In this document: piece by piece, positions 1 through 64,000 of the stretch
Numbering within the stretch: the stretch's first letter is position 1
How the letters are laid out: every line of letters starts with the position of its first letter
Sequence record: NZ_CP118992.1
DNA: 64,000 bases
Reading direction: 5' to 3' (one strand)
Origin: a plasmid
The notes under the pieces: model-generated
The model's input: only the letters and a program-made list of their open reading frames with translations
Databases searched by the model: none
What the model was told of the DNA's origin: nothing
Program-made: the position numbers and the translations under genes

Positions 1-1197
1 ATGGCTCGACAATCCACCGTCGCAGCACGCGACGAAGCACCGACACAGCGGTTTTTTCAGGGCGGCACCGCCCTGAATCGCGTGCTGCTTGAAGCTCCTT
101 ACCTGCCCCGGTGCTCCGACGATAAGACCGCTACGCGCATCCGTCCTCGTGAGTACGCGATTCGCTATCCATACATGCAGGTCAATCGACCGGGCATGGT
201 GAGCTGGCTGATCTTCGACCTCGATCACTCAAACGCGCTCATCTGGGAGGATGCGGGCTTGCCAGCCCCCAACCTGATCGTGCGCAACCGCAAGAGTGGC
301 CATAGCCACCTGTACTACGCCATCCCCCCCGTTTGCACGACAGAAAGCGCCCGCTCAAAACCCATCGCCTACATGAAGGCGATCTACGAGGCGTTCGCCG
401 CCCGTCTGGACGCTGACACAGACTTCCACAGCGGGCCGGTCGCCAAAACTCCCGGCCATCCGTGGTGGCTGACATGGGAGATACACAGCCACATCTATGA
501 GCTGGGCGAGCTGGCCGACTATGTGGAGCTGGCCGTGTCCTCGCCGTGGGGTAAAGGGCCGCAGCTCGATGAGGTCAGCCATTCGCGGCACTGCATCTTG
601 TTCGAGCACCTGCGCTACTACGCCTATTCCATCGTCAACCGCGAGCGCGAAAAGGGGTCATTCTCGACCTTCACCCGCTTGCTGGAAGCCTACGCACATA
701 ACCGCAACAGTTTCCATAAGCTCGGCTTCTCCGGCGACCTGCCCCTGTCCTCGCTGCGTGCCACGGTGAAATCGGTCGCCCGCTGGACATGGGATCGTTA
801 CCGGGGTGATAGCCGCTGCCATCGAGGCGTGATGCAGCTCGATAAGGACTTGCCGCTGGTTGAGCGGCAGCGACTTGCAGCCGCACGCACGCACGAGGTC
901 AGGCAGAAGGCCACAGAGTCCAAGATTCGGGCTGCCTGCCGCCAGCTCCAGCAGAAGGGCGAAACCCTCACTCAAGCCGCTATTGCGCGTCTGGCGGGCC
1001 TCTCTCGACAGACCGTCGCGGCCTACAAGCATGTCCTGACCGAAGTGCTCAAACCAGCAGTTGTCGCCGTATTGGAGGTGGTCGCAGCACCCAGATCGGA
1101 TGTTAAGCATGGTGTACATCAGGTATCTGCCCCCCGTGCCTCTGTGGTTGATTTGATCGCCAAGGGGTTCGATTTGGAGCCTGTCGATTCTTCGTAG
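1..1197 (+). CDS. Plasmid replication initiator of the Replicase family (ColE2/PF03090-like, primase-type Rep); may extend upstream of the window.
   Basis: 398-aa ORF carrying the motif WLIFDLDH...NLIVRNRKSGHSHLYYAI typical of Replicase-family Rep proteins. A truncated paralog at 24407..24901 shares the same motifs. Confidence 0.7.
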   Translation: MARQSTVAARDEAPTQRFFQGGTALNRVLLEAPYLPRCSDDKTATRIRPREYAIRYPYMQVNRPGMVSWLIFDLDHSNALIWEDAGLPAPNLIVRNRKSGHSHLYYAIPPVCTTESARSKPIAYMKAIYEAFAARLDADTDFHSGPVAKTPGHPWWLTWEIHSHIYELGELADYVELAVSSPWGKGPQLDEVSHSRHCILFEHLRYYAYSIVNREREKGSFSTFTRLLEAYAHNRNSFHKLGFSGDLPLSSLRATVKSVARWTWDRYRGDSRCHRGVMQLDKDLPLVERQRLAAARTHEVRQKATESKIRAACRQLQQKGETLTQAAIARLAGLSRQTVAAYKHVLTEVLKPAVVAVLEVVAAPRSDVKHGVHQVSAPRASVVDLIAKGFDLEPVDSS

Positions 1198-1679
1198 TGC
1201 AGTCCGGGGGGCTTTCGCTTTTGAGTAGCCCTAGCATTTCGGGGGTGATGGCAAAGAGATCATTTAGCCCTGAGCTGCTGGAGTCGCTTCGGTCGATGGT
1301 TGTGACAAAAGCTCTTGATGCCCTCGGGTTGCATTGGAAGCGCGATCAGGATTTTCAGCCGGTGAAGGATGCGGCCACTCTCCGGTTGCATGTTGCAGTT
1401 GGTGGCCAGGTTTTTCGATACCCGTGCAGACAAAGGTGGTGGCGGTGCGATTGATTTGGCTATGCACCTCCTGCGGCTCGACTTCGTTGCGGCGGTAAAG
1501 CGGTTGTCGTCCTCGCGTGTTTCCAGCGTTTGAGTGGTTGATTTCAAGCCTTTGGCGACCGCGAAACCTTGCCGGTTTCGGGCTTCCTGCGTCCGATCTT
1601 GCCGGACTGGCCGCGTGGGCAGGCTCGGCGGGCTACGCCCTTGAACCTACCCACCGCCCTCCTTACGGCTACTCGTCAT

Positions 1680-1949
1680 TTAAAAAATGACCGGAGCTAC
1701 TTGAAAAGCAGCTTGCTGCTTCCTGCCGGTGGTGTCGTGACGCCAAGATGGTGATGTGTTTTCACTTGCCCATCGGAGGGCCAAGTCATGCAAGTCACCA
1801 TCCGTCGATTTCCCTGTGCTCGTGTTCGAGCGTTCGTTCACGTCGAACGTGTCTTCTAGGCCGCGTGCTGCATCGGTGACGATCTCGTCGAGCCTGTCCT
1901 GCTGGCCGAGGTCTGCCAGCGCGAAGCGGTCTGGCCGCATCTTCACCAA
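1680..1949 (-). CDS. Hypothetical small protein (89 aa), divergent from kfrA.
   Basis: ORF with high GC at third codon positions in the kfrA upstream region; no recognisable family. A short T-rich hairpin (ggtcattttttaaatgacc) lies at its 3' end. Confidence 0.2.
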   Translation of the reverse strand: MVKMRPDRFALADLGQQDRLDEIVTDAARGLEDTFDVNERSNTSTGKSTDGDLHDLALRWASENTSPSWRHDTTGRKQQAAFQVAPVIF

Positions 1950-2075
1950 TGCCCTCTGCGGAGCCGGGCGACGGCGACGGAATAGCGCAGTCTTTCCGGC
2001 GTCGGCGGCTGGCCAGCCAACGCGCCGCAGGCGAGGCGGCAGCTCGTGCTCGACATCCGGGAGGACAGGCGACCT

Positions 2076-2135
2076 TTTTAGTTTGTTAGTTTATTTGTTT
2101 GTTCGTTTCTTCGTTTGTTGTGTTATAATGAGGTC
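2076..2135 (+). promoter_or_regulatory. Putative kfrA promoter/operator region: T-rich TTTGTT-type repeats followed by a TATAAT -10 box.
   Basis: Sequence tttgttagtttatttgtttgttcgtttcttcgtttgttgtgttataat lies ~25 bp upstream of a GGAGGA RBS and the ATG at 2157. Confidence 0.35.
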
Positions 2136-2156
2136 ATCATGTGATGGAGGATCGGT

Positions 2157-3210
2157 TATGCGCCCTGCTGAGTTTTCCCCGGAAGAGATCGTTGCGGCTG
2201 GTGAAGCCCTTGTGGCCGCTGGTCGCAATGTGACCGGCTTTGCCCTGCGCCAGAAGGTCGGTGGCGGCAACCCCAATCGCCTCAAGCAAGTGTGGGACGA
2301 GCATTTGGCTGCGAAGAACACGACGGAGGCTGAGCCTGTGGCGGAGCTGCCGGTCGAGGTGGCTGAGGAGGTCGCTGCTGTCACCAAGTCGCTGACAGAG
2401 CGACTTGCGACGCTGGCCGTCGAGCTGAACGACAAGGCGGTCAAGGCTGCTGAGCGCCGGGTCGCCGAAGTGTTGCGCACTGCTGGTGAGCAGCGTGAGC
2501 AGGCGGAGCGGGAGCTGGTCGATGCCGCACAGACGGTTGACGAGCTGGAGACACGGTTGGACGAGTCGCAGGCGGAAGTTGAATCGCTGGAAAGGCGGCT
2601 CAGTGAGGCTCAGTCTCATGGGCAGGCGCAGGCTGTTGAGCTGGCCCAGTTGCGTGAGCGTCTGGTTGCCACTGAGCAAGCTGCACGGGCCACTGCTGAT
2701 GCCCACGAAGCCGTGCGCTCGGAGCTGGATGCTGCCCGTCGCGACGCAGGCGTGAAGATCGAGGCGCTGCGGGATGAGCTGGCTCAGTTGCGTGAGCGAT
2801 TGGCGGCGTCTGAACAAGCGGCCAAGGTTTCAGCGGAAACTCACGCTCGCGATCTGGAGCAGGCGCACTCTGAAACGAAGACGGTACGGGCCGAGCTTGA
2901 TGCGGCTCGTCGTGAGGCGGCAGAGAAGATTGAGGCGCTGCGAGGTGAGTTGGCCGAGCAAAAGGCCAAAGCCGCTGCTGATGCTCAGGCACACGCCGAT
3001 TACCGGGCGCGGATGGAGCAGGATGCAGCGCGGATTACCGAGCTGCTGGGGCAGGCAAAAGAGGCTCAGGAGGTTGCCCGGCATGATGCGTCAGAAGCCC
3101 GTGAATCTGCTGCAAAGCTGGCGGGTCAGTTGGAGGCTGTACAGGCTCAGAATGCCACTCTACTTGCTGCTGTCCAGCAGAGGTCTGATCGCGGTTCGGG
3201 TGGCAAATGA
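2157..3210 (+). CDS. kfrA: KfrA-like plasmid coiled-coil DNA-binding protein.
   Basis: N-terminus FSPEEIVAAGEALVAAGRNVTGFALRQKVGGGNPNRLKQVW matches the KfrA_N DNA-binding domain, followed by a long Ala/Glu/Arg/Leu-rich coiled-coil. A GGAGGA RBS sits 5 nt upstream. The track ORF 1756..3210 is an unsupported upstream extension. Confidence 0.75.
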
Positions 3211-3386
3211 GTCAAGGATATGCGTCGGGTGATGTGAGGCTGCTGACCCCGGCAGAGCTGGATGCTTTGCGTGATGAAATGCAACGTGATGGCGAGTGGG
3301 CGCGTGAAGAGCTAGCTCGTCGTCGAGCGGCAAGGATTGCCACGGTTCAAGCCGCGCTTGAGGATGACGACAATGCCGACACCTGA
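3207..3386 (+). CDS. Small ORF (59 aa) translationally coupled to kfrA (ATGA overlap).
   Basis: ATG at 3207 overlaps the kfrA TGA (3208-3210). The acidic C-terminus resembles the small ORFs that follow kfrA in other plasmids. Confidence 0.3.
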   Translation: MSQGYASGDVRLLTPAELDALRDEMQRDGEWAREELARRRAARIATVQAALEDDDNADT

Positions 3387-3549
3387 TGAACTACAGCAAC
3401 TCTCAGATGAAATCCGCCGTGCTGGTGCGATGCTCGTTCAGGTGGCCCATGACGGCGATCCTGAAATCCTGATGATGATCGTCAATGTTCTTAACGCATG
3501 TGCAGCAAAACCTGCATGGTGGGCGCGTGAGGCGCAGGCTGCTGGGTAG
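3373..3549 (+). CDS. Small ORF (58 aa) overlapping the previous ORF's stop.
   Basis: ATG at 3373 lies within ATGCCGACACCTGA, overlapping the stop of ORF 3207..3386. Function unknown. Confidence 0.25.
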   Translation: MPTPDELQQLSDEIRRAGAMLVQVAHDGDPEILMMIVNVLNACAAKPAWWAREAQAAG

Positions 3550-3680
3550 CGTCACCAGCCCAAGCTGGCAACTGAAAACCCCATAGAAGCAGGCAGGCCG
3601 TAACGGTCAGGGTGATAGTTCCAAATGCGTGGCTGTGTTTGCGGTGGGTCATGAAATTCTCCTGTAATTCAATCGTTCTC

Positions 3681-4403
3681 TCATTCGAACTCCCGCCCTT
3701 CGCCAGCTTCCTCATGGGTTACACCGTCGCGGATGTGGTAGATGCGCTTGAAGGTCGGGATGATCTTTTCGTCATGGGTGACGACGATGATGGCGGTCTC
3801 GAACTTGCGGGCCATGTCGTTGAGGATGCGGATTACAGCCATGGCGCGCTCAGAATCCAGCGGCGCAGTGGGTTCATCGGCCAGGATCACTGGCGGGCGA
3901 TTGACCAATCCGCGCGCGATGGCAACCCGTTGCTGCTCGCCACCGGAGAGTTGCGAGGGCATTGCGCGAGCTCGGTGTTGCACATCAAGCGCCGTGAGCA
4001 ATTCCAGTGCCTTCGCGCGCGACTCTCCATTCGCGACGCCTGCAAGCATCGGCAACAGCGCCACGTTGTCGGTGACATCGAGAAACGGAATCAGGTATGG
4101 TGCTTGGAAAACGAAACCGATCTTGTCGCGCCGCAAGGCGCGCAAGTCGCGGACTTTCCAGCCATCGTCGTAGATCACTTCATCGCCCAGCGTCATGCGA
4201 CCAGCGGTCGGTTCGATCACCGCACCCAGACATTTGAGCAGCGTGCTCTTGCCGGACCCGGAAGGGCCGATCAGCCCCACCACTTCACCTGGCGCAACAT
4301 GCATATTCACGTCTTTCAAGGCAAAGACAGCGGTGTCACCATCGCCATACCGCTTGCTCAAACTTTCGATGTGGATGCCTTTGCCACTCATCTCAACCTC
4401 CAA
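3681..4403 (-). CDS. ABC transporter ATP-binding protein (MacB/LolD/DevA-type, paired with an FtsX-like permease).
   Basis: Walker A GPSGSGKST, ABC signature LSGGEQQRVAIARAL and Walker B ILADEPT are all present. Confidence 0.85.
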   Translation of the reverse strand: MEVEMSGKGIHIESLSKRYGDGDTAVFALKDVNMHVAPGEVVGLIGPSGSGKSTLLKCLGAVIEPTAGRMTLGDEVIYDDGWKVRDLRALRRDKIGFVFQAPYLIPFLDVTDNVALLPMLAGVANGESRAKALELLTALDVQHRARAMPSQLSGGEQQRVAIARGLVNRPPVILADEPTAPLDSERAMAVIRILNDMARKFETAIIVVTHDEKIIPTFKRIYHIRDGVTHEEAGEGREFE

Positions 4404-5598
4404 TGGCTTCGGCCGGATCGACCTTGAGTGCCATGCGAATGGCGACGATGCTGGCCAGCACGCAAATCACTAGCACGGCAAAAAAACCGGTCACGGAATC
4501 CATTGGCGTGAGCAGCACATATTTGGGGAACAGGGGGGCTGAGAAAGTGGCGGTGATCTTGCCGACCACGAAGCCAATCACCCCCAAGGCGAGCGCCTGC
4601 TGCATGATCATCGCGGCGATAGTTCGGTTGCGTGTGCCGATGAGCTTCAATACCGCGATCTCGCGGATTTTGTCCATCGTCAGCGAGTAGATGATGAAAG
4701 CGACGATGGCCGCGCTAACGATGGCCAGAATCACCAAGAACATGCCTATCTGTTTGGCCGACGTGGCGATCAACTTGCCGACGAGGATGTCTTCCATCTG
4801 TGCCCGAGTGTAGACCGTCAATCGCTTCCAGCGTCGGATGGATTCGGCAACCCTGTCCGGCGCATGACCAGGTTTTAGAGTGACCAGCACTGCATTGACG
4901 AACGCGTTGGTGCTCTGTGAAGCAATCACGGCATCCAGCAAACCAGGAACACCGGGTCTATTGAAGGCCGGGTTGGCTTCGGTGCGACGCCGGCTTTGCC
5001 AAATGGCGTCGTTATCCTTGAGGAACTGAGCCTCTTGGGCATCCTTGAGCGGAATGAATACCATCGGGTCGCCGCTGGAAGACACCATGCGCCGAGTCAG
5101 CCCAACGACGGTGTAATGATTACGGCGAATGACAAGACGATCTCCCAGTTTGAAGCCGGTGGCGATGTCGGCCACTGCCTCGTAGTGACCGCGCGTGATC
5201 TGGCGTCCAGCGACGAGATAAGGAGGCCATCCAGGTGTAGCCCCCAACGCGCCGGGCGCGATGCCGACCACCATGGTACGTACATCTCTCTCGCCCTTGC
5301 GTACCTGCATGGTCAGGTAGGTCACGTTCGCTGCCTGGGCGACTCCCGGCATGGCGAGGATGGCGCGATACACGTCATCGTTGAGGCTTGACGACTCCGC
5401 ATAAGGACCCAGAGTATCCTTTTGCACCACCCAAAGGTCGGCGCCACTGTTGTCGAGCAGCGCCTTGCCGTCGTCCACCATGCCCCGGTACACCCCGGCC
5501 ATGACCAGGGTGACGCCGATCAGCAGACCCAGCCCGATGCCAGTGAAGACGAACTTTCCCCAGGCATGGAGAATGTCGCGGCCGGCCAGGCTGATCAT
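4393..5598 (-). CDS. ABC transporter permease, FtsX-like/MacB family.
   Basis: 401-aa membrane protein with an N-terminal TM helix, a large periplasmic domain and C-terminal TM helices. Its end overlaps the ATPase gene start by 11 nt. Confidence 0.8.
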   Translation of the reverse strand: MISLAGRDILHAWGKFVFTGIGLGLLIGVTLVMAGVYRGMVDDGKALLDNSGADLWVVQKDTLGPYAESSSLNDDVYRAILAMPGVAQAANVTYLTMQVRKGERDVRTMVVGIAPGALGATPGWPPYLVAGRQITRGHYEAVADIATGFKLGDRLVIRRNHYTVVGLTRRMVSSSGDPMVFIPLKDAQEAQFLKDNDAIWQSRRRTEANPAFNRPGVPGLLDAVIASQSTNAFVNAVLVTLKPGHAPDRVAESIRRWKRLTVYTRAQMEDILVGKLIATSAKQIGMFLVILAIVSAAIVAFIIYSLTMDKIREIAVLKLIGTRNRTIAAMIMQQALALGVIGFVVGKITATFSAPLFPKYVLLTPMDSVTGFFAVLVICVLASIVAIRMALKVDPAEAIGG

Positions 5599-6746
5599 CG
5601 TGACACTCCTGGGATATGGTCGACCACATGGATGCGGCTGCGCGCCGTCAGTGCCTTTTCGCTATAGGTCACAATCTGGTCCCCATTCTTGAGCCCTTCG
5701 CGCACCTGCACGTAACCATTGAGGTCGGAAGCACCGAGCTTGACCGGGGAGAAATGCAGATCACCATCCACCATTTGCCAGACACCAACTTTGTCGCCCT
5801 CACGCTGGACGGCAGCGTTCGGGATCAGTGGAGCGGCCGGGAGCGCCGGCAAGTCAACCGTGACTTCGGCCAATTCACCCACCGGTGGCAAAGGTTCTGG
5901 TTTGTTATCGAATGTCACCTTGGCAAGCGTTTCCTCGGTTACCGCGTCGGCCTTGGGTTCCACCCGCAACACGCGACCTTTCAAAGTCTGGCCACCACGC
6001 GAACGCAGGACGATACGAGCCGGCAGCCTCCCAGCCAGCCCCGATGCGCTGATCTGGTCGAAGCGCGCATTGATCCACAAACTCTTGGGGTCGATTACTT
6101 CCACCACGGCCTCGCCCGCGACGATGGTCGTGCCGGGATCGGCATCGCGCACGGCGACTACACCGTCGACCGGCGCGATCAGGCGCAGATTACTCCGCTG
6201 CGCGACGAGTCCTTCGAGGTCGGAGCGTGCCCGGGCAATATCTTCCCGAGCTGCGGATAGGGCGGCATCGGCGATCTGCAGTTCCTGCTGCTTGGTGGTG
6301 ACGATTTCCTCGCTGATAAAACGCACCGCAAACAATTGCTCATAGCGGCGCGCCTGGGTTTGCGCGTAGGCTTGCCGGGCTTCTGCCTCGCGCAAAGCCG
6401 CTTCCGCCCGCTTGAATACAGACTCCTGTGAGCGCACCCGATCATCAAGGTCGACCGGCTCCATCTCGCCGAGCACCTGTCCGGCCTTGACCTGGTCGCC
6501 TACATGCACCTCCAGGCGTTTGACGCGCCCGGCAAACGTCGGCCCGATCTTGTAGGTGTAGCGCGCCTCCACCGTGCCGATGCCGAACAGCGCCGGTGTG
6601 ATAGCCCGTGATTCCACGCTTGCCACCGTCACAGCGACCGGGGCGAGCGGCCCTGATCGCAGACCGACATAAATAAAAAGCACCAGCAAAGGAATGATGA
6701 CGGCAAGCAGCGCCAGGGTGCGGCCTTGCAAGGGTAACTTTTTCAT
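5595..6746 (-). CDS. HlyD/MacA-family periplasmic adaptor (membrane fusion protein).
   Basis: N-terminal TM anchor followed by a coiled-coil region (REAEARQAYAQTQARRYEQL...) and beta-barrel region typical of HlyD_D23 adaptors. Overlaps the permease gene start by 4 nt. Confidence 0.85.
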   Translation of the reverse strand: MKKLPLQGRTLALLAVIIPLLVLFIYVGLRSGPLAPVAVTVASVESRAITPALFGIGTVEARYTYKIGPTFAGRVKRLEVHVGDQVKAGQVLGEMEPVDLDDRVRSQESVFKRAEAALREAEARQAYAQTQARRYEQLFAVRFISEEIVTTKQQELQIADAALSAAREDIARARSDLEGLVAQRSNLRLIAPVDGVVAVRDADPGTTIVAGEAVVEVIDPKSLWINARFDQISASGLAGRLPARIVLRSRGGQTLKGRVLRVEPKADAVTEETLAKVTFDNKPEPLPPVGELAEVTVDLPALPAAPLIPNAAVQREGDKVGVWQMVDGDLHFSPVKLGASDLNGYVQVREGLKNGDQIVTYSEKALTARSRIHVVDHIPGVSR

Positions 6747-7357
6747 TGCGCACTCCTTATGCCACGCCGATAAATTGCAAAGACGCGCGGCGCATCGCGG
6801 TGCATACGTCCCACATCACCCGCCAACAGCGATTGCATGACCAAGCCCTGGATCGTGCCAATGAACAGCGTTGCCGCCGCCTCGTTGTCAAGCGAGGGAG
6901 ACAACTCGCCGCTGGCCTTGCCTTTCTCGATGAGACGATGCAAACGTTCGCCGTAGCGCTGAATCAAGGTTTGCACCATGCGCTTGGCCGGTGTCGATTC
7001 GGCACGCTGAAGCTCACCAAACATCATTCTTGGCACGCCTGGGTGCTCAGCTACGAATTCGATATGACTCATGAACATCGCCTCCATGGCTGCCAAGGGC
7101 GACTCGATTCCTTGTGCGGATCGATCGATTCTGGCTAATAGGCGCTCTGCTACCCACTCCATGACCGCCTGCCAAATGGCTTCCTTGTTCGGGAAGTGCC
7201 GAAACAGCGCACCCTGGGTCAAGTTCATGTGTTTAGCGATAGCCGCAGTGGTTATCTCGCTTGGGTTTTGTGAACCGGCAAGCGCCACGACGGACTCGAC
7301 AGTTACGGCACGACGTTCATCGGCCGGCAGATGCTTTGGATGGGTGTCCACGAGCAC
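6743..7357 (-). CDS. TetR/AcrR-family transcriptional regulator, first gene of the efflux operon.
   Basis: N-terminal HTH (TTAAIAKHMNLTQGALFRHFPNKEAIWQAV) typical of TetR_N. Overlaps the adaptor gene start by 4 nt, and a perfect palindrome sits immediately upstream. Confidence 0.85.
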   Translation of the reverse strand: MLVDTHPKHLPADERRAVTVESVVALAGSQNPSEITTAAIAKHMNLTQGALFRHFPNKEAIWQAVMEWVAERLLARIDRSAQGIESPLAAMEAMFMSHIEFVAEHPGVPRMMFGELQRAESTPAKRMVQTLIQRYGERLHRLIEKGKASGELSPSLDNEAAATLFIGTIQGLVMQSLLAGDVGRMHRDAPRVFAIYRRGIRSAQ

Positions 7358-7359
7358 TC

Positions 7360-7391
7360 CCTGTAAGATAGTAATTAATTACTATCTTACA
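7360..7391. promoter_or_regulatory. Perfect 32-bp palindrome CTGTAAGATAGTAATTAATTACTATCTTACAG; putative TetR operator.
   Basis: Exact inverted repeat centred on AATT, directly abutting the tetR start codon. The duplicated copy at 25003..25034 has a degenerate left arm. Confidence 0.5.
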
Positions 7392-7455
7392 GCAAGAGGC
7401 AACTCAAACAAGAGAAAACCCGACGTACTCGTCAATATCTAGAGTCTGCAATGGG

Positions 7456-7493
7456 CTTAACGTGCTTTATTTTCCGTTTTCTGAGACGTCCCC
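7456..7493. repeat. 38-bp Tn3-family terminal inverted repeat of the Tn21 subgroup; GGGG end at 7490-7493.
   Basis: CTTAACGTGCTTTATTTTCCGTTTTCTGAGACGTCCCC is the reverse complement of GGGGACGTCTCAGAAAACGGAAAATAAAGCACGTTAAG (Tn21-type IR). An identical IR in opposite orientation lies at 24902..24939. Confidence 0.65.
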
Positions 7494-7555
7494 TCATTGA
7501 GCGTGCGCGGTCAGGATGATTGCGATGAAACGCAAACAAATGCCAGTTGGCCGAA

Positions 7556-8169
7556 TCATGCCTTGTCCTCTCGAGTGGTGCGAAACTGGCCCATTGCAAC
7601 GGCCAGCCAGTAGGCCGCCTGATAGTGCGGCCACGCCGCAAGCTTTGGATCGGCTGCGCGATGCTGGACACGCTCATAGAGTGTGCGCACCCGTTCCGCG
7701 ATGGGGCCGTCCGGCTGCTCGATGATGGCGTGCAGCAGCCCGGCAAATGCCTCGTGGTCGCCACGGGTGATGATCTCGTCGATGCCCGCCAACGATTCCA
7801 GCGGATTGCCGGAAAGCCGGACTGACTCTAGCTTCCCCGCCCAGCCTGCCGCCGCTATCTTTCCCATGTCCTCAATCGACACGGGTGTCCCCGATTTAGC
7901 CTTGCCGTCGAGGGCATGGATAAAGCCGTCGATGGTGCCGGTTGCCTCGCCCTCTGCCCCTAGCTGTCGATCCAGCGCACGGCAGACCCACCGCACAAAC
8001 GCCTCCCAGCCCGCCCGCGAGATAACGTCTCGGCCCTCGTGCTGAAAAAAATACTGATCGCGGGCAGTCGTCGGCCATGTCCACCGCAGCAATCGCTGTC
8101 GCCAAATTCTTGGAAGTAGTCAGCCCGCAAAAATAGGAATTGCAGGCTGTTGAGTTTGTCGATTGCCAT
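7556..8169 (-). pseudogene. Hypothetical protein (~204 aa) with the reading frame broken at an A7/T7 homopolymer (8045..8051).
   Basis: Frame starting at 8169 (MAIDKLNSLQ...) and frame 7556..8092 join if one extra T is added at the T7 run. No family recognised. Confidence 0.35.
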
Positions 8170-8172
8170 CTG

Positions 8173-8562
8173 TCAGCCTCTGTCGCTCGCCAGCTCGATC
8201 AGGCATCCGATGTCATCTAGCGCCACGGTCAGCGCGTCGGATCGTGCTTGCCGGACATCGACTTTCATATAGTGGTACTTGGGGCTGCAATATGTCGTTG
8301 CGCCACAGGCATCGGCAAGCGCCTTGATCGCCCACCGCCACCTGTCCCAGTGAGGACGATCCGGCCACTGGTTTCGCTGAGGCCAGTCATCAGGACGGTC
8401 AAGTGGATGCCGCCCGACCTCGATGTCGTCCAGCATCTGCCCGAGGACTACCAGCGCCCGTGCCGCATCCGGTGACGGCTCACCAAGCTCAGTAGACAGG
8501 ACGGCAAGTGCTGGGCGTGCTCTGGCGGCGGCTCGCTGTAGATCGTTCATCGTTGCATCCAT
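8173..8562 (-). CDS. Hypothetical protein (129 aa).
   Basis: ORF whose ATG overlaps the stop of the upstream small ORF (ATGCAACGATGA), suggesting translational coupling; no family recognised. Confidence 0.4.
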   Translation of the reverse strand: MDATMNDLQRAAARARPALAVLSTELGEPSPDAARALVVLGQMLDDIEVGRHPLDRPDDWPQRNQWPDRPHWDRWRWAIKALADACGATTYCSPKYHYMKVDVRQARSDALTVALDDIGCLIELASDRG

Positions 8563-8732
8563 CGTTTCAGTCGCTCGACGAACGTCATCGGTTTCTTTTT
8601 AGCTGGCTCAGTGAGAGGATTCTTTGTTACCCATATGGGTAGTTCAAGAGGCAATACGATTGCTTCCTTGATTACTTTCCTCTCTGTTTCTGTTCCCTTA
8701 CTTGTTGCCACGCATCTACCCTCTTCATGCAC
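8547..8732 (-). CDS. Small hypothetical protein (61 aa).
   Basis: Short ORF between genes 8733..9059 and 8173..8562; its stop overlaps the downstream start. Confidence 0.25.
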   Translation of the reverse strand: MHEEGRCVATSKGTETERKVIKEAIVLPLELPIWVTKNPLTEPAKKKPMTFVERLKRWMQR

Positions 8733-9059
8733 CTATGCCGATGGCTGAGCAGGCTGTTGCTGATCTTCGATAGCCGTTGCACTACCCGCTTCGCGGCCTT
8801 TCTTGCGTGTTGCCGTTCCGCTTCCAGCTCTCTTCAGGTAGCTGCGCAGCGTTGGTGTTGCCAGAGATACACCAAGCTGCTTTAGCTGCTCGCTGACCTG
8901 CTCCAGAGTATAGCCACGGGCCTGCATTGCTTTGATGTCCTTTGCAAGCAGCTTAATGGCCTCTTGCTTGCTGACCGGGCGTTTCTTGTTCTCAACGGCA
9001 GGTAGTTCTTTCAGCTTTGCGCTGATCTGCTCGACATGCTCAACGGTGAGTGTGGCCAT
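8733..9059 (-). CDS. Small basic protein, putative DNA-binding/relaxosome accessory (TraK-like by position).
   Basis: 108-aa ORF divergently transcribed from the mobC-relaxase pair across a candidate oriT. Lys/Arg-rich with a helix-like region (TLEQVSEQLKQLGVSLATPTLRSYLKRA). The family assignment is inferred from position only. Confidence 0.4.
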   Translation of the reverse strand: MATLTVEHVEQISAKLKELPAVENKKRPVSKQEAIKLLAKDIKAMQARGYTLEQVSEQLKQLGVSLATPTLRSYLKRAGSGTATRKKGREAGSATAIEDQQQPAQPSA

Positions 9060-9344
9060 GTGCTTGCTCCATTCCTGTAATCAACAAAACTCGCTTGACA
9101 TCATACGCTTTTGCGTGTTCAGAGGCAACGCGCTATGATAGCAGAATCATGGCTGTAAGCAGACATGCAGGACGGCCATTGTATGACACATGCCGGAACG
9201 CCTCGCGCCACGACCTGTATCATTCAATGGACGCCACTTGTTCGGCGCTGCGCTTCTCACAAGATGGCTCTTTCGTCCTGCCCCCTCGCGCCGGGGGTGG
9301 CGTTTGCAGCTTGCTATCAAGCAGTTTTCAAGGGGGTCGCAAGG
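9060..9344. promoter_or_regulatory. Candidate oriT / divergent promoter region between the TraK-like gene and mobC.
   Basis: Intergenic region between divergent relaxosome genes, the canonical position of oriT in MOBP systems. No nic consensus was confirmed by eye. Confidence 0.3.
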
Positions 9345-10028
9345 GTGCCGTTCGTTTGCATTGGCGATGAGCCGCTTACAGCAAAGCTCACGCTGCGGTT
9401 ACAGCCAGATGAGCGCGATGCGCTGCATGCCGAGGCGGATGCACGTGGTGTCAGCATGAGCGCCCTTGTCCGTGATCTGTACTTCGGCGCTGCCGTTGTC
9501 AGTGATGTGAATCGTGATCTGGTTGCAGAGTTGATCCGGCTTGGTGCTGTAGTTCGCTCCGCATGGGATTCTGCCGGTGCAAGCCAGTCACCCTACTTCC
9601 CACCTCTCGCGGAGGCCATTGTTGATCTGCAAAAGTTCGCTCGGACGCTGGCCGGAAAGATCAAGCCGAGCCGCGTCCGGTATGATCGCGCCGCTGATGT
9701 TGTCGAGTTCGTTGGAAAGTCAGATGGCGTGGCACTGGAAGCTATTGTGACGTTGCGTCTTCTGCCCACAGAAAAATACCAACTTGCGTTGGATGCGGAG
9801 ATGGCGGGTATTACACCCGGCGCACTCGTTCGACGTCGGATATTCGGTCGCCCGGTGTCTGCGAACATAAATCGCGTGATGCAGCGGCGTATCCGGTCGC
9901 TGATGGCGATGTTGCAACATTTCCTCGCAGAGCATCGTAGTCGGGACTACCCAGAGATTTATACGACGCGGAGTGTACTGGCGGCGCTCTTCAAGAGGCT
10001 GGGACATGATCTCAAAGCACATTCGTAA
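9345..10028 (+). CDS. mobC: MobC-family relaxosome accessory protein; start uncertain (GTG 9345 proposed).
   Basis: Two RHH-like repeats (LTAKLTLRLQPDERDALHAEADARGVSMSALVRDLYF and VTLRLLPTEKYQLALDAEMAGITPGALVRRRIF). The upstream part of the 287-aa track ORF looks non-coding. Confidence 0.6.
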   Translation: MPFVCIGDEPLTAKLTLRLQPDERDALHAEADARGVSMSALVRDLYFGAAVVSDVNRDLVAELIRLGAVVRSAWDSAGASQSPYFPPLAEAIVDLQKFARTLAGKIKPSRVRYDRAADVVEFVGKSDGVALEAIVTLRLLPTEKYQLALDAEMAGITPGALVRRRIFGRPVSANINRVMQRRIRSLMAMLQHFLAEHRSRDYPEIYTTRSVLAALFKRLGHDLKAHS

Positions 10029-12219
10029 CCCAGATGCGAAGGCCGCGAAGCATCGTCGCATTATCAAGCTGGTCGAGTACATCCTCAATCCACAGACTGA
10101 GAGCGCGACGGAGAAATGCGTCTATCACGGCGCACGCGGGTTCATCACTGCTGAACGGTCGATGCAGCTTGGCGAGATGATCGCACTTTCGGAAGATGCC
10201 ACGCGAAGCAAGAACACTGTGGAGCATTTTGTTCTGAGCTTGCGGGAGGGTGAGAAGCCGACACCTGAGCAGGTCGAGGAGATGATAACGATCTGGCTCA
10301 GGGAACTTGGGTTGAGCGATTGTCAGATTATCTATGGTCTGCACGAGGACACTGATAACTACCACCTGCACATAGCAGTCAACCGGATGCACCCTGAGCG
10401 ACTGGAGTGCATCAAGATCAACGGTGGCTTCTCGAGGGAAGCGGAGCATCGGGCGATTGCATTGATCGAGCACGCGCAAGGCTGGAAGTCCGAGAAAAAT
10501 GCTCGATACACGGTACTTCCAGACGGCACGCTGGCCTACCGAGGCGAGAACGGTGAGGCTGTGCCGGATGCGGGCTGGTCGGCTGATTTGGCACTCAGAC
10601 GGCGGCAAACCGATGACCGTAAAGAGCTGCGGCGACGGCATGAGCGTGAGCGGCGAGAGTTGGAGGCTGTTGAAGCTACGAAGGCGCAGCGGCAGGCGGC
10701 GCTCGATGAGCTGAGAACACGCCAGCTTGCTGAGCAGTTGGCGCAGAAAACGCAGCAGAAGGCGGAGCGCGTGGCATTGCGTAGCGCCCTCCCCGCCTCT
10801 CGGGCACGTGAAAATGTCGCGATCAGCCAGCGAGCCATCGACATCGAAACTCGCACAGGCGTGCAGAGCGCCGAGCGTACCGCCAAAGAGGTTGCCGGGC
10901 CGATCTTGCGGTCGGCATCGAGTTGGGCGCAGTTGCACGCGGAGCTGGCCGCCGTGGGGTGCCGCTTCGAGCGCGAAGGGAGCGGTGCATTGATCTGGGT
11001 TGGAGACACGCCCGTCAAGGCCAGCCAAGCCTGCCGAAAGTCATCCTTGCCTAAGTTGGAGAAGCGTCTGGGTGCATATGAGCCTGCTCCCGAAGGGATG
11101 GTGATTTCAGAGCGGGAGTTGGAGCCACTCAAGCCGGATGCGCCTCGCATGAGCGACTACATGCGCGAGCGGCGGCAGTACGAGCGGGAGCGGAAACAGG
11201 AAACGGCAGCACTGCGCGAGCGTCATCGACTGGAACAAGAGGCCGCGTGGTCACGCTACGAAGCGCGGCGCGATGCACTGCTGGCTGGCCATGCGGGCAG
11301 GAATCGGTATGCCTTGGGCGCTGTTGCACGCGCTGAGTGGCTGGCCGAACGGGATGAGCTGATCCAGCGGCAGAGCGGCGAGCGCCACCGGCTGCGGAAA
11401 CGGTTGCCAGCTTTCCCCGGCGTCGAGGACTGGTATCGGCGATTGGATGAGCCAGGACTGGCCGAACTTTGGCGACATCGAAATAGCGATCAGGCGCTGC
11501 TGGTCGGCGACGCGGACACCCCTGCCCTGCCCCCTCGGGACATCCGGGCGTTCGTGGCCGAGGTGCGTGGGCGTCAGGTTGTATTCCGGCGACTGGATGA
11601 TGCAGGCCCTGCATTTGTTGATTGTGGTCGGCGGATCGACGTGACTGCCTCGAATGATCGTGATGCGGCACGGGCGGCGCTGCAACTGGCGAAGGCGAAG
11701 TGGGGGCGGGTCACGGTCAGCGGGCCACCTGAGTATCAGCAGATGATGCTGGAGCTGGCTGCGGAGATGGGGGTGCAGATTGCAAACCCCGAGCTGCAAG
11801 AGCGGCTGAATGTGGAGATCGAACGCCGCAGGCCCGTCCCAGTGCCAACGGCAAAGCCAGACTGGTCACGGTATCGGTCAGTGGCTTCCGGTGAGGTGTG
11901 CTCCCCTGCTCGAATGACTGGCGAGCGCGATCCGCGGTGGCCTCAATTTGAGCGGGCCATGCTCCAGATCGGGCAGTTCGAGCTGGGTGTGTCGGCTGGG
12001 GTGCTGATGGGACAGCTTGAGATTGCCAAGGGCACGGTGACTGAGCGTCTTGACGCTGCGGAGCGGTCTGGCAGGTCGGTTGATGACGTGGCCCGCGAGC
12101 TGGCCACCGCAGCAGCGCGAGCCGAGGCCGAGGCATTTCAGCGACAGCTTGACGCGGCTGAACGAGAGCAGGCGCGTCTTGACATGCACCCCGACGAGCC
12201 TGAGGGGCCGGGTTGGTGA
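10006..12219 (+). CDS. MOBP-type relaxase, TraI (RP4)-like.
   Basis: Relaxase motif III HEDTDNYHLHIAVNRMHP (HxDxxxxHxH) and an N-terminal relaxase/mobilisation nuclease region. Overlaps the mobC end; the Arg/Glu-rich C-terminal half is typical of relaxases. Confidence 0.8.
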   Translation: MISKHIRNPDAKAAKHRRIIKLVEYILNPQTESATEKCVYHGARGFITAERSMQLGEMIALSEDATRSKNTVEHFVLSLREGEKPTPEQVEEMITIWLRELGLSDCQIIYGLHEDTDNYHLHIAVNRMHPERLECIKINGGFSREAEHRAIALIEHAQGWKSEKNARYTVLPDGTLAYRGENGEAVPDAGWSADLALRRRQTDDRKELRRRHERERRELEAVEATKAQRQAALDELRTRQLAEQLAQKTQQKAERVALRSALPASRARENVAISQRAIDIETRTGVQSAERTAKEVAGPILRSASSWAQLHAELAAVGCRFEREGSGALIWVGDTPVKASQACRKSSLPKLEKRLGAYEPAPEGMVISERELEPLKPDAPRMSDYMRERRQYERERKQETAALRERHRLEQEAAWSRYEARRDALLAGHAGRNRYALGAVARAEWLAERDELIQRQSGERHRLRKRLPAFPGVEDWYRRLDEPGLAELWRHRNSDQALLVGDADTPALPPRDIRAFVAEVRGRQVVFRRLDDAGPAFVDCGRRIDVTASNDRDAARAALQLAKAKWGRVTVSGPPEYQQMMLELAAEMGVQIANPELQERLNVEIERRRPVPVPTAKPDWSRYRSVASGEVCSPARMTGERDPRWPQFERAMLQIGQFELGVSAGVLMGQLEIAKGTVTERLDAAERSGRSVDDVARELATAAARAEAEAFQRQLDAAEREQARLDMHPDEPEGPGW

Positions 12220-12266
12220 GGGGGGCGATTCAGCGTGGACTCTGCTCTATATACGCCCTCATCTTG

Positions 12267-12310
12267 AGATAGCTATATATCTTTTAAGATAGCTAGCTAT
12301 CTATCTAAAT
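12267..12310. repeat. AT-rich cluster of GATAGCTA-type palindromes (e.g. GATAGCTAGCTATC).
   Basis: AGATAGCTATATATCTTTTAAGATAGCTAGCTATCTATCT lies immediately upstream of the AbiTii-like gene. Related palindromes occur at 13224..13241 and 13424..13448 (GATAGCTATATAGCTATC, a perfect 18-bp palindrome). Confidence 0.5.
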
Positions 12311-12327
12311 ATGGTGGTGAGAGTGTA

Positions 12328-13225
12328 TTGGAATTTGGAGGAAGGATGCCTGCTCTTGTCCCGGAACTGGTGAATGCGGCAATTGATGCCTCGGTGTCGC
12401 CCGGCGATTTGTTACGCCGGGCGCTGGTTGTTGCGCGGCGTCTGGCCGTGCCTGAGCTGGTCGATTGGATCAGCAGCGAACTGAACGGCTACTACTCAGG
12501 GGAAGTGCCGGACTATCGTCGGGTACAGGGGCAGTTGATGGCTGAAAACCCGATTCATGGCCCGATCCCGTTTTTTTTCGCCGCCAGACATGGCCGAGCT
12601 GCTGTCAGACTTCGCTGTAAGACAGTCGGTGCCGGAGCTGATGCAGCTTGCTCAGAGCACAACCGGAATTTACAGCCACTTTCCGGCCAACATCGAGCAC
12701 ACGCTGATGCAAATGATGCGCGAGGCGAACGGTGTGACGATGCGCCCGGCGCTCAGGTTTTCCACCGTGCAGGTGCAGGGTATCATCGAGAAGGTGCGGA
12801 GTCGGGTGCTCGAATGGGCGCTTGATCTGGAGGCTAAAGGCGTGCTCGGGGAAGGCATGACGTTCACTCAGCAGGAGAAGCAGACTGTGCAGCAGCATTA
12901 CCACTTCGGAGACGTAAGCGGCTCCCAAATTCAGATCGGATCGAATAGCTCTAACCAGACCCAGACTCAAACAGGCGGTGACATGGCTGCGCTGTCAGCC
13001 TTGATTGAGCTGCTGCGCGATGCCATCCAGCAGGGACGCATCGAAGCCGAGGTGCGCGATGAATTGCAGGCAGAGCTGGCGACATTGCAGGCTCAGGCTG
13101 CATCGCCAAAGCCCAAGTGGGCCGTCATCAAGGCGACCGCAGAGAGCATCAAAGCCGTGTTGGAAAACGCGGCAGGTAGCGTGCTTGCAGCGCAGGCGCT
13201 ACCATACCTGACGGCGCTGCTGTGA
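12328..13225 (+). pseudogene. Hypothetical protein with an AbiTii-like N-terminal region (candidate abortive-infection protein), frameshifted at a T8 tract (12571..12578).
   Basis: N-terminus ...LLRRALVVARRLAVPELVDWISSELNGYYSGEVPDYRRVQG resembles the AbiTii family pattern, recalled from memory. Frames 12328.. and 12557..13225 join if one T is removed from the T8 run. Confidence 0.4.
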
Positions 13226-13967
13226 TAGCTATCTAGCTAGCTTTGCTGGGGATGGGCCAGAAACGACAGACCCGCCAGTAGGCGAGTCTGTCGAGGTATT
13301 GGGGTGGCCCTGCATAACATGGCCAGAACGAACCTAGTGTCATCACCAGTATGGTGGCTGGGAGAGGACTGAGCCTAGGGCTGCGAGCCAAGTATAGCAA
13401 CACATGGGCGGGGTGGGGCGCGGTTGATAGCTATATAGCTATCTATCAGTGTTCAAAAAACGGTGGCAAAGCAGGCAGTGAGCGGCATTTGTTGGTGTTT
13501 CATCGTGGTTTTCTGGCGCATTGCTCGCTCTGATGAGGATGCGACCACCCCCTTGAAGACCATTTTTTTCATGGACTGTAATCCATAATCTGCTCAGCTT
13601 CCTGTGATCCGGCTCCATAGCAGCCAGCATGAAACGCGCTGGAGCGATGTAACGTGACAGGCGCACCCTGACCATTGGCAAGCATGTGATCGTGGCTCAG
13701 GGGCCATTTGCGGGCCGCTATGCGACTATTCCGCGTCATGGGCTGGGTGCCGGTTTTTGCTTTTATCACTTCAGAAAGAAATTTCGTAGAAAGTGATAGC
13801 CACGCGGCAGGCGGTGGGCAACGCGAAGCGTTGTCCACGGACTGATGCGTCTTCCGGTGGGGAACCTGCGGATCGCGAGCTTTGCGAGCGACTGTCCATA
13901 GGTGCGAAGCGCCTGTGGGCAGGCAGGTTGTCCACGGGGCGCGTCAGCGCAACTACTTGTTTTAGAT

Positions 13968-14010
13968 CTACTTGAAAGAAAGAGCTACTTGGAAGAAAGA
14001 GCTACTTGGG
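13968..14010. repeat. 17-bp tandem repeat (CTACTTG + 10 bp), about 2.5 copies.
   Basis: CTACTTGAAAGAAAGAG CTACTTGGAAGAAAGAG CTACTTG. Confidence 0.5.
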
Positions 14011-14053
14011 CGCGGGTGGGTGGTGCCCGGAAAGCCCCACTGGGCGGGGGTTG

Positions 14054-14118
14054 TTAGTGTTTCAGCGTAGTTTATTTGTTAGTGTTTCATCGTAGGAATA
14101 GTTAGTGTTTCATCGTAG
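14054..14118. repeat. Iteron-like direct repeats, 3 x TTAGTGTTTCA(T/G)CGTAG, spaced 23-25 bp apart.
   Basis: Copies start at 14054, 14079 and 14102, with a degenerate fourth near 13493. The ~2-helical-turn spacing is typical of plasmid iterons. DnaA-box-like TTGTCCACG lies at 13831 and 13928. Confidence 0.45.
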
Positions 14119-14171
14119 CCCTGCCGACTGTTCAGAAAACGGTGGTTTGTTGGACAGTTGCCGCAAGGGGC

Positions 14172-14326
14172 GGTTTTTGTCATTTTCAGAAGACGACTGC
14201 ACCAGACAACGCGGTTTGAAGGCTGTTGTGCAGTCGTCTATTGAACGAACAGTATCAGGAGTCCGCTGCACGAATGATAACCTCAAGCCGGTTCTGGTCG
14301 CGCTGGCGACCGATCAGCCCCTGGAT
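14172..14326 (+). pseudogene. 5' portion of a RelE/YafQ-like toxin gene (paralog of 38976..39281) interrupted by a TIME insertion.
   Basis: ~160 bp nearly identical to 38974..39133, including a 12-bp-stem hairpin (AGACGACTGCAC...GTGCAGTCGTCT). The reading frame is cut at ...QPLD by a Tn3-type IR starting at 14327. Confidence 0.5.
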
Positions 14327-14699
14327 GGGGACGGTAGAGAAAACGGACAAAATCGTACGCTAAGCATGCGGCCTGTCAGGTTGAGGCCATAGAGTTTGAC
14401 GTTTAGGCGTCAGATAATGCAGAAAGCGGCCCTAGTCTGACGCGATGCCAGTGAGCCGACTGACGCCCAGTTGAGGTATAGCCTAGATTGACATGCGCGA
14501 TGCAACCCTTAACTTGCTTGCACCTATCGTTTCCATGCTAGCTTTATCGTAACGCTAAGGAAGCTCTGAAAAAGCCCATGTTTCGCGAAATCACCGCTCT
14601 GTAACCCGCATGGTTGCTGGGATGCATTTCTCGAGCGGGGGCTTTTTCAGACCTTCCTTAGCTTAGCGTACGATTTTTTCCGAATTCTGCGGTTCCCCC
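14327..14699. mobile_element. Tn3-derived inverted-repeat miniature element (TIME-like, 373 bp) with 38-bp Tn3-family IRs and no transposase.
   Basis: Left IR GGGGACGGTAGAGAAAACGGACAAAATCGTACGCTAAG (14327..14364). Right IR is the reverse complement of GGGGGAACCGCAGAATTCGGAAAAAATCGTACGCTAAG (14662..14699, Tn5393/Tn1721-like). No ORF lies between them. Confidence 0.55.
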
Positions 14700-14780
14700 T
14701 ATCCGGCGAATTCGCGCTTTCTGTCAGGCGCTATCGCTGAGGCCTTGGAACGTGCCGACCCGGAAAGCCTGCACCGTGCC

Positions 14781-16137
14781 TGCTCAATGCTCTCAACTTT
14801 AGCTTATAGCCCTTGTGAACCCTATGGGAAACGGGTAAAATGGCGTTCGTTAAGTCATTGATAAATAGACAATATGAACTCGAATACTCGACCACGAGTC
14901 GCTGCTGTCCGAGTTCGCTGACTTTCTGCTCGACCCCGCGCTGGCCGAGCAGGTACGTCTTCGGCCTGGGGCCTTCACCCGCGATCGCAAGCTCACCCTG
15001 CCGCGCCTGGCGGCCATGATGATCTCGGGCATGTGCGCGAGCGTTCAAGCCGAACTCGACGCCTTTTTCGGTCGCCTGCATGCGGTGCCCGGGCGGATCC
15101 GCGAGGTCAGCGCACAGGCCTTCAGCAAGGCCCGCCAGGGGTTTTCGGGCCGGCTGTTCGAATTGGCCAGTGCGCACCTGCTGCACCTGGCGCGCCCGCA
15201 CATAGAGGCGGCACGCTGGAATGGCCGCCGCGTGGTGGCGGCTGATGCGTCGCGCCTGCGTGTGTCGACACGCAAGACGGCCGCACTGACGGCGGACCAC
15301 TACGCGTTTGCCTTGTTTCTGCCGGGCACCGAACTCACGCTGCACGCCAGTCTGCATCCGGCCGACGGCTCGGAGCGGCAGATGCTGTTCGAGGCGCTCG
15401 ACGCACTCGATCCGGCGCAGGATCTGCTCGTGCTCGACCGAGGTTACGTCGGCAACACCATGGCGGCGACGCTGGCGCAACACGGCATGGCCTTCTGTCT
15501 GCGCGTCGATGCCAGCGGCTGGCGTTGCGTCGCCGACTTCCGACGCTCGAACGAGGCCGAGCGCGTGGTCACACTGTCGCCGCCCACCGCACGCGATGCC
15601 AGCACGTTCGATCTGGCCCGCACCGCCACCACCGTGCGCCTGATCCGCAACATCGCTCCGAACGGCCAGATCCGCGTCCTGATGACCAACCTGCTCGATG
15701 CCCAGTCGTATCCGGCCGCGCAGTTCAGCGCGCTCTATCACCAGCGCTGGCGCGTCGAGGAGGCCTTCAAGCGCATCAAGCATCGTCTGCGCCTCGAGGC
15801 CACGACGGGGTTGAACTACCTCGCCCTGCAGCAGGACTTCGCCGCCAAGATCCTGGCCGACAACCTGTGCGCACTGCTCAGCGGCAGCGGCACCGACGAC
15901 GCCATCCAGACCGGCTCCCGCCCGAATCGCACCTACGCATTCGGCGCACTCAAGCCCATCCTCGCCGGGTGCCTGCTCGGCATCGCTCAGGCATGGGCGG
16001 CATTGCCCGATACCCTGGCCGCCATGGGCCGCAGTCGATGCCGCATCCAGCCAGGCAGAAGCTACCCACGACCGCCCCGAAGCAAGCCACATTTGCATAT
16101 GTCCTATAAGGGAGCGTTAAGTTGAGAGCATTGCGAG
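14781..16137 (+). mobile_element. IS4-family insertion sequence (~1.36 kb).
   Basis: Terminal inverted repeats CAATGCTCTCAACTT (14785..14799) and AAGTTGAGAGCATTG (16119..16133) bracket a DDE transposase gene. Confidence 0.7.
15016..16125 (+). CDS. IS4-family DDE transposase; the frame is open upstream to 14878 without an ATG, so the true start is uncertain.
   Basis: IS4 signature YHQRWRVEEAFKRIK (Y-2-R-3-E-6-K) and DDE_Tnp_1-like sequence. The N-terminal extension ...LLSEFADFLLDPALAEQVRLRPGAFTRDRKLTLPRLAAMM is in frame upstream. The antisense ORF 14731..16098 is rejected. Confidence 0.75.
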   Translation: MMISGMCASVQAELDAFFGRLHAVPGRIREVSAQAFSKARQGFSGRLFELASAHLLHLARPHIEAARWNGRRVVAADASRLRVSTRKTAALTADHYAFALFLPGTELTLHASLHPADGSERQMLFEALDALDPAQDLLVLDRGYVGNTMAATLAQHGMAFCLRVDASGWRCVADFRRSNEAERVVTLSPPTARDASTFDLARTATTVRLIRNIAPNGQIRVLMTNLLDAQSYPAAQFSALYHQRWRVEEAFKRIKHRLRLEATTGLNYLALQQDFAAKILADNLCALLSGSGTDDAIQTGSRPNRTYAFGALKPILAGCLLGIAQAWAALPDTLAAMGRSRCRIQPGRSYPRPPRSKPHLHMSYKGALS

Positions 16138-16321
16138 GCTGGGGGTCAAGGGCGGGCGAAGCCCGGCGAAGCGGACCCTTGACGCGCGGAATCGGGCGAT
16201 ACGCTGGTCCATGGCTGGATGCCGCGGGGTTGTGCATCCAGCCATGGAGACGAATGCGGTGATTGCCGGACCGAACACGCGGGTACGATGTGCGCCCCTG
16301 TGAAACATGAGAGACCACGAC

Positions 16322-16465
16322 ATGACCGCCAAACTGTTTGAAGCCGCCCTGGGTATTGCCTCCCCGTGGTACATCAATGGAGTGGCGTTTGACGCGGCGA
16401 AGAAGACGTTGTCGATTGCGGTCGACTTCGTCGCCGGTAGCCGCTTTTCACGAAGAAAAAATTAG
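16322..16465 (+). pseudogene. N-terminal fragment (47 aa) of an ISL3-family transposase.
   Basis: MTAKLFEAALGIASPWYINGVAFDAAKKTLSIAVDFVAGSRF matches the conserved ISL3 transposase N-terminus. The ORF ends at a junction with low-GC DNA. Confidence 0.5.
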
Positions 16466-16749
16466 TCTATATTTATACTCACACACAGCTGTCCGGTTAA
16501 AACGCGAACAGATTCAATTGGTTGTTGATGGTGATGTTGTCGGAACTGGAGTTGCTGCAAGGGCATCTTCTCGAAAAGAGTGACTGACAATATCTGTAGC
16601 AAAGTGTAGAGCGAAGCGTCGAGATTGAGGCGCTTCTTGACGATGGCGACGAGGACATAGACCGATACCGCGATCCAGATTTGCGTCTTGACCGCATTCT
16701 CCGACGTACCGTAGAAACGCTTGATCCGAAGATGCTGCTTGATCCACGC
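16462..16749 (-). pseudogene. C-terminal fragment of an IS4-family-type transposase with no start codon.
   Basis: Minus-strand frame encodes ...KRFYGTSENAVKTQIWIAVSVYVLVAIVKKRLNLDASLYTLLQILSVTLFEKMPLQQ, a recognisable transposase C-terminus, with no upstream ATG. Confidence 0.45.
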
Positions 16750-16797
16750 TCAAAAGATAGCCTCAGAAATAATTCTGGACGGAAAAGGGAAAGCACC

Positions 16798-17745
16798 ATG
16801 AAAAGATTCGTCGCGATTCTTGTTGCCTTGCTGGTGCTCTCCACACAATCGGCATTTTCCGAGGAGAGAACGCTTAATATCGTATTCATTCCTAAAGCCG
16901 GCGACCAGGATTTCTGGAAATTCATGCGCAAAGGAGTTGATCGTGCCGTTGCCGAAAGCGGAAATGTGCGGCTCACATGGCGCGGCCCGGCGTACAACGA
17001 CGATACAGAATCGCAAATCGCCATTGTCGAGGCTTACACGGCTTCTGATGTTGACGCGATAGTAGTCGCACCGACAGATGGGGTCAGGCTAGTCCCCGCA
17101 GTCAAGAAAGCGGCAGAAAAGGGAATTCCGATCATTGTCGTGGATTCAGGAATTTCAGCTCGCATCTACCAAAATTTCATTGCCACGGACAATTATTCCG
17201 CCGGGAAACTCGCTGCAAAACATTTATCTGAATTACTGGGCGGTCGCGGCAACGTGGTCCTTTATCGCACGGTGAAGGGTAGCGCGTCGACAGACGAACG
17301 CGGCGAAGGATTTTTGGCTTACCTGAAAGAGGAGTCCTCGAAGCTCAAAGTGGTTGCCGACATCTACGGTGGCGGATCACGGGGAAGATCGCTCCGTTCA
17401 GCACTCAAACTTTTGAAAGAACCACTACACATTGACGGGATTTTCGCTGTCAATGAGTCATCCAGCGATGGAATGCTCAGGGCACTGCGCGAATCGGGTC
17501 TGGCCGGGAAAATTCGGCTGATCGGATTTGATTCGACTGATTATCTTTTGGACGGTCTGCGAAACAAAGCCATCGACGGCTTGATTGTGCAAAATCCCCG
17601 GCAAATGGGATACCTCGCCGTGAAAGCAGCCATCGCTGCGGCTCGCAAAGCACCCGTCAAGGATGTAAACATCCACACCGGCACGGAGATGGTAACGCTC
17701 GGGAATCTGTCGCGGCCAGAAATTCAGTCTTTGCTGAAGCCATGA
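16798..17745 (+). CDS. Periplasmic sugar-binding protein (ribose/xylose-type PBP, Peripla_BP_4-like) with a signal peptide.
   Basis: MKRFVAILVALLVLSTQSAFS signal peptide and an RBS AAAAGGGA. Type-I PBP fold motifs (IVFIPKAGDQDFW..., IIVVDSG...). The track ORF start at 16681 is an unsupported extension. Confidence 0.85.
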   Translation: MKRFVAILVALLVLSTQSAFSEERTLNIVFIPKAGDQDFWKFMRKGVDRAVAESGNVRLTWRGPAYNDDTESQIAIVEAYTASDVDAIVVAPTDGVRLVPAVKKAAEKGIPIIVVDSGISARIYQNFIATDNYSAGKLAAKHLSELLGGRGNVVLYRTVKGSASTDERGEGFLAYLKEESSKLKVVADIYGGGSRGRSLRSALKLLKEPLHIDGIFAVNESSSDGMLRALRESGLAGKIRLIGFDSTDYLLDGLRNKAIDGLIVQNPRQMGYLAVKAAIAAARKAPVKDVNIHTGTEMVTLGNLSRPEIQSLLKP

Positions 17746-17804
17746 CATGCCTGCCTTCTTCCGGGCCAGACAGGCGGCGCAGTGTCATGCATGGAGACTG
17801 ACAC

Positions 17805-20651
17805 ATGACGGGTAATCAGACACGCCAGAGTTTTCTGAACCAAAAAATTTCCATCGTCATGCATCTGCACAAACTGATGCGGCGAGAGAACCTGAGAACG
17901 GTCATCCTGCTTGCAACCTGTGCCGGCATGCTGCTCCCCGCTCTGGTTGGCGGCCTGATTCTTAACCACGTCGATCAGGGACGTGTCAATCAGGAACTGA
18001 ACCGGAGCCTTCAGGACAAGATAGTACTTCTGGCCGACAGTCTGAAAAATCCCGTCTGGAACTACGATCTGAATGCCGCACAAGCCATAGTCAATTCGGC
18101 AATGCTCGACCCCCAGATCGCCCGGATTGCAATTTCCGTCACCAGCAACATCCAAAGTCGATTTCTAACCGTAGAAGATGCCAGTCGTCAAATCGGCAGG
18201 GTGAGAAATGCCCGGCACGACCTTGTGCTTAACAGCGAGAAAATTGGTTTTGTCGAGATTGATCAGTACGATGGTCCCGCCATGTCCAAATTCCGACGTG
18301 AGCAATACAACTACGCATTGATTCTCCTGGGTCAATGTGTGCTGGCGTTTTTCCTGATCCTGGCGTCTGTGCACTACTGGATTCTGGCGCCGTTGAAAGT
18401 GCTCACGACATTCTCGGACCAACTCGCTAACGGCAATCTGGAATCATCATTGCAGATGGACCACATGGACGAAATCGGTCAGTTGGCACATCAGATGAAC
18501 CAGATGCGGATCAACTTGAGTCACTCCTTCATCGAGCAAAGAACAATCCTCAGCAATATTCAGGTTGGGGTCATTTTTGTGTGCGATGACCTAATCCGGT
18601 TGGCCAACGCACGCGCCGAACAGATTTTTGGCTATGCGGATGGCGAAATGGTTGGCCTGCCACTTACGTCGCTCTTTTTGTCATCGACCCAGTATCAGGC
18701 AACCCGTGACGGACTCGTCGACGCCACACGTTCCAATCGTTCATATGAACAAGAATTACTGCTCAAGCGCCACGACAGTTCTCATTTTTGGGCTGAAATC
18801 CGCGGCTGTGTATTGGACCTGGAATGTCGCGCGGGAGGTGGCCTATGGGCAATTGAGGACATATCCAAGCGCAAAACGGCTGAGGAGCAGTTGAACACGC
18901 TGGCGTTCTATGATCCGCTCACCAACCTGGCCAACAGGCGCCTGCTCCTTGACAGGTTAAGTCAGGCCTTGAGTTCGGTTCATCGTAGCCAGAGTACCGG
19001 CGCCTTGCTATTTATCGACCTCGACAACTTCAAAATGATTAACGACACTTTGGGCCACGATATCGGTGATCAACTTCTGGTTCAAGCAGCCAATCGGCTC
19101 AGGAACTGCGTGCGCGAGAATGACACAATCGCCCGCCTGGGTGGCGACGAATTTGTCGCCCTCCTGGACGGCCTCGCACAGGACGGGCACGAAGCCGCCG
19201 ACCACGCAAGAATTGTCGCCGAGAAAATCATCGGTGTGCTCAGTCACCCCTATCGTTGCAGCTCGCACGATTGCCATAGCAGCGCAAGTGTCGGAATCAC
19301 TCTTTTTGATGCCAATGTCAAGAACGAGCTCAGCGTTGAAGATATCCTCAAGCACGCCGACCTTGCGCTTTACCAGGCCAAGAGTGCCGGGCGGAAAACT
19401 TTTCGCTTCTTTGACGGGGAAATGCAGGTGGCCGTAGTGCAACGTGTGGCGCTTGAGAAAGAATTGCGCCAAGCGCTCACCAGAGATGAATTCGTTCTTC
19501 ATTATCAAATGCAGGTCGATTATCAGGGCCGACTCAGAGGAGCAGAGGCTTTAATCCGCTGGCATCATCCACAAAGAGGGCTTCTCTTCCCGGGTGATTT
19601 CATCGCGGTAGCGGAAGATTCCGGCCTCATTGTCGAAATCGGCTATTGGGTTATCGGATCGGCTTGTCGTCAACTTCGTCTTTGGGCAAATCGTCAGCAA
19701 ACGGCGGCGACGACAATTTCTGTCAATGTCAGCGCCAAGCAATTGCTGGAAAAGAACTTCGTCGAAAAAATACTTGAATACGTAGGAAAAGAAGACATTG
19801 ATGCCAGTCGTCTCAAACTGGAACTGACCGAAAGTCTTCTCATTGAAGACACGGAAGGCATTATCGCCAAAATGCTCTCTCTACGGGAAAAAGGAATCGG
19901 CTTCTCGCTTGACGATTTCGGAACCGGATATTCGTCCTTATCCTATTTGAAACGCCTCCCGTTGTGCGAACTAAAAATAGACAAACTGTTTATCAAGCAG
20001 CTTTTCGATGATGCCGATGATGTCGCGATTGCCAAAATGATCATTGCACTGGGCAGCAGTCTCGGGCTTGCGGTCATCGCAGAAGGCGTTGAGACGGAGG
20101 AACACCGCGACTTCCTAGCCAAACTGGGCTGCTATCAGTATCAAGGCTATTACTATGGTCGACCATTGCCTGTTGCAGAATTTGAAAGCACTATCGCGTC
20201 ATGGAAAGAATTTATCTCCGGGAAGAATCCTGACAACGGCGGCCTGGATTCTGAAATCAGATTGGCATCGCTACGGATTGGAGAACCTTCCATTGACGAC
20301 GAGCACGAAAGTCTGCTGAACCTTTTGCATAGACTCCAGGTTGCATCTCCTGTTGCTGATAAAAGCGAGGGTTTCAGCACTGTATTGAATGCAATTGGTC
20401 AACAGCTCAGTACGCATTTTGAGCATGAAGAAGAATTCTTCAAGAAATTTGGAATGCCCGATGTCGACGTAAGGAATCACATAAGATCACATCAGCAGAT
20501 CATGAGGAAACACGCCTCCCTGCTCGCTGACTTCATGAAAGACTCCTCCGCCAATCACGAACATGTCTTATCAAAAGTGGAAGATTGGCTCCTCGTGCAT
20601 TGGGTTCAATATGACCTGAAGATGAAAGCATTTATCCTGAAGGACACATAA
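17805..20651 (+). CDS. Membrane sensor protein: 2TM periplasmic loop, HAMP, PAS, GGDEF, EAL, C-terminal hemerythrin-like domain (c-di-GMP synthase/phosphodiesterase).
   Basis: TM helices at ~aa 27-50 and 171-195. GGDEF with intact RxxD I-site (REND) and RLGGDEF. EAL motifs EALIRW, DDFGTGYSSL, ELKIDKLFI, EGVE. C-terminal H...HxxxE...H...HxxxxD metal-binding pattern (HFEHEEEFF...HIRSHQQ...HEHVLSKVEDW) typical of bacteriohemerythrin. Alternative starts 17868 or 17877. Confidence 0.85.
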   Translation: MTGNQTRQSFLNQKISIVMHLHKLMRRENLRTVILLATCAGMLLPALVGGLILNHVDQGRVNQELNRSLQDKIVLLADSLKNPVWNYDLNAAQAIVNSAMLDPQIARIAISVTSNIQSRFLTVEDASRQIGRVRNARHDLVLNSEKIGFVEIDQYDGPAMSKFRREQYNYALILLGQCVLAFFLILASVHYWILAPLKVLTTFSDQLANGNLESSLQMDHMDEIGQLAHQMNQMRINLSHSFIEQRTILSNIQVGVIFVCDDLIRLANARAEQIFGYADGEMVGLPLTSLFLSSTQYQATRDGLVDATRSNRSYEQELLLKRHDSSHFWAEIRGCVLDLECRAGGGLWAIEDISKRKTAEEQLNTLAFYDPLTNLANRRLLLDRLSQALSSVHRSQSTGALLFIDLDNFKMINDTLGHDIGDQLLVQAANRLRNCVRENDTIARLGGDEFVALLDGLAQDGHEAADHARIVAEKIIGVLSHPYRCSSHDCHSSASVGITLFDANVKNELSVEDILKHADLALYQAKSAGRKTFRFFDGEMQVAVVQRVALEKELRQALTRDEFVLHYQMQVDYQGRLRGAEALIRWHHPQRGLLFPGDFIAVAEDSGLIVEIGYWVIGSACRQLRLWANRQQTAATTISVNVSAKQLLEKNFVEKILEYVGKEDIDASRLKLELTESLLIEDTEGIIAKMLSLREKGIGFSLDDFGTGYSSLSYLKRLPLCELKIDKLFIKQLFDDADDVAIAKMIIALGSSLGLAVIAEGVETEEHRDFLAKLGCYQYQGYYYGRPLPVAEFESTIASWKEFISGKNPDNGGLDSEIRLASLRIGEPSIDDEHESLLNLLHRLQVASPVADKSEGFSTVLNAIGQQLSTHFEHEEEFFKKFGMPDVDVRNHIRSHQQIMRKHASLLADFMKDSSANHEHVLSKVEDWLLVHWVQYDLKMKAFILKDT

Positions 20652-20719
20652 GGTCGGTCGGACGATCTGAAACAATAATCTGGAGAAGCCTGCTACCCGC
20701 TGAAGGCACAGAGAGAAAA

Positions 20720-21172
20720 TCAGCGCAGTGCGGAAAGGCCGGTCAGCAAACGCTGCAAATCTTCGTCCGACTGAACCGAGAGAAGCATCAGTCCCGCGCG
20801 CAATAAATCGCGTTTCCTGACCTTGATGCCTCGTTCAGCCAGTTGCCTCTTGATTCTGACCAGTTGCTCGTACTCGCCGGCAGGGAACGTGCAGCGCACG
20901 TCGACCGGCGCAGACTTGTTCTTCAGGATCTTGTCGAGCGGACGCGCAAACGCCTTGGCCAGTTTCTTGCGCCTTTTGCCACCCGCCCCTGCCACCAGAT
21001 GCGTGGATTCAGGCAAGGAAGCCGTCGTCGTCGCGGCTGGCTTCGCCTCCGGCGTGTTGCGGGTCGCCGCGGTTTTTCCGGCACGCCGTGCCGGCGCGGC
21101 GACAGCCGGCTGAGCCGGCACAGAAGGTGCACTTGCGGCGGTCTTTCTTACAACCATCGGAGTTTCCAACAA
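20720..21172 (-). CDS. Hypothetical protein with a disordered Ala/Pro/Thr-rich N-terminal tail and a C-terminal RHH-like (ParG/CopG-type) region; start uncertain (TTG 21172 or ATG 21167).
   Basis: C-terminus VDVRCTFPAGEYEQLVRIKRQLAERGIKVRKRDLLRAGLMLLS fits a beta-strand/helix/helix RHH pattern. No partner ATPase gene is adjacent. Confidence 0.4.
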   Translation of the reverse strand: MLETPMVVRKTAASAPSVPAQPAVAAPARRAGKTAATRNTPEAKPAATTTASLPESTHLVAGAGGKRRKKLAKAFARPLDKILKNKSAPVDVRCTFPAGEYEQLVRIKRQLAERGIKVRKRDLLRAGLMLLSVQSDEDLQRLLTGLSALR

Positions 21173-21240
21173 ATGATCGGAGGAGGAGCGTAACGCAAAA
21201 TCATGAAGAAAATGTTACACCCCGAAGACAAAACGAAACA

Positions 21241-21888
21241 TCAGAACTCCCGTTCCAGCAAGGACTCCAGCTGCGGCGCCCCGCGGCGCACCTGCACTTG
21301 CAGTATGCCGATGGTCCGTCCGTCGCCGGTGGCGACGGTAAAACGCCATTCCCCCGGTTTTGGATCGAGCACCCACGAATACCCGCGAAAGCCGCGCTCC
21401 CGCCCACCGGTGCTGCGAAAGCGGTCGCGGTAAACCTGCCGCCATCCGCCGACTTCACGAAACTCCCAGCGATGCTCAAGTTCTGCGGCCACTCCCAACG
21501 GGGCAAATACGGCGGTCACGCCGTACAGACGCGCCCCCTCGGCAACCTGCACCGTGGCTGAATGATCGCGCCAGAACTGCCACCAGGGCGCCCGCTCCAC
21601 CTGCAGGAGAAAGCGTCCACCGGTTTGTACGAAGTCGTGGCCGACGGCCATATCCCGCTTGACCAGCGGCACCGGCGCAATCATGCCGTGATGCCAGGCC
21701 GCCAGCAACGCACCGGCGATGCCCCAGGCCGGCCTGATCCGTCCCGGCCGACCCGGTGCCACCCCACGCAGCAGGCTGGCCAGCAGCGCGCCGGCCAGCG
21801 TCGACGCGTAGAACCACAGCGGGTCGAGACTGCCGGCCAGATGCGGCAACAAAAAATTGAACAACAGGATGGCGTTGAGCGCGAACAA
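21241..21888 (-). CDS. Hypothetical membrane protein (215 aa).
   Basis: Two to three N-terminal hydrophobic helices followed by a Trp/Arg-rich soluble domain; no family confidently recognised. Confidence 0.45.
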   Translation of the reverse strand: MFALNAILLFNFLLPHLAGSLDPLWFYASTLAGALLASLLRGVAPGRPGRIRPAWGIAGALLAAWHHGMIAPVPLVKRDMAVGHDFVQTGGRFLLQVERAPWWQFWRDHSATVQVAEGARLYGVTAVFAPLGVAAELEHRWEFREVGGWRQVYRDRFRSTGGRERGFRGYSWVLDPKPGEWRFTVATGDGRTIGILQVQVRRGAPQLESLLEREF

Positions 21889-22402
21889 CGACCAAAGAGC
21901 TCAGCACAGAGCGGCGCGGCTTGCAGGCCGCAGTTCTACAGGCCCAAGCCGCCGCGGAGGCGGCGGATAACGCCTCCAGGGCTGTCGCCCTGGAGGTGCG
22001 AGAGCAGGCTATACAGCAGGCGATCGAGGCCGCGCTAGCGCACCAGCCAGTTGATCCCCCCCCGCCCCAAGAGCTGGCGCGTGCTGCGCCCGCTCCGGCC
22101 ACGCCTGAACCGCCCCGCCTTCGGCGGAGCCATTAGGGCGCGGCACCAAATGGGCTGAAATGCGGCGTTCGGGTATCAAAACGAACGAACCAAGAGAGGC
22201 GGATTTTAGCCACTAAAATCCGCCTGAAAACGTCACAAACTTTCAGGTGTTTTGGAGGCCGTTCAGTGGGATTTCGCATGCGAAAATCGACGGTTCGCCT
22301 CCGCCTGGGAGTGAAGAGGGTTTTGCGCATGCGCAAAAGTGCCTATTTAACATATTGCCTGTTTTGCGCAGTCTTTTTTTTGCCAACTTTTGATCATGGA
22401 TC

Positions 22403-22438
22403 TTGCTTGCACTGCAATTTTCCATGCAGTGCAAGCAA
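22403..22438. promoter_or_regulatory. Perfect 14-bp-stem hairpin/palindrome TTGCTTGCACTGCA-ATTTTCCA-TGCAGTGCAAGCAA in a ~900-bp non-coding region.
   Basis: Exact inverted repeat with an 8-nt loop and no downstream T-run, so it is more likely an operator or structured RNA than a terminator. Confidence 0.3.
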
Positions 22439-22792
22439 TCACTAGTTACGATCAATATATGGATGGTTTCAGGGCTTCTTAGTGAAGCGCATCCCACAGC
22501 CTCATAGGTCGGGCCAGCCCCGCGTAAGTGTGACCTGCCCCAGGTTCTTCCTGGCAGAGGCTCCCTTTATGGGGGCCTTTTACTTTTACGAACGTTTGTT
22601 TTTAGCTTCTTTCGGGACGCTATGTTCGTGCTTAGGTTTTTTGTTTAAATCCACGCCGATATTAAAGATCCTCAAAGCGATTAGGTGCGGCGTGTTTCTG
22701 GTCGATCCTGTTCTATTTTGAGATCCCCGAGACAAACCTCTGGTGCCCCGCGATACAATGCGAGGCAGAATCTATAGATCGGTAGAAAAGAG

Positions 22793-23242
22793 ATGAAAAA
22801 AGAGATTTTGGCACTGCTGGTCGTCGTGGCTTGTTGGGGCTCCACCCTGCAGGCTAATGACTGGAAAAATGCCCCCATTTCCGAAGTGCAGAAAGCGGCC
22901 GAGCAGGGTCTTGCAGAGGCCCAGATCGTTCTCGGGTTAATGTACGCGCGGGGCGAGGGGGTGGCGCAGGACGACAAGCAGGCGGTAGTTTGGACCCGCA
23001 AGGCCGCCGAGCAGGGCGATGCCAAGGCACAACTCCTGCTCGGGGCAATGTACTTCGATGGCCGCGGGGTGGCGCAGGACTACAAGCTAGCTTACGTCTG
23101 GAGTTCGGTGTCTGCCGCCAATGGGGATGTCGAGGCGGCTACAAAACGTGACCTTTTCGCCAAGCGTTTATCGCCTGCGGTATTGGCAGAGGCGCAGGCA
23201 CTGGCTGGCCAGTATGTTGAACTGTACCAACCCAAGCAGTAA
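22793..23242 (+). CDS. Sel1-like repeat (SLR/TPR-like) secreted or lipoprotein.
   Basis: Signal peptide MKKEILALLVVVACWGS. Repeated AEQGxAxAQxxLGxMYxxGxGVAQDxKxAxxW motifs typical of Sel1 repeats. Confidence 0.8.
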   Translation: MKKEILALLVVVACWGSTLQANDWKNAPISEVQKAAEQGLAEAQIVLGLMYARGEGVAQDDKQAVVWTRKAAEQGDAKAQLLLGAMYFDGRGVAQDYKLAYVWSSVSAANGDVEAATKRDLFAKRLSPAVLAEAQALAGQYVELYQPKQ

Positions 23243-23385
23243 CCCCATCTGCTAGTGCGTATAAGGGGGGCGTTACGTTAAATCGGACGCCCTTTTTGCT
23301 GCCTGTAATCCTGCAAGGTGGCTTGTTTTGCAGGGCGTTATCTCCCATCCTGCGCCGCATTATCCCTTGCCTCGGAATCTCCCCT

Positions 23386-23655
23386 ATGGAAACCATTACC
23401 CATCCCACCCTGGTACAACTGGTGGCGGCCGGTGCCGTCCGTGTCGTGGTCGCTGTCGGACAACCAGGCGGCTGGAGCCTGCTGGTGCGCTACGGTCTGG
23501 CCGAACGTGCCCTGGCCGCCCAGCGCAGCAAACAACTCCGGGTCTTTCGTAAGCTCGATACCTTGCAGGCCTATTTGCAGGACATCGGCGTGGTCCGCTT
23601 TGAGATCGATGCCGCCGGGTTTGAGGTTGCTCCGAGACGCTTGTTGGGATCTTGA
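23386..23655 (+). CDS. Small conserved hypothetical protein (89 aa); a paralog lies at 52662..52907.
   Basis: METITHPTLVQLVAAGAVRVVVAVGQPGGWSLLVRYGLAE...; about 85% nucleotide identity, including an ~85-nt leader, with the copy at 52577..52907. Each copy is followed directly by a type II toxin-antitoxin pair. Confidence 0.45.
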   Translation: METITHPTLVQLVAAGAVRVVVAVGQPGGWSLLVRYGLAERALAAQRSKQLRVFRKLDTLQAYLQDIGVVRFEIDAAGFEVAPRRLLGS

Positions 23656-23711
23656 ATAGGGATGTGTTAATGTTGGCACGTGTCACGACACGTGCTTAAT
23701 TGGAGGTCATC

Positions 23712-23951
23712 ATGGTCGCAGCAGCAATGCGCAGCAAGAGAACGGTCAGCGTCACGCTGGAGCCCAGCTTGTTGGAACGAGCCAGAGCGGCGGGGATCAA
23801 CCTGTCAGCCACCCTTGCAACCGCGCTACAGAATGAAATCAGCGGCTCAGAAGCAGAACGCTGGAAGCGTGAGAACAGTGCAGCCATACAGACGCTGAAC
23901 CGCATCACCGAGGAGCACGGCCTGCTCTCCGACGATTACAGGGCGTTTTGA
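23712..23951 (+). CDS. ccdA: CcdA-family antitoxin.
   Basis: RTVSVTLEPSLLERARAAGINLSATLATALQNEISGSEAERWKRENSAAIQTLNRITEEHGLLSDDYRAF aligns with E. coli CcdA (...EARRLRAERWKAENQEGMAEVARFIEMNGSFADENRDW). GGAGG RBS at 23701. Confidence 0.8.
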   Translation: MVAAAMRSKRTVSVTLEPSLLERARAAGINLSATLATALQNEISGSEAERWKRENSAAIQTLNRITEEHGLLSDDYRAF

Positions 23952-24259
23952 TGCAGTTCACTATCTACCGCAACAAGGGCAATGCCCGCGCTTACCCCTA
24001 TTTGCTGGATGTGCAAAGCGACATCATTGGCGAGCTGGCCACCAGGATGGTGATCCCACTGTTCCCGCTGGTAGCCTTCACTGGACGGCCAGCGCAGCGG
24101 CTGAATCCGGTGATCATCGTTGAGGGTGATAAGTATTTGGTGATGACGCAGGACATGGCAGCGGTGAGGCTGGCGCAGCTTGGGGATGAAGTCACTGGTG
24201 TGCAGGAGTCGCGTCAGCTCATCAAGGACGCGATAGATTTCTTGTTTGATGGTGTGTAA
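23951..24259 (+). CDS. ccdB: CcdB-family gyrase-poison toxin.
   Basis: MQFTIYRNKGNARAYPYLLDVQSDIIGELATRMVIPLFP... matches CcdB ([37 protein letters not shown]...). TGATG overlap with ccdA. Confidence 0.85.
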   Translation: MQFTIYRNKGNARAYPYLLDVQSDIIGELATRMVIPLFPLVAFTGRPAQRLNPVIIVEGDKYLVMTQDMAAVRLAQLGDEVTGVQESRQLIKDAIDFLFDGV

Positions 24260-24406
24260 CGTATTGCCCAGAAAGGACAAACCCCGTTGCTGTGCTCAAT
24301 CTTGGCGGAGCGATCACAGGCAAACGGGGTCGTGACGAATCACAAGAGAAGTCTACCACATGGATCATGCCAAACAACCCCGCACCGCCAATAAGCGCGG
24401 TGGATT

Positions 24407-24901
24407 TTGACCAACAGAGCACAGCTTGAGCTGTTCCGGGAGCGCCTGCCCCGGAAGCCTTACTATTCCGACGAGCTGACAACGGGCCTACGGATTGCGG
24501 ACGTTGCCCGCGCCTTGGGTGCGCGTTATATCCAGCCGAACGGGCCAACGCACCGCCACTGGATCGTTTTTGACGTAGACCATGCCGCCGCTACGTTATC
24601 TTGGGATGACGTAGGCGCTCCAGCCCCTAACATTACCGTCACGAACAAGGCCAACGGCCACGCGCATCTGATCTACGGACTGGATACGCCGATCCGCACT
24701 GCCCCGGATGGAAATGCAGCCCCTCTGCGGTATGCCGCCGCCATCGAGGTCGCGCTCCGGGAGAAATTAGGGGCGGATATGGGCTACTCCGGGTTGATCT
24801 GCAAGAACCCCCTGCATGAGCACTGGCTGGTGCAGGTATGGGAGCCCCGGCTCTACGATTTAGCCTGGCTATCCGATTACATCGATCTGAGCCCCTACAA
24901 T
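24407..24901 (+). pseudogene. Second Replicase-family Rep paralog, C-terminally truncated by a Tn3-family IR insertion.
   Basis: WIVFDVDHAAATLSWDDVGAPAPNITVTNKANGHAHLIYGL parallels Rep 1..1197. The ORF runs into the IR at 24902 (the ...GDVSENGK tail is IR-encoded) and is only 165 native residues long. Confidence 0.6.
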
Positions 24902-24939
24902 GGGGACGTCTCAGAAAACGGAAAATAAAGCACGTTAAG
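24902..24939. repeat. 38-bp Tn21-subgroup IR (GGGGACGTCTCAGAAAACGGAAAATAAAGCACGTTAAG), inverted relative to the copy at 7456..7493.
   Basis: Exact reverse-complement match to the IR at 7456..7493. The flanking ~130 bp, the palindrome and tetR are also duplicated in inverted orientation. Confidence 0.65.
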
Positions 24940-25036
24940 CCCATTGCAGACTCTAGATATTGACGAGTACGTCGGGTTTTCTCTTGTTTGAGTTGCCTCT
25001 TGTGGCAAGACAGTAATTAATTACTATCTTACAGGG

Positions 25037-25552
25037 GTGCTCGTGGACACCCATCCAAAGCATCTGCCGGCCGATGAACGTCGTGCCGTAACTGTCGAGT
25101 CCGTCGTGGCGCTTGCCAGTTCACAAAACCCAAGCGAGATAACCACTGCGGCTATCGCTAAACACATGAACTTGACCCAGGGTGCGCTGTTTCGGCACTT
25201 CCCGAACAAGGAAGCCATTTGGCAGGCGGTCATGGAGTGGGTAGCAGAGCGCCTATTAGCCAGAATCGATCGATCTGCACAAGGAATCGAGTCGCCCTTG
25301 GCAGCCATGGAGGCGATGTTCATGAGTCATATCGAATTCGTAGCTGAGCACCCAGGCGTGCCAAGAATGATGTTTGGTGAGCTTCAGCGTGCCGAATCGA
25401 CACCGGCCAAGCGCATGGTGCAAACCTTGATTCAGCGCTACGGCGAACGTTTGCATCGTCTCATCGAGAAAGGCAAGGCCAGCGGCGAGTTGTCTCCCTC
25501 GCTTGACAACGAGGCGGCGGCAACGCTGTTCATTGGCACGATCCAGGGCTTG
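25037..25552 (+). pseudogene. Second copy of the TetR-family regulator, C-terminally truncated and fused to a tnpA fragment.
   Basis: Identical to TetR 6743..7357 through ...[10 protein letters not shown], then diverges into transposase-derived sequence. GTG start. Its upstream palindrome (25003..25034) has three mismatches in one arm. Confidence 0.6.
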
Positions 25553-25581
25553 GCCATACTGCCTACGATGCACTCAAGCCG

Positions 25582-26157
25582 ATGATTAGCAGCGACAGGC
25601 TGAACATCAAGGCTATTCGCGCTCATTGGGATGAAATCCTACGGCTGGCCACTTCGATCAAGCAGGGCACGGTGACGGCCTCGCTGATGCTGCGCAAGCT
25701 CGGCAGCTATCCGCGCCAAAACGGCTTGGCCGTCGCCCTGCGCGAGCTGGGGCGCATCGAGCGCACGCTGTTCATTCTGGATTGGCTGCAAAGCGTGGAG
25801 CTGCGCCGCCGCGTCCATGCGGGGCTGAATAAGGGCGAGGCGCGCAACGCGCTGGCCAGGGCGGTCTTCTTCTACCGATTGGGTGAAATCCGCGACCGCA
25901 GTTTTGAGCAGCAGCGCTACCGGGCCTGCGGCCTCAATTTGGTGACGGCAGCCATCGTGTTGTGGAACACGGTCTATCTGGAGCGTGCCACCAGTGCTTT
26001 GCGTGCCCACGGCAAGGCGCTGGACGATACGTTGCTGCAATATCTGTCCCCGCTGGGGTGGGAGCATATCAACCTGACCGGCGATTACCTATGGCGCAGC
26101 AGTGCCAAGGTCGGTGCGGGGAAGTTCAGGCCATTGCGACCGCTGCCACCGGCTTAG
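25582..26157 (+). pseudogene. tnpA: C-terminal ~190-aa fragment of a Tn3-family (Tn21-like) transposase TnpA.
   Basis: ...[19 protein letters not shown]...[10 protein letters not shown]... matches the conserved TnpA C-terminus. The ORF ends (TAG) inside the terminal IR, as in Tn21. Confidence 0.7.
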
Positions 26158-26190
26158 CGTGCTTTATTTTCCGTTTTCTGAGATACCCCC
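26153..26190. repeat. 38-bp Tn21-type terminal IR (reverse complement of GGGGGTATCTCAGAAAACGGAAAATAAAGCACGCTAAG).
   Basis: Matches the Tn21/Tn501 IR consensus, including CACGCTAAG. The adjacent tnpA 3' end is oriented toward it. Confidence 0.65.
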
Positions 26191-26193
26191 CCT

Positions 26194-26364
26194 GATGGAC
26201 GTGCAAGACTGGCAGCGCATCGCCCGGCAGGAGCTTGAGCGCCGGGCTACCAGCATCGTGCAGGCGCTGGATGATGCGACCCTTGAGGCCATCGCAGCGG
26301 GCACGCTCGACATGCGGGCCATGTGCCGACAGGTGGCCGACGAGATCCACCAGACCGCCTAAGC
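26194..26364 (+). CDS. Small ORF (56 aa) starting at the transposon IR end; possibly the 3' remnant of a disrupted backbone gene.
   Basis: MDVQDWQRIARQELERRATSIVQALDDATLEAIAAGTLDMRAMCRQVADEIHQTA, followed by a strong rho-independent terminator. Confidence 0.25.
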
Positions 26365-26384
26365 CCTCCCCTGCCCTGCCACCG

Positions 26385-26410
26385 AACCCCGCCGCGTGCG
26401 GGGTTTTTTA
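26385..26410 (+). terminator. Rho-independent terminator.
   Basis: AACCCCGCCGCGTGCGGGGTTTTTTAT: GC-rich hairpin followed by T6. Confidence 0.6.
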
Positions 26411-26425
26411 TGCCTGCGGCAAGCA

Positions 26426-26454
26426 TTGACAAGCATCCTTTTTTCACTACAATA
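26426..26454 (+). promoter_or_regulatory. Consensus sigma70 promoter for parA (TTGACA-17 bp-TACAAT).
   Basis: TTGACA at 26426..26431 and TACAAT at 26449..26454 with a 17-bp spacer, ~38 bp upstream of the parA ATG. Confidence 0.5.
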
Positions 26455-26491
26455 GCAACTGTTTTTAATATTAAGTTGAGGTGACAAAGCG

Positions 26492-27133
26492 ATGATTATC
26501 ACCGTTGGAAACACAAAGGGCGGCGTGGGGAAAACCACCATTGCCGTGAATCTGGCAATCGCCCGCGCATTGGCCGGGCGTGATGTGTGGCTGATTGACG
26601 GCGACCGGCAGGGCACGGCGCAGACGGCAATCAGCATCCGTGCCGAGGCCGGGCACACGCCGGGCATTGCCTGTGCGACTTACCCGGACGGCCCGACCCT
26701 GCGGGCACAGGTGCAGCAGCAAGCGGCCAAGTTCGATGACGTGGTGATCGACGCAGGCGGGCGCGACTCGACCGCGCTACGCGCAGCCCTCGTGCTGTCT
26801 GACGTTCTGCTGGTGCCGTTCCAGCCGCGCAGCTATGACGTGTGGGCGCTCAACGACATTGCTGCGCTGGTCGATGAGGCCCGCAGTGTGCGCGACGGTT
26901 TGCGCTGTTTTGCTGTCCTCAACTGCGCCGATCCGGGCGAGCACTCCACCGACAACGCAGAGGCCGCCGCCGCCGTGGCCGAAGTGCCCCAGTTCGAGTA
27001 CCTGCCGACCCCGCTACGCCGCCGCAAGGCGTTTTCCAACGCCGCAGGGGCAGGGCAGTGTGTGCTTGAAATCAAGCCGCAAGACGGCAAAGCAAGCGCG
27101 GAACTTGATGCACTTATCAGCGCATTGTTTTAA
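26492..27133 (+). CDS. parA: ParA/Soj-family partition ATPase.
   Basis: Deviant Walker A (KGGVGKTT) in MIITVGNTKGGVGKTTIAVNLA...; 213 aa, typical of a small type-Ib ParA. Confidence 0.85.
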   Translation: MIITVGNTKGGVGKTTIAVNLAIARALAGRDVWLIDGDRQGTAQTAISIRAEAGHTPGIACATYPDGPTLRAQVQQQAAKFDDVVIDAGGRDSTALRAALVLSDVLLVPFQPRSYDVWALNDIAALVDEARSVRDGLRCFAVLNCADPGEHSTDNAEAAAAVAEVPQFEYLPTPLRRRKAFSNAAGAGQCVLEIKPQDGKASAELDALISALF

Positions 27134-27171
27134 TATTAAATCAATATGCTTTAGGCGTGGAGATAGATTCA

Positions 27172-27456
27172 ATGGCGATTACAAAGAAACCGACGAAGCC
27201 AGCGCAAGACGCTACCGCAGCGGCGGCGGATGCCTTCATTTCCGGTGCGCCGGATGCTGCCGCAGCCACCCCGGAAGCTCCGCGCCGAGTGCGCAAGGGC
27301 CGCAAGGTGCAAATCACGCTGACCATTGCCGAGCCGCTGCTGGATCGTGTCGATGAACTGGCGGGCCAAATTGGGCAGAGCCGGGCGGCTGTCATCAATC
27401 TGGCTGTGATGCAGATGCTCCAGAGCGGGCTACGCATCGAGGGCGAGGAACGATAA
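27172..27456 (+). CDS. ParG-like RHH centromere-binding partition protein.
   Basis: Disordered Ala-rich N-terminus then KVQITLTIAEPLLDRVDELAGQIGQSRAAVINLAVMQML (RHH fold), immediately downstream of parA. Confidence 0.6.
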   Translation: MAITKKPTKPAQDATAAAADAFISGAPDAAAATPEAPRRVRKGRKVQITLTIAEPLLDRVDELAGQIGQSRAAVINLAVMQMLQSGLRIEGEER

Positions 27457-27471
27457 AGAGGGGATGGGGCT

Positions 27472-28155
27472 ATGGCCACCAACGATCAAGAGATTTGGGT
27501 ATCAGCGTTCGATGTTCTCATCGCCCAGCTTGATGAAGCTCTCATTGAGTTGCGCCGGTCGCTTGCCAGCGTAGCCATAGAGCACGGTGTCGATAGCCCA
27601 CAGGTTACGGGAGTCCGGGCGCAGATCGACGAAGCCACCGCGAAGCGCGAGAAGGCGCAGGCCGAGCGGCAGCGCGTCATGGCCCAGCTTGCCGCCGGTG
27701 TGTCTGTTGCCGTCACTGCCGAAAAGCCCAAGCGCAAACAGCCGGGCATCCTGACGCAATCCGACCTCAAGCTGATTGAGGCATCGGTGGAGATTATGAG
27801 CACGCCGCCTGATGGTGAGGACATGGCCTTTACCCATTCGGTGCTGTGCCAAGTCGGCCTGCCGCGCTCCAAGTTCGATGGCCGCGAGTTCATGCGCCAA
27901 TCCGGCGCGGCGTGGATCAACGTTCAGGCGGGGTGGCTGGATGAGGGCAAAGGGCCGGTGCAGCAGCCCGTCCCATATGGCCCTTTGCCACGCTTGGCGC
28001 TGGCGTGGATCGCCACGCAGGCCGTGCGTACCAAAGAGCGTGAAATTGCCATCGGCAGCAGCGCAAGCGAGTTTCTGCGGCTGCTGGGCAAGCCCTCCAC
28101 TGGCGGGGTGCGCGGATCGTTTGCCACTCTGCGGAAGCAGATGCAGGGGGTGTAA
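27472..28155 (+). pseudogene. RepA_C-like plasmid replication protein, probably C-terminally truncated by a Tn3-family transposon insertion.
   Basis: Sequence resembles the plasmid-encoded RepA_C family (recollection). The reading frame terminates inside the transposon IR that begins at 28146. Confidence 0.4.
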
Positions 28156-28396
28156 GCCCAAACCGCCGAAAATTCCGCCACGCCAAATCTAGGGCTCAGA
28201 GAGTGCCCCCGCCGACGTGGATATCAGGGTCGGTGCTCTTGACCAAAGTCAGCAGAATGTAACACCGTCAGTTTATGCCTGCTTAAGGCCGGATTGCTGC
28301 CATTCGGTTTTCGTGGCCAACGGGCAGGACCCGACCGAGGCCGTGTGAAAACGAGTGAACTCTGATTGCGCTCTGTGGTCTATGCATAAGACATAG

Positions 28397-29863
28397 ATGC
28401 GGAGGCTGGGGATGAAGCGATTCATTGAAGGCGAAAGTCGAAACCAGATCACCTTGATGCCAGCCTGCCTGGACGACTATATCGACACTGACAATCCCGT
28501 GCGCGTCATTGATTTGTTTGTCGACGAACTTGATCTGGTCGAACTGGGATTTGACGGTACGGTCGCTGCGGCGACGGGACGGCCGGGTTACCATCCCGCG
28601 CTGTTGCTGAAGATCTACATCTATGGTTACCTGAACCGAATTCAATCGAGCCGGCGCCTGGAGCGCGAAACGCAGCGCAATGTTGAATTGATGTGGCTCA
28701 CGGGACATCTGTCTCCGGACTTCAAGACCATTGCCGACTTCCGTCACGACAACGGCAAAGGCATCCGTAACGTGTGCAAGCGGTTTGTGGCCCTCTGTCG
28801 CCAACTCAACCTGTTCAGCCAAGCGGTCGTGGCCATCGATGGCAGCAAATTCAAAGCCGTCAATAACCGGGACAAGAACTTCACGCCGCACAAACTCGAA
28901 CAGCGGATGAAGCAGATTGATGAAAGCATCGAGCGCTATCTGAATGCCCTGGACACGGCCGACCGGACGCAACCGGCTGATCTTGAAGCGAGAACCGCGC
29001 ACTTGCAAGAGAAGCTGGACAAGCTCAGGAAACAGATGCACTACCTGCGGGACATTGAGCAACAATTGAAACAGCAACCGGATCAGCAACTGTCACAAAC
29101 CGACCCGGATGCTCGCTCGATGGCCACCAGTGGCCGCGGTACTGGCATGGTCGGCTACAACGTCCAAACCTCTGTCGAGATCCAGCATCACTTGATCGTC
29201 GCCCATGAAGTCACGAATCTAGGGTATGACCGAACGCAACTCGCCAAGATGGCCTTGCAATCACGCGAAGCGCTCGCGGTTGAGAACATCGAAGCCATCG
29301 CCGACCGGGGTTATTACAAGGGACCGGAAATATTGAAGTGTGTCGAGGCGGGAATCACGCCCTCGGTGCCAAAGACCATGACCAGCAACAACAAAGCCAA
29401 AGGGTTATACGACAAACGTGATTTCGTCTATGTCGCGCAGGACAACGAATATCTTTGTCCTGCAGGGAAGCAGCTGATCTATCGTCACTCCTCGCTGAAG
29501 GATGGGATGAGAATTGATGATTACTACGCTTCGTACTTAACCTGCCAGCAGTGTGCGCTGAAAGCACAGTGCACTACCGGCAAGGAACGGCGGGTAAAGC
29601 GATGGGAACATGAAGGCGTCCTTGACGCCATGCAGGATCGCCTGGACCGGAACCCAGGGAAGATGAAACAACGACGGTGTACCGTCGAGCATGTCTTCGG
29701 AACACTGAAGTTCTGGATGGGGTCGGCGCATTTCTTGATGAAAACCCTCAAACATGTGAGCACGGAAGTGAGCTTGCACGTGCTGGCCTACAACCTTCGG
29801 CGAGTCATCAACATTCTCGGTGTTGAGAAACTCATGAGATCGATACGGTTACTTGCCGTTTAA
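28397..29863 (+). CDS. IS1182-family transposase (488 aa); the IS is inserted just inside the transposon's left IR.
   Basis: N-terminal InsH_N-like region (...ITLMPACLDDYIDTDNPVRVIDLFVDELDL...GRPGYHPALLLKIYIYGYLNRIQSSRRLE) and a C-terminal DDE region typical of IS1182/IS5-superfamily transposases. Confidence 0.8.
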   Translation: MRRLGMKRFIEGESRNQITLMPACLDDYIDTDNPVRVIDLFVDELDLVELGFDGTVAAATGRPGYHPALLLKIYIYGYLNRIQSSRRLERETQRNVELMWLTGHLSPDFKTIADFRHDNGKGIRNVCKRFVALCRQLNLFSQAVVAIDGSKFKAVNNRDKNFTPHKLEQRMKQIDESIERYLNALDTADRTQPADLEARTAHLQEKLDKLRKQMHYLRDIEQQLKQQPDQQLSQTDPDARSMATSGRGTGMVGYNVQTSVEIQHHLIVAHEVTNLGYDRTQLAKMALQSREALAVENIEAIADRGYYKGPEILKCVEAGITPSVPKTMTSNNKAKGLYDKRDFVYVAQDNEYLCPAGKQLIYRHSSLKDGMRIDDYYASYLTCQQCALKAQCTTGKERRVKRWEHEGVLDAMQDRLDRNPGKMKQRRCTVEHVFGTLKFWMGSAHFLMKTLKHVSTEVSLHVLAYNLRRVINILGVEKLMRSIRLLAV

Positions 29864-30383
29864 GGTCAGGTGGCCTTTTTTACGGCTCGATTTGACCGTA
29901 CTCTAAGGCGATTAGGACCCTCAGTTTCGATCTCAGAAAGCTGTCGGCCTCGATTTGATCAACAACGGGTAAAACACGCGCTCAAGCGCGCGGCGAACGG
30001 TAACTCAATTGCGTTTCCACACGGCCTCGACCCAAAGGCGACATCCCAGAGAAATGGGAGCAGCCATTCGCCGCTCGGGAAAGCGGATCGAAAGCGGCCG
30101 CTCACGAGGCCAACTCCGGATTCATGAATGAACATGCGGTAGTGCAGCTCAGACTGTTGACCCCAAGAAACAACTGGGCAACATTTCCCTGGCGATACCA
30201 GAAACCTGTCAGTTGTTTCTGAGGAAGGGAGGGCGAGTCAATCCGTATAACGTTTTGCCATATAATGGCATCTATGCGTTTAGTCTAGTAATTACTGGAC
30301 ATTACTGGATTCCACTTACGTAGCAAACGCCATTGCCGTACTATCCCAACTCAATTTCCTTGAAACACTTTTGCAAAGCCACC

Positions 30384-31994
30384 ATGACTATTCGACGTCT
30401 GATTTCACTTTTCACCCTGGCGACACTTGTCTTGTTGAGCGTACTCATCTTTACGCTCTGGTCAGGCTTCCGAAATGCACTGGAAACTTCACGTGACGAG
30501 AACACCGTCGCACTGCCGGCTTTGGTGTCAATGCTGGAAACGCGTTTCAACGTGGTTCAGGTCCAGCAGTTCCTTACCGATGTCTCGGCGACCGGTGAGT
30601 CCGACGGCTTCAAGGAAGCCAAGACAGCCTACGATGAAGCGATCAAGGATCTGGATAACATCGCCCGGCTCCAACCAAAGCTTGCCGACCAGGCGGCCAA
30701 GGCGAAAGACAGCTTAGGCAAGTTCCATACGTTCGGCATCGAAATGGCCAAGGCCTACAACAGCGGTGGTCAGGAAGCAGGCAACGCGCTGATGAAGCGC
30801 CCCAATGATGGTTTCGACGCTCTGGCGGAACGGCTGACCGGCCAGCTTGAGAGTCTGGAGAAAACCGTTCGCGAGCACATGGCGGAATCCGCAAGCATTG
30901 CGGAAACCGGAATCCAGCGGGCGCAGGGCACAAGTACCGGGCTCGGCGTCGCCATCGGTGTGCTGATGCTGCTATCGGGTTTCATGCTCTACCGGTCGCT
31001 GATCCGGACACTCGGCGGCGAACCCGTGGAGGCTGCAAGGATTACGCAACGCATCGCCGGTGGCGACCTCACCCACGAAATCAGAATCCGCCCCGGTGAT
31101 CAGCACAGCCTGCTGGCGGCGATCCGGGCCATGCAGGAGAGTCTGCGCACGATCATACGCGGCATCGGCGAGTCAGCCGACACGCTGACCGCTTCGGCGC
31201 ACGAGATCTCGCTCGCCGCCAATCAGGTCGCGACGGCGGCCCATACCCAAAGCGACAAATCCGCGTCGATGGCCGCGTCGATCGAGGAAATGGCGGTGTC
31301 AATAACCCATATCACCGAAAGCGCCAGCGGGGCACATCAGAGCGCGGTCGATGCGCGGAGCCTTTCCGATGTCGGCGAAGCCGCGGTGGATGAGGCGATT
31401 GCCGAAATGGACGGAATTTCTGCAGCGGTGATGAGCACGGCCGAGTCGGTGAAGGTGCTCGGCGATCGCTCGGAGCAGATTTCAAAAATCGTCGATGTGA
31501 TCCGTGAAATTGCCGACCAGACCAATCTTCTCGCCTTGAACGCGGCCATTGAGGCGGCGCGAGCGGGCGAGCAGGGGCGCGGCTTCGCGGTCGTCGCTGA
31601 CGAAGTGCGCAAACTCGCCGAACGCACGACCAAGGCGACCAGCGAAATCAAGGCAACGGTCGATTCCGTGCGTGAGGGCACCGTCAGGGTGGTCAACGAA
31701 ATGGCCGGCGGCAGTGACCGTACACGAGCCGGAGTGGTGATGATCCGGCGCGCCGGCGAAACGATGGGCAAGATTCAGGACGGCGTGGGCCAGATGATGA
31801 GCGCGGCCGAGGAGATATCCGCGTCGCTGCGCGAGCAGAACACGGCCAATCACGACATCGCCCGCAATGTCGAAGGCATTGCCCAGATGACCGAGGAAAC
31901 CAGCGCCGTGGTCCGTTCGGTCGCCAAGTCGGCCGAACACCTCGAAAAGCTGTCCGTTTCAATGAGCGAGTCGGTGCATAAGTTCCGGATCTGA
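30384..31994 (+). CDS. Methyl-accepting chemotaxis protein (2TM, HAMP, MA signalling domain) carried as transposon cargo.
   Basis: TM helices, HAMP ([16 protein letters not shown]) and the highly conserved MCP signalling region (...[38 protein letters not shown]...). The identical gene is in copy B (59676..61286). Confidence 0.85.
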
Positions 31995-32194
31995 CGCTTA
32001 TCGCTTCTTTGATGCCCTCCAGTGGAAAGATTGGGCAACACAGGTTCAACGACTGCATACAGGTAAGTAATCCAAGGCAACGGCGGCTTTAGAGGAAATT
32101 TTTCACCGGCCGGTTATGGCCGGCTGCACTCATTGGGATTTTAAACCTGAACGGCAGCCCTATGATGCAAAGGAGCCGTTCAACTCAATACGGA

Positions 32195-33022
32195 TCACCG
32201 CTCTGGCAGCTTACCCAGTTGCTTGATGACGCCGATGCCAACCAAGGAGCGCATCTGCGTGATCGCGATGGCGTTTAATTGCGTCAATCGCTCCGGCGCT
32301 GAAAGCCCTTGATGGATCAGGACCGCGTTGATGCTCTCCATATTGGATAGCACGACCAATTGCTCCAGGGTCGCGATATCACGCATGTTGCCGGTTTGGT
32401 CGGGATTGGCTTGCCGCCATTGAGTGGCCGTCATCCCAAACAGTGCGACGTTGAGTAGATCGGCTTCGCTGGCATAGACGGTGGCGGTTTGCGTTTTGGT
32501 TAGTTGCGGCGGAATCAGGCGTTCCTTGATGGCGTCCGTGTGAATACGGTAGTTGACCTTGGACAGCGTGCGCTGGAAATTCCATTCCAGCGAAATGGCT
32601 CGCGCTTCTTCATCCTTGAGGCGCTGAAATTCCTTGATCAGGTACAGCTTGAACTCGGGGCTGAGCCAAGAACCGAATTCGAAAGCGATATCCTTGTGGG
32701 CATAGGTGCCGCCGCCACGTCCAGCTTTGGCATAGAGACCGATGGCGTCTGTGGTATCGATCCATTTTTTCGGCGACAGTGAGAAACTGTTCAGACCGGC
32801 CTGACTCTTAAACCTCTCGAATTCGAGAGGTTTAAAGGCTGGGTTGTAAATTTGCTCCCATATACCGAGGAACTCTATGGTGTTGCGGTTCCGCAACCAA
32901 CTGTAGAGAACGCTTTCATCCCCGAATCGTTTCACCATGTCAGTCAGTGAAATGTAATCCTGTTCGTGACGAGTCGTGATGGTCACTTCGGCGCCGTGCA
33001 CCGTAATGCTGCGATTTTTCAT
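32195..33022 (-). CDS. KilA-N domain protein (N-terminal KilA-N/Bro-N-like DNA-binding domain plus C-terminal region).
   Basis: ...ITVHGAEVTITTRHEQDYISLTDMVKRFGDESVLYSWLRNRNTIEFLGIWEQ... fits KilA-N. Start taken at MKNRS (33022). A convergent terminator hairpin lies between it and the MCP gene. Confidence 0.6.
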   Translation of the reverse strand: MKNRSITVHGAEVTITTRHEQDYISLTDMVKRFGDESVLYSWLRNRNTIEFLGIWEQIYNPAFKPLEFERFKSQAGLNSFSLSPKKWIDTTDAIGLYAKAGRGGGTYAHKDIAFEFGSWLSPEFKLYLIKEFQRLKDEEARAISLEWNFQRTLSKVNYRIHTDAIKERLIPPQLTKTQTATVYASEADLLNVALFGMTATQWRQANPDQTGNMRDIATLEQLVVLSNMESINAVLIHQGLSAPERLTQLNAIAITQMRSLVGIGVIKQLGKLPER

Positions 33023-33039
33023 GTTGATGAGTCCAAAGC

Positions 33040-33160
33040 CTGTCGGAAAACAACTGTTTTGCGACAGGCACCGTTCGGCTACCAAAATCGCGTATTAACC
33101 CCGCCAAAAAATATGCGGAAAACAATGCCGCTATGGTATAGCATACGGAAATCATAGGCT
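33040..33160. promoter_or_regulatory. Putative res (resolution) site upstream of tnpR.
   Basis: Inverted-repeat subsite TGTCGGAAAACAACTGTTTTGCGACA, plus further dyads before the tnpR start; the position matches res-tnpR-tnpA organisation. Confidence 0.4.
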
Positions 33161-33175
33161 ATGGGTTTTCCACAC

Positions 33176-33769
33176 ATGCTTGTCGGCTACATGCGCGTCT
33201 CTTCCGACTCTGATCGACAAACCACGGATCTACAACGCGATGCCCTGTTGGCGGCAGGCGTTGATGCGCGCCACCTATTCGAGGATCGCGCGTCCGGCGC
33301 CAAGGATGATCGTCCGGGGTTGGCCAAGGCGCTGGCGTTTGTTCAACCTGACGATGTTCTTGTCGTCTGGAAGCTGGACAGGCTTGGCCGCTCGCTGTCG
33401 CATCTGCTCACCATCGTTGACACGTTGCGGGAGCGGCAGGTCGCTTTTCGTTCGCTCACCGAAGGCATGGATACCACCACGCCATCGGGCGAGCTATTGT
33501 TTCAGGTGTTCGGTGCGCTTGCGCAGTACGAACGCGCCCTGACCCGAGAAAGGGTAATAGCCGGACTGGCGGCCGCCAAGCGACGGGGCCGACTCGGTGG
33601 CCGGCCACCGGCGATCATCGGCGAGAAACTGGACACCATCGTCGCCGCGCTGAATGGCGGCATGTCCAAGGCGGCTGTGTGCCGCAACTTTGGCGTCAAG
33701 CGCACCACGCTGATCGAAACCCTTGCCCGAGTTGGCTGGCCAAGTGCTGAGAAGATGCCGCAACGATGA
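33176..33769 (+). CDS. tnpR: Serine recombinase/resolvase TnpR.
   Basis: MLVGYMRVSSDSDRQTTDLQRDAL... carries the catalytic Ser motif and C-terminal HTH of resolvases. ATGA overlap with tnpA. Confidence 0.85.
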   Translation: MLVGYMRVSSDSDRQTTDLQRDALLAAGVDARHLFEDRASGAKDDRPGLAKALAFVQPDDVLVVWKLDRLGRSLSHLLTIVDTLRERQVAFRSLTEGMDTTTPSGELLFQVFGALAQYERALTRERVIAGLAAAKRRGRLGGRPPAIIGEKLDTIVAALNGGMSKAAVCRNFGVKRTTLIETLARVGWPSAEKMPQR

Positions 33770-36700
33770 GGCGTAAAAGCGAGCGGCTAACCGTTCTTTC
33801 GGAGGCCGAGCAATTCGCCCTGTACGGCATGCCTGACTTCGATGATGGACAGCAACAGGAGTATCTATCACTGACCGAGGCGGAACTGGCGCTCGCCTGC
33901 AGTCGTCCTGGTTTGCATGCCCAAGCTTACTGCGCTTTGCAGATCGGCTACTTCAAAGCCAAGCATGCCTTCTTCCGCTTTACTTGGGACGACGCGCCGG
34001 ACGATTGCGCCTTCGTCCTGACTCGCTATTTCAACGATCAGGCGTTCGAGCCGCACACGATCACCAAGCACGAGCGCTACGCGCAACGAACTCTGATTGC
34101 GAAGCTATTCGGCTACCGGCTATGGTCGACGGACTCCCTGCCACAACTCGTGCAACAAGCCAATCAGATCGTTCGGCGTGACATCACGCCCGGCTTCATC
34201 GTGGCCGAGTTGATCGTCTATCTCAACGAGCACAAGATCGTCCGGCCCGGCCTCACCACGTTGCAGGAACTGATCAGCGAAGCATTGTCCGCCGAACGCC
34301 GACGCTTGGGTGTGCTACTCGATGAGGTACTGGACGGCGAGGCCAAGGCCGCGCTGGCTCAACTTCTGGTGCGCGACGACACCCTGTCGGAGCTGGCGGC
34401 TCTCAAGCAGGATGCCAAAAGCTTCGGCTGGCGACAAATGGCGCAGGAGCGGGAGAAGCGTGCCAAGCTGGAACCGTTATACCGAATTGCCAAGACGCTG
34501 TTGGCCAGGTTGGCGATCTCGCAGCAGAATCTGCACTATTACGCGAGCCTGGCCAATTTTTACACTGTCTACGACCTTCGCCGCCTCAAACCCGAGCAGA
34601 CCAACTTGTATCTGCTGTGCTACGCCTGGCAGCGTTATCGACAGTTTACCGATAATCTCGTAGATGCCTTGGGCTACCACATGAAGCAGCTCGAAGACGA
34701 GAGCAAGGCGCGGTCGAATAAGCTCTTCGTCACGGAACAGATCCGTCGGCAACAGGAAACGCCGCGAGTCGGACGTTTGCTGTTGCTCTACGTCGACGAC
34801 ACGGTGGCCGATGTCACGCCTTTCGGCGACGTGCGCCAGCGTGCGTTCAAGATCATGCCGAAGGAGGCGCTGCAAATGACCGGCCAACGCCTCAGCGTGA
34901 AGCCCGCGAGCAAGCTGGCCCTGCGCTGGCAGACCGTTGACGGTTTGGCCGAACGCATCCGGCGCCACGTGCGGCCACTCTACGGGGCGCTTGAATTCTC
35001 CGGGGTCGTGCCGGATAACCCGTGGCTTGGGGCGCTCGCCTGGGTGAAGGGTGTATTCGCGAAACAGCAGCGACTGTCACACCGTCCTCTGGCCGAATGC
35101 CCCGAGGCCACCCTGCCCAAGCGTCTGCGTCCCTATCTATTGATATTCGACGCGGACGGGAAGCCCTTGGGCTTACATGCCGACCGCTATGAGTTCTGGC
35201 TTTACCGCCAACTCAGAAAACGCTTCAAGGCTGGAGAGATCTATCTGGACGACAGTCTGCAGCACCGCTGCTTTACTGACGAGCTGGTCTCCCTTGAGGA
35301 GAAGGCCAGCGTGCTCGGCCAGATGGACATTCCCTGGCTGCGCCAGCCCATCGGAGCGCAACTTGACGCGCTGAAGGCCGAACTCCACGAACAGTGGCTG
35401 GCGTTCAACCGTGAGTTGCGCCAAGGGAAGTTGAAGCATCTCGACTACGATAGCGAGCGCAAGACGCTGACCTGGCGCCGACCCAAGGCCGACAACGATA
35501 CCGCCAAACAGAACCGCTTCTATGATCAATTGTCGTTCTGCGATGTCGGTGACGTGTTCCGCTTTGTGAACGGGCAATGCCAGTTCCTGTCGGCGCTGAC
35601 ACCGCTGCAACCGCGCTACGTCAAGCAGGTCGCCGATTCGGACAGTCTGATGGCCGGTATCATCGCCCAGGCGATGAACCACGGCAACCTCGTCATGTCG
35701 CGCACCAGTGATATTCCCTACCACGTGCTGGAGACGACCTACCAACAGTATCTGCGCCAGGCATCGCTGCAGGCGGCCAACGACCGGATCAGCAATGGCA
35801 TTGCCGACTTGCCCATCTTCCCGCACTATTCCTTCGACCTTGGTGGAGCACTCTACGGCAGCGTCGATGGTCAGAAGTTCGGCGTGGAGCGACCGACCGT
35901 CAAGGCGCGGCATTCGCGTAAGTATTTCGGTCGTGGTAAAGGGGTCGTCGCCTACACCCTGCTGTGTAACCATGTGCCGCTGCAAAGTTGGATCATCGGC
36001 GCGCATGAGTTCGAGGCGCATCACGTGTTCGACATTTGGTACCGCAACACGTCCGATATCGTGCCAACCACGATTACCGGTGACATGCACAGCGTCAACA
36101 AGGCGAACTTCGCCATCCTGTATTGGTTTGGTCTACGCTTCGAGCCGCGTTTCACCGATCTGGAAGAGCAACTGAAAGAACTCTACTGCGCCGATGATCC
36201 GGCGCTGTACGAAAAATGCCTGATTCGCCCGGTCGGCCAGATCAACCTGCCCGCCGTCATTGATGAGAAAAGCAACATTGATCAGATCGTGGCCACGCTA
36301 GGCCTCAAAGAGATGACGCAGGGCACACTGATCCGCAAGCTGTGCACCTACTCCGCATCGAACCCAACGCGGCAAGCCATATTCGAGTTCGACAAGCTGA
36401 TTCGCAGCATCTACACGTTGCGCTATTTGCGTGATCCTCAGTTGGAGCGCAACGTCCACCGCTCGCAGAATCGCATCGAGTCCTACCACCAGCTGCGTTC
36501 AGCCATCGCTCAGGTCGGCGGCAAGAAGGAATTGACCGGCCAGACCGACATCGAAGTCGAAATCAGCAACCAGTGCGCGCGGCTGATCGCCAACGCCATC
36601 ATCTACTACAACTCGGCGATCCTTTCGCGGCTGTTGACCAAGTGTGAAACCAGCGGAAACGAGAAAGCCCTCGCCCTGCTCAAGAAGATTTCGCCGGCAG

Positions 36701-36798
36701 CGTGGCGCCATATTCACCTGAACGGGCACTATACCTTTCACGGCGATGGTCAGATTATCGATCTGGATGCGATCGTGGCGGGGCTGGAATTGGGTTGA
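33766..36798 (+). CDS. tnpA: Tn3-family DDE transposase TnpA (1010 aa).
   Basis: Full-length Tn3-family transposase (N-terminal DUF4158-like region plus DDE_Tnp_Tn3), ending inside the terminal IR. An identical copy is at 54872..57904 (-). Confidence 0.9.
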
Positions 36799-38735
36799 CG
36801 GAATTTTCGGCGGTTTGGGCTTACCCCCCCATAATTCCGCTCCGACATCTGCGCGATGTTTTCGACACTCTTGGCGACCTCATTATTCGCATAGCTTTGC
36901 TCGCGAAGCGAGGTGGAAATGCCATCGATTGCTGCCAGAACATTGTCGGTGCTGCCATGAATAGTCGCCATGGAATTCCCCGTATTTCTAACGAGTTCCA
37001 TGCCCTCATTGACCATAACAGTTCCTTGCACCATGCTTTCCACCGCCTGCATCGTGCCGTTGCGTATCGCTTCGATCATGGTGGCGATGTCCTGGGTGGA
37101 GAGTTTCGTGCGTTCGGCCAGCTTTCGCACCTCGTCGGCGACCACGGCAAAGCCTCGCCCCTGCTCCCCAGCCCGTGCAGCTTCGATGGCCGCGTTGAGC
37201 GCCAGCAGATTGGTCTGGTCGGCAATCTTCTTGATGACATTGACGATATCCGCAATCTTGTGGGATTGCTCGTCAAGGGCTTGCATGAAATTCGATGACT
37301 GATTGACGTTTTCGACGATCTTGTTCATTTCAGCGACCGTTTTCTGGGCAAACAGCTCCCCTTCTTCGGCCATCTGCTTTGAATCAATTGCACTCTTGTT
37401 TACGTCCACCGTATTGTCCGATATGTGGCCGATGCTGACCGTCATCTCTTCGACCGTCGCCGCGACAGCCGCTGCGGCATCTGTCTGCTGGTTAGTTGCC
37501 TCATGCACTTGATGCGATGAGGCCGACAATTGCTTGGCGAAACCAGCCAGTTGAACCGTCGCTACGACGATTTGTTCGACCATTTCACGCAACCCGTCCT
37601 GCATCGACTTCATAGAAGCCAGAAGGCTTGTCGTATCGTTGGACTGGAGGTTGATCGTTGCCGACAGATCGCCTTTGGCTATTCTCCGGGCAACCCCGGA
37701 GGCGTACTCGGGCTCTCCACCCAACGTTTCTAGCAGGTTGCGGACAATGGCAAAGCAAATCCACAGGGTCAGGCCGACAGCTACCAGAAGCAGGCTGGCG
37801 TACGAAACGAATGCATCACGATCTGCATCCATATTCGCGTGGATTTCCTGCTGGATATCCTTTGTGTAGCTTTCCTCGACCGTCCTCAGCAGGTCAATTT
37901 TTGCAGTGATTTTGGCAAACCAGTCCTCCGGGGAATAGACCAGCTCGGCATTTGCACCCTTGTCCTTGACCATCTGTTCGATGGTGCCCACTTCCTTGAA
38001 AATCGGCTCGGCTAGCTTGGCACGCAGTAGTTTTTCCTGATCCGGCGTGGCGTACCCGATGGCCAGGCGCAAATAGGTGGCCTGATCGTTGATCAGACTC
38101 TGAAAAGTGCTGAATTGTTCAGAAGTCAGGCGCCCGGCGCTGAAGCCGCCGGCTACCAATCCCCGCTCCTGACTGTTGCGTTCCTTCAAGAACAATACTG
38201 CCTGTTTGGCATTCGACAGGCGTGACAGTTTCGATGACGGCATCTGGTTTCCGGTACGCAGCACGATTTCCAGTAACTGCGAAATCGTCTCGCTGTAGAA
38301 GCGGAAGGACTCACCGGGTTCAAGCGAGAGACGTGTTATCTGTTCGCGTTTTTTTTCGAGTTCGGCCAAAGGCGCGCTCACCGTTGCAAGAAGCTTGATA
38401 TAGCGCGGCCCGACCATGGACGCGTCGATACGCCGGATGCTTTCATTCAGACGAGAGATGGCGGTATCAGAAAGCTTGCGCTGCGCCGTGAGGTTCTCGG
38501 CAAATTTTCCGCCCTTGCTGTTGAGGAAGCCGGAGCTCATGCCGCGCTCCTTCTGTAGCTCATGCACTGTTTCACCCAACTCGACGACCAGGCTGACCAG
38601 AGATTCTGCCTGAACACGAGACTGATAATCTGAGTACTTGTTCCAGGCTCCGCTTAGGCCAAGGACCAACATGACCGTAATCGGCACGGTGGCGATCAGC
38701 AACAAACGGCTTTTCAAACTCGTCTTTTCAAACAT
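36750..38735 (-). pseudogene. NIT-domain methyl-accepting chemotaxis protein; its 3' end (C-terminus) is replaced by transposon IR sequence.
   Basis: N-terminal NIT-like sensor region (...[31 protein letters not shown]...), HAMP and MCP signalling domain. The last ~15 residues are encoded by the Tn3-family IR (36790..36830), so the native C-terminus (~30 aa) is lost. Confidence 0.7.
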
Positions 38736-38975
38736 TCACGTCCCCTGATTGTTCATAAATATTGAGCCAAATTCTAACTGATATTCGAGTCTGTCTGCCC
38801 GAATTGTGCCGCCGGACGGCGAGCCTGCCACCAAGGCCTCACGTTGCGCCAGCCAGGACGCCGACAACTTGCCGCGAAGCAACTGGCTGATGCCCACCTC
38901 GAGGTGTCCCATGGCCATTGCTGTAAAACAGCGTACAAACCTTTCCAGATTTCCGGGGTGATCAGCGTCCAATAG

Positions 38976-39281
38976 TTGCCACTGTCATTTTCAGAAGACG
39001 ACTGCACCAGACAACGCGGTTTGAAGGCTGTTGTGCAGTCGTCTATTGAACGAACAGTATCAGGAGTCCGCTGCACGAATGATGACCTCAAGCCGGTTCT
39101 GGTCGCGCTGGCGACCGATCAGCCCCTGGATGTGCGATACCGCGACCACGATCTTTCCGGCGATTGGGCGGGCTACCGCGAATGCCACATCAAGCCCGAC
39201 CTGCTGCTGATCTACCGCAAGTCCGACGCCGACACCCTGCGACTGGCGCGGCTTGGCTCCCATAGCGAGCTGTTCGGCTGA
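38976..39281 (+). CDS. RelE/YafQ-family mRNA-interferase toxin with no adjacent antitoxin; start uncertain (TTG 38976 or GTG 39033).
   Basis: C-terminal RYRDHDLSGDWAGYRECHIKPDLLLIYRKSDADTLRLARLGSHSELFG matches the RelE/YafQ catalytic consensus (compare YafQ ...YKDHPLQGSWKGYRDAHVEPDWILIYKLTD..FERTGTHAALFG). The GTG at 39033 lies within the right arm of a 12-bp hairpin. Confidence 0.65.
   Translation: MPLSFSEDDCTRQRGLKAVVQSSIERTVSGVRCTNDDLKPVLVALATDQPLDVRYRDHDLSGDWAGYRECHIKPDLLLIYRKSDADTLRLARLGSHSELFG
38996..39044 (+). promoter_or_regulatory. 12-bp-stem hairpin AGACGACTGCAC-(25 nt)-GTGCAGTCGTCT in the toxin leader, overlapping the candidate start codon.
   Basis: Perfect inverted repeat, also present in the disrupted paralog at 14191..14239. 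Confidence 0.4.
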
Positions 39282-39407
39282 TGCCAGTCGCCTTGTCCGC
39301 CAAACGATCATTAGGCGGCCAAACCGGACGCCTGTCCGAAAACATCTTGCGCAACGGGATGACGGACAATAAGATAGGCGGACGGTATAACGGACAAATG
39401 GGCGGAA

Positions 39408-39983
39408 ATGGCACTCATCGGCTATGCGCGGGTATCGACGGCGGAACAGGACACCGCCTTGCAGACGGATGCGCTGCGCAATGCAGGCTGCGAACGGGTT
39501 TTCGAGGACACGGCATCCGGGGCCAAGGCAGACCGGCCCGGCTTGGCCGATGCGCTGGCTTATCTGCGCGATGGCGATGTGCTGGTCGTCTGGCGGCTGG
39601 ATCGGCTTGGCCGCTCCCTGCCGCACCTGATTGAGACGGTCGGCAAGCTGGAAGCACGGGGCGTCGGCTTCCGCTCGTTGACTGAAAACATCGACACCAC
39701 CACGCCGGGCGGACGGCTCATCTTCCATGTGTTCGGTGCGCTGGGCCAGTTCGAGCGCGACCTGATCCGCGAGCGCACCAAGGCCGGGTTGACCGCTGCC
39801 GCCGCACGCGGGCGCAAAGGCGGACGCAAGCCGGTTGTCACTGCCGACAAGTTGCAACGAGCGCGGGAGCTTGTCGCCAACGGCTTGAATGTCCGCGAGG
39901 CCGCCGCACGCCTCAAGGTAGGAAAAACCGCTCTCTACGCTGCCTTGCAGGCGGCCAGTTCTGGCAGTGCAGCCGACTCCTGA
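39408..39983 (+). CDS. Stand-alone serine recombinase (resolvase/invertase family).
   Basis: MALIGYARVSTAEQDTALQTDALRNAGCERVFED... carries the resolvase catalytic domain and C-terminal HTH. The upstream dyad TGTCCGAAAACATC...GACGGACA resembles a res subsite. Confidence 0.85.
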   Translation: MALIGYARVSTAEQDTALQTDALRNAGCERVFEDTASGAKADRPGLADALAYLRDGDVLVVWRLDRLGRSLPHLIETVGKLEARGVGFRSLTENIDTTTPGGRLIFHVFGALGQFERDLIRERTKAGLTAAAARGRKGGRKPVVTADKLQRARELVANGLNVREAAARLKVGKTALYAALQAASSGSAADS

Positions 39984-40134
39984 TATTTCGTGCAGTCGCC
40001 TTCTGAAAACGACAGGCTGTTCGAGCTTTTTACGCCAGTAAGCAAACTGGTGATAGACCAGTGCCTGGCTTTTGCAAAAGGCGTGGCCGGAGAGGCCGGA
40101 GTCAAGCCAGGCAGTGATCTGCTGCTGCCAAAAA

Positions 40135-40410
40135 TCAGCACGTTCTTGAGTGGTCATAGTGAAAATCCAGCGAAGAGGTAATGGATTTCAAGTGTGACGA
40201 GCTGATTTTGGGAAAAAAAGATGCCGATTCAAGGGCGCTTACCCAATCTCTATCAGCTTTAACGCGGGGTAAGGTGTTGGACTGCTCAATACGTCGCGCA
40301 GTTCGGGTGGAAATGGCAGACTTCGCAGCAGCGATTTCTTGAGTCATGCCTTGTTGGCGATGCTGCATATACAGCTCCTCTTGTCGGTGAGTGATATGTT
40401 GTCCAGGCAC
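40135..40410 (-). pseudogene. N-terminal fragment of an IS21-family IstA-like transposase.
   Basis: ...QEELYMQHRQQGMTQEIAAAKSAISTRTARRIE resembles the IstA N-terminal HTH (compare IS21 ...EDFYMIKQMRQQGAYIVDIATQIGCSERTVRRYL). Truncated on both sides. Confidence 0.35.
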
Positions 40411-40590
40411 CTTGAACTCCGAACAGAAAACAAGGTACCTATTGTGACACCCAACCGGCCAAGATAATTGTCGTCAACCGGTCATCCTAATTGTCGCCGA
40501 ACAGAGGGTGAGGGCGCATGTTGTCAGCTTACTTTCCACAGCAAACGGTTTTACTCCATGAACTGTAAGGTTATTAACATCATCGGACCC

Positions 40591-41851
40591 TCAGAGATCC
40601 CCTCATTTTTAGAGACTCAAATAATTCCAAGTGTGCGGGTATATAAGCGGTGTTGCTTCAGGTAGTAGATAAATTTATCCATCAACAAGACCGCATTGGT
40701 TTCTTTCATTTTAGGTAGCAACTGGTAATAGATGACCCCTTGCCGAAAGAACGAATAGGTTCGGCTCTTGCTGGTATTGACCTTGATCGTTCTCTCTAGA
40801 CCGACACTGTCTCCAGCCTTACCCAGCAGCGTCAGCAAGACGATGGCCAGGGCACTGAATAAAAACAGTCGGTCGCGCCGGACCGGATTACTGATGTGCA
40901 CATCTCCCATACCCATGCCGAATTTGTAATCTTTGATATCACGAAAACTGGTCTCGATACCCCAGCGCTGGCCGTATAGTTGCAACGCCTTGGCGGCGCT
41001 CAGGTCGGTCCGGTTACTGGCCAGAAACCACGCGTCTTTCATGCCACTCTTATGACAACAATAGACCCGTTCGACAGGCTGTCGCTGCCCAGTTAGCTCC
41101 ACCGCTTTGAGGGTTCGGGTGCGCCCGGTCGGCGTTAGCCAGTCCCGAGCTGGAACCTGCTCTACACCAGGGTAACCAACCAAAACATTTCCTTTAAATC
41201 TAATGAGATAAGCAAAGCCTAGCTCTTGCTCCAGGCGTTCGAACAGCTCCATGTAACCAAAGCCGCGGTCAGCTACTACCGTCACGAAGATACCCTCTGG
41301 CAACGTCTGCTTGAGCTTGGTGAGCAGCTCTTTCTCATGGGCATTGCGTTGCCCTTTGAGCAACGATTTCCGATGGGTTTTCCACAGCAGCGGAGTACTG
41401 CGACCGTGGTTGGTTTGCAGGCTGATAACCAAGGTACTGTGATCATCGGCATCGAATTCGGTCCAGTCCATGGAGACTACGATCTCGGTACGTTCACCGA
41501 CCACATAGGGCACCCAATCGTCAAAGAGGCTCCAGACATTGAGCTTGGTGTTAGTGAGCAGGCGATCCACCTGTTTAACCGCATGTTTACGTTCGAGACC
41601 GTTGGCCAAGGAGAGGCCACTACCGATGGCGTGGATGGCCAGTGAACCTGACTCGATAACCCCGAGGGTAGCATTGGCGAGGGAAAGAACACGCTTGGCA
41701 TGCATGTCCTGTCCAAATATATCGTCGATGTGGTTGAGGATTAGTTCGTGGTTAAACATGGGGATAGTCTGTTGGGTATTAGCTGGTCAAGGATGGCGAT
41801 CATACCTCAGAAGCCGCGCCACGCCTCGCTCATATGAGGGGATGGTTAAGC
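40591..41851 (-). mobile_element. IS4-family, IS10-like insertion sequence (copy 1, ~1.26 kb) with a 9-bp target duplication ATCGGACCC.
   Basis: Ends (T)CAGAGATCCCCTCAT... and ...ATGAGGGGATGGTTAAGC resemble IS10 termini. Direct repeat ATCGGACCC at 40582..40590 and 41852..41860. Inserted exactly at the LysR gene stop codon. Confidence 0.75.
40617..41759 (-). CDS. IS4-family (IS10-like) DDE transposase (380 aa).
   Basis: ...LQLYGQRWGIETSFRDIKDYKFGMGM... matches the IS4-family YREK signature region. Confidence 0.8.
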   Translation of the reverse strand: MFNHELILNHIDDIFGQDMHAKRVLSLANATLGVIESGSLAIHAIGSGLSLANGLERKHAVKQVDRLLTNTKLNVWSLFDDWVPYVVGERTEIVVSMDWTEFDADDHSTLVISLQTNHGRSTPLLWKTHRKSLLKGQRNAHEKELLTKLKQTLPEGIFVTVVADRGFGYMELFERLEQELGFAYLIRFKGNVLVGYPGVEQVPARDWLTPTGRTRTLKAVELTGQRQPVERVYCCHKSGMKDAWFLASNRTDLSAAKALQLYGQRWGIETSFRDIKDYKFGMGMGDVHISNPVRRDRLFLFSALAIVLLTLLGKAGDSVGLERTIKVNTSKSRTYSFFRQGVIYYQLLPKMKETNAVLLMDKFIYYLKQHRLYTRTLGII

Positions 41852-42764
41852 ATCGGACCCTTTTGTTTGCTTCCGTCATCAGAAGATTAAAAAGAGCCCG
41901 AGCAGCAGGTCCTGTCTCCTCGCCCTTAGGTAGGGTTAGATGAAGGGGAACCTGGTAGTCAAATCCCTCCTGAATATCAAGGTTAACAATCTCAGGATTA
42001 TTGATTTTATTAATAAGGTGTTCAGGAATTCGGCAAAATCCCAAACCTGAAATCACTGCGTCAATTGCATAATCAAAATTGTCCACCGTTAATCTGCGTT
42101 GTGTTTTCAGCCAGCCAACATTTTCCCCCTGAAAGTTTTCGTCGCGACCTAAGTCTCTCAGAACAATTTGAGTTGTATTTACCAATTCATTTACATTGAT
42201 ATTCTTTTGCCTGGAAAGTGGGTGCCTGGAAGAAATTACCGGCAACATCTTTACATGGCCAAAGAAAGATGATGGGTGATTTTCAACAGGTAGGTTAATA
42301 ATGGCAATATCAGATATTTTTTCTTTAACGTATTTTCGGGTAGAGCTAAGCGAGGTTTCGCGCAAAGTAACAGATGTTAATTCATTATTAGAACAGAATG
42401 TTGTCAAGGGACCATAAATCCAGTTGCGATCACAAAGATGATCCACTGAGACTGTGAGATTGGACTCGTATCTTTCGGAAAGGAGATGACTCTGTTTTTC
42501 TAATTGCCGGGCTATTTCAAGCATGGTGCCCGCTTTTCGTAAAAGAAAAGTCGCATTGGCTGTTAAACGCGTCTTGTTGCCTACCACCTCAACCAGCTTC
42601 GTACCAAGCTGATCTTCAAGTTTTTTCACTGAATACAAAAGAGTGGTGTGGCTCTTATTTAACCTTTCAGCAGCGCCCTGCACACTTCCTTCTTCGCTGA
42701 TAGCAACTAAGTTCACCCACTGGTCGAGTGTGGATTTCAGTCTTTCTGTCATATTTTTGAACAC
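41787..42764 (-). CDS. LysR-family transcriptional regulator (low GC). The native stop is replaced by read-through into the IS10-like end, adding a ~21-aa tail.
   Basis: N-terminal LysR HTH (...VAISEEGSVQGAAERLNKSHTTLLYSVKKLEDQLGTKLV...) and substrate-binding domain. Reconstructing the TSD gives native ...EANKRVR-stop. Confidence 0.75.
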   Translation of the reverse strand: MFKNMTERLKSTLDQWVNLVAISEEGSVQGAAERLNKSHTTLLYSVKKLEDQLGTKLVEVVGNKTRLTANATFLLRKAGTMLEIARQLEKQSHLLSERYESNLTVSVDHLCDRNWIYGPLTTFCSNNELTSVTLRETSLSSTRKYVKEKISDIAIINLPVENHPSSFFGHVKMLPVISSRHPLSRQKNINVNELVNTTQIVLRDLGRDENFQGENVGWLKTQRRLTVDNFDYAIDAVISGLGFCRIPEHLINKINNPEIVNLDIQEGFDYQVPLHLTLPKGEETGPAARALFNLLMTEANKRVRCLTIPSYERGVARLLRYDRHP

Positions 42765-42847
42765 ATAATGGCTAATTTATGAAGTTGATTGTGCAATAAA
42801 TTCATAATAACATACAGGCATTCTGAGAAAACGTTAGCACTGGAGGT

Positions 42848-43159
42848 ATGATGTCGAACAAACTTTTACAGCTACACTTTGATTTTCATGGCCCGTTTGG
42901 TCCCGAAATGTCTCGTCAACTGGTAGGCCTGGCAGAATCAATCAATTCTGAACCTGGTTTTATCTGGAAAATCTGGACTGAAAGTAAGGATAATCAAGAG
43001 GCTGGCGGCATTTACCTGTTTCAGGATGAGGATACTGCATTGGCTTATGTCAAAAAGCACTCAGAACGCCTGAAGCCACTCGGGGTGTCCGAAGTCATCT
43101 ACAAAATTTTCGATGTGAATGAGCCACTCACTAAGATAAACCGGGGTCAGGCGCAGTAA
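42848..43159 (+). CDS. YdhR-like putative monooxygenase (Dabb/ABM-type).
   Basis: [53 protein letters not shown]... closely parallels E. coli YdhR. Divergent from the LysR gene. Confidence 0.75.
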
Positions 43160-43450
43160 TCGGAATGTCATTCAGGGAGGTTTATCCATGCCTCCCTGAA
43201 TGAATGCCTGGCGGCTAATTACACGTGTATAACCTATCATTTATTTTCATTTCTTCGTTCTTGCTGACGAAAACAGGTTCAAAAGAGTGTCTCACCTGAG
43301 GGATCCCCACAAATTGCTCCCCCATATTATCCACACTCTATCAGATCGTCCGGTGTCCAGCACCACTGAGCCTGACTCTTATACACCTTAGAGATCCCCT
43401 CATTTTTAGAGACTCAAATAATTCCAAGTGTGCGGCTATATAAACGGTGT

Positions 43451-44979
43451 GTAACTGTTCACCCAGATGGCATTGACAGGAAAAAGTGAGACGATCATCC
43501 CTTGATCCACTGTTGCCCCTTGCCTGATCCCGCCAGCTTGGCACCATCACGTCATGAGCAAACCCATTACGCCACCACCCGGCCTGCCGCTGACCCTCGA
43601 GCAAGCCAACGAGCTGATTTACAAGCTGATGGCGCGCATCGCCGAGCTTGAAGACCGCCTCAACCAAAACAGCAATAACTCCTCCAAGCCCCCCTCCACT
43701 GATGGCTCGGGGACCCCGCCTGCGCGCAAGCGCCCCGCTTCCGGCAAGGCTCGTGGTGCCCAGCCTGGCCACAAGGGGCAGCGGCGTGAACGTCATCCTG
43801 AGGACGACCGACTGACGGCAATACCACACTATCCTGCCCGGCAGTGCGCCTGCTGTGGTGAGCAGGTGGTGTCCCATGACAAGCCCTACCGGGTTCATCA
43901 GGTGTTTGACCTGCCCGAGGTCAGCTATGTGGTGACAGAGCATCAGCTGTATCGGGGCACCTGCCGTGGGTGCGTCACCACCAGTGAAGCAGCCCTGCCC
44001 GATACGGTGAGCCACAGCCAGATGGGGGCTAATCTGCTGAGCTATATCGCTTTGCAGAGTGGTCAGTTCCACCAGAGCATCAGCAAGATACAGCAGCAGC
44101 TCAAGCAGCACTTCGGTTTGAGCTTTAGCCGAGGCGCCATCAGTGAAGCGCAAGGCCGGGTCAGCGCCATGCTCACCCCGACCCACCAAGCCATCAAACA
44201 GCAAGTGCAGTCTGCCGCCATCATCCATGCCGATGAAACCCGGCACCAGCGGGGCGGTGAGCGACGCTGGATGTGGCTGGCCCTGAGCAAGGTCGCGGTC
44301 TGCTTCATGACGGCGTTTGGCCGCGGTCAGGAGGCAGCGAAGCGGTTGCTGGGCAGTGAGCTTGATGGGGTGCTGGTGACCGACCAGTATGCGGGATACC
44401 GCTTCATCGACAGCGCCCAGCGCCAACTGTGCTGGGCGCATGTGCTGCGCAACGTGGCGGCGATTGCCGAGAGTAGCGACGCCGTCAACCAGCCTATCGG
44501 AGCCCGGCTGGTACTGCTGGCTGACACGGTGTTCAGAACCCGGCATGGCTATGAACAAGGCTGCTTAAGCCGGGAGCAGTACCAGCGAAGGTTGCAGCGA
44601 TGTCGGCAAAGCTGGCGAAGGCAGCTGGAGCGGGGCAGTGTACTGTGTTCCAAGCGCTACCGTGGGCGCTGCCAGTTACTGCTCAAGGACGATGAGATGC
44701 TATGGCGTTTTATGGAAAACGACGAGATAGCGCTGACCAACAATGAAGCGGAGCGGGCGCTGCGTGGCTATGTGCTGTGGCGCAAGGGAAGCTATGGCGT
44801 CTGGTCGCATCGAGGCGAGCAGTTCAGGCAGCGTATCCTATCGTTGGTGGAGACGGCCAAGCGATTGGGCCGCTGCCCGCAGGAGTGGCTGAGGGCAGTT
44901 GTCAGGTCCTGCATCGAGAAAACCGACTACCCGTTCCCGGAGGAGTTGGTGCTGTCAACACCGTCCCGGTGAACGGTTA
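43451..44979 (+). mobile_element. IS66-family single-ORF insertion sequence, copy 1 of 3 (1529 bp).
   Basis: Terminal IRs GTAACTGTTCACC / GGTGAACGGTTAC. 8-bp target duplication AACGGTGT (43443..43450 and 44980..44987). Confidence 0.8.
43554..44972 (+). CDS. IS66-family transposase (TnpC-like, 472 aa).
   Basis: N-terminal leucine-zipper/IS66 motif (LIYKLMARIAELEDRLNQNSNNSSKPPSTDG...KRPASGKARGAQPGHKG), a CxxC...CxxC zinc finger and a DDE domain. Identical copies at 45253..46671 and 46952..48370. Confidence 0.85.
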   Translation: MSKPITPPPGLPLTLEQANELIYKLMARIAELEDRLNQNSNNSSKPPSTDGSGTPPARKRPASGKARGAQPGHKGQRRERHPEDDRLTAIPHYPARQCACCGEQVVSHDKPYRVHQVFDLPEVSYVVTEHQLYRGTCRGCVTTSEAALPDTVSHSQMGANLLSYIALQSGQFHQSISKIQQQLKQHFGLSFSRGAISEAQGRVSAMLTPTHQAIKQQVQSAAIIHADETRHQRGGERRWMWLALSKVAVCFMTAFGRGQEAAKRLLGSELDGVLVTDQYAGYRFIDSAQRQLCWAHVLRNVAAIAESSDAVNQPIGARLVLLADTVFRTRHGYEQGCLSREQYQRRLQRCRQSWRRQLERGSVLCSKRYRGRCQLLLKDDEMLWRFMENDEIALTNNEAERALRGYVLWRKGSYGVWSHRGEQFRQRILSLVETAKRLGRCPQEWLRAVVRSCIEKTDYPFPEELVLSTPSR

Positions 44980-45149
44980 CAACGGTGTTGCTTCAGGTAG
45001 TAGATAAATTTATCCAGCAATAGGACTGCATTGGCCTCTTTCATTTTTGGCAGCAACTGGTAATAGATGACCCCTTGCCGAAAGAACGAATAGGTTCGGC
45101 TCTTGCTGGTATTGACCTTGATCGTTCTCTCCAGGCCAACGCTATCGCC

Positions 45150-46678
45150 GTAACTGTTCACCCAGATGGCATTGACAGGAAAAAGTGAGACGATCATCCC
45201 TTGATCCACTGTTGCCCCTTGCCTGATCCCGCCAGCTTGGCACCATCACGTCATGAGCAAACCCATTACGCCACCACCCGGCCTGCCGCTGACCCTCGAG
45301 CAAGCCAACGAGCTGATTTACAAGCTGATGGCGCGCATCGCCGAGCTTGAAGACCGCCTCAACCAAAACAGCAATAACTCCTCCAAGCCCCCCTCCACTG
45401 ATGGCTCGGGGACCCCGCCTGCGCGCAAGCGCCCCGCTTCCGGCAAGGCTCGTGGTGCCCAGCCTGGCCACAAGGGGCAGCGGCGTGAACGTCATCCTGA
45501 GGACGACCGACTGACGGCAATACCACACTATCCTGCCCGGCAGTGCGCCTGCTGTGGTGAGCAGGTGGTGTCCCATGACAAGCCCTACCGGGTTCATCAG
45601 GTGTTTGACCTGCCCGAGGTCAGCTATGTGGTGACAGAGCATCAGCTGTATCGGGGCACCTGCCGTGGGTGCGTCACCACCAGTGAAGCAGCCCTGCCCG
45701 ATACGGTGAGCCACAGCCAGATGGGGGCTAATCTGCTGAGCTATATCGCTTTGCAGAGTGGTCAGTTCCACCAGAGCATCAGCAAGATACAGCAGCAGCT
45801 CAAGCAGCACTTCGGTTTGAGCTTTAGCCGAGGCGCCATCAGTGAAGCGCAAGGCCGGGTCAGCGCCATGCTCACCCCGACCCACCAAGCCATCAAACAG
45901 CAAGTGCAGTCTGCCGCCATCATCCATGCCGATGAAACCCGGCACCAGCGGGGCGGTGAGCGACGCTGGATGTGGCTGGCCCTGAGCAAGGTCGCGGTCT
46001 GCTTCATGACGGCGTTTGGCCGCGGTCAGGAGGCAGCGAAGCGGTTGCTGGGCAGTGAGCTTGATGGGGTGCTGGTGACCGACCAGTATGCGGGATACCG
46101 CTTCATCGACAGCGCCCAGCGCCAACTGTGCTGGGCGCATGTGCTGCGCAACGTGGCGGCGATTGCCGAGAGTAGCGACGCCGTCAACCAGCCTATCGGA
46201 GCCCGGCTGGTACTGCTGGCTGACACGGTGTTCAGAACCCGGCATGGCTATGAACAAGGCTGCTTAAGCCGGGAGCAGTACCAGCGAAGGTTGCAGCGAT
46301 GTCGGCAAAGCTGGCGAAGGCAGCTGGAGCGGGGCAGTGTACTGTGTTCCAAGCGCTACCGTGGGCGCTGCCAGTTACTGCTCAAGGACGATGAGATGCT
46401 ATGGCGTTTTATGGAAAACGACGAGATAGCGCTGACCAACAATGAAGCGGAGCGGGCGCTGCGTGGCTATGTGCTGTGGCGCAAGGGAAGCTATGGCGTC
46501 TGGTCGCATCGAGGCGAGCAGTTCAGGCAGCGTATCCTATCGTTGGTGGAGACGGCCAAGCGATTGGGCCGCTGCCCGCAGGAGTGGCTGAGGGCAGTTG
46601 TCAGGTCCTGCATCGAGAAAACCGACTACCCGTTCCCGGAGGAGTTGGTGCTGTCAACACCGTCCCGGTGAACGGTTA
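45150..46678 (+). mobile_element. IS66-family IS, copy 2 of 3 (transposase 45253..46671).
   Basis: Identical to copy 1. Flanked on the left by CTATCGCC and on the right by AACGGTGT, i.e. hybrid flanks. Confidence 0.8.
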
Positions 46679-46848
46679 CAACGGTGTTGCTTCAGGTAGT
46701 AGATAAATTTATCCAGCAATAGGACTGCATTGGCCTCTTTCATTTTTGGCAGCAACTGGTAATAGATGACCCCTTGCCGAAAGAACGAATAGGTTCGGCT
46801 CTTGCTGGTATTGACCTTGATCGTTCTCTCCAGGCCAACGCTATCGCC

Positions 46849-48377
46849 GTAACTGTTCACCCAGATGGCATTGACAGGAAAAAGTGAGACGATCATCCCT
46901 TGATCCACTGTTGCCCCTTGCCTGATCCCGCCAGCTTGGCACCATCACGTCATGAGCAAACCCATTACGCCACCACCCGGCCTGCCGCTGACCCTCGAGC
47001 AAGCCAACGAGCTGATTTACAAGCTGATGGCGCGCATCGCCGAGCTTGAAGACCGCCTCAACCAAAACAGCAATAACTCCTCCAAGCCCCCCTCCACTGA
47101 TGGCTCGGGGACCCCGCCTGCGCGCAAGCGCCCCGCTTCCGGCAAGGCTCGTGGTGCCCAGCCTGGCCACAAGGGGCAGCGGCGTGAACGTCATCCTGAG
47201 GACGACCGACTGACGGCAATACCACACTATCCTGCCCGGCAGTGCGCCTGCTGTGGTGAGCAGGTGGTGTCCCATGACAAGCCCTACCGGGTTCATCAGG
47301 TGTTTGACCTGCCCGAGGTCAGCTATGTGGTGACAGAGCATCAGCTGTATCGGGGCACCTGCCGTGGGTGCGTCACCACCAGTGAAGCAGCCCTGCCCGA
47401 TACGGTGAGCCACAGCCAGATGGGGGCTAATCTGCTGAGCTATATCGCTTTGCAGAGTGGTCAGTTCCACCAGAGCATCAGCAAGATACAGCAGCAGCTC
47501 AAGCAGCACTTCGGTTTGAGCTTTAGCCGAGGCGCCATCAGTGAAGCGCAAGGCCGGGTCAGCGCCATGCTCACCCCGACCCACCAAGCCATCAAACAGC
47601 AAGTGCAGTCTGCCGCCATCATCCATGCCGATGAAACCCGGCACCAGCGGGGCGGTGAGCGACGCTGGATGTGGCTGGCCCTGAGCAAGGTCGCGGTCTG
47701 CTTCATGACGGCGTTTGGCCGCGGTCAGGAGGCAGCGAAGCGGTTGCTGGGCAGTGAGCTTGATGGGGTGCTGGTGACCGACCAGTATGCGGGATACCGC
47801 TTCATCGACAGCGCCCAGCGCCAACTGTGCTGGGCGCATGTGCTGCGCAACGTGGCGGCGATTGCCGAGAGTAGCGACGCCGTCAACCAGCCTATCGGAG
47901 CCCGGCTGGTACTGCTGGCTGACACGGTGTTCAGAACCCGGCATGGCTATGAACAAGGCTGCTTAAGCCGGGAGCAGTACCAGCGAAGGTTGCAGCGATG
48001 TCGGCAAAGCTGGCGAAGGCAGCTGGAGCGGGGCAGTGTACTGTGTTCCAAGCGCTACCGTGGGCGCTGCCAGTTACTGCTCAAGGACGATGAGATGCTA
48101 TGGCGTTTTATGGAAAACGACGAGATAGCGCTGACCAACAATGAAGCGGAGCGGGCGCTGCGTGGCTATGTGCTGTGGCGCAAGGGAAGCTATGGCGTCT
48201 GGTCGCATCGAGGCGAGCAGTTCAGGCAGCGTATCCTATCGTTGGTGGAGACGGCCAAGCGATTGGGCCGCTGCCCGCAGGAGTGGCTGAGGGCAGTTGT
48301 CAGGTCCTGCATCGAGAAAACCGACTACCCGTTCCCGGAGGAGTTGGTGCTGTCAACACCGTCCCGGTGAACGGTTA
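46849..48377 (+). mobile_element. IS66-family IS, copy 3 of 3 (transposase 46952..48370).
   Basis: Identical to copies 1 and 2. Right flank CTATCGCC (48378..48385) matches the left flank of copy 2 (45142..45149). Confidence 0.8.
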
Positions 48378-49080
48378 CCTATCGCCAGCCTTACCCAGCA
48401 GCGTTAGCAGGACAATGGCGAGGGCGCTGAACAAAAACAGTCGGTCGCGCCGGACCGGATTACTGATGTGCACTTCTCCCATACCCATGCCAAATTTGTA
48501 ATCTTTGATATCACGAAAACTGGTCTCGATACCCCAGCGCTGGCCGTACAGTTGCAACGCCTTGGCGGCGCTCAGGTCGGTCCGGTTACTGGCCAGAAAC
48601 CAAGCGTCCTTCATGCCACTTTTGCGACAACAATAGACCCGTTCGACAGGCTGTCTCTGTCCGGTGAGCTCCACCTGTTTGAGGGTTCGGGTGCGTCCGG
48701 TCGGCGTTAGCCAGTCACGAGCTGGAACCTGCTCTCCACCAGGGTAACCAACCAAAATATTTCCTTTAAATCTAATGACATAAGCAAAGCCTAGCTCTTG
48801 TTCCAGGCGCTCGAACAGCTCCATGTAACCAAAGCCTCGGTCAGCGACTACTGTCACGAAGATACCCTCTGGTAGCGTCTGCTTGAGTTTGGTGAGCAGC
48901 TCTTTCTCATGGGCATTACGTTGCCCTTTGAGCAACGATTTTCGATGGGTTTTCCACAGCAGCGGGGTACTGCGTCCATGGTTGGTTTGCAGGCTGATAA
49001 CCAAGGTGCTGTGATCATCGGCGTCGAATTCGGTCCAGTCCATGGAGACTACGATCTCGGTACGTTCACCGACCACATAG

Positions 49081-50124
<1,044 letters not shown>

Positions 50125-50497
50125 CTTGGTAAAATGGCACCTCCCGCCTGGGCCATGAATAAACAACTTCGTCCATCCACAAAACTGTACAAAAACGATA
50201 TTTTTTCACCCGGAAAGTTCGTGATGGTACAAATCATGTCGCGATAAATGCGCCAGCTATCCCATACCTTGACCCATTCTCTGACTCGCAATCCGGCAGC
50301 CTTGTCGAGCGCCACCGCTACTAACATCGGCCGAGCGGCGCCCAAAGCCGTGGCCGCCACCTTAAGGCGTGGATTTCAAATCCCATCAAGGCGGATTTAT
50401 CCCAGCCACTGGCAAAGTGCTCCGCGATCTGGCAGAAGATTTGCTACTGCCTCCACGGCTGGGGGCGCCCATCAGCCCTCGAACACGAACCAGAGAG

Positions 50498-51205
50498 ATG
50501 AGTATGCGTGCACACTATTTCCAACACGTCCCATTCGAGGGGCTCGGCGTGATCGAGCCCTGGTTGCAAGCCGCAGGCTACCAAATCAGCCGCACCTGTT
50601 TTTATCAGCCCCATGAACTCCCCCGCCTAGCCGCTCTCGATCTGTTGATCGTCCTGGGGGGCCCCATGAGTGTGAATGATGAAGACTCCCTCCCCTGGCT
50701 CACCGCAGAAAAGGCGTTCATCCGGCAAGCCATCGCAGCGAACAAACCAATATTGGGAATTTGCCTGGGGGCCCAACTCATCGCCAATGCCTGCAATTGC
50801 CGCGTGAGCCCTAATCCGCTGAAGGAGATAGGCTGGTTTCCTATCACCGCTGTTGCGCATGAACAGCCGGCGCTGTTTGCATTCCCTCCCGAACTCACCG
50901 TACTACAGTGGCATGGGGAGACCTTTGAACTGCCACCCCAGGCCCAGCAGTTAGCGCGAAGTCAGGCCTGTGAACAGCAAGCCTTTCAGCTGATCGGTAA
51001 ACCGGTGATCGGTCTGCAATTTCATCTGGAGACTACAGCTTCGTCGCTGCAATCGCTGATGGGAAACTGCGCCGAAGAGCTGGTGGTGGCCCCCTATATT
51101 CAGAGTGCGGAGTCTCTGCGAGCAACTCCGGCGAGCCAGTATCGGCTGGTCAATGAGGTCATGGCGAAACTCTTGAACTATCTGACGCAATGGCCCCACA
51201 TCTGA
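50498..51205 (+). CDS. Class-I glutamine amidotransferase-like protein (GATase1).
   Basis: ...LIVLGGPMSVNDE...PILGICLGAQLIA...LQFHLE carries the Cys-His GATase1 catalytic signature. Start at ATG 50498 or 50504; the track extension to 50369 is unsupported. Confidence 0.7.
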   Translation: MSMRAHYFQHVPFEGLGVIEPWLQAAGYQISRTCFYQPHELPRLAALDLLIVLGGPMSVNDEDSLPWLTAEKAFIRQAIAANKPILGICLGAQLIANACNCRVSPNPLKEIGWFPITAVAHEQPALFAFPPELTVLQWHGETFELPPQAQQLARSQACEQQAFQLIGKPVIGLQFHLETTASSLQSLMGNCAEELVVAPYIQSAESLRATPASQYRLVNEVMAKLLNYLTQWPHI

Positions 51206-51603
51206 CGACCGGAGTAGCCAGTACCCGCGGATGACGCTCTATGGCGCCAATTTTGCATTAATCCGTTCATCATCGGGCCGAGGGCCTTGCGAGGCTATCG
51301 CTATATAGCCACCCACATAGCGACGCACATAATGTGGGCAGTCTGCCCCTCATCGGAACAAGGATGACGTGATGAGTCGCGTTCGAGGCGAAGATATGAG
51401 TCAGATGCAACCGTGCCACCCCTGCCACTGCCTGCTGGGAGAATGCCGAACCGAGCTGCTACCACTGCTCTCTGAGGTCAGCCAGGCCGTCAGTCTGGGG
51501 GCGGATCTCCCCTCGACGCTCAACCTGGGGCGTTGTTGCTCAAATCAGGGAACTATCCCGCAGTGGTGATCTGATCTCTTAGATTCACCACCGGGAGCGC
51601 CAG

Positions 51604-52521
51604 ATGGGCAAGTCCAAGCACAAGATCAGCAACTGGAAACAGTACAACCAAGCCCTGGTGCAACGTGGTTCGTTGACCGTCTGGATGGATGAGCAAGCCA
51701 TCCAGCAGTGGCATTGCCAGACCCATCATGGCCGCCGAGGGCGAGGCTTCCATTACAGCGACTCCGCCATTGAAACCGCGCTGATGCTCAAGGCGGTATT
51801 CAAGCTACCGCTACGAGCCTTGGAGGGCTTCATCAACTCGCTGTTCAAGCTGATGAAGGTGCCCTTACAGTCGCCGGACTACAGCTGTATCAGCAAGCGC
51901 GCCAATACGGTCGAAATCAAGTACCGCCTACCGAGCCATGGCCCGGTGGCTCACCTCGTCATCGATGCCACCGGACTCAAGGTCTATGGCGAAGGCGAAT
52001 GGAAAATTCGCAAGCACGGCAAGGAGAAACGCCGCGTCTGGCGCAAGCTTCACCTGGCCGTAGATGCGGCGACCCATGCCATCGTTGCAGCCGAAGTCAG
52101 CCTGGAAACGGTGGGCGATAACGAGGTGTTGCCCACGCTGCTCAACCCCTTGCGCCGCAAGATAGAACAAGTCAGCGCCGATGGTGCCTATGACACCAGA
52201 GCCTGTTATGCCCTACTGCAAAAGAAGGGCATCAAGGCCACCATACCGCCGAGAAAGAATGCGGCATTCTGGAAGAAAGGCCATCCACGCAACGAGGCGG
52301 TTGCCGCGCTCAAGGCAGGAGAGCTGGAGCAATGGAAAAAGGACTCTGGCTATCATCAGCGCTCGATAGCTGAGACCGCCATGTATCGCTTCAAGCAGCT
52401 CATCGGTCCGAAACTGAGTCTGCGGAGCTACAACGCCCAGGTGGGTGAGATCCTGGCTGGGGTAAAAGTCATGAACAAGGTCATAGGGCTTGGTATGCCC
52501 ATTCGGCAGGCCGTCAACTAA
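51604..52521 (+). CDS. IS5-family (IS903 group) transposase (305 aa).
   Basis: MGKSKHKISNWKQYNQALVQRGSLTVWMDEQAI...HYSDSAIETALMLKAVFKLPLRALEGF... parallels the IS903/IS102 transposase. The IS ends were not resolved by eye (~51.54..52.57 kb). Confidence 0.8.
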   Translation: MGKSKHKISNWKQYNQALVQRGSLTVWMDEQAIQQWHCQTHHGRRGRGFHYSDSAIETALMLKAVFKLPLRALEGFINSLFKLMKVPLQSPDYSCISKRANTVEIKYRLPSHGPVAHLVIDATGLKVYGEGEWKIRKHGKEKRRVWRKLHLAVDAATHAIVAAEVSLETVGDNEVLPTLLNPLRRKIEQVSADGAYDTRACYALLQKKGIKATIPPRKNAAFWKKGHPRNEAVAALKAGELEQWKKDSGYHQRSIAETAMYRFKQLIGPKLSLRSYNAQVGEILAGVKVMNKVIGLGMPIRQAVN

Positions 52522-52661
52522 GCCCGCCCGGCGGGTTGGGGAGCGACCATCCTACTTTGGATTTGATCAACAAGGCCCCTGTCATCCTACAAGGTGGCTT
52601 GTTTTGCAGGGCGTTATCTCCCATCCTGCGCCGCACTATCCTTTGCTTCGGAATCTCCCCT

Positions 52662-52907
52662 ATGGAAACCATTACCCATCCCACCCTGGTGCAACTGGTG
52701 GCGGATGGTGCCGCCCGTGTCGTAGTCGCTGTCGGACAACTAGGCGGCTGGAGTCTGCTGGTGTGCTACGGTCTGGCCGCCCAGCGCAGCAAACAACTAA
52801 GAGTTTTTCGCAAGCTCGATACCTTGGTGCTCTACCTGCAGCAGATCGGGGTCAGCCGGTTCGAGGTTGATGCCAGTAGCTTCATGCTTGCACTACGACA
52901 GCGGTAA
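52662..52907 (+). CDS. Paralog of small protein 23386..23655 (81 aa).
   Basis: METITHPTLVQLVADGAARVVVAVGQLGGWSLLVCYGLAAQRSKQLRVFRKLDTL...; the upstream leader is ~90% identical to the copy at 23304..23385. Confidence 0.45.
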   Translation: METITHPTLVQLVADGAARVVVAVGQLGGWSLLVCYGLAAQRSKQLRVFRKLDTLVLYLQQIGVSRFEVDASSFMLALRQR

Positions 52908-52965
52908 CTTGTTACCTACGTCGAGACCCTCTATAATATAAACCAAAGGTTATATTTGGTGCGCT

Positions 52966-53316
52966 ATGTGGACAGTAAAAACGACCTCTCTATTCGATGT
53001 CTGGTTTGATGAACAAGACGAGGCCACGCAGGAGAAGGTTTTGGCTGGGTTGCTTGCCTTGGCACAGGGCGGTCCATCAGTAGGGCGACCCTTAGTTGAT
53101 ACCATCAAGGGGTCTCGCTTTACGAACCTCAAAGAGCTGAGAGTTCAGCACCAGGGGGATCCGCTACGAGCGTTCTTTGCTTTTGACCCGTTGCGGCAAG
53201 CTATCGTGTTGTGTGCTGGAAATAAGGGCGGTAACGATAAGCGGTTTTACAAAGAGATGTTGCCGGTCGCTGAGGCGGAATACGCCAAGCACTTAACTGA
53301 GTTGGAGGTAGGGTAA
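52966..53316 (+). CDS. HigB-like (RelE/ParE superfamily, Gp49-type) toxin.
   Basis: 116-aa protein with toxin-first gene order and a downstream XRE-HTH antitoxin, typical of higBA-type 'addiction module killer/antidote' pairs. Family recalled from sequence features (...FFAFDPLRQAIVLCAGNKGGNDKRFYKEMLPVAE). Confidence 0.6.
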   Translation: MWTVKTTSLFDVWFDEQDEATQEKVLAGLLALAQGGPSVGRPLVDTIKGSRFTNLKELRVQHQGDPLRAFFAFDPLRQAIVLCAGNKGGNDKRFYKEMLPVAEAEYAKHLTELEVG

Positions 53317-53618
53317 TGGGAAGAACACTGAATGAGATGCTGGCCTCCCGCTCGGTGGATAGTCAGCAGCGGATCCAGGAGATGGCTAACGAGCTGCTGC
53401 TGGAGGTACGCTTGCAAGCGCTGCGTGAAGAGTTGGAAGTGTCCCAGGTGGAGTTGGCCTCTGCCCTCGGGATCAGCCAACCGGCCGTTGTGGCGATGGA
53501 GCAGCGTGGGAATGATATCAAGCTATCCACCATGAAGCGTTACGTGGAAGCAATGGGTGGGAAGCTGCGTGTTGATGTTGAGCTTCCTACAGGGAGGCAT
53601 GTCGGTTTCAACGTGTGA
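53316..53618 (+). CDS. HigA-like XRE-family HTH antitoxin.
   Basis: HTH region LREELEVSQVELASALGISQPAVVAMEQRGNDIKLSTMKRYVEAMG. TAATG overlap with the upstream toxin gene. Confidence 0.6.
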   Translation: MGRTLNEMLASRSVDSQQRIQEMANELLLEVRLQALREELEVSQVELASALGISQPAVVAMEQRGNDIKLSTMKRYVEAMGGKLRVDVELPTGRHVGFNV

Positions 53619-53710
53619 CTGCTCCCCGCCGCTCGCGGCGAGGCTTCCCACCTTTTTTGACGAAAGGGGGCTCCCACCGACGTAGGTGGGAGGGGAATTT
53701 CGTCGGGGCG

Positions 53711-54115
53711 TCAGCCCCGCTGGTTTTGAATGTATTGCTTAATCACATCCAACGGCGCCCCGCCGCAAGAGCTTGCAAAGTAGGAGCGAGACCAAAGCAC
53801 GGGCTTGCTGTAAGCCCCCCTCAAGTCCAAAAATTCATTACGCAGTCGCCTTGATGTGACGGCCTTCAATGAGTTGACCAGCACAGATAACTGCACGGTC
53901 GGCCCGTACTCTATCAGCATGTGAACGTGGTCTGCTTCTCCGTCACACTCTTTCAGCTCTGCGCCAAAGTCACGACAAACCTCGGCGGCGCACTGATTGA
54001 ACGCAGCAAGGTGTAAATCGCCCAATATCTTTTTTCGATACTTGGTCACAAACACCAAGTGAACATGGAGAAGATAAGCCGCATGGCGGGATTTGTTGAT
54101 GTTTACGACTTGCAT
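53711..54115 (-). CDS. tnpA: IS200/IS605-family Y1 (HuH) transposase TnpA.
   Basis: 134 aa with HuH motif (HVHMLI) and catalytic Tyr region. A subterminal hairpin CTCCCACCGACGTAGGTGGGAG lies upstream at ~53675. Confidence 0.8.
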   Translation of the reverse strand: MQVVNINKSRHAAYLLHVHLVFVTKYRKKILGDLHLAAFNQCAAEVCRDFGAELKECDGEADHVHMLIEYGPTVQLSVLVNSLKAVTSRRLRNEFLDLRGAYSKPVLWSRSYFASSCGGAPLDVIKQYIQNQRG

Positions 54116-54171
54116 TTAATGACTCAGCTCGGTGTAATGACGGAGAAATATTGCTACACACTGAGTGTTGA

Positions 54172-54840
54172 ATGCAAATTCTGAAAGCCTACAAATTCCG
54201 ACTCGAACCGACCGAGCAACAAGCGCAACGCCTGCGCCAGTTGGGCGGCTGTGCTCGTTATGTCTGGAATCACGGGCTTGTAGAGACAAAGCGCATTCTG
54301 GATTCCGGCGACAAGCTGCCATCATATTTCGATTTATCTCGGATGCTCACCCGTTGGAAGAAAGATCCAGAAATGGCCTTTCTGGCCGAGGCATACACCG
54401 ACAACCTCCAGCAGAAACTCAAGGATTTGCACGGCGCGTGGATGCGTTGTTTTGATAAAAAATTCGCCGCCAAGGCTCCCGTTTTCAAGAAGAAAAGCGA
54501 CAACCGAGACTCAATCCGGTTCGTCAACTTCGACAAGTATTGCCGCCTTGAAAAAGGGCGGGTGAAGCTGCCAAGCGGTCTGGCGTGGGTCAAGTTCCGC
54601 CAGTCACGCCCAGTCGAAGGGAAGATTAAAAACGCCACCGTCAGCCAATCAGCAGGACACTGGTATATCTCATTTCAGGTCGAGCAGGAGCTTCCAGAGC
54701 CAGCTCACCCGTCCGGCTCAATGGTCGGGCTGGATGCAGGGATTGCCAAGCTCGCAACCCTGTCAGATGGTACGGTGTTTGAGCCTGTCAACAGCTTCAA
54801 AACCAATCAGACCAAGCTGGCCAGGCTACAGCGCCAGTTG
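54172..54840 (+). pseudogene. tnpB: IS605-type TnpB (OrfB) N-terminal ~220 aa, truncated by the Tn3-family transposon copy B.
   Basis: MQILKAYKFRLEPTEQQAQRLRQLGGCARYVWNHGL... is the canonical TnpB N-terminus. The reading frame runs into IR GGGGGGTAAGCCC at 54841. Confidence 0.75.
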
Positions 54841-57800
54841 GGGGGGTAAGCCCAAACCGCCGAAAATTCCGTCAACCCAATTCCAGCCCCGCCACGATCG
54901 CATCCAGATCGATAATCTGACCATCGCCGTGAAAGGTATAGTGCCCGTTCAGGTGAATATGGCGCCACGCTGCCGGCGAAATCTTCTTGAGCAGGGCGAG
55001 GGCTTTCTCGTTTCCGCTGGTTTCACACTTGGTCAACAGCCGCGAAAGGATCGCCGAGTTGTAGTAGATGATGGCGTTGGCGATCAGCCGCGCGCACTGG
55101 TTGCTGATTTCGACTTCGATGTCGGTCTGGCCGGTCAATTCCTTCTTGCCGCCGACCTGAGCGATGGCTGAACGCAGCTGGTGGTAGGACTCGATGCGAT
55201 TCTGCGAGCGGTGGACGTTGCGCTCCAACTGAGGATCACGCAAATAGCGCAACGTGTAGATGCTGCGAATCAGCTTGTCGAACTCGAATATGGCTTGCCG
55301 CGTTGGGTTCGATGCGGAGTAGGTGCACAGCTTGCGGATCAGTGTGCCCTGCGTCATCTCTTTGAGGCCTAGCGTGGCCACGATCTGATCAATGTTGCTT
55401 TTCTCATCAATGACGGCGGGCAGGTTGATCTGGCCGACCGGGCGAATCAGGCATTTTTCGTACAGCGCCGGATCATCGGCGCAGTAGAGTTCTTTCAGTT
55501 GCTCTTCCAGATCGGTGAAACGCGGCTCGAAGCGTAGACCAAACCAATACAGGATGGCGAAGTTCGCCTTGTTGACGCTGTGCATGTCACCGGTAATCGT
55601 GGTTGGCACGATATCGGACGTGTTGCGGTACCAAATGTCGAACACGTGATGCGCCTCGAACTCATGCGCGCCGATGATCCAACTTTGCAGCGGCACATGG
55701 TTACACAGCAGGGTGTAGGCGACGACCCCTTTACCACGACCGAAATACTTACGCGAATGCCGCGCCTTGACGGTCGGTCGCTCCACGCCGAACTTCTGAC
55801 CATCGACGCTGCCGTAGAGTGCTCCACCAAGGTCGAAGGAATAGTGCGGGAAGATGGGCAAGTCGGCAATGCCATTGCTGATCCGGTCGTTGGCCGCCTG
55901 CAGCGATGCCTGGCGCAGATACTGTTGGTAGGTCGTCTCCAGCACGTGGTAGGGAATATCACTGGTGCGCGACATGACGAGGTTGCCGTGGTTCATCGCC
56001 TGGGCGATGATACCGGCCATCAGACTGTCCGAATCGGCGACCTGCTTGACGTAGCGCGGTTGCAGCGGTGTCAGCGCCGACAGGAACTGGCATTGCCCGT
56101 TCACAAAGCGGAACACGTCACCGACATCGCAGAACGACAATTGATCATAGAAGCGGTTCTGTTTGGCGGTATCGTTGTCGGCCTTGGGTCGGCGCCAGGT
56201 CAGCGTCTTGCGCTCGCTATCGTAGTCGAGATGCTTCAACTTCCCTTGGCGCAACTCACGGTTGAACGCCAGCCACTGTTCGTGGAGTTCGGCCTTCAGC
56301 GCGTCAAGTTGCGCTCCGATGGGCTGGCGCAGCCAGGGAATGTCCATCTGGCCGAGCACGCTGGCCTTCTCCTCAAGGGAGACCAGCTCGTCAGTAAAGC
56401 AGCGGTGCTGCAGACTGTCGTCCAGATAGATCTCTCCAGCCTTGAAGCGTTTTCTGAGTTGGCGGTAAAGCCAGAACTCATAGCGGTCGGCATGTAAGCC
56501 CAAGGGCTTCCCGTCCGCGTCGAATATCAATAGATAGGGACGCAGACGCTTGGGCAGGGTGGCCTCGGGGCATTCGGCCAGAGGACGGTGTGACAGTCGC
56601 TGCTGTTTCGCGAATACACCCTTCACCCAGGCGAGCGCCCCAAGCCACGGGTTATCCGGCACGACCCCGGAGAATTCAAGCGCCCCGTAGAGTGGCCGCA
56701 CGTGGCGCCGGATGCGTTCGGCCAAACCGTCAACGGTCTGCCAGCGCAGGGCCAGCTTGCTCGCGGGCTTCACGCTGAGGCGTTGGCCGGTCATTTGCAG
56801 CGCCTCCTTCGGCATGATCTTGAACGCACGCTGGCGCACGTCGCCGAAAGGCGTGACATCGGCCACCGTGTCGTCGACGTAGAGCAACAGCAAACGTCCG
56901 ACTCGCGGCGTTTCCTGTTGCCGACGGATCTGTTCCGTGACGAAGAGCTTATTCGACCGCGCCTTGCTCTCGTCTTCGAGCTGCTTCATGTGGTAGCCCA
57001 AGGCATCTACGAGATTATCGGTAAACTGTCGATAACGCTGCCAGGCGTAGCACAGCAGATACAAGTTGGTCTGCTCGGGTTTGAGGCGGCGAAGGTCGTA
57101 GACAGTGTAAAAATTGGCCAGGCTCGCGTAATAGTGCAGATTCTGCTGCGAGATCGCCAACCTGGCCAACAGCGTCTTGGCAATTCGGTATAACGGTTCC
57201 AGCTTGGCACGCTTCTCCCGCTCCTGCGCCATTTGTCGCCAGCCGAAGCTTTTGGCATCCTGCTTGAGAGCCGCCAGCTCCGACAGGGTGTCGTCGCGCA
57301 CCAGAAGTTGAGCCAGCGCGGCCTTGGCCTCGCCGTCCAGTACCTCATCGAGTAGCACACCCAAGCGTCGGCGTTCGGCGGACAATGCTTCGCTGATCAG
57401 TTCCTGCAACGTGGTGAGGCCGGGCCGGACGATCTTGTGCTCGTTGAGATAGACGATCAACTCGGCCACGATGAAGCCGGGCGTGATGTCACGCCGAACG
57501 ATCTGATTGGCTTGTTGCACGAGTTGTGGCAGGGAGTCCGTCGACCATAGCCGGTAGCCGAATAGCTTCGCAATCAGAGTTCGTTGCGCGTAGCGCTCGT
57601 GCTTGGTGATCGTGTGCGGCTCGAACGCCTGATCGTTGAAATAGCGAGTCAGGACGAAGGCGCAATCGTCCGGCGCGTCGTCCCAAGTAAAGCGGAAGAA
57701 GGCATGCTTGGCTTTGAAGTAGCCGATCTGCAAAGCGCAGTAAGCTTGGGCATGCAAACCAGGACGACTGCAGGCGAGCGCCAGTTCCGCCTCGGTCAGT

Positions 57801-60800
57801 GATAGATACTCCTGTTGCTGTCCATCATCGAAGTCAGGCATGCCGTACAGGGCGAATTGCTCGGCCTCCGAAAGAACGGTTAGCCGCTCGCTTTTACGCC
57901 TCATCGTTGCGGCATCTTCTCAGCACTTGGCCAGCCAACTCGGGCAAGGGTTTCGATCAGCGTGGTGCGCTTGACGCCAAAGTTGCGGCACACAGCCGCC
58001 TTGGACATGCCGCCATTCAGCGCGGCGACGATGGTGTCCAGTTTCTCGCCGATGATCGCCGGTGGCCGGCCACCGAGTCGGCCCCGTCGCTTGGCGGCCG
58101 CCAGTCCGGCTATTACCCTTTCTCGGGTCAGGGCGCGTTCGTACTGCGCAAGCGCACCGAACACCTGAAACAATAGCTCGCCCGATGGCGTGGTGGTATC
58201 CATGCCTTCGGTGAGCGAACGAAAAGCGACCTGCCGCTCCCGCAACGTGTCAACGATGGTGAGCAGATGCGACAGCGAGCGGCCAAGCCTGTCCAGCTTC
58301 CAGACGACAAGAACATCGTCAGGTTGAACAAACGCCAGCGCCTTGGCCAACCCCGGACGATCATCCTTGGCGCCGGACGCGCGATCCTCGAATAGGTGGC
58401 GCGCATCAACGCCTGCCGCCAACAGGGCATCGCGTTGTAGATCCGTGGTTTGTCGATCAGAGTCGGAAGAGACGCGCATGTAGCCGACAAGCATGTGTGG
58501 AAAACCCATAGCCTATGATTTCCGTATGCTATACCATAGCGGCATTGTTTTCCGCATATTTTTTGGCGGGGTTAATACGCGATTTTGGTAGCCGAACGGT
58601 GCCTGTCGCAAAACAGTTGTTTTCCGACAGGCTTTGGACTCATCAACATGAAAAATCGCAGCATTACGGTGCACGGCGCCGAAGTGACCATCACGACTCG
58701 TCACGAACAGGATTACATTTCACTGACTGACATGGTGAAACGATTCGGGGATGAAAGCGTTCTCTACAGTTGGTTGCGGAACCGCAACACCATAGAGTTC
58801 CTCGGTATATGGGAGCAAATTTACAACCCAGCCTTTAAACCTCTCGAATTCGAGAGGTTTAAGAGTCAGGCCGGTCTGAACAGTTTCTCACTGTCGCCGA
58901 AAAAATGGATCGATACCACAGACGCCATCGGTCTCTATGCCAAAGCTGGACGTGGCGGCGGCACCTATGCCCACAAGGATATCGCTTTCGAATTCGGTTC
59001 TTGGCTCAGCCCCGAGTTCAAGCTGTACCTGATCAAGGAATTTCAGCGCCTCAAGGATGAAGAAGCGCGAGCCATTTCGCTGGAATGGAATTTCCAGCGC
59101 ACGCTGTCCAAGGTCAACTACCGTATTCACACGGACGCCATCAAGGAACGCCTGATTCCGCCGCAACTAACCAAAACGCAAACCGCCACCGTCTATGCCA
59201 GCGAAGCCGATCTACTCAACGTCGCACTGTTTGGGATGACGGCCACTCAATGGCGGCAAGCCAATCCCGACCAAACCGGCAACATGCGTGATATCGCGAC
59301 CCTGGAGCAATTGGTCGTGCTATCCAATATGGAGAGCATCAACGCGGTCCTGATCCATCAAGGGCTTTCAGCGCCGGAGCGATTGACGCAATTAAACGCC
59401 ATCGCGATCACGCAGATGCGCTCCTTGGTTGGCATCGGCGTCATCAAGCAACTGGGTAAGCTGCCAGAGCGGTGATCCGTATTGAGTTGAACGGCTCCTT
59501 TGCATCATAGGGCTGCCGTTCAGGTTTAAAATCCCAATGAGTGCAGCCGGCCATAACCGGCCGGTGAAAAATTTCCTCTAAAGCCGCCGTTGCCTTGGAT
59601 TACTTACCTGTATGCAGTCGTTGAACCTGTGTTGCCCAATCTTTCCACTGGAGGGCATCAAAGAAGCGATAAGCGTCAGATCCGGAACTTATGCACCGAC
59701 TCGCTCATTGAAACGGACAGCTTTTCGAGGTGTTCGGCCGACTTGGCGACCGAACGGACCACGGCGCTGGTTTCCTCGGTCATCTGGGCAATGCCTTCGA
59801 CATTGCGGGCGATGTCGTGATTGGCCGTGTTCTGCTCGCGCAGCGACGCGGATATCTCCTCGGCCGCGCTCATCATCTGGCCCACGCCGTCCTGAATCTT
59901 GCCCATCGTTTCGCCGGCGCGCCGGATCATCACCACTCCGGCTCGTGTACGGTCACTGCCGCCGGCCATTTCGTTGACCACCCTGACGGTGCCCTCACGC
60001 ACGGAATCGACCGTTGCCTTGATTTCGCTGGTCGCCTTGGTCGTGCGTTCGGCGAGTTTGCGCACTTCGTCAGCGACGACCGCGAAGCCGCGCCCCTGCT
60101 CGCCCGCTCGCGCCGCCTCAATGGCCGCGTTCAAGGCGAGAAGATTGGTCTGGTCGGCAATTTCACGGATCACATCGACGATTTTTGAAATCTGCTCCGA
60201 GCGATCGCCGAGCACCTTCACCGACTCGGCCGTGCTCATCACCGCTGCAGAAATTCCGTCCATTTCGGCAATCGCCTCATCCACCGCGGCTTCGCCGACA
60301 TCGGAAAGGCTCCGCGCATCGACCGCGCTCTGATGTGCCCCGCTGGCGCTTTCGGTGATATGGGTTATTGACACCGCCATTTCCTCGATCGACGCGGCCA
60401 TCGACGCGGATTTGTCGCTTTGGGTATGGGCCGCCGTCGCGACCTGATTGGCGGCGAGCGAGATCTCGTGCGCCGAAGCGGTCAGCGTGTCGGCTGACTC
60501 GCCGATGCCGCGTATGATCGTGCGCAGACTCTCCTGCATGGCCCGGATCGCCGCCAGCAGGCTGTGCTGATCACCGGGGCGGATTCTGATTTCGTGGGTG
60601 AGGTCGCCACCGGCGATGCGTTGCGTAATCCTTGCAGCCTCCACGGGTTCGCCGCCGAGTGTCCGGATCAGCGACCGGTAGAGCATGAAACCCGATAGCA
60701 GCATCAGCACACCGATGGCGACGCCGAGCCCGGTACTTGTGCCCTGCGCCCGCTGGATTCCGGTTTCCGCAATGCTTGCGGATTCCGCCATGTGCTCGCG

Positions 60801-62492
60801 AACGGTTTTCTCCAGACTCTCAAGCTGGCCGGTCAGCCGTTCCGCCAGAGCGTCGAAACCATCATTGGGGCGCTTCATCAGCGCGTTGCCTGCTTCCTGA
60901 CCACCGCTGTTGTAGGCCTTGGCCATTTCGATGCCGAACGTATGGAACTTGCCTAAGCTGTCTTTCGCCTTGGCCGCCTGGTCGGCAAGCTTTGGTTGGA
61001 GCCGGGCGATGTTATCCAGATCCTTGATCGCTTCATCGTAGGCTGTCTTGGCTTCCTTGAAGCCGTCGGACTCACCGGTCGCCGAGACATCGGTAAGGAA
61101 CTGCTGGACCTGAACCACGTTGAAACGCGTTTCCAGCATTGACACCAAAGCCGGCAGTGCGACGGTGTTCTCGTCACGTGAAGTTTCCAGTGCATTTCGG
61201 AAGCCTGACCAGAGCGTAAAGATGAGTACGCTCAACAAGACAAGTGTCGCCAGGGTGAAAAGTGAAATCAGACGTCGAATAGTCATGGTGGCTTTGCAAA
61301 AGTGTTTCAAGGAAATTGAGTTGGGATAGTACGGCAATGGCGTTTGCTACGTAAGTGGAATCCAGTAATGTCCAGTAATTACTAGACTAAACGCATAGAT
61401 GCCATTATATGGCAAAACGTTATACGGATTGACTCGCCCTCCCTTCCTCAGAAACAACTGACAGGTTTCTGGTATCGCCAGGGAAATGTTGCCCAGTTGT
61501 TTCTTGGGGTCAACAGTCTGAGCTGCACTACCGCATGTTCATTCATGAATCCGGAGTTGGCCTCGTGAGCGGCCGCTTTCGATCCGCTTTCCCGAGCGGC
61601 GAATGGCTGCTCCCATTTCTCTGGGATGTCGCCTTTGGGTCGAGGCCGTGTGGAAACGCAATTGAGTTACCGTTCGCCGCGCGCTTGAGCGCGTGTTTTA
61701 CCCGTTGTTGATCAAATCGAGGCCGACAGCTTTCTGAGATCGAAACTGAGGGTCCTAATCGCCTTAGAGTACGGTCAAATCGAGCCGTAAAAAAGGCCAC
61801 CTGACCTTAAACGGCAAGTAACCGTATCGATCTCATGAGTTTCTCAACACCGAGAATGTTGATGACTCGCCGAAGGTTGTAGGCCAGCACGTGCAAGCTC
61901 ACTTCCGTGCTCACATGTTTGAGGGTTTTCATCAAGAAATGCGCCGACCCCATCCAGAACTTCAGTGTTCCGAAGACATGCTCGACGGTACACCGTCGTT
62001 GTTTCATCTTCCCTGGGTTCCGGTCCAGGCGATCCTGCATGGCGTCAAGGACGCCTTCATGTTCCCATCGCTTTACCCGCCGTTCCTTGCCGGTAGTGCA
62101 CTGTGCTTTCAGCGCACACTGCTGGCAGGTTAAGTACGAAGCGTAGTAATCATCAATTCTCATCCCATCCTTCAGCGAGGAGTGACGATAGATCAGCTGC
62201 TTCCCTGCAGGACAAAGATATTCGTTGTCCTGCGCGACATAGACGAAATCACGTTTGTCGTATAACCCTTTGGCTTTGTTGTTGCTGGTCATGGTCTTTG
62301 GCACCGAGGGCGTGATTCCCGCCTCGACACACTTCAATATTTCCGGTCCCTTGTAATAACCCCGGTCGGCGATGGCTTCGATGTTCTCAACCGCGAGCGC
62401 TTCGCGTGATTGCAAGGCCATCTTGGCGAGTTGCGTTCGGTCATACCCTAGATTCGTGACTTCATGGGCGACGATCAAGTGATGCTGGATCT
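54841..62492 (-). mobile_element. Tn3-family transposon copy B, inverted relative to copy A, with its far end truncated inside the IS1182 copy by Tn3.
   Basis: IR GGGGGGTAAGCCCAAACCGCCGAAAATTCCGTCAACCCAA at 54841..54880. Identical tnpA (54872..57904, -), tnpR (57901..58494, -), KilA-N gene (58648..59475, +), MCP (59676..61286, -) and C-terminal half of the IS1182 transposase (61807..62492, -). Confidence 0.75.
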
Positions 62493-62530
62493 GGGGTCTG
62501 ACGCTCAGTGGAACGAAAACTCACGTTAAG
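62493..62530. repeat. Canonical Tn3 (Tn1/Tn2/Tn3) 38-bp terminal inverted repeat.
   Basis: GGGGTCTGACGCTCAGTGGAACGAAAACTCACGTTAAG matches the Tn3 IR exactly. Confidence 0.85.
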
Positions 62531-64000
62531 CAACGTTTTCTGCCTCTGACGCCTCTTTTAATGGTCTCAGATGTCCTTTGGTCACCAGTTCTGCCAGCGT
62601 GAAGGAATAATGGCCGAGCATATTGATATGTCCGTGGCAAAGCGGGGAGAGGCGTGCGATATCTTCATCATTCAGTGTTTCACCCTGCGCCCGGAGATGA
62701 TCCAGGGCTGCCTGCATATAAATAGTGTTCCATAACACGACGGCGTTAGTGACCAGCCCCAGTGCGCCCAGTTGATCTTCCTGACCGTCGGTATATCGTT
62801 TTCTTATCTCACCTTTTTGACCGTGACAGATGGCTCTGGCAACGGCATGGCGACTTTCTCCCCGATTAAGCTGGGTCAGAATGCGCCGGCGGTAATCTTC
62901 ATCATCAATATAATTAAGCAGATACAGCGTTTTGTTGATGCGCCCCACTTCAATGATTGCCTGAGTCAGTCCGGAAGGACGTTCACTTTTCAGCAATGAA
63001 CGGACCAGCACTGAAGCCTGTACTTTGCCCAGCTTCAGGGAGCCAGCGGTCCGGATCATTTCGTCCCACTGAAGGACTATTTTTCGGGGATCTGATTGCC
63101 CTCTGGCAATATCATTCAGCACGCCATAGTCGGCATCATGGTCCATTCGCCAGAAAACCGAAGCACCGGCATCAGCCAGGCGTGGAGAAAACTGGTATCC
63201 CAGCAGCCAGAAAAGGCCAAAGACAAGTTCGCTGGCACCTGCTGTATCGGTCATAATTTCGGTTGGATTCAGCCCGGTCTCCTGTTCCAGAAGACCTTCC
63301 AGCACAAAGATAGAGTCCCTCAGCGTCCCCGGTATAACGATGCCATGAAAGCCGGAATACTGATCGGACACAAAGTTGTACCAGGTGATCCCTCTGTTAT
63401 TACCAAAGTATTTGCGGTTCGGTCCGGCATTGATTGTTCTGACTGGCGTAACAAAGCGCATTCCATCTGCAGATGCCACTTCTCCTCCACCCCATATCTG
63501 TGCCAGTGGCAGCGTTGCCTGAAAATCAACCAGTCTGGCATTAGCGCTGGTGATAGTTTCAGCCCGCAGATAGTTCGCTTTTGTCCAGTTCAGCCGGTGT
63601 CGGGTCAGTGCAGGAACATTTGATCTGATCAGTGGTTCCAGACCGATATTGCAGGCTTCAGCCATCAGCACGGCGCTGATGCTGACGGGCAGATCATCAA
63701 CTCTGGCACTGGCTTCACTAGCATGGAAAAACTCATCAGCAAATCCGGTATGGGCGTTAATTTCGAGCAGCAACTCCGTTAAATCCACCGGAGGGAGTAG
63801 ATCACTGATCATTTTGCTCAGTCGTTTCAGACTGTCCGGCTCATCAAGACTGGCGAGGGGAGAAATTGTCAACCGGGGCTTCGGGCCAGAAACATCGAGT
63901 TCGACAGCCTCATTTTCGCAAAGACGTGCAGCAACCTGTCTGTAACGACTATCAAGCTGATGACCCAGAGATTTTATTGCTTCCTGCGGGTCTGTCGGGT
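62526..64000 (-). CDS. tnpA: Tn3 TnpA transposase C-terminal portion; continues beyond the window.
   Basis: ...LTISPLASLDEPDSLKRLSKMISDLLPPVDLTELLLEINAHTGFADEF... to ...TKGHLRPLKEASEAENVA matches the Tn3 TnpA C-terminus adjacent to the IR. The frame stays open to position 64000. Confidence 0.85.
   Translation of the reverse strand, partial: PTDPQEAIKSLGHQLDSRYRQVAARLCENEAVELDVSGPKPRLTISPLASLDEPDSLKRLSKMISDLLPPVDLTELLLEINAHTGFADEFFHASEASARVDDLPVSISAVLMAEACNIGLEPLIRSNVPALTRHRLNWTKANYLRAETITSANARLVDFQATLPLAQIWGGGEVASADGMRFVTPVRTINAGPNRKYFGNNRGITWYNFVSDQYSGFHGIVIPGTLRDSIFVLEGLLEQETGLNPTEIMTDTAGASELVFGLFWLLGYQFSPRLADAGASVFWRMDHDADYGVLNDIARGQSDPRKIVLQWDEMIRTAGSLKLGKVQASVLVRSLLKSERPSGLTQAIIEVGRINKTLYLLNYIDDEDYRRRILTQLNRGESRHAVARAICHGQKGEIRKRYTDGQEDQLGALGLVTNAVVLWNTIYMQAALDHLRAQGETLNDEDIARLSPLCHGHINMLGHYSFTLAELVTKGHLRPLKEASEAENVA

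Follow-up and report, generated by a model that had tools for sequence, protein, structure and literature searches.

Among the described mobile elements, ISPa17 is the closest to the locus analyzed here. The literature treats it as an atypical insertion sequence that combines Tn402-like repeats and a toxin-antitoxin (TA) pair and is often found near class 1 integrons, and its movement is credited to ISPa17 “transposases” (PMC6409357, PMC9952335, PMC3260659, PMC6614342); it has also been described with a recombinase (PMC6409357, PMC9952335, PMC3260659). The element is 2,145 bp long and carries a complete PIN toxin with a MazE/AbrB-type antitoxin and a 180-aa open reading frame (ORF) without Pfam match. 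Domain searches found no transposase domain in the ISPa17 ORFs and thus lend no support to the published “transposases”. In pKJK5 the ISPa17 copy adjoins parA. A yafQ-bearing relative has been named “IS4782” (PMC10537328). Literature searches under Tn402, Tn5053 or IncU terms returned nothing specific on the present element, and the combination of YafQ and Tn402 led to ISPa17.

Tn6606, Tn6607 and In4-type class 1 integrons resemble the present element in having 25-bp repeats and no tniABQ. These elements, of which Tn6606 and Tn6607 are examples of defective Tn5053/Tn402-family transposons, lie at res sites with 5-bp duplications, implying mobilization in trans (PMC7765201); they carry mer or integron cargo and tni remnants, whereas only a TA remnant and a resolution module are present here. 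In the TA modules of the Tn3 family (Lima-Mendez et al. 2020, PMC7157771) the TA genes lie beside res site I with the resolvase beyond it, as here, and partner segments are likewise swapped by recombination within site I; unlike those modules, the present element has Tn402-type ends and its TA genes are destroyed. With regard to the toxin, the C-terminal ~65 residues of the E. coli DinJ-YafQ toxin (PDB 4ML0, 4Q2U) align with the ORF, the four motif positions included. Unlike E. coli DinJ-YafQ, the locus lacks an antitoxin gene, the native start and the N-terminal ~28 residues; it is a fragment and not a system.

Anatomy of the element

The window, i.e. the whole stretch of DNA that was analyzed, comprises 64,000 nucleotides of a plasmid (sequence record NZ_CP118992.1). 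The ORF under study (38976..39281, plus strand) encodes 101 aa from a TTG codon, and the in-frame GTG at 39033, to which a sequence-only reading had ascribed an 82-aa product, is confirmed. It lies in a 1,032-bp element (38983-40014) with the order t-end, yafQ remnant, res, serine recombinase, i-end. The features are:

38983..39007, plus strand: terminal 25-bp inverted repeat (Tn402 IRt), TGTCATTTTCAGAAGACGACTGCAC; exact pattern match, 0 expected by chance
39033..39052, minus strand: inverted copy of the terminal repeat unit, 16 of 20 positions identical
39057..39076, plus strand: inner direct repeat unit, GTATCAGGAGTCCGCTGCAC, at offset 75, end of the t-end architecture
39077..39086, plus strand: junction at which the t-end is fused to yafQ codon ~27-30, within a microhomology zone (CACG...GAC)
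39078..39281, plus strand: 3' two-thirds of yafQ, residues ~27-93, stop codon at 39279-39281
39294..39400, plus strand: res region, site I and then further TGTCCG/CGGACA half-sites
39294-39321, plus strand: res site I, TGTCCGCCAAAC-GATC-ATTAGGCGGCCA; homology to ISPa17 and pXAC33 begins exactly at 39294
39408..39983, plus strand: serine recombinase/resolvase, 191 aa (Pfam Resolvase, 9.9e-49)
39967..40014, minus strand: i-end, terminal 25-bp repeat and adjacent direct unit (pattern match)

A pattern search located the 25-bp Tn402/Tn5053 terminal repeat at 38983-39007 (plus strand), 14178-14202 (plus strand) and 39990-40014 (minus strand), where chance would give none. The repeats at 38983-39007 and 39990-40014, of the TGTC(A/G)TTTTCAGAAG... 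type, are properly inverted with their outer tips pointing outward, and for this reason we regard 38983-40014 as one unit. The right repeat reads TGTCGTTTTCAGAAGGCGACTGCAC on the minus strand and equals the published IRR of ISPa17, while the left one differs by one mismatch from the IRL of ISPa17 quoted in the same paper (PMC9952335). The direct unit of the i-end overlaps the stop codon of the recombinase, and the right-end units are located at offsets 6 and 29, like those of the Tn402 i-end.

Neither tniA nor tniB nor tniQ was found within the repeats, and the serine recombinase is the sole complete gene. Any movement would therefore need TniABQ functions in trans; we infer that the unit moves only if a resident Tn402/Tn5053-type transposon supplies them, and that its own res and recombinase would resolve the cointegrates. 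At the amino acid level the recombinase is 93% identical to that of ISPa17 and is nearer to that of Xanthomonas pXAC33 (88%) than to TniR of Tn402 (53%).

From 39294 to the right end (40014) the element is 85% identical at the nucleotide level to ISPa17 of pKJK5 (AM261282, 19423-21567); left of 39294 no ISPa17 homology was found except for the 25-bp repeat. Both elements have 25-bp Tn402-type repeats, no tniABQ, res and a serine recombinase beside the right end, and a TA cassette that abuts res site I. ISPa17 is moreover often located beside IRi/intI1 of class 1 integrons, like the present element (PMC6409357, PMC9952335). The differences are the t-end, which is another one and is fused to a truncated yafQ, and the total length of 1,032 bp. 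By this comparison the element is a relative or hybrid and not ISPa17 itself. It is a truncated-TA member of the known group of ISPa17 and tni-less Tn402-like elements.

A truncated toxin gene

The ORF product matches the Pfam family YafQ_toxin (E = 1.6e-26), covering HMM positions 20-88 of 88 only. The RelE/YafQ core that had been recognized from the letters alone is thus genuine, but the conserved stretch measures ~67-70 aa and not 48 aa. With the full-length YafQ of pOS401 as tblastn query, residues 27-93 alone align to 39078-39278 (91% amino acid identity). Alignments of solved YafQ-family chains to the ORF begin at chain residue 26-42, depending on the construct, and DNA homology to intact yafQ starts at 39068-39090, varying with the comparator. 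The toxin had been taken as complete, yet YafQ homology begins only at codon 27-30.

The closest full-length relatives (pOS401, 91% amino acid identity; pBAM1; pF065) have 93 aa and an overlapping 87-89-aa RelB/DinJ gene upstream. All 80 full-length relatives, taken from a scan using one genome per species, are 93 aa long and have a RelB/DinJ gene upstream that overlaps the toxin start. No RelB/DinJ-like ORF is present upstream or downstream of the ORF in the window, as had been noticed before. A conventional antitoxin gene that might have been missed was also not found by tblastn with three DinJ proteins over the whole 64 kb, the best hit (E = 0.019) lying inside a chemoreceptor gene. The alignments thus show that yafQ here is a fragment of a 93-codon gene, with the first 26-29 codons and the antitoxin partner missing. 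The missing part of the toxin presumably comprises the first strand and the first helix, judging from the general RelE/YafQ fold, and these N-terminal 26-29 residues are replaced by translated transposon-end sequence.

All four equivalents of His50, His63, Asp67 and His87, which we take to be the catalytic residues of E. coli YafQ, are kept in the window copy. The codon equivalent to His63 (39186-39188, CAC) has changed to Tyr (TAC) in pRA3, pFBAOT6, pECLA and pMS7884A, which makes four out of five other plasmid copies that were translated. A GAAGG motif, weakly Shine-Dalgarno-like, is located 6 nt 5' of the GTG. Near the ORF, a search of 38700-40100 for promoters and terminators detected no site of the sigma-70 type, and a scan of 38700-39500 gave no match to Rfam families at E <= 1. 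The remnant protein is probably inactive.

The hairpin and the left end

The candidate start codon lies in a perfect inverted repeat consisting of AGACGACTGCAC (38996-39007), 25 nt, and GTGCAGTCGTCT (39033-39044). The description of a perfect 12-bp hairpin that holds the GTG is hence accurate, and the folding prediction, which had been suggested as a check, clearly separates it from shuffled sequence: the RNA fold reaches -28.1 kcal/mol (z = -4.76), with none of 200 shuffles as good, and the DNA fold gives z = -4.1 against shuffles. When loops of 3-40 nt are allowed, the window gives 18 matches to a perfect 12-mer inverted repeat, compared to a shuffle mean of 0.18.

The position of both arms points to the transposon end. 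The left arm is the inner 12 nt of the terminal repeat at 38983-39007, which is identical to the Tn402 IRt in R751 and to that of the Tn5058-like element of pMCBF6. The right arm, with the GTG, is the first 12 nt of the inverted unit 39033..39052. The presence of GTG follows from the repeat itself, as every repeat unit ends in CTGCAC and GTG is the complement of CAC. The first 94 nt of the element are collinear with the t-ends of Tn402 (R751) and of the Tn5058-like mercury transposon (pMCBF6), and the repeat-unit offsets 6(+), 51(-) and 75(+) are the same in the window and in these two t-ends, where the inverted unit at offset 51 is identical at 14 of 20 positions in each. What follows the t-end in Tn402 and in the Tn5058-like element is tniA and not a toxin. 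Homology to Tn402-type t-ends ends at 39077-39086; the sequence over the junction is GCTGCACGAATGATGACCTCAAGCC. Of the supposed 240-bp leader, therefore, the last 94 nt are transposon end, and the DNA to the left of it is unrelated flank.

The repeat units of the t-end are presumed to be TniA-binding sites; repeat units of this kind in Tn402 are said to bind TniA, a result attributed to Kamali-Moghaddam and Sundström in 2001.

The stem also exists in an intact relative of the element in Pseudomonas nitroreducens TX1 (see below), with 10 out of 12 positions paired by manual count (z = -3.3) and the inverted unit at offset 52. There it is located ~150 nt upstream of dinJ, unconnected with any toxin start codon. 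Manual counts gave 9 out of 12 paired positions in Tn402 and in pMCBF6. A stem conserved throughout the family was considered and rejected, as the t-ends of Tn402, pMCBF6 and ISPa17 fold no better than shuffles. What the family conserves is the sequence and position of the repeat units and not a stem tied to a toxin start codon. Judged by these comparisons, the hairpin is part of a Tn402-family t-end that is older than the fusion with yafQ, i.e. DNA-level architecture of a transposon end, consisting of the terminal repeat and an inverted copy 25 nt further in.

These observations bear on the possibility that the 82-aa product is an active solitary YafQ-type RNase, controlled by a GTG hidden in an mRNA hairpin or by an RNA antitoxin in the leader. 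The ORF is open in the window copy and the equivalents of the catalytic residues are kept, the hairpin is stable, and the GAAGG motif could serve as a weak ribosome-binding site. On the other hand, the N-terminal part of the fold consists of translated transposon end, and the intact parent element has a protein antitoxin. Neither form of RNA-level control is supported: the hairpin sequence is common to t-ends that precede tniA or dinJ, and no Rfam match and no promoter-like site of the sigma-70 type were found in the scanned regions. The exchange of the catalytic His for Tyr in several sister copies, with no evident counter-selection, is a further argument against activity. We consider an active solitary RNase highly improbable. 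A more specific version, in which the truncated YafQ keeps ribosome-dependent RNase activity and, its sole start codon being placed in the right arm of the very stable stem, is translated only when the stem opens, e.g. during read-through transcription or transposition, is a shade less credible again; if it were true, the mini-element would carry an antitoxin-free, structure-gated toxin.

An intact relative

An intact form of the element was found at two out of 80 loci. It has the order IR, t-end, dinJ (89 aa), yafQ (93 aa), res, recombinase, IR and is 1,479 bp long. The carriers are the chromosome of P. nitroreducens TX1 (locus L026) and an Aquabacterium metagenome-assembled genome (locus L025). 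Both copies are 97% identical to the window at the nucleotide level, from 39068 to 40017 (L026) or 40014 (L025), and their recombinases are 100% (L026) and 99.5% (L025) identical to that of the window at the amino acid level. Neither copy contains tniABQ. Perfect 5-bp target duplications surround them (CGCGC in L026, CGGCG in L025), and since these matching duplications occur at two unrelated sites the intact element appears to move as a unit. The L026 copy is located 145 bp upstream of another serine-resolvase gene, past merA, merD and a gene for an EAL-domain protein; its position suggests that it sits in the res region of a mercury transposon.

The t-end of the intact copies is only 75% identical to that of the window, and for this reason the window form is not a simple internal deletion of the intact one. 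A search of the plasmid collection for an intact dinJ-yafQ-res-tnpR ancestor gave only the truncated form, its hybrids and the separate halves; the intact form turned up in genome contigs.

The intact copies are also relevant to a different explanation, in which the segment is a TA-res-tnpR piece of a Tn3-family transposon or plasmid, trapped between two independent Tn402-like insertions. The res-recombinase part is ~85% identical at the nucleotide level to Xanthomonas plasmid loci that have a VapBC pair next to res, an arrangement known from Tn3-family transposons (PMC7157771). Moreover, a target duplication is missing at the window copy, and res sites are known targets of Tn402-type elements (PMC7765201). 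Against this stands the orientation of the ends: both repeats have their TGTC tips on the outer side, which places yafQ-res-tnpR inside the repeats and not between the outside ends of two elements. In addition, there is a t-end on the left and an i-end on the right, as in a single Tn402-type element, and an intact version exists with matching 5-bp duplications at two unrelated sites. A trapped segment is in our judgment as improbable as an active solitary RNase.

Exchange, spread and decay

In pECLA, pFBAOT6 and pHD6448-1 the copies are identical to the pRA3 type from the t-end across the yafQ remnant to the middle of site I; past its left half they switch to ISPa17-type sequence. A change of donor inside site I is the signature expected of resolvase-mediated exchange, which indicates from the sequence side that res works or did so in the past.

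A 1,040-bp block containing the element is 99.9% identical in more than 360 public plasmid records. Among 366 close plasmid copies, approximately 142 fall into the 95-99% band, with up to three residues changed; in this band, four rows among the matches listed differ by one residue each. The element lies beside intI1 in five out of five other copies examined, and no integron adjoins the copy in the window.

The flanks of the window copy are GCCAC and GGCTG, i.e. without a 5-bp target duplication, and such a duplication is also absent at pRA3-type copies. The left flank equals that of the A. veronii plasmid pHD6448-1 minus 84 bp, the deletion ending at a GCCAC microhomology. GCCAC precedes the repeat both in the window and in copies of the pRA3 type. 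We considered it as part of the element and rejected this, since in the A. veronii plasmid, whose flank is the same, GCCAC and the repeat are separated by an additional 84 bp; GCCAC is flank microhomology.

A second, shorter copy of the fusion is present in the window together with an adjoining segment:

14178..14327, plus strand: shorter copy of the t-end/yafQ fusion, 150 nt, 99% identical
14328..14699, no strand assigned: 372-bp segment abutting the shorter copy, bounded by two different Tn3-family 38-bp inverted repeats

The shorter copy begins exactly at the 25-bp terminal repeat and stops at 14327. At least 145 plasmid records contain 80% or more of the 372-bp segment, and the block 14101-14700 is present at 98.8% in the P. 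aeruginosa plasmid NZ_CP040685. The yafQ sequence does not resume beyond the 372-bp segment and a 5-bp duplication is absent, which argues that the shorter copy was cut off and not simply interrupted. The sequence-only reading had noticed this duplicate, placing it at 14166..14326 and regarding it as disrupted by a miniature Tn3-type element. The duplication and the abutting Tn3-family segment are real, whereas the coordinates and the notion of an interruption need to be corrected.

Origin of the fusion

We conclude that the ORF is very probably the dead remnant of a DinJ-YafQ pair that was fused to the end of an ISPa17-type (Tn402-like) element and has undergone ordinary decay. A decayed locus had been the third option of the sequence-only reading and is the only one of the three that finds support; both the 5'-truncated yafQ and the intact dinJ-yafQ relatives speak in its favor. 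The parent would have been a small non-autonomous element of the Tn402/Tn5053 family in which t-end, dinJ, yafQ, res, serine recombinase and i-end followed each other in this order. In one rearrangement, another Tn402-type t-end would then have become linked by its inner edge to yafQ at approximately codon 27-30. This single join would have taken away the promoter of the TA pair, dinJ and the N-terminal quarter of the toxin. Because one join removed both, the toxin would have been disabled together with the loss of its antidote. This would account for the safe loss of an addictive module.

That the truncated ORF has instead been kept for a new, non-toxic role, e.g. as a decoy for DinJ-type antitoxins or an accessory factor of the recombinase, is the least probable of the explanations: several hundred plasmid copies do keep the ORF intact, but at 99.9% identity this reflects recent spread and not purifying selection, the only common substitution falls on a catalytic residue, the second copy in the window is reduced to 150 nt, and there is no partner gene in the window.

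Implications

In hundreds of resistance plasmids, among them pRA3, pFBAOT6 and the IncHI2 blaIMP-4 plasmids, the 82-aa ORF is annotated by the NCBI pipeline as “type II toxin-antitoxin system YafQ family toxin”. As the ORF is a 5'-truncated fragment that starts inside a transposon end, it should be labelled a pseudogene and not be assigned a plasmid-stability or “orphan toxin” function.

For the Tn402 family, the 1,479-bp version, which has clean 5-bp duplications at both of its sites, provides direct evidence from sequence for the movement of such tni-less elements as units by the Tn402 route. The rule known from the Tn3 family, according to which a TA module lies directly against res site I and is exchangeable at this position, appears to be valid inside Tn402-type ends as well.

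Setting of the element

The 1,032-bp ISPa17-type (Tn402-like) element with its truncated yafQ, res and serine recombinase (38983-40014) lies in a region bracketed by both copies of a Tn3-family transposon. The following features surround it in the window:

29178-36831 and 54839-62492, Tn3-family transposon, two inverted copies of 7,654 bp each, 100% identical
36750-38735, chemoreceptor gene, product of 661 aa containing a NIT domain for the sensing of nitrate/nitrite
40018-40157, minus strand, ORF fragment comprising the N-terminal 46 codons (MTTQERADFWQQQITAWLD...), directly right of the element
43451-48547, IS66-family array, three perfect tandem copies with a period of 1,699 bp

The two transposon copies are 18 kb apart. 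Their transposase has 1,010 aa and their resolvase 202 aa; in addition, each copy carries genes for a KilA-N protein and for a chemoreceptor of 553 aa. The gene for the 661-aa chemoreceptor shares 76% identity over 172 nt (37106-37277) with part of the chemoreceptor gene carried by the transposon, and its 3' end overlaps the terminal repeat of the transposon copy ending at 36831.

The left flank of the element (38736-38982) corresponds to positions 6037-6366 of the A. veronii plasmid pHD6448-1 minus 84 bp. This deletion ends at GCCAC, and the same 5 bp directly precede the element in the pRA3-type plasmids, which carry near-identical copies of it and are otherwise unrelated in this flank. Taken together, the deletion and the shared 5 bp suggest a replacement mediated by microhomology. 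On the right side the ORF fragment is cut off by the right repeat of the element; a Pfam search returned no match for it, and it resembles an IS accessory/HTH protein.

Each copy of the IS66-family array codes for a 472-aa transposase (DDE_Tnp_IS66, zf-IS66). A pair of IS4-type transposase genes, related to each other, stands on either side of the array, at 40617-41759 and 48375-49331. A whole IS triplicated head-to-tail is unusual.

Mobility of ISPa17

The claim that ISPa17 moves by itself has no recognisable transposase domain behind it. The ISPa17 ORF in question is found in pKJK5, one carrier of this IS:

19597-20139, 180-aa ORF, annotated and cited as 'transposase'

It had no match in a Pfam search at E <= 0.01.

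Surroundings of the truncated element copy

The second, shorter t-end/yafQ fusion (14178-14327) is flanked on both sides:

14060-14130, GTTAGTGTTTCA(G/T)CGTAG three times in direct orientation, a short way to the left of the truncated copy
14328-14699, 372-bp segment ending in two different Tn3-family 38-bp repeats

The direct repeats look like replication-origin iterons, and the block 14101-14700 is conserved in the P. aeruginosa plasmid NZ_CP040685 (approximately 40 kb). One end repeat of the 372-bp segment reads GGGGACGGTAGAG..., and the opposite one is Tn501-like. The segment contains no ORF, has no 5-bp duplication at its flanks, and is covered to at least 80% in at least 145 plasmid records. 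It may represent a miniature Tn3-derived element or the junction of two transposon ends.

Follow-up and report, generated by a model that had tools for sequence, protein, structure and literature searches.

Three tandem copies of ISAs21 in a broken ISAs18-like element of a plasmid, with flanks that suggest two insertions and an unequal exchange

Layout of the array

We analyzed a 64,000-nt stretch of the plasmid record NZ_CP118992.1 (the window), in which three copies of an IS66-type insertion sequence, assigned below to ISAs21, lie head-to-tail inside the remains of another element. Comparison of the window with itself gave a perfect self-identity with a period of 1699 bp (43451 to 46679 versus 45150 to 48378). 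The copies are mutually 100% identical and 1530 bp long each; the two 169-bp spacers between them are identical as well. The features of the locus are listed here, with A standing for the 8-mer AACGGTGT and B for the 8-mer CTATCGCC.

40590..41850, minus strand: intact second ISAs18 with a 380-aa transposase, flanked by the 9-bp target duplication CATCGGACC; served as reference in reconstructing the empty sites
43387..43450, minus strand: left-hand part of the host ISAs18-like element (copy B), ending with 8-mer A; aligned to intact ISAs18
43443..43450, no strand: target-site duplication A, left copy; single occurrence in the empty-site contigs L016, L018 and L010
43451..44980, plus strand: ISAs21 copy 1, 1530 bp, A on both sides; 100% identical to ISAs21-annotated copies on Aeromonas and Citrobacter plasmids
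43554..44972, plus strand (further copies at 45253-46671 and 46952-48370): sole ISAs21 gene, encoding an IS66-family (TnpC-type) transposase of 472 aa by NCBIfam and Pfam
44981..45149, minus strand: spacer 1, a 169-bp segment of the coding sequence for the ISAs18 transposase, with A first (44981-44988) and B last (45142-45149)
45150..46679, plus strand: ISAs21 copy 2, recombinant by flank comparison, preceded by B and followed by A
46680..46848, minus strand: spacer 2, the same as spacer 1 (identity over 169 bp confirmed)
46849..48378, plus strand: ISAs21 copy 3, B on both sides by flank comparison
48379..48386, no strand: target-site duplication B, right copy; single occurrence in the empty-site contigs L016 and L011
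48379..49422, minus strand: rest of the host ISAs18-like element, from alignment to intact ISAs18; transposase truncated

The 8-mer A is present at 43443-50, 44981-88 and 46680-87 and the 8-mer B at 45142-49, 46841-48 and 48379-86, giving the flank order A-IS-A...B-IS-A...B-IS-B. Directly oriented identical IS copies stand at both ends of the array and between its units, which are themselves identical. Three identical 1.5-kb copies cannot be a product of chance. Tandem Repeats Finder, with a longest period of 500, did not report the 1699-bp array.

The initial annotation had proposed three identical IS66-type copies with this period, and both the self-identity and the ORF domains bear it out; the flanks that it described (A on both sides of copy 1, a B/A hybrid in the middle, B after copy 3) match exactly. 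Its lengths required small corrections. The element has 1530 rather than 1529 bp, the terminal C of ...GGTTAC being assigned to it because copies in other records match over the full 1-1530. The same spacer indeed separates the copies, with a length of 169 rather than 170 bp, and the right-hand 8-mer, with which the array ends, reaches 48386 rather than 48385.

The repeated element and its host

By sequence, the repeated element is ISAs21, a catalogued single-ORF member of the IS66 family. It is 100.0% identical to seven plasmid copies annotated as ISAs21 (protein WP_004576012.1; Aeromonas and Citrobacter plasmids), which carry the RefSeq label 'IS66-like element ISAs21 family transposase'; the identification uses these RefSeq-annotated copies rather than the ISfinder entry. 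ISAs21 was named in 2018 from Aeromonas salmonicida subsp. pectinolytica 34mel as a relative of ISKpn15 (PMC5756416), and the identity of ∼78.5% at the nucleotide level that we observed between the two agrees with that report. The transposase scored 357.9 bits against the NCBIfam model transpos_IS66 (cut-off 180), with an alignment from position 1 to 385 of the 387 in the model, and contains the Pfam domains DDE_Tnp_IS66 (153.2 bits), zf-IS66 (28.2 bits, cut-off 27.3) and DUF6444. The N-terminal DUF6444, in place of LZ_Tnp_IS66, is common to other 472-473-aa single-ORF copies, an observation that does not amount to a phylogeny. The ORF takes up 1419 of the 1530 bp, with 103 bp of the element before it and 8 bp after it, and the antisense ORFs of ISAs21 matched no Pfam family.

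The DDE-type transposase, ends beginning with GTAA and 8-bp target duplications place ISAs21 in the IS66 family. Its terminal inverted repeats, GTAACTGTTCACC and GTAACCGTTCACC, match at 12 of 13 bases. ISAs21 carries neither tnpA nor tnpB, as is characteristic of the ISBst12 group, the known single-ORF members of the family (PMC12898284). The suggestion that a single-ORF IS66 element is noteworthy in itself was thus not upheld, given that this group is established, that ISAs21 has had a name since 2018 and that it is extremely common, with its transposase found in thousands of assemblies.

Alignments indicate that the array is hosted by a broken ISAs18-like element of the IS4 family adjoining ydhR. 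Its left part is identical to the empty-site contigs L016, L018 and L010 and matches records labelled 'IS4-like element ISAs18 family transposase', and the spacers show a 92-94% match to ISAs18 in plasmid records. The host transposase is cut short: what is left is a 318-aa ORF (48375-49331) with its stop codon inside the ISAs21 end. The earlier description of the host as 'IS10-like' was imprecise, the host being ISAs18 of the IS4 family; the ends of ISAs18 do resemble those of IS10.

Empty sites and the origin of the array

To reconstruct the locus before insertion, we removed from the host sequence the three ISAs21 copies and one copy of each 8-mer. The product aligned without gaps to the intact ISAs18 of the window over 1257 nt and, over 2709 nt (99.67%), to L016, a metagenome contig that extends across the two empty sites. 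Contig L011 likewise has both sites empty, with the same junction between ISAs18 and an IS5 fragment on the right as in the window. The empty allele of the ydhR-ISAs18 locus is present in five public contigs (L016, L011, L018, L012 and L010). Since these contigs carry the uninterrupted ISAs18 variant beside ydhR, the 8-mers are genuine target-site duplications at sites 161 bp apart. Duplications of 8 bp also flank 17 other simple ISAs21 insertions in other records (one further insertion has 9 bp), and therefore A and B are normal insertion footprints.

The array is probably a small IS-mediated tandem duplication on an Aeromonas-type plasmid, formed by two ISAs21 insertions and one subsequent unequal exchange. 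In the first step, documented by the duplications, the ISAs18-like element beside ydhR was struck twice by ISAs21 in the same orientation, at AACGGTGT and, 161 bp off, at CTATCGCC, each insertion acquiring its own 8-bp target duplication. In the second, read from the flanks, the 1530-bp direct repeats on sister or co-resident plasmid copies would misalign and undergo one homologous exchange; equivalently, IS and spacer could leave as a 1699-bp circle and reintegrate by homology. Both routes would yield a third ISAs21 copy and a second 169-bp spacer, the new middle copy lying between B (left) and A (right). Unequal crossing over between IS copies, described as the standard route (PMC9602291), has a published signature, a central IS whose two flanks derive one from each outer element (PMC3916326). 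Copy 2 has exactly this composition, one target-duplication half coming from each outer insertion. The gapless reconstruction, the empty-site contigs and the hybrid middle flanks support the core of the original proposal, unequal homologous recombination after two independent insertions.

The same flanks refute three independent insertions, an account with practically no chance of being right. ISAs21 is abundant and active in Aeromonas, as that account would need, but no matching duplication flanks the middle copy (B left, A right), and insertion cannot explain why the 153-bp interior of the spacer is also present twice.

A more serious alternative, though an unlikely one, is that the assembler over-counted: the real molecule may have two copies (A-IS-A-169 bp-B-IS-B), or the culture may be a mixture of molecules with one, two, three or more copies and a consensus of three. 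The initial annotation named a collapsed repeat as the possible artefact; the relevant one would be an over-expanded repeat. The four junction sequences are exactly alike in two-copy and three-copy molecules, so that only spanning reads distinguish them, and the 100% identity of all units is equally expected from an artefact. Artefact-like duplications do occur in long-read plasmids of the same group; in NZ_CP124843.1 the first 16,095 bp are repeated at the end with 100% identity. Against over-counting, the contig studied here resolves a perfect 7654-bp inverted repeat pair, which required reads longer than the 4.9-kb array and hence long enough to span it, and extended regions match well-known transposon sequences at 100%, which indicates a polished, accurate assembly.

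For the account by two insertions and one exchange, it is a weakness that the copy number of three is that of the assembly. It also counts against this account that, with random insertion, two hits in the same orientation at a distance of 161 bp would be improbable. The roughly 20 sites compared show no apparent target-site consensus for ISAs21; one must therefore assume local hopping, or neutral retention within a dead IS. Moreover, 1.5-kb direct repeats should recombine and make the array unstable. The array involves no selected cargo, and we infer that it is a neutral, unstable copy-number state which may expand or collapse again by the same recombination.

Amplification driven by the transposase, either by IS26-style formation of a translocatable unit with targeted reinsertion or by run-on (rolling-circle) replication during copy-out, appears very improbable. 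Such routes are discussed for IS26 (PMC9602291), and all three array copies retain an intact transposase gene. ISAs21 is evidently active: pKAM339_1 carries a composite ISAs21-glgC-ISAs21 with an outer 8-bp duplication, and nested ISAs21 insertions occur. Yet nothing in the sequence requires the transposase, no new 8-bp duplication is present, and all junctions are those of the two parental insertions. No further ISAs21 arrays were seen in 15 ISAs21-bearing PLSDB records (among the matches listed) or at 10 sampled chromosomal places, which also speaks against this route. The IS66 family is not known to use a targeted conservative reaction. An IS26-type mechanism by family membership was rejected, as the transposase is of the IS66 type and scored 20.8 bits against the IS6 model (cut-off 125). 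There is, similarly, only a slim chance that the array reflects a property of the ISAs21 transposase, such as strong same-orientation local hopping, or an IS-plus-spacer circle that the transposase reinserts or copies by run-on replication, as opposed to passive homologous recombination. Either property would, if true, provide a first mechanistic handle on the movement of single-ORF (ISBst12-group) IS66 elements.

Comparison with other arrays and related alleles

In nucleotide sequence (100%), 472-aa protein, ends and 8-bp duplications, the array copies are the same as ISAs21 of other records; the only difference from the records examined is the presence of three tandem copies with 169-bp spacers. 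Head-to-tail copies are also a feature of the (IS)2 tandem dimers of IS30-, IS21- and IS911-type elements. The reactive junctions of such dimers are formed by abutted IS ends with only a few bp between them. In the array, 169 bp lie between the ends and both outer copies show an ordinary target duplication; a classical (IS)2 reactive dimer was rejected because the spacer is too long.

A close likeness is to the ISPsy5-mediated 165-kb tandem duplication in Pseudomonas syringae pv. tomato DC3000 (PMC3916326), which likewise involved two same-orientation IS copies and unequal crossing over and left a central IS with one 8-bp flank from each outer element, as in array copy 2. The duplicated unit, however, comprised 165 kb of genes and was accompanied by a growth phenotype, whereas the array duplicates 169 bp of a defunct transposase gene; the array unit is almost wholly IS, with no evident selectable content. 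The IS26 translocatable-unit arrays that amplify aphA1 or blaTEM (PMC9602291) are also head-to-tail repeats of an IS and an adjacent segment, bounded by directly oriented IS copies. IS26, in contrast, belongs to the IS6 family and uses a dedicated targeted-conservative reaction, and its arrays are selected by antibiotics; the present element is of the IS66 type, its unit has no resistance gene, and homology suffices.

Two further results count against the account by two insertions and one exchange. The presumed two-copy parent or a single-insertion allele was not found in GTDB representative genomes, JGI metagenomes or protein-indexed assemblies. An exact-sequence scan of the GTDB representative genomes for the whole IS-end/spacer/IS-end junction gave no match; scans likewise did not find the B-site junction in either genomes or metagenomes, or the A-site junction in the metagenomes. 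Neither of the two junction-specific ORFs, the truncated ISAs18 transposase (318 aa) and the spacer ORF (84 aa), was on record by exact-protein look-up. Moreover, a synthetic query joining the right and left ends of ISAs21 revealed no other closely spaced head-to-tail pair among the PLSDB matches listed (best query coverage ≤52%); for one 4.9-Mb record the number of matching pieces, at least 40, is a lower bound.

The rearrangement is of an ordinary, well-documented type. The reciprocal target-site duplications make the order of events (two insertions, then one unequal exchange) readable from the sequence alone. The copy number at the locus is likely to vary between cells and between assemblies, and in practice the array is a caution for assembly quality control and plasmid comparison in IS-dense Aeromonas resistance regions. 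Beyond annotation it matters little; a new biological question would arise only if the array depended on the transposase.

A two-piece match in NZ_CP124843.1, considered as a possible second tandem, proved to be ISAs21 nested in ISAs21 with its own 8-bp duplication. Hybrid or reciprocal flanks resulting from recombination between ISAs21 copies do occur elsewhere, as with GATGATTC in the same record, which favors the exchange proposed for the array.

Layout and identity of the ISAs21 array

A position-by-position comparison of the window at an offset of 1699 gives a single unbroken identical run (43451-46679 versus 45150-48378), and self-BLAST of the window agrees. The three identical tandem copies described in the initial annotation stand, while its division into a 1529-bp IS and a 170-bp spacer was one base off: the final C of ...GGTTAC is assigned to ISAs21 because other records hold copies that match over the whole of 1-1530. 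The flanking 8-mers, designated A and B, are arranged as that annotation had stated.

ISAs21 copies, spacers, flanking 8-mers and the intact ISAs18 in the window
43451-44980, ISAs21 copy 1, A on both sides, 100% identical to copies 2 and 3
44981-45149, spacer 1, 169 bp, identical to spacer 2
45150-46679, ISAs21 copy 2, B on the left and A on the right, 100% identical to copies 1 and 3
46680-46848, spacer 2, 169 bp, identical to spacer 1
46849-48378, ISAs21 copy 3, B on both sides, 100% identical to copies 1 and 2
43443-50, 44981-88 and 46680-87, 8-mer A, AACGGTGT
45142-49, 46841-48 and 48379-86, 8-mer B, CTATCGCC
40590-41850, intact ISAs18, 380-aa transposase, 9-bp duplication CATCGGACC

Each ISAs21 copy, with termini GTAACTGTTCACC and GTAACCGTTCACC, has one 472-aa ORF matching NCBIfam transpos_IS66 (357.9 bits; cut-off 180) and Pfam DDE_Tnp_IS66, zf-IS66 and DUF6444. 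The sequence outside the ORF amounts to 103 bp upstream and 8 bp downstream, so that tnpA/tnpB would not fit, and the antisense ORFs gave zero matches to protein families. Copies annotated in RefSeq as ‘IS66-like element ISAs21 family transposase’ in plasmids of Aeromonas caviae, A. media, A. salmonicida and Citrobacter freundii share 100% identity with the element, which is ∼78.5% identical to ISKpn15. The genome paper on A. salmonicida subsp. pectinolytica 34mel, which named ISAs21, describes it as a relative of ISKpn15 (PMC5756416). Single-ORF IS66 members make up the recognised ISBst12 group (PMC12898284), and the exact 472-aa protein is present in 9,618 blocks of a public assembly collection; the element and its architecture, the latter flagged initially as notable, are therefore already known and common.

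Two insertions and the origin of the third copy

Once all three ISAs21 copies are deleted, along with one A and one B, the reconstruction has 1199/1257 identities to intact ISAs18 and zero gaps across both sites. Stronger evidence that A and B are insertion footprints comes from public contigs with the same LysR-ydhR-ISAs18 locus, found through exact matches to the protein encoded by the adjacent ydhR. Over 2709 nt, the JGI metagenome contig L016 aligns gap-free to the reconstruction at 99.67% identity, with zero mismatches near site A or B. Both sites are also empty in contig L011 (GCA_018610365.1), which has the ISAs18/IS5-fragment right-hand junction in common with the window, and an empty A site is present at 100% identity in contigs L018, L012 and L010. 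Each 8-mer is single in the empty-site contigs, and the other simple ISAs21 insertions examined have duplications of 8 bp (17 cases) or 9 bp (one case). The empty alleles and the 8-bp habit demonstrate the two independent insertions proposed initially; they share one orientation and lie 161 bp apart.

Two hits so close together and in one orientation would be unlikely if targeting were random, and no target consensus was seen among ∼20 ISAs21 sites. Local hopping of a copy-and-paste element may explain this, or insertions may be retained preferentially where they land in an IS that is already dead; the latter fits plasmid record NZ_CP124843.1 (L002/L003), where one ISAs21 sits within another, flanked by the 8-bp duplication CCTGCTGT.

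If copy 2 of one molecule misaligned with copy 1 of a second and homologous exchange followed, the products would be A-IS-A-sp-B-IS-A-sp-B-IS-B and the reciprocal deletion form A-IS-B. The observed array is exactly the predicted longer product, and its reciprocal-flank signature is the one by which unequal crossing over of ISPsy5 copies was established in Pseudomonas syringae DC3000 (PMC3916326); unequal homologous exchange is described as the standard route to IS-bounded amplification (PMC9602291). Recombination between ISAs21 copies can also be seen in NZ_CP124843.1, where it has left exchanged flanks (GATGATTC on two different copies). The B/A middle copy and the duplicated spacer fit this main interpretation of the initial annotation, which is sound, and it is, in our judgement, probable that the triplication is real and that homologous exchange produced it. 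It is a new instance of an ordinary, known type of rearrangement. Excision of a 1699-bp circle with reintegration by homology, or template switching in replication, would give the same product, and these routes and exchange are inseparable by sequence. Since the repeated unit carries only a dead transposase gene fragment, we infer that the copy number is neutral and that the amplification was not selected.

A third transposition was rejected: the 153-bp spacer interior is duplicated and the middle copy is without a matching duplication of its own. Any transposase-dependent route to the array is highly improbable.

Real triplication or assembly over-count

The assembler may instead have over-counted a real two-copy structure, which we consider rather unlikely. 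Two-copy and three-copy molecules have all four junction types in common, and discrimination therefore falls to spanning reads. A perfect 7654-bp inverted repeat (29178-36831 versus 54839-62492 by self-BLAST) is resolved in this contig, for which reads must exceed the 4.9-kb array in length, and long stretches of the window match well-known transposon sequences at 100% identity, pointing to an accurate consensus. An over-count would, however, agree with the failure to find two-copy or single-insertion alleles among GTDB representative genomes, JGI metagenomes and protein-indexed assemblies, or other closely spaced ISAs21 pairs among the PLSDB matches listed and 10 sampled chromosomal places. 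Artefact-like duplications do occur among such plasmids: the first 16,095 bp of the ‘complete’ circular record NZ_CP124843.1 (1-16095) are repeated at its end (74323-90417) with 100% identity, probably an untrimmed circularisation overlap.

The 7654-bp repeats contain part of an IS1182-family element, a methyl-accepting chemotaxis protein gene and Tn3-family tnpR/tnpA; they bracket an array-containing segment of 18 kb, which could invert by recombination. An IS200/IS605-type TnpB (RNA-guided endonuclease family) is represented at 54172-54849 by a 225-aa N-terminal fragment, which ends ∼10 bp beyond the start of the repeat at 54839.

Host element and other ISAs21 arrangements

The spacer and both outer flanks derive from an IS4-family element whose minus-strand transposase is truncated to a 318-aa ORF (48375-49331). 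The label ‘IS10-like’ given initially suits its ends (CTCAGAGATCCCCTCAT) but not its name; the element is of ISAs18 type, 92-94% identical to plasmid features annotated ‘IS4-like element ISAs18 family transposase’. The intact copy and the host copy (43387-49422 without ISAs21) are mosaic, with ∼93-95% identity over the C-terminal two-thirds of the transposase and one mismatch in the nearly identical last ∼350 bp, a pattern that suggests gene conversion between the two. The host copy ends in CTGAG rather than TTAAG, and no 9-bp duplication surrounds it. A 15-bp string, CTGACTCTTATACAC (43372-43386), separates the ydhR module from the ISAs18 end and consists of the same bases that open the Tn5/IS50 outside end. 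It is also present in L016, L018 and L010, and in three further contigs (L013, L014 and L017) the start of another IS4-family element falls exactly at this boundary. Directly left of the intact ISAs18, 39060-40243 holds what is left of an IS66-family element of the classical three-gene kind (an ISAeme5-type TnpA match over residues 1-48 of a 365-aa ORF, and 231 bp matching an annotated IS66 TnpB feature), so both IS66 architectures lie <4 kb apart.

In pKAM339_1 (NZ_AP024941.1, L004), 4001-8812 is a composite transposon carrying the glucose-1-phosphate adenylyltransferase gene (glgC) between two directly oriented ISAs21 copies, with the 8-mer CTGAGCAG outside both; glgC adjoins ISAs21 in NZ_CP124843.1 too. 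The A. media MC64 chromosome (CP047962.1, L028) has, at 753-7427, two direct ISAs21 transposase genes ∼5 kb apart, flanked by two pieces of a glycoside-hydrolase gene. The 8-mers do not match at the one copy with flanks read, and the pair may be another composite transposon or a recombination product.
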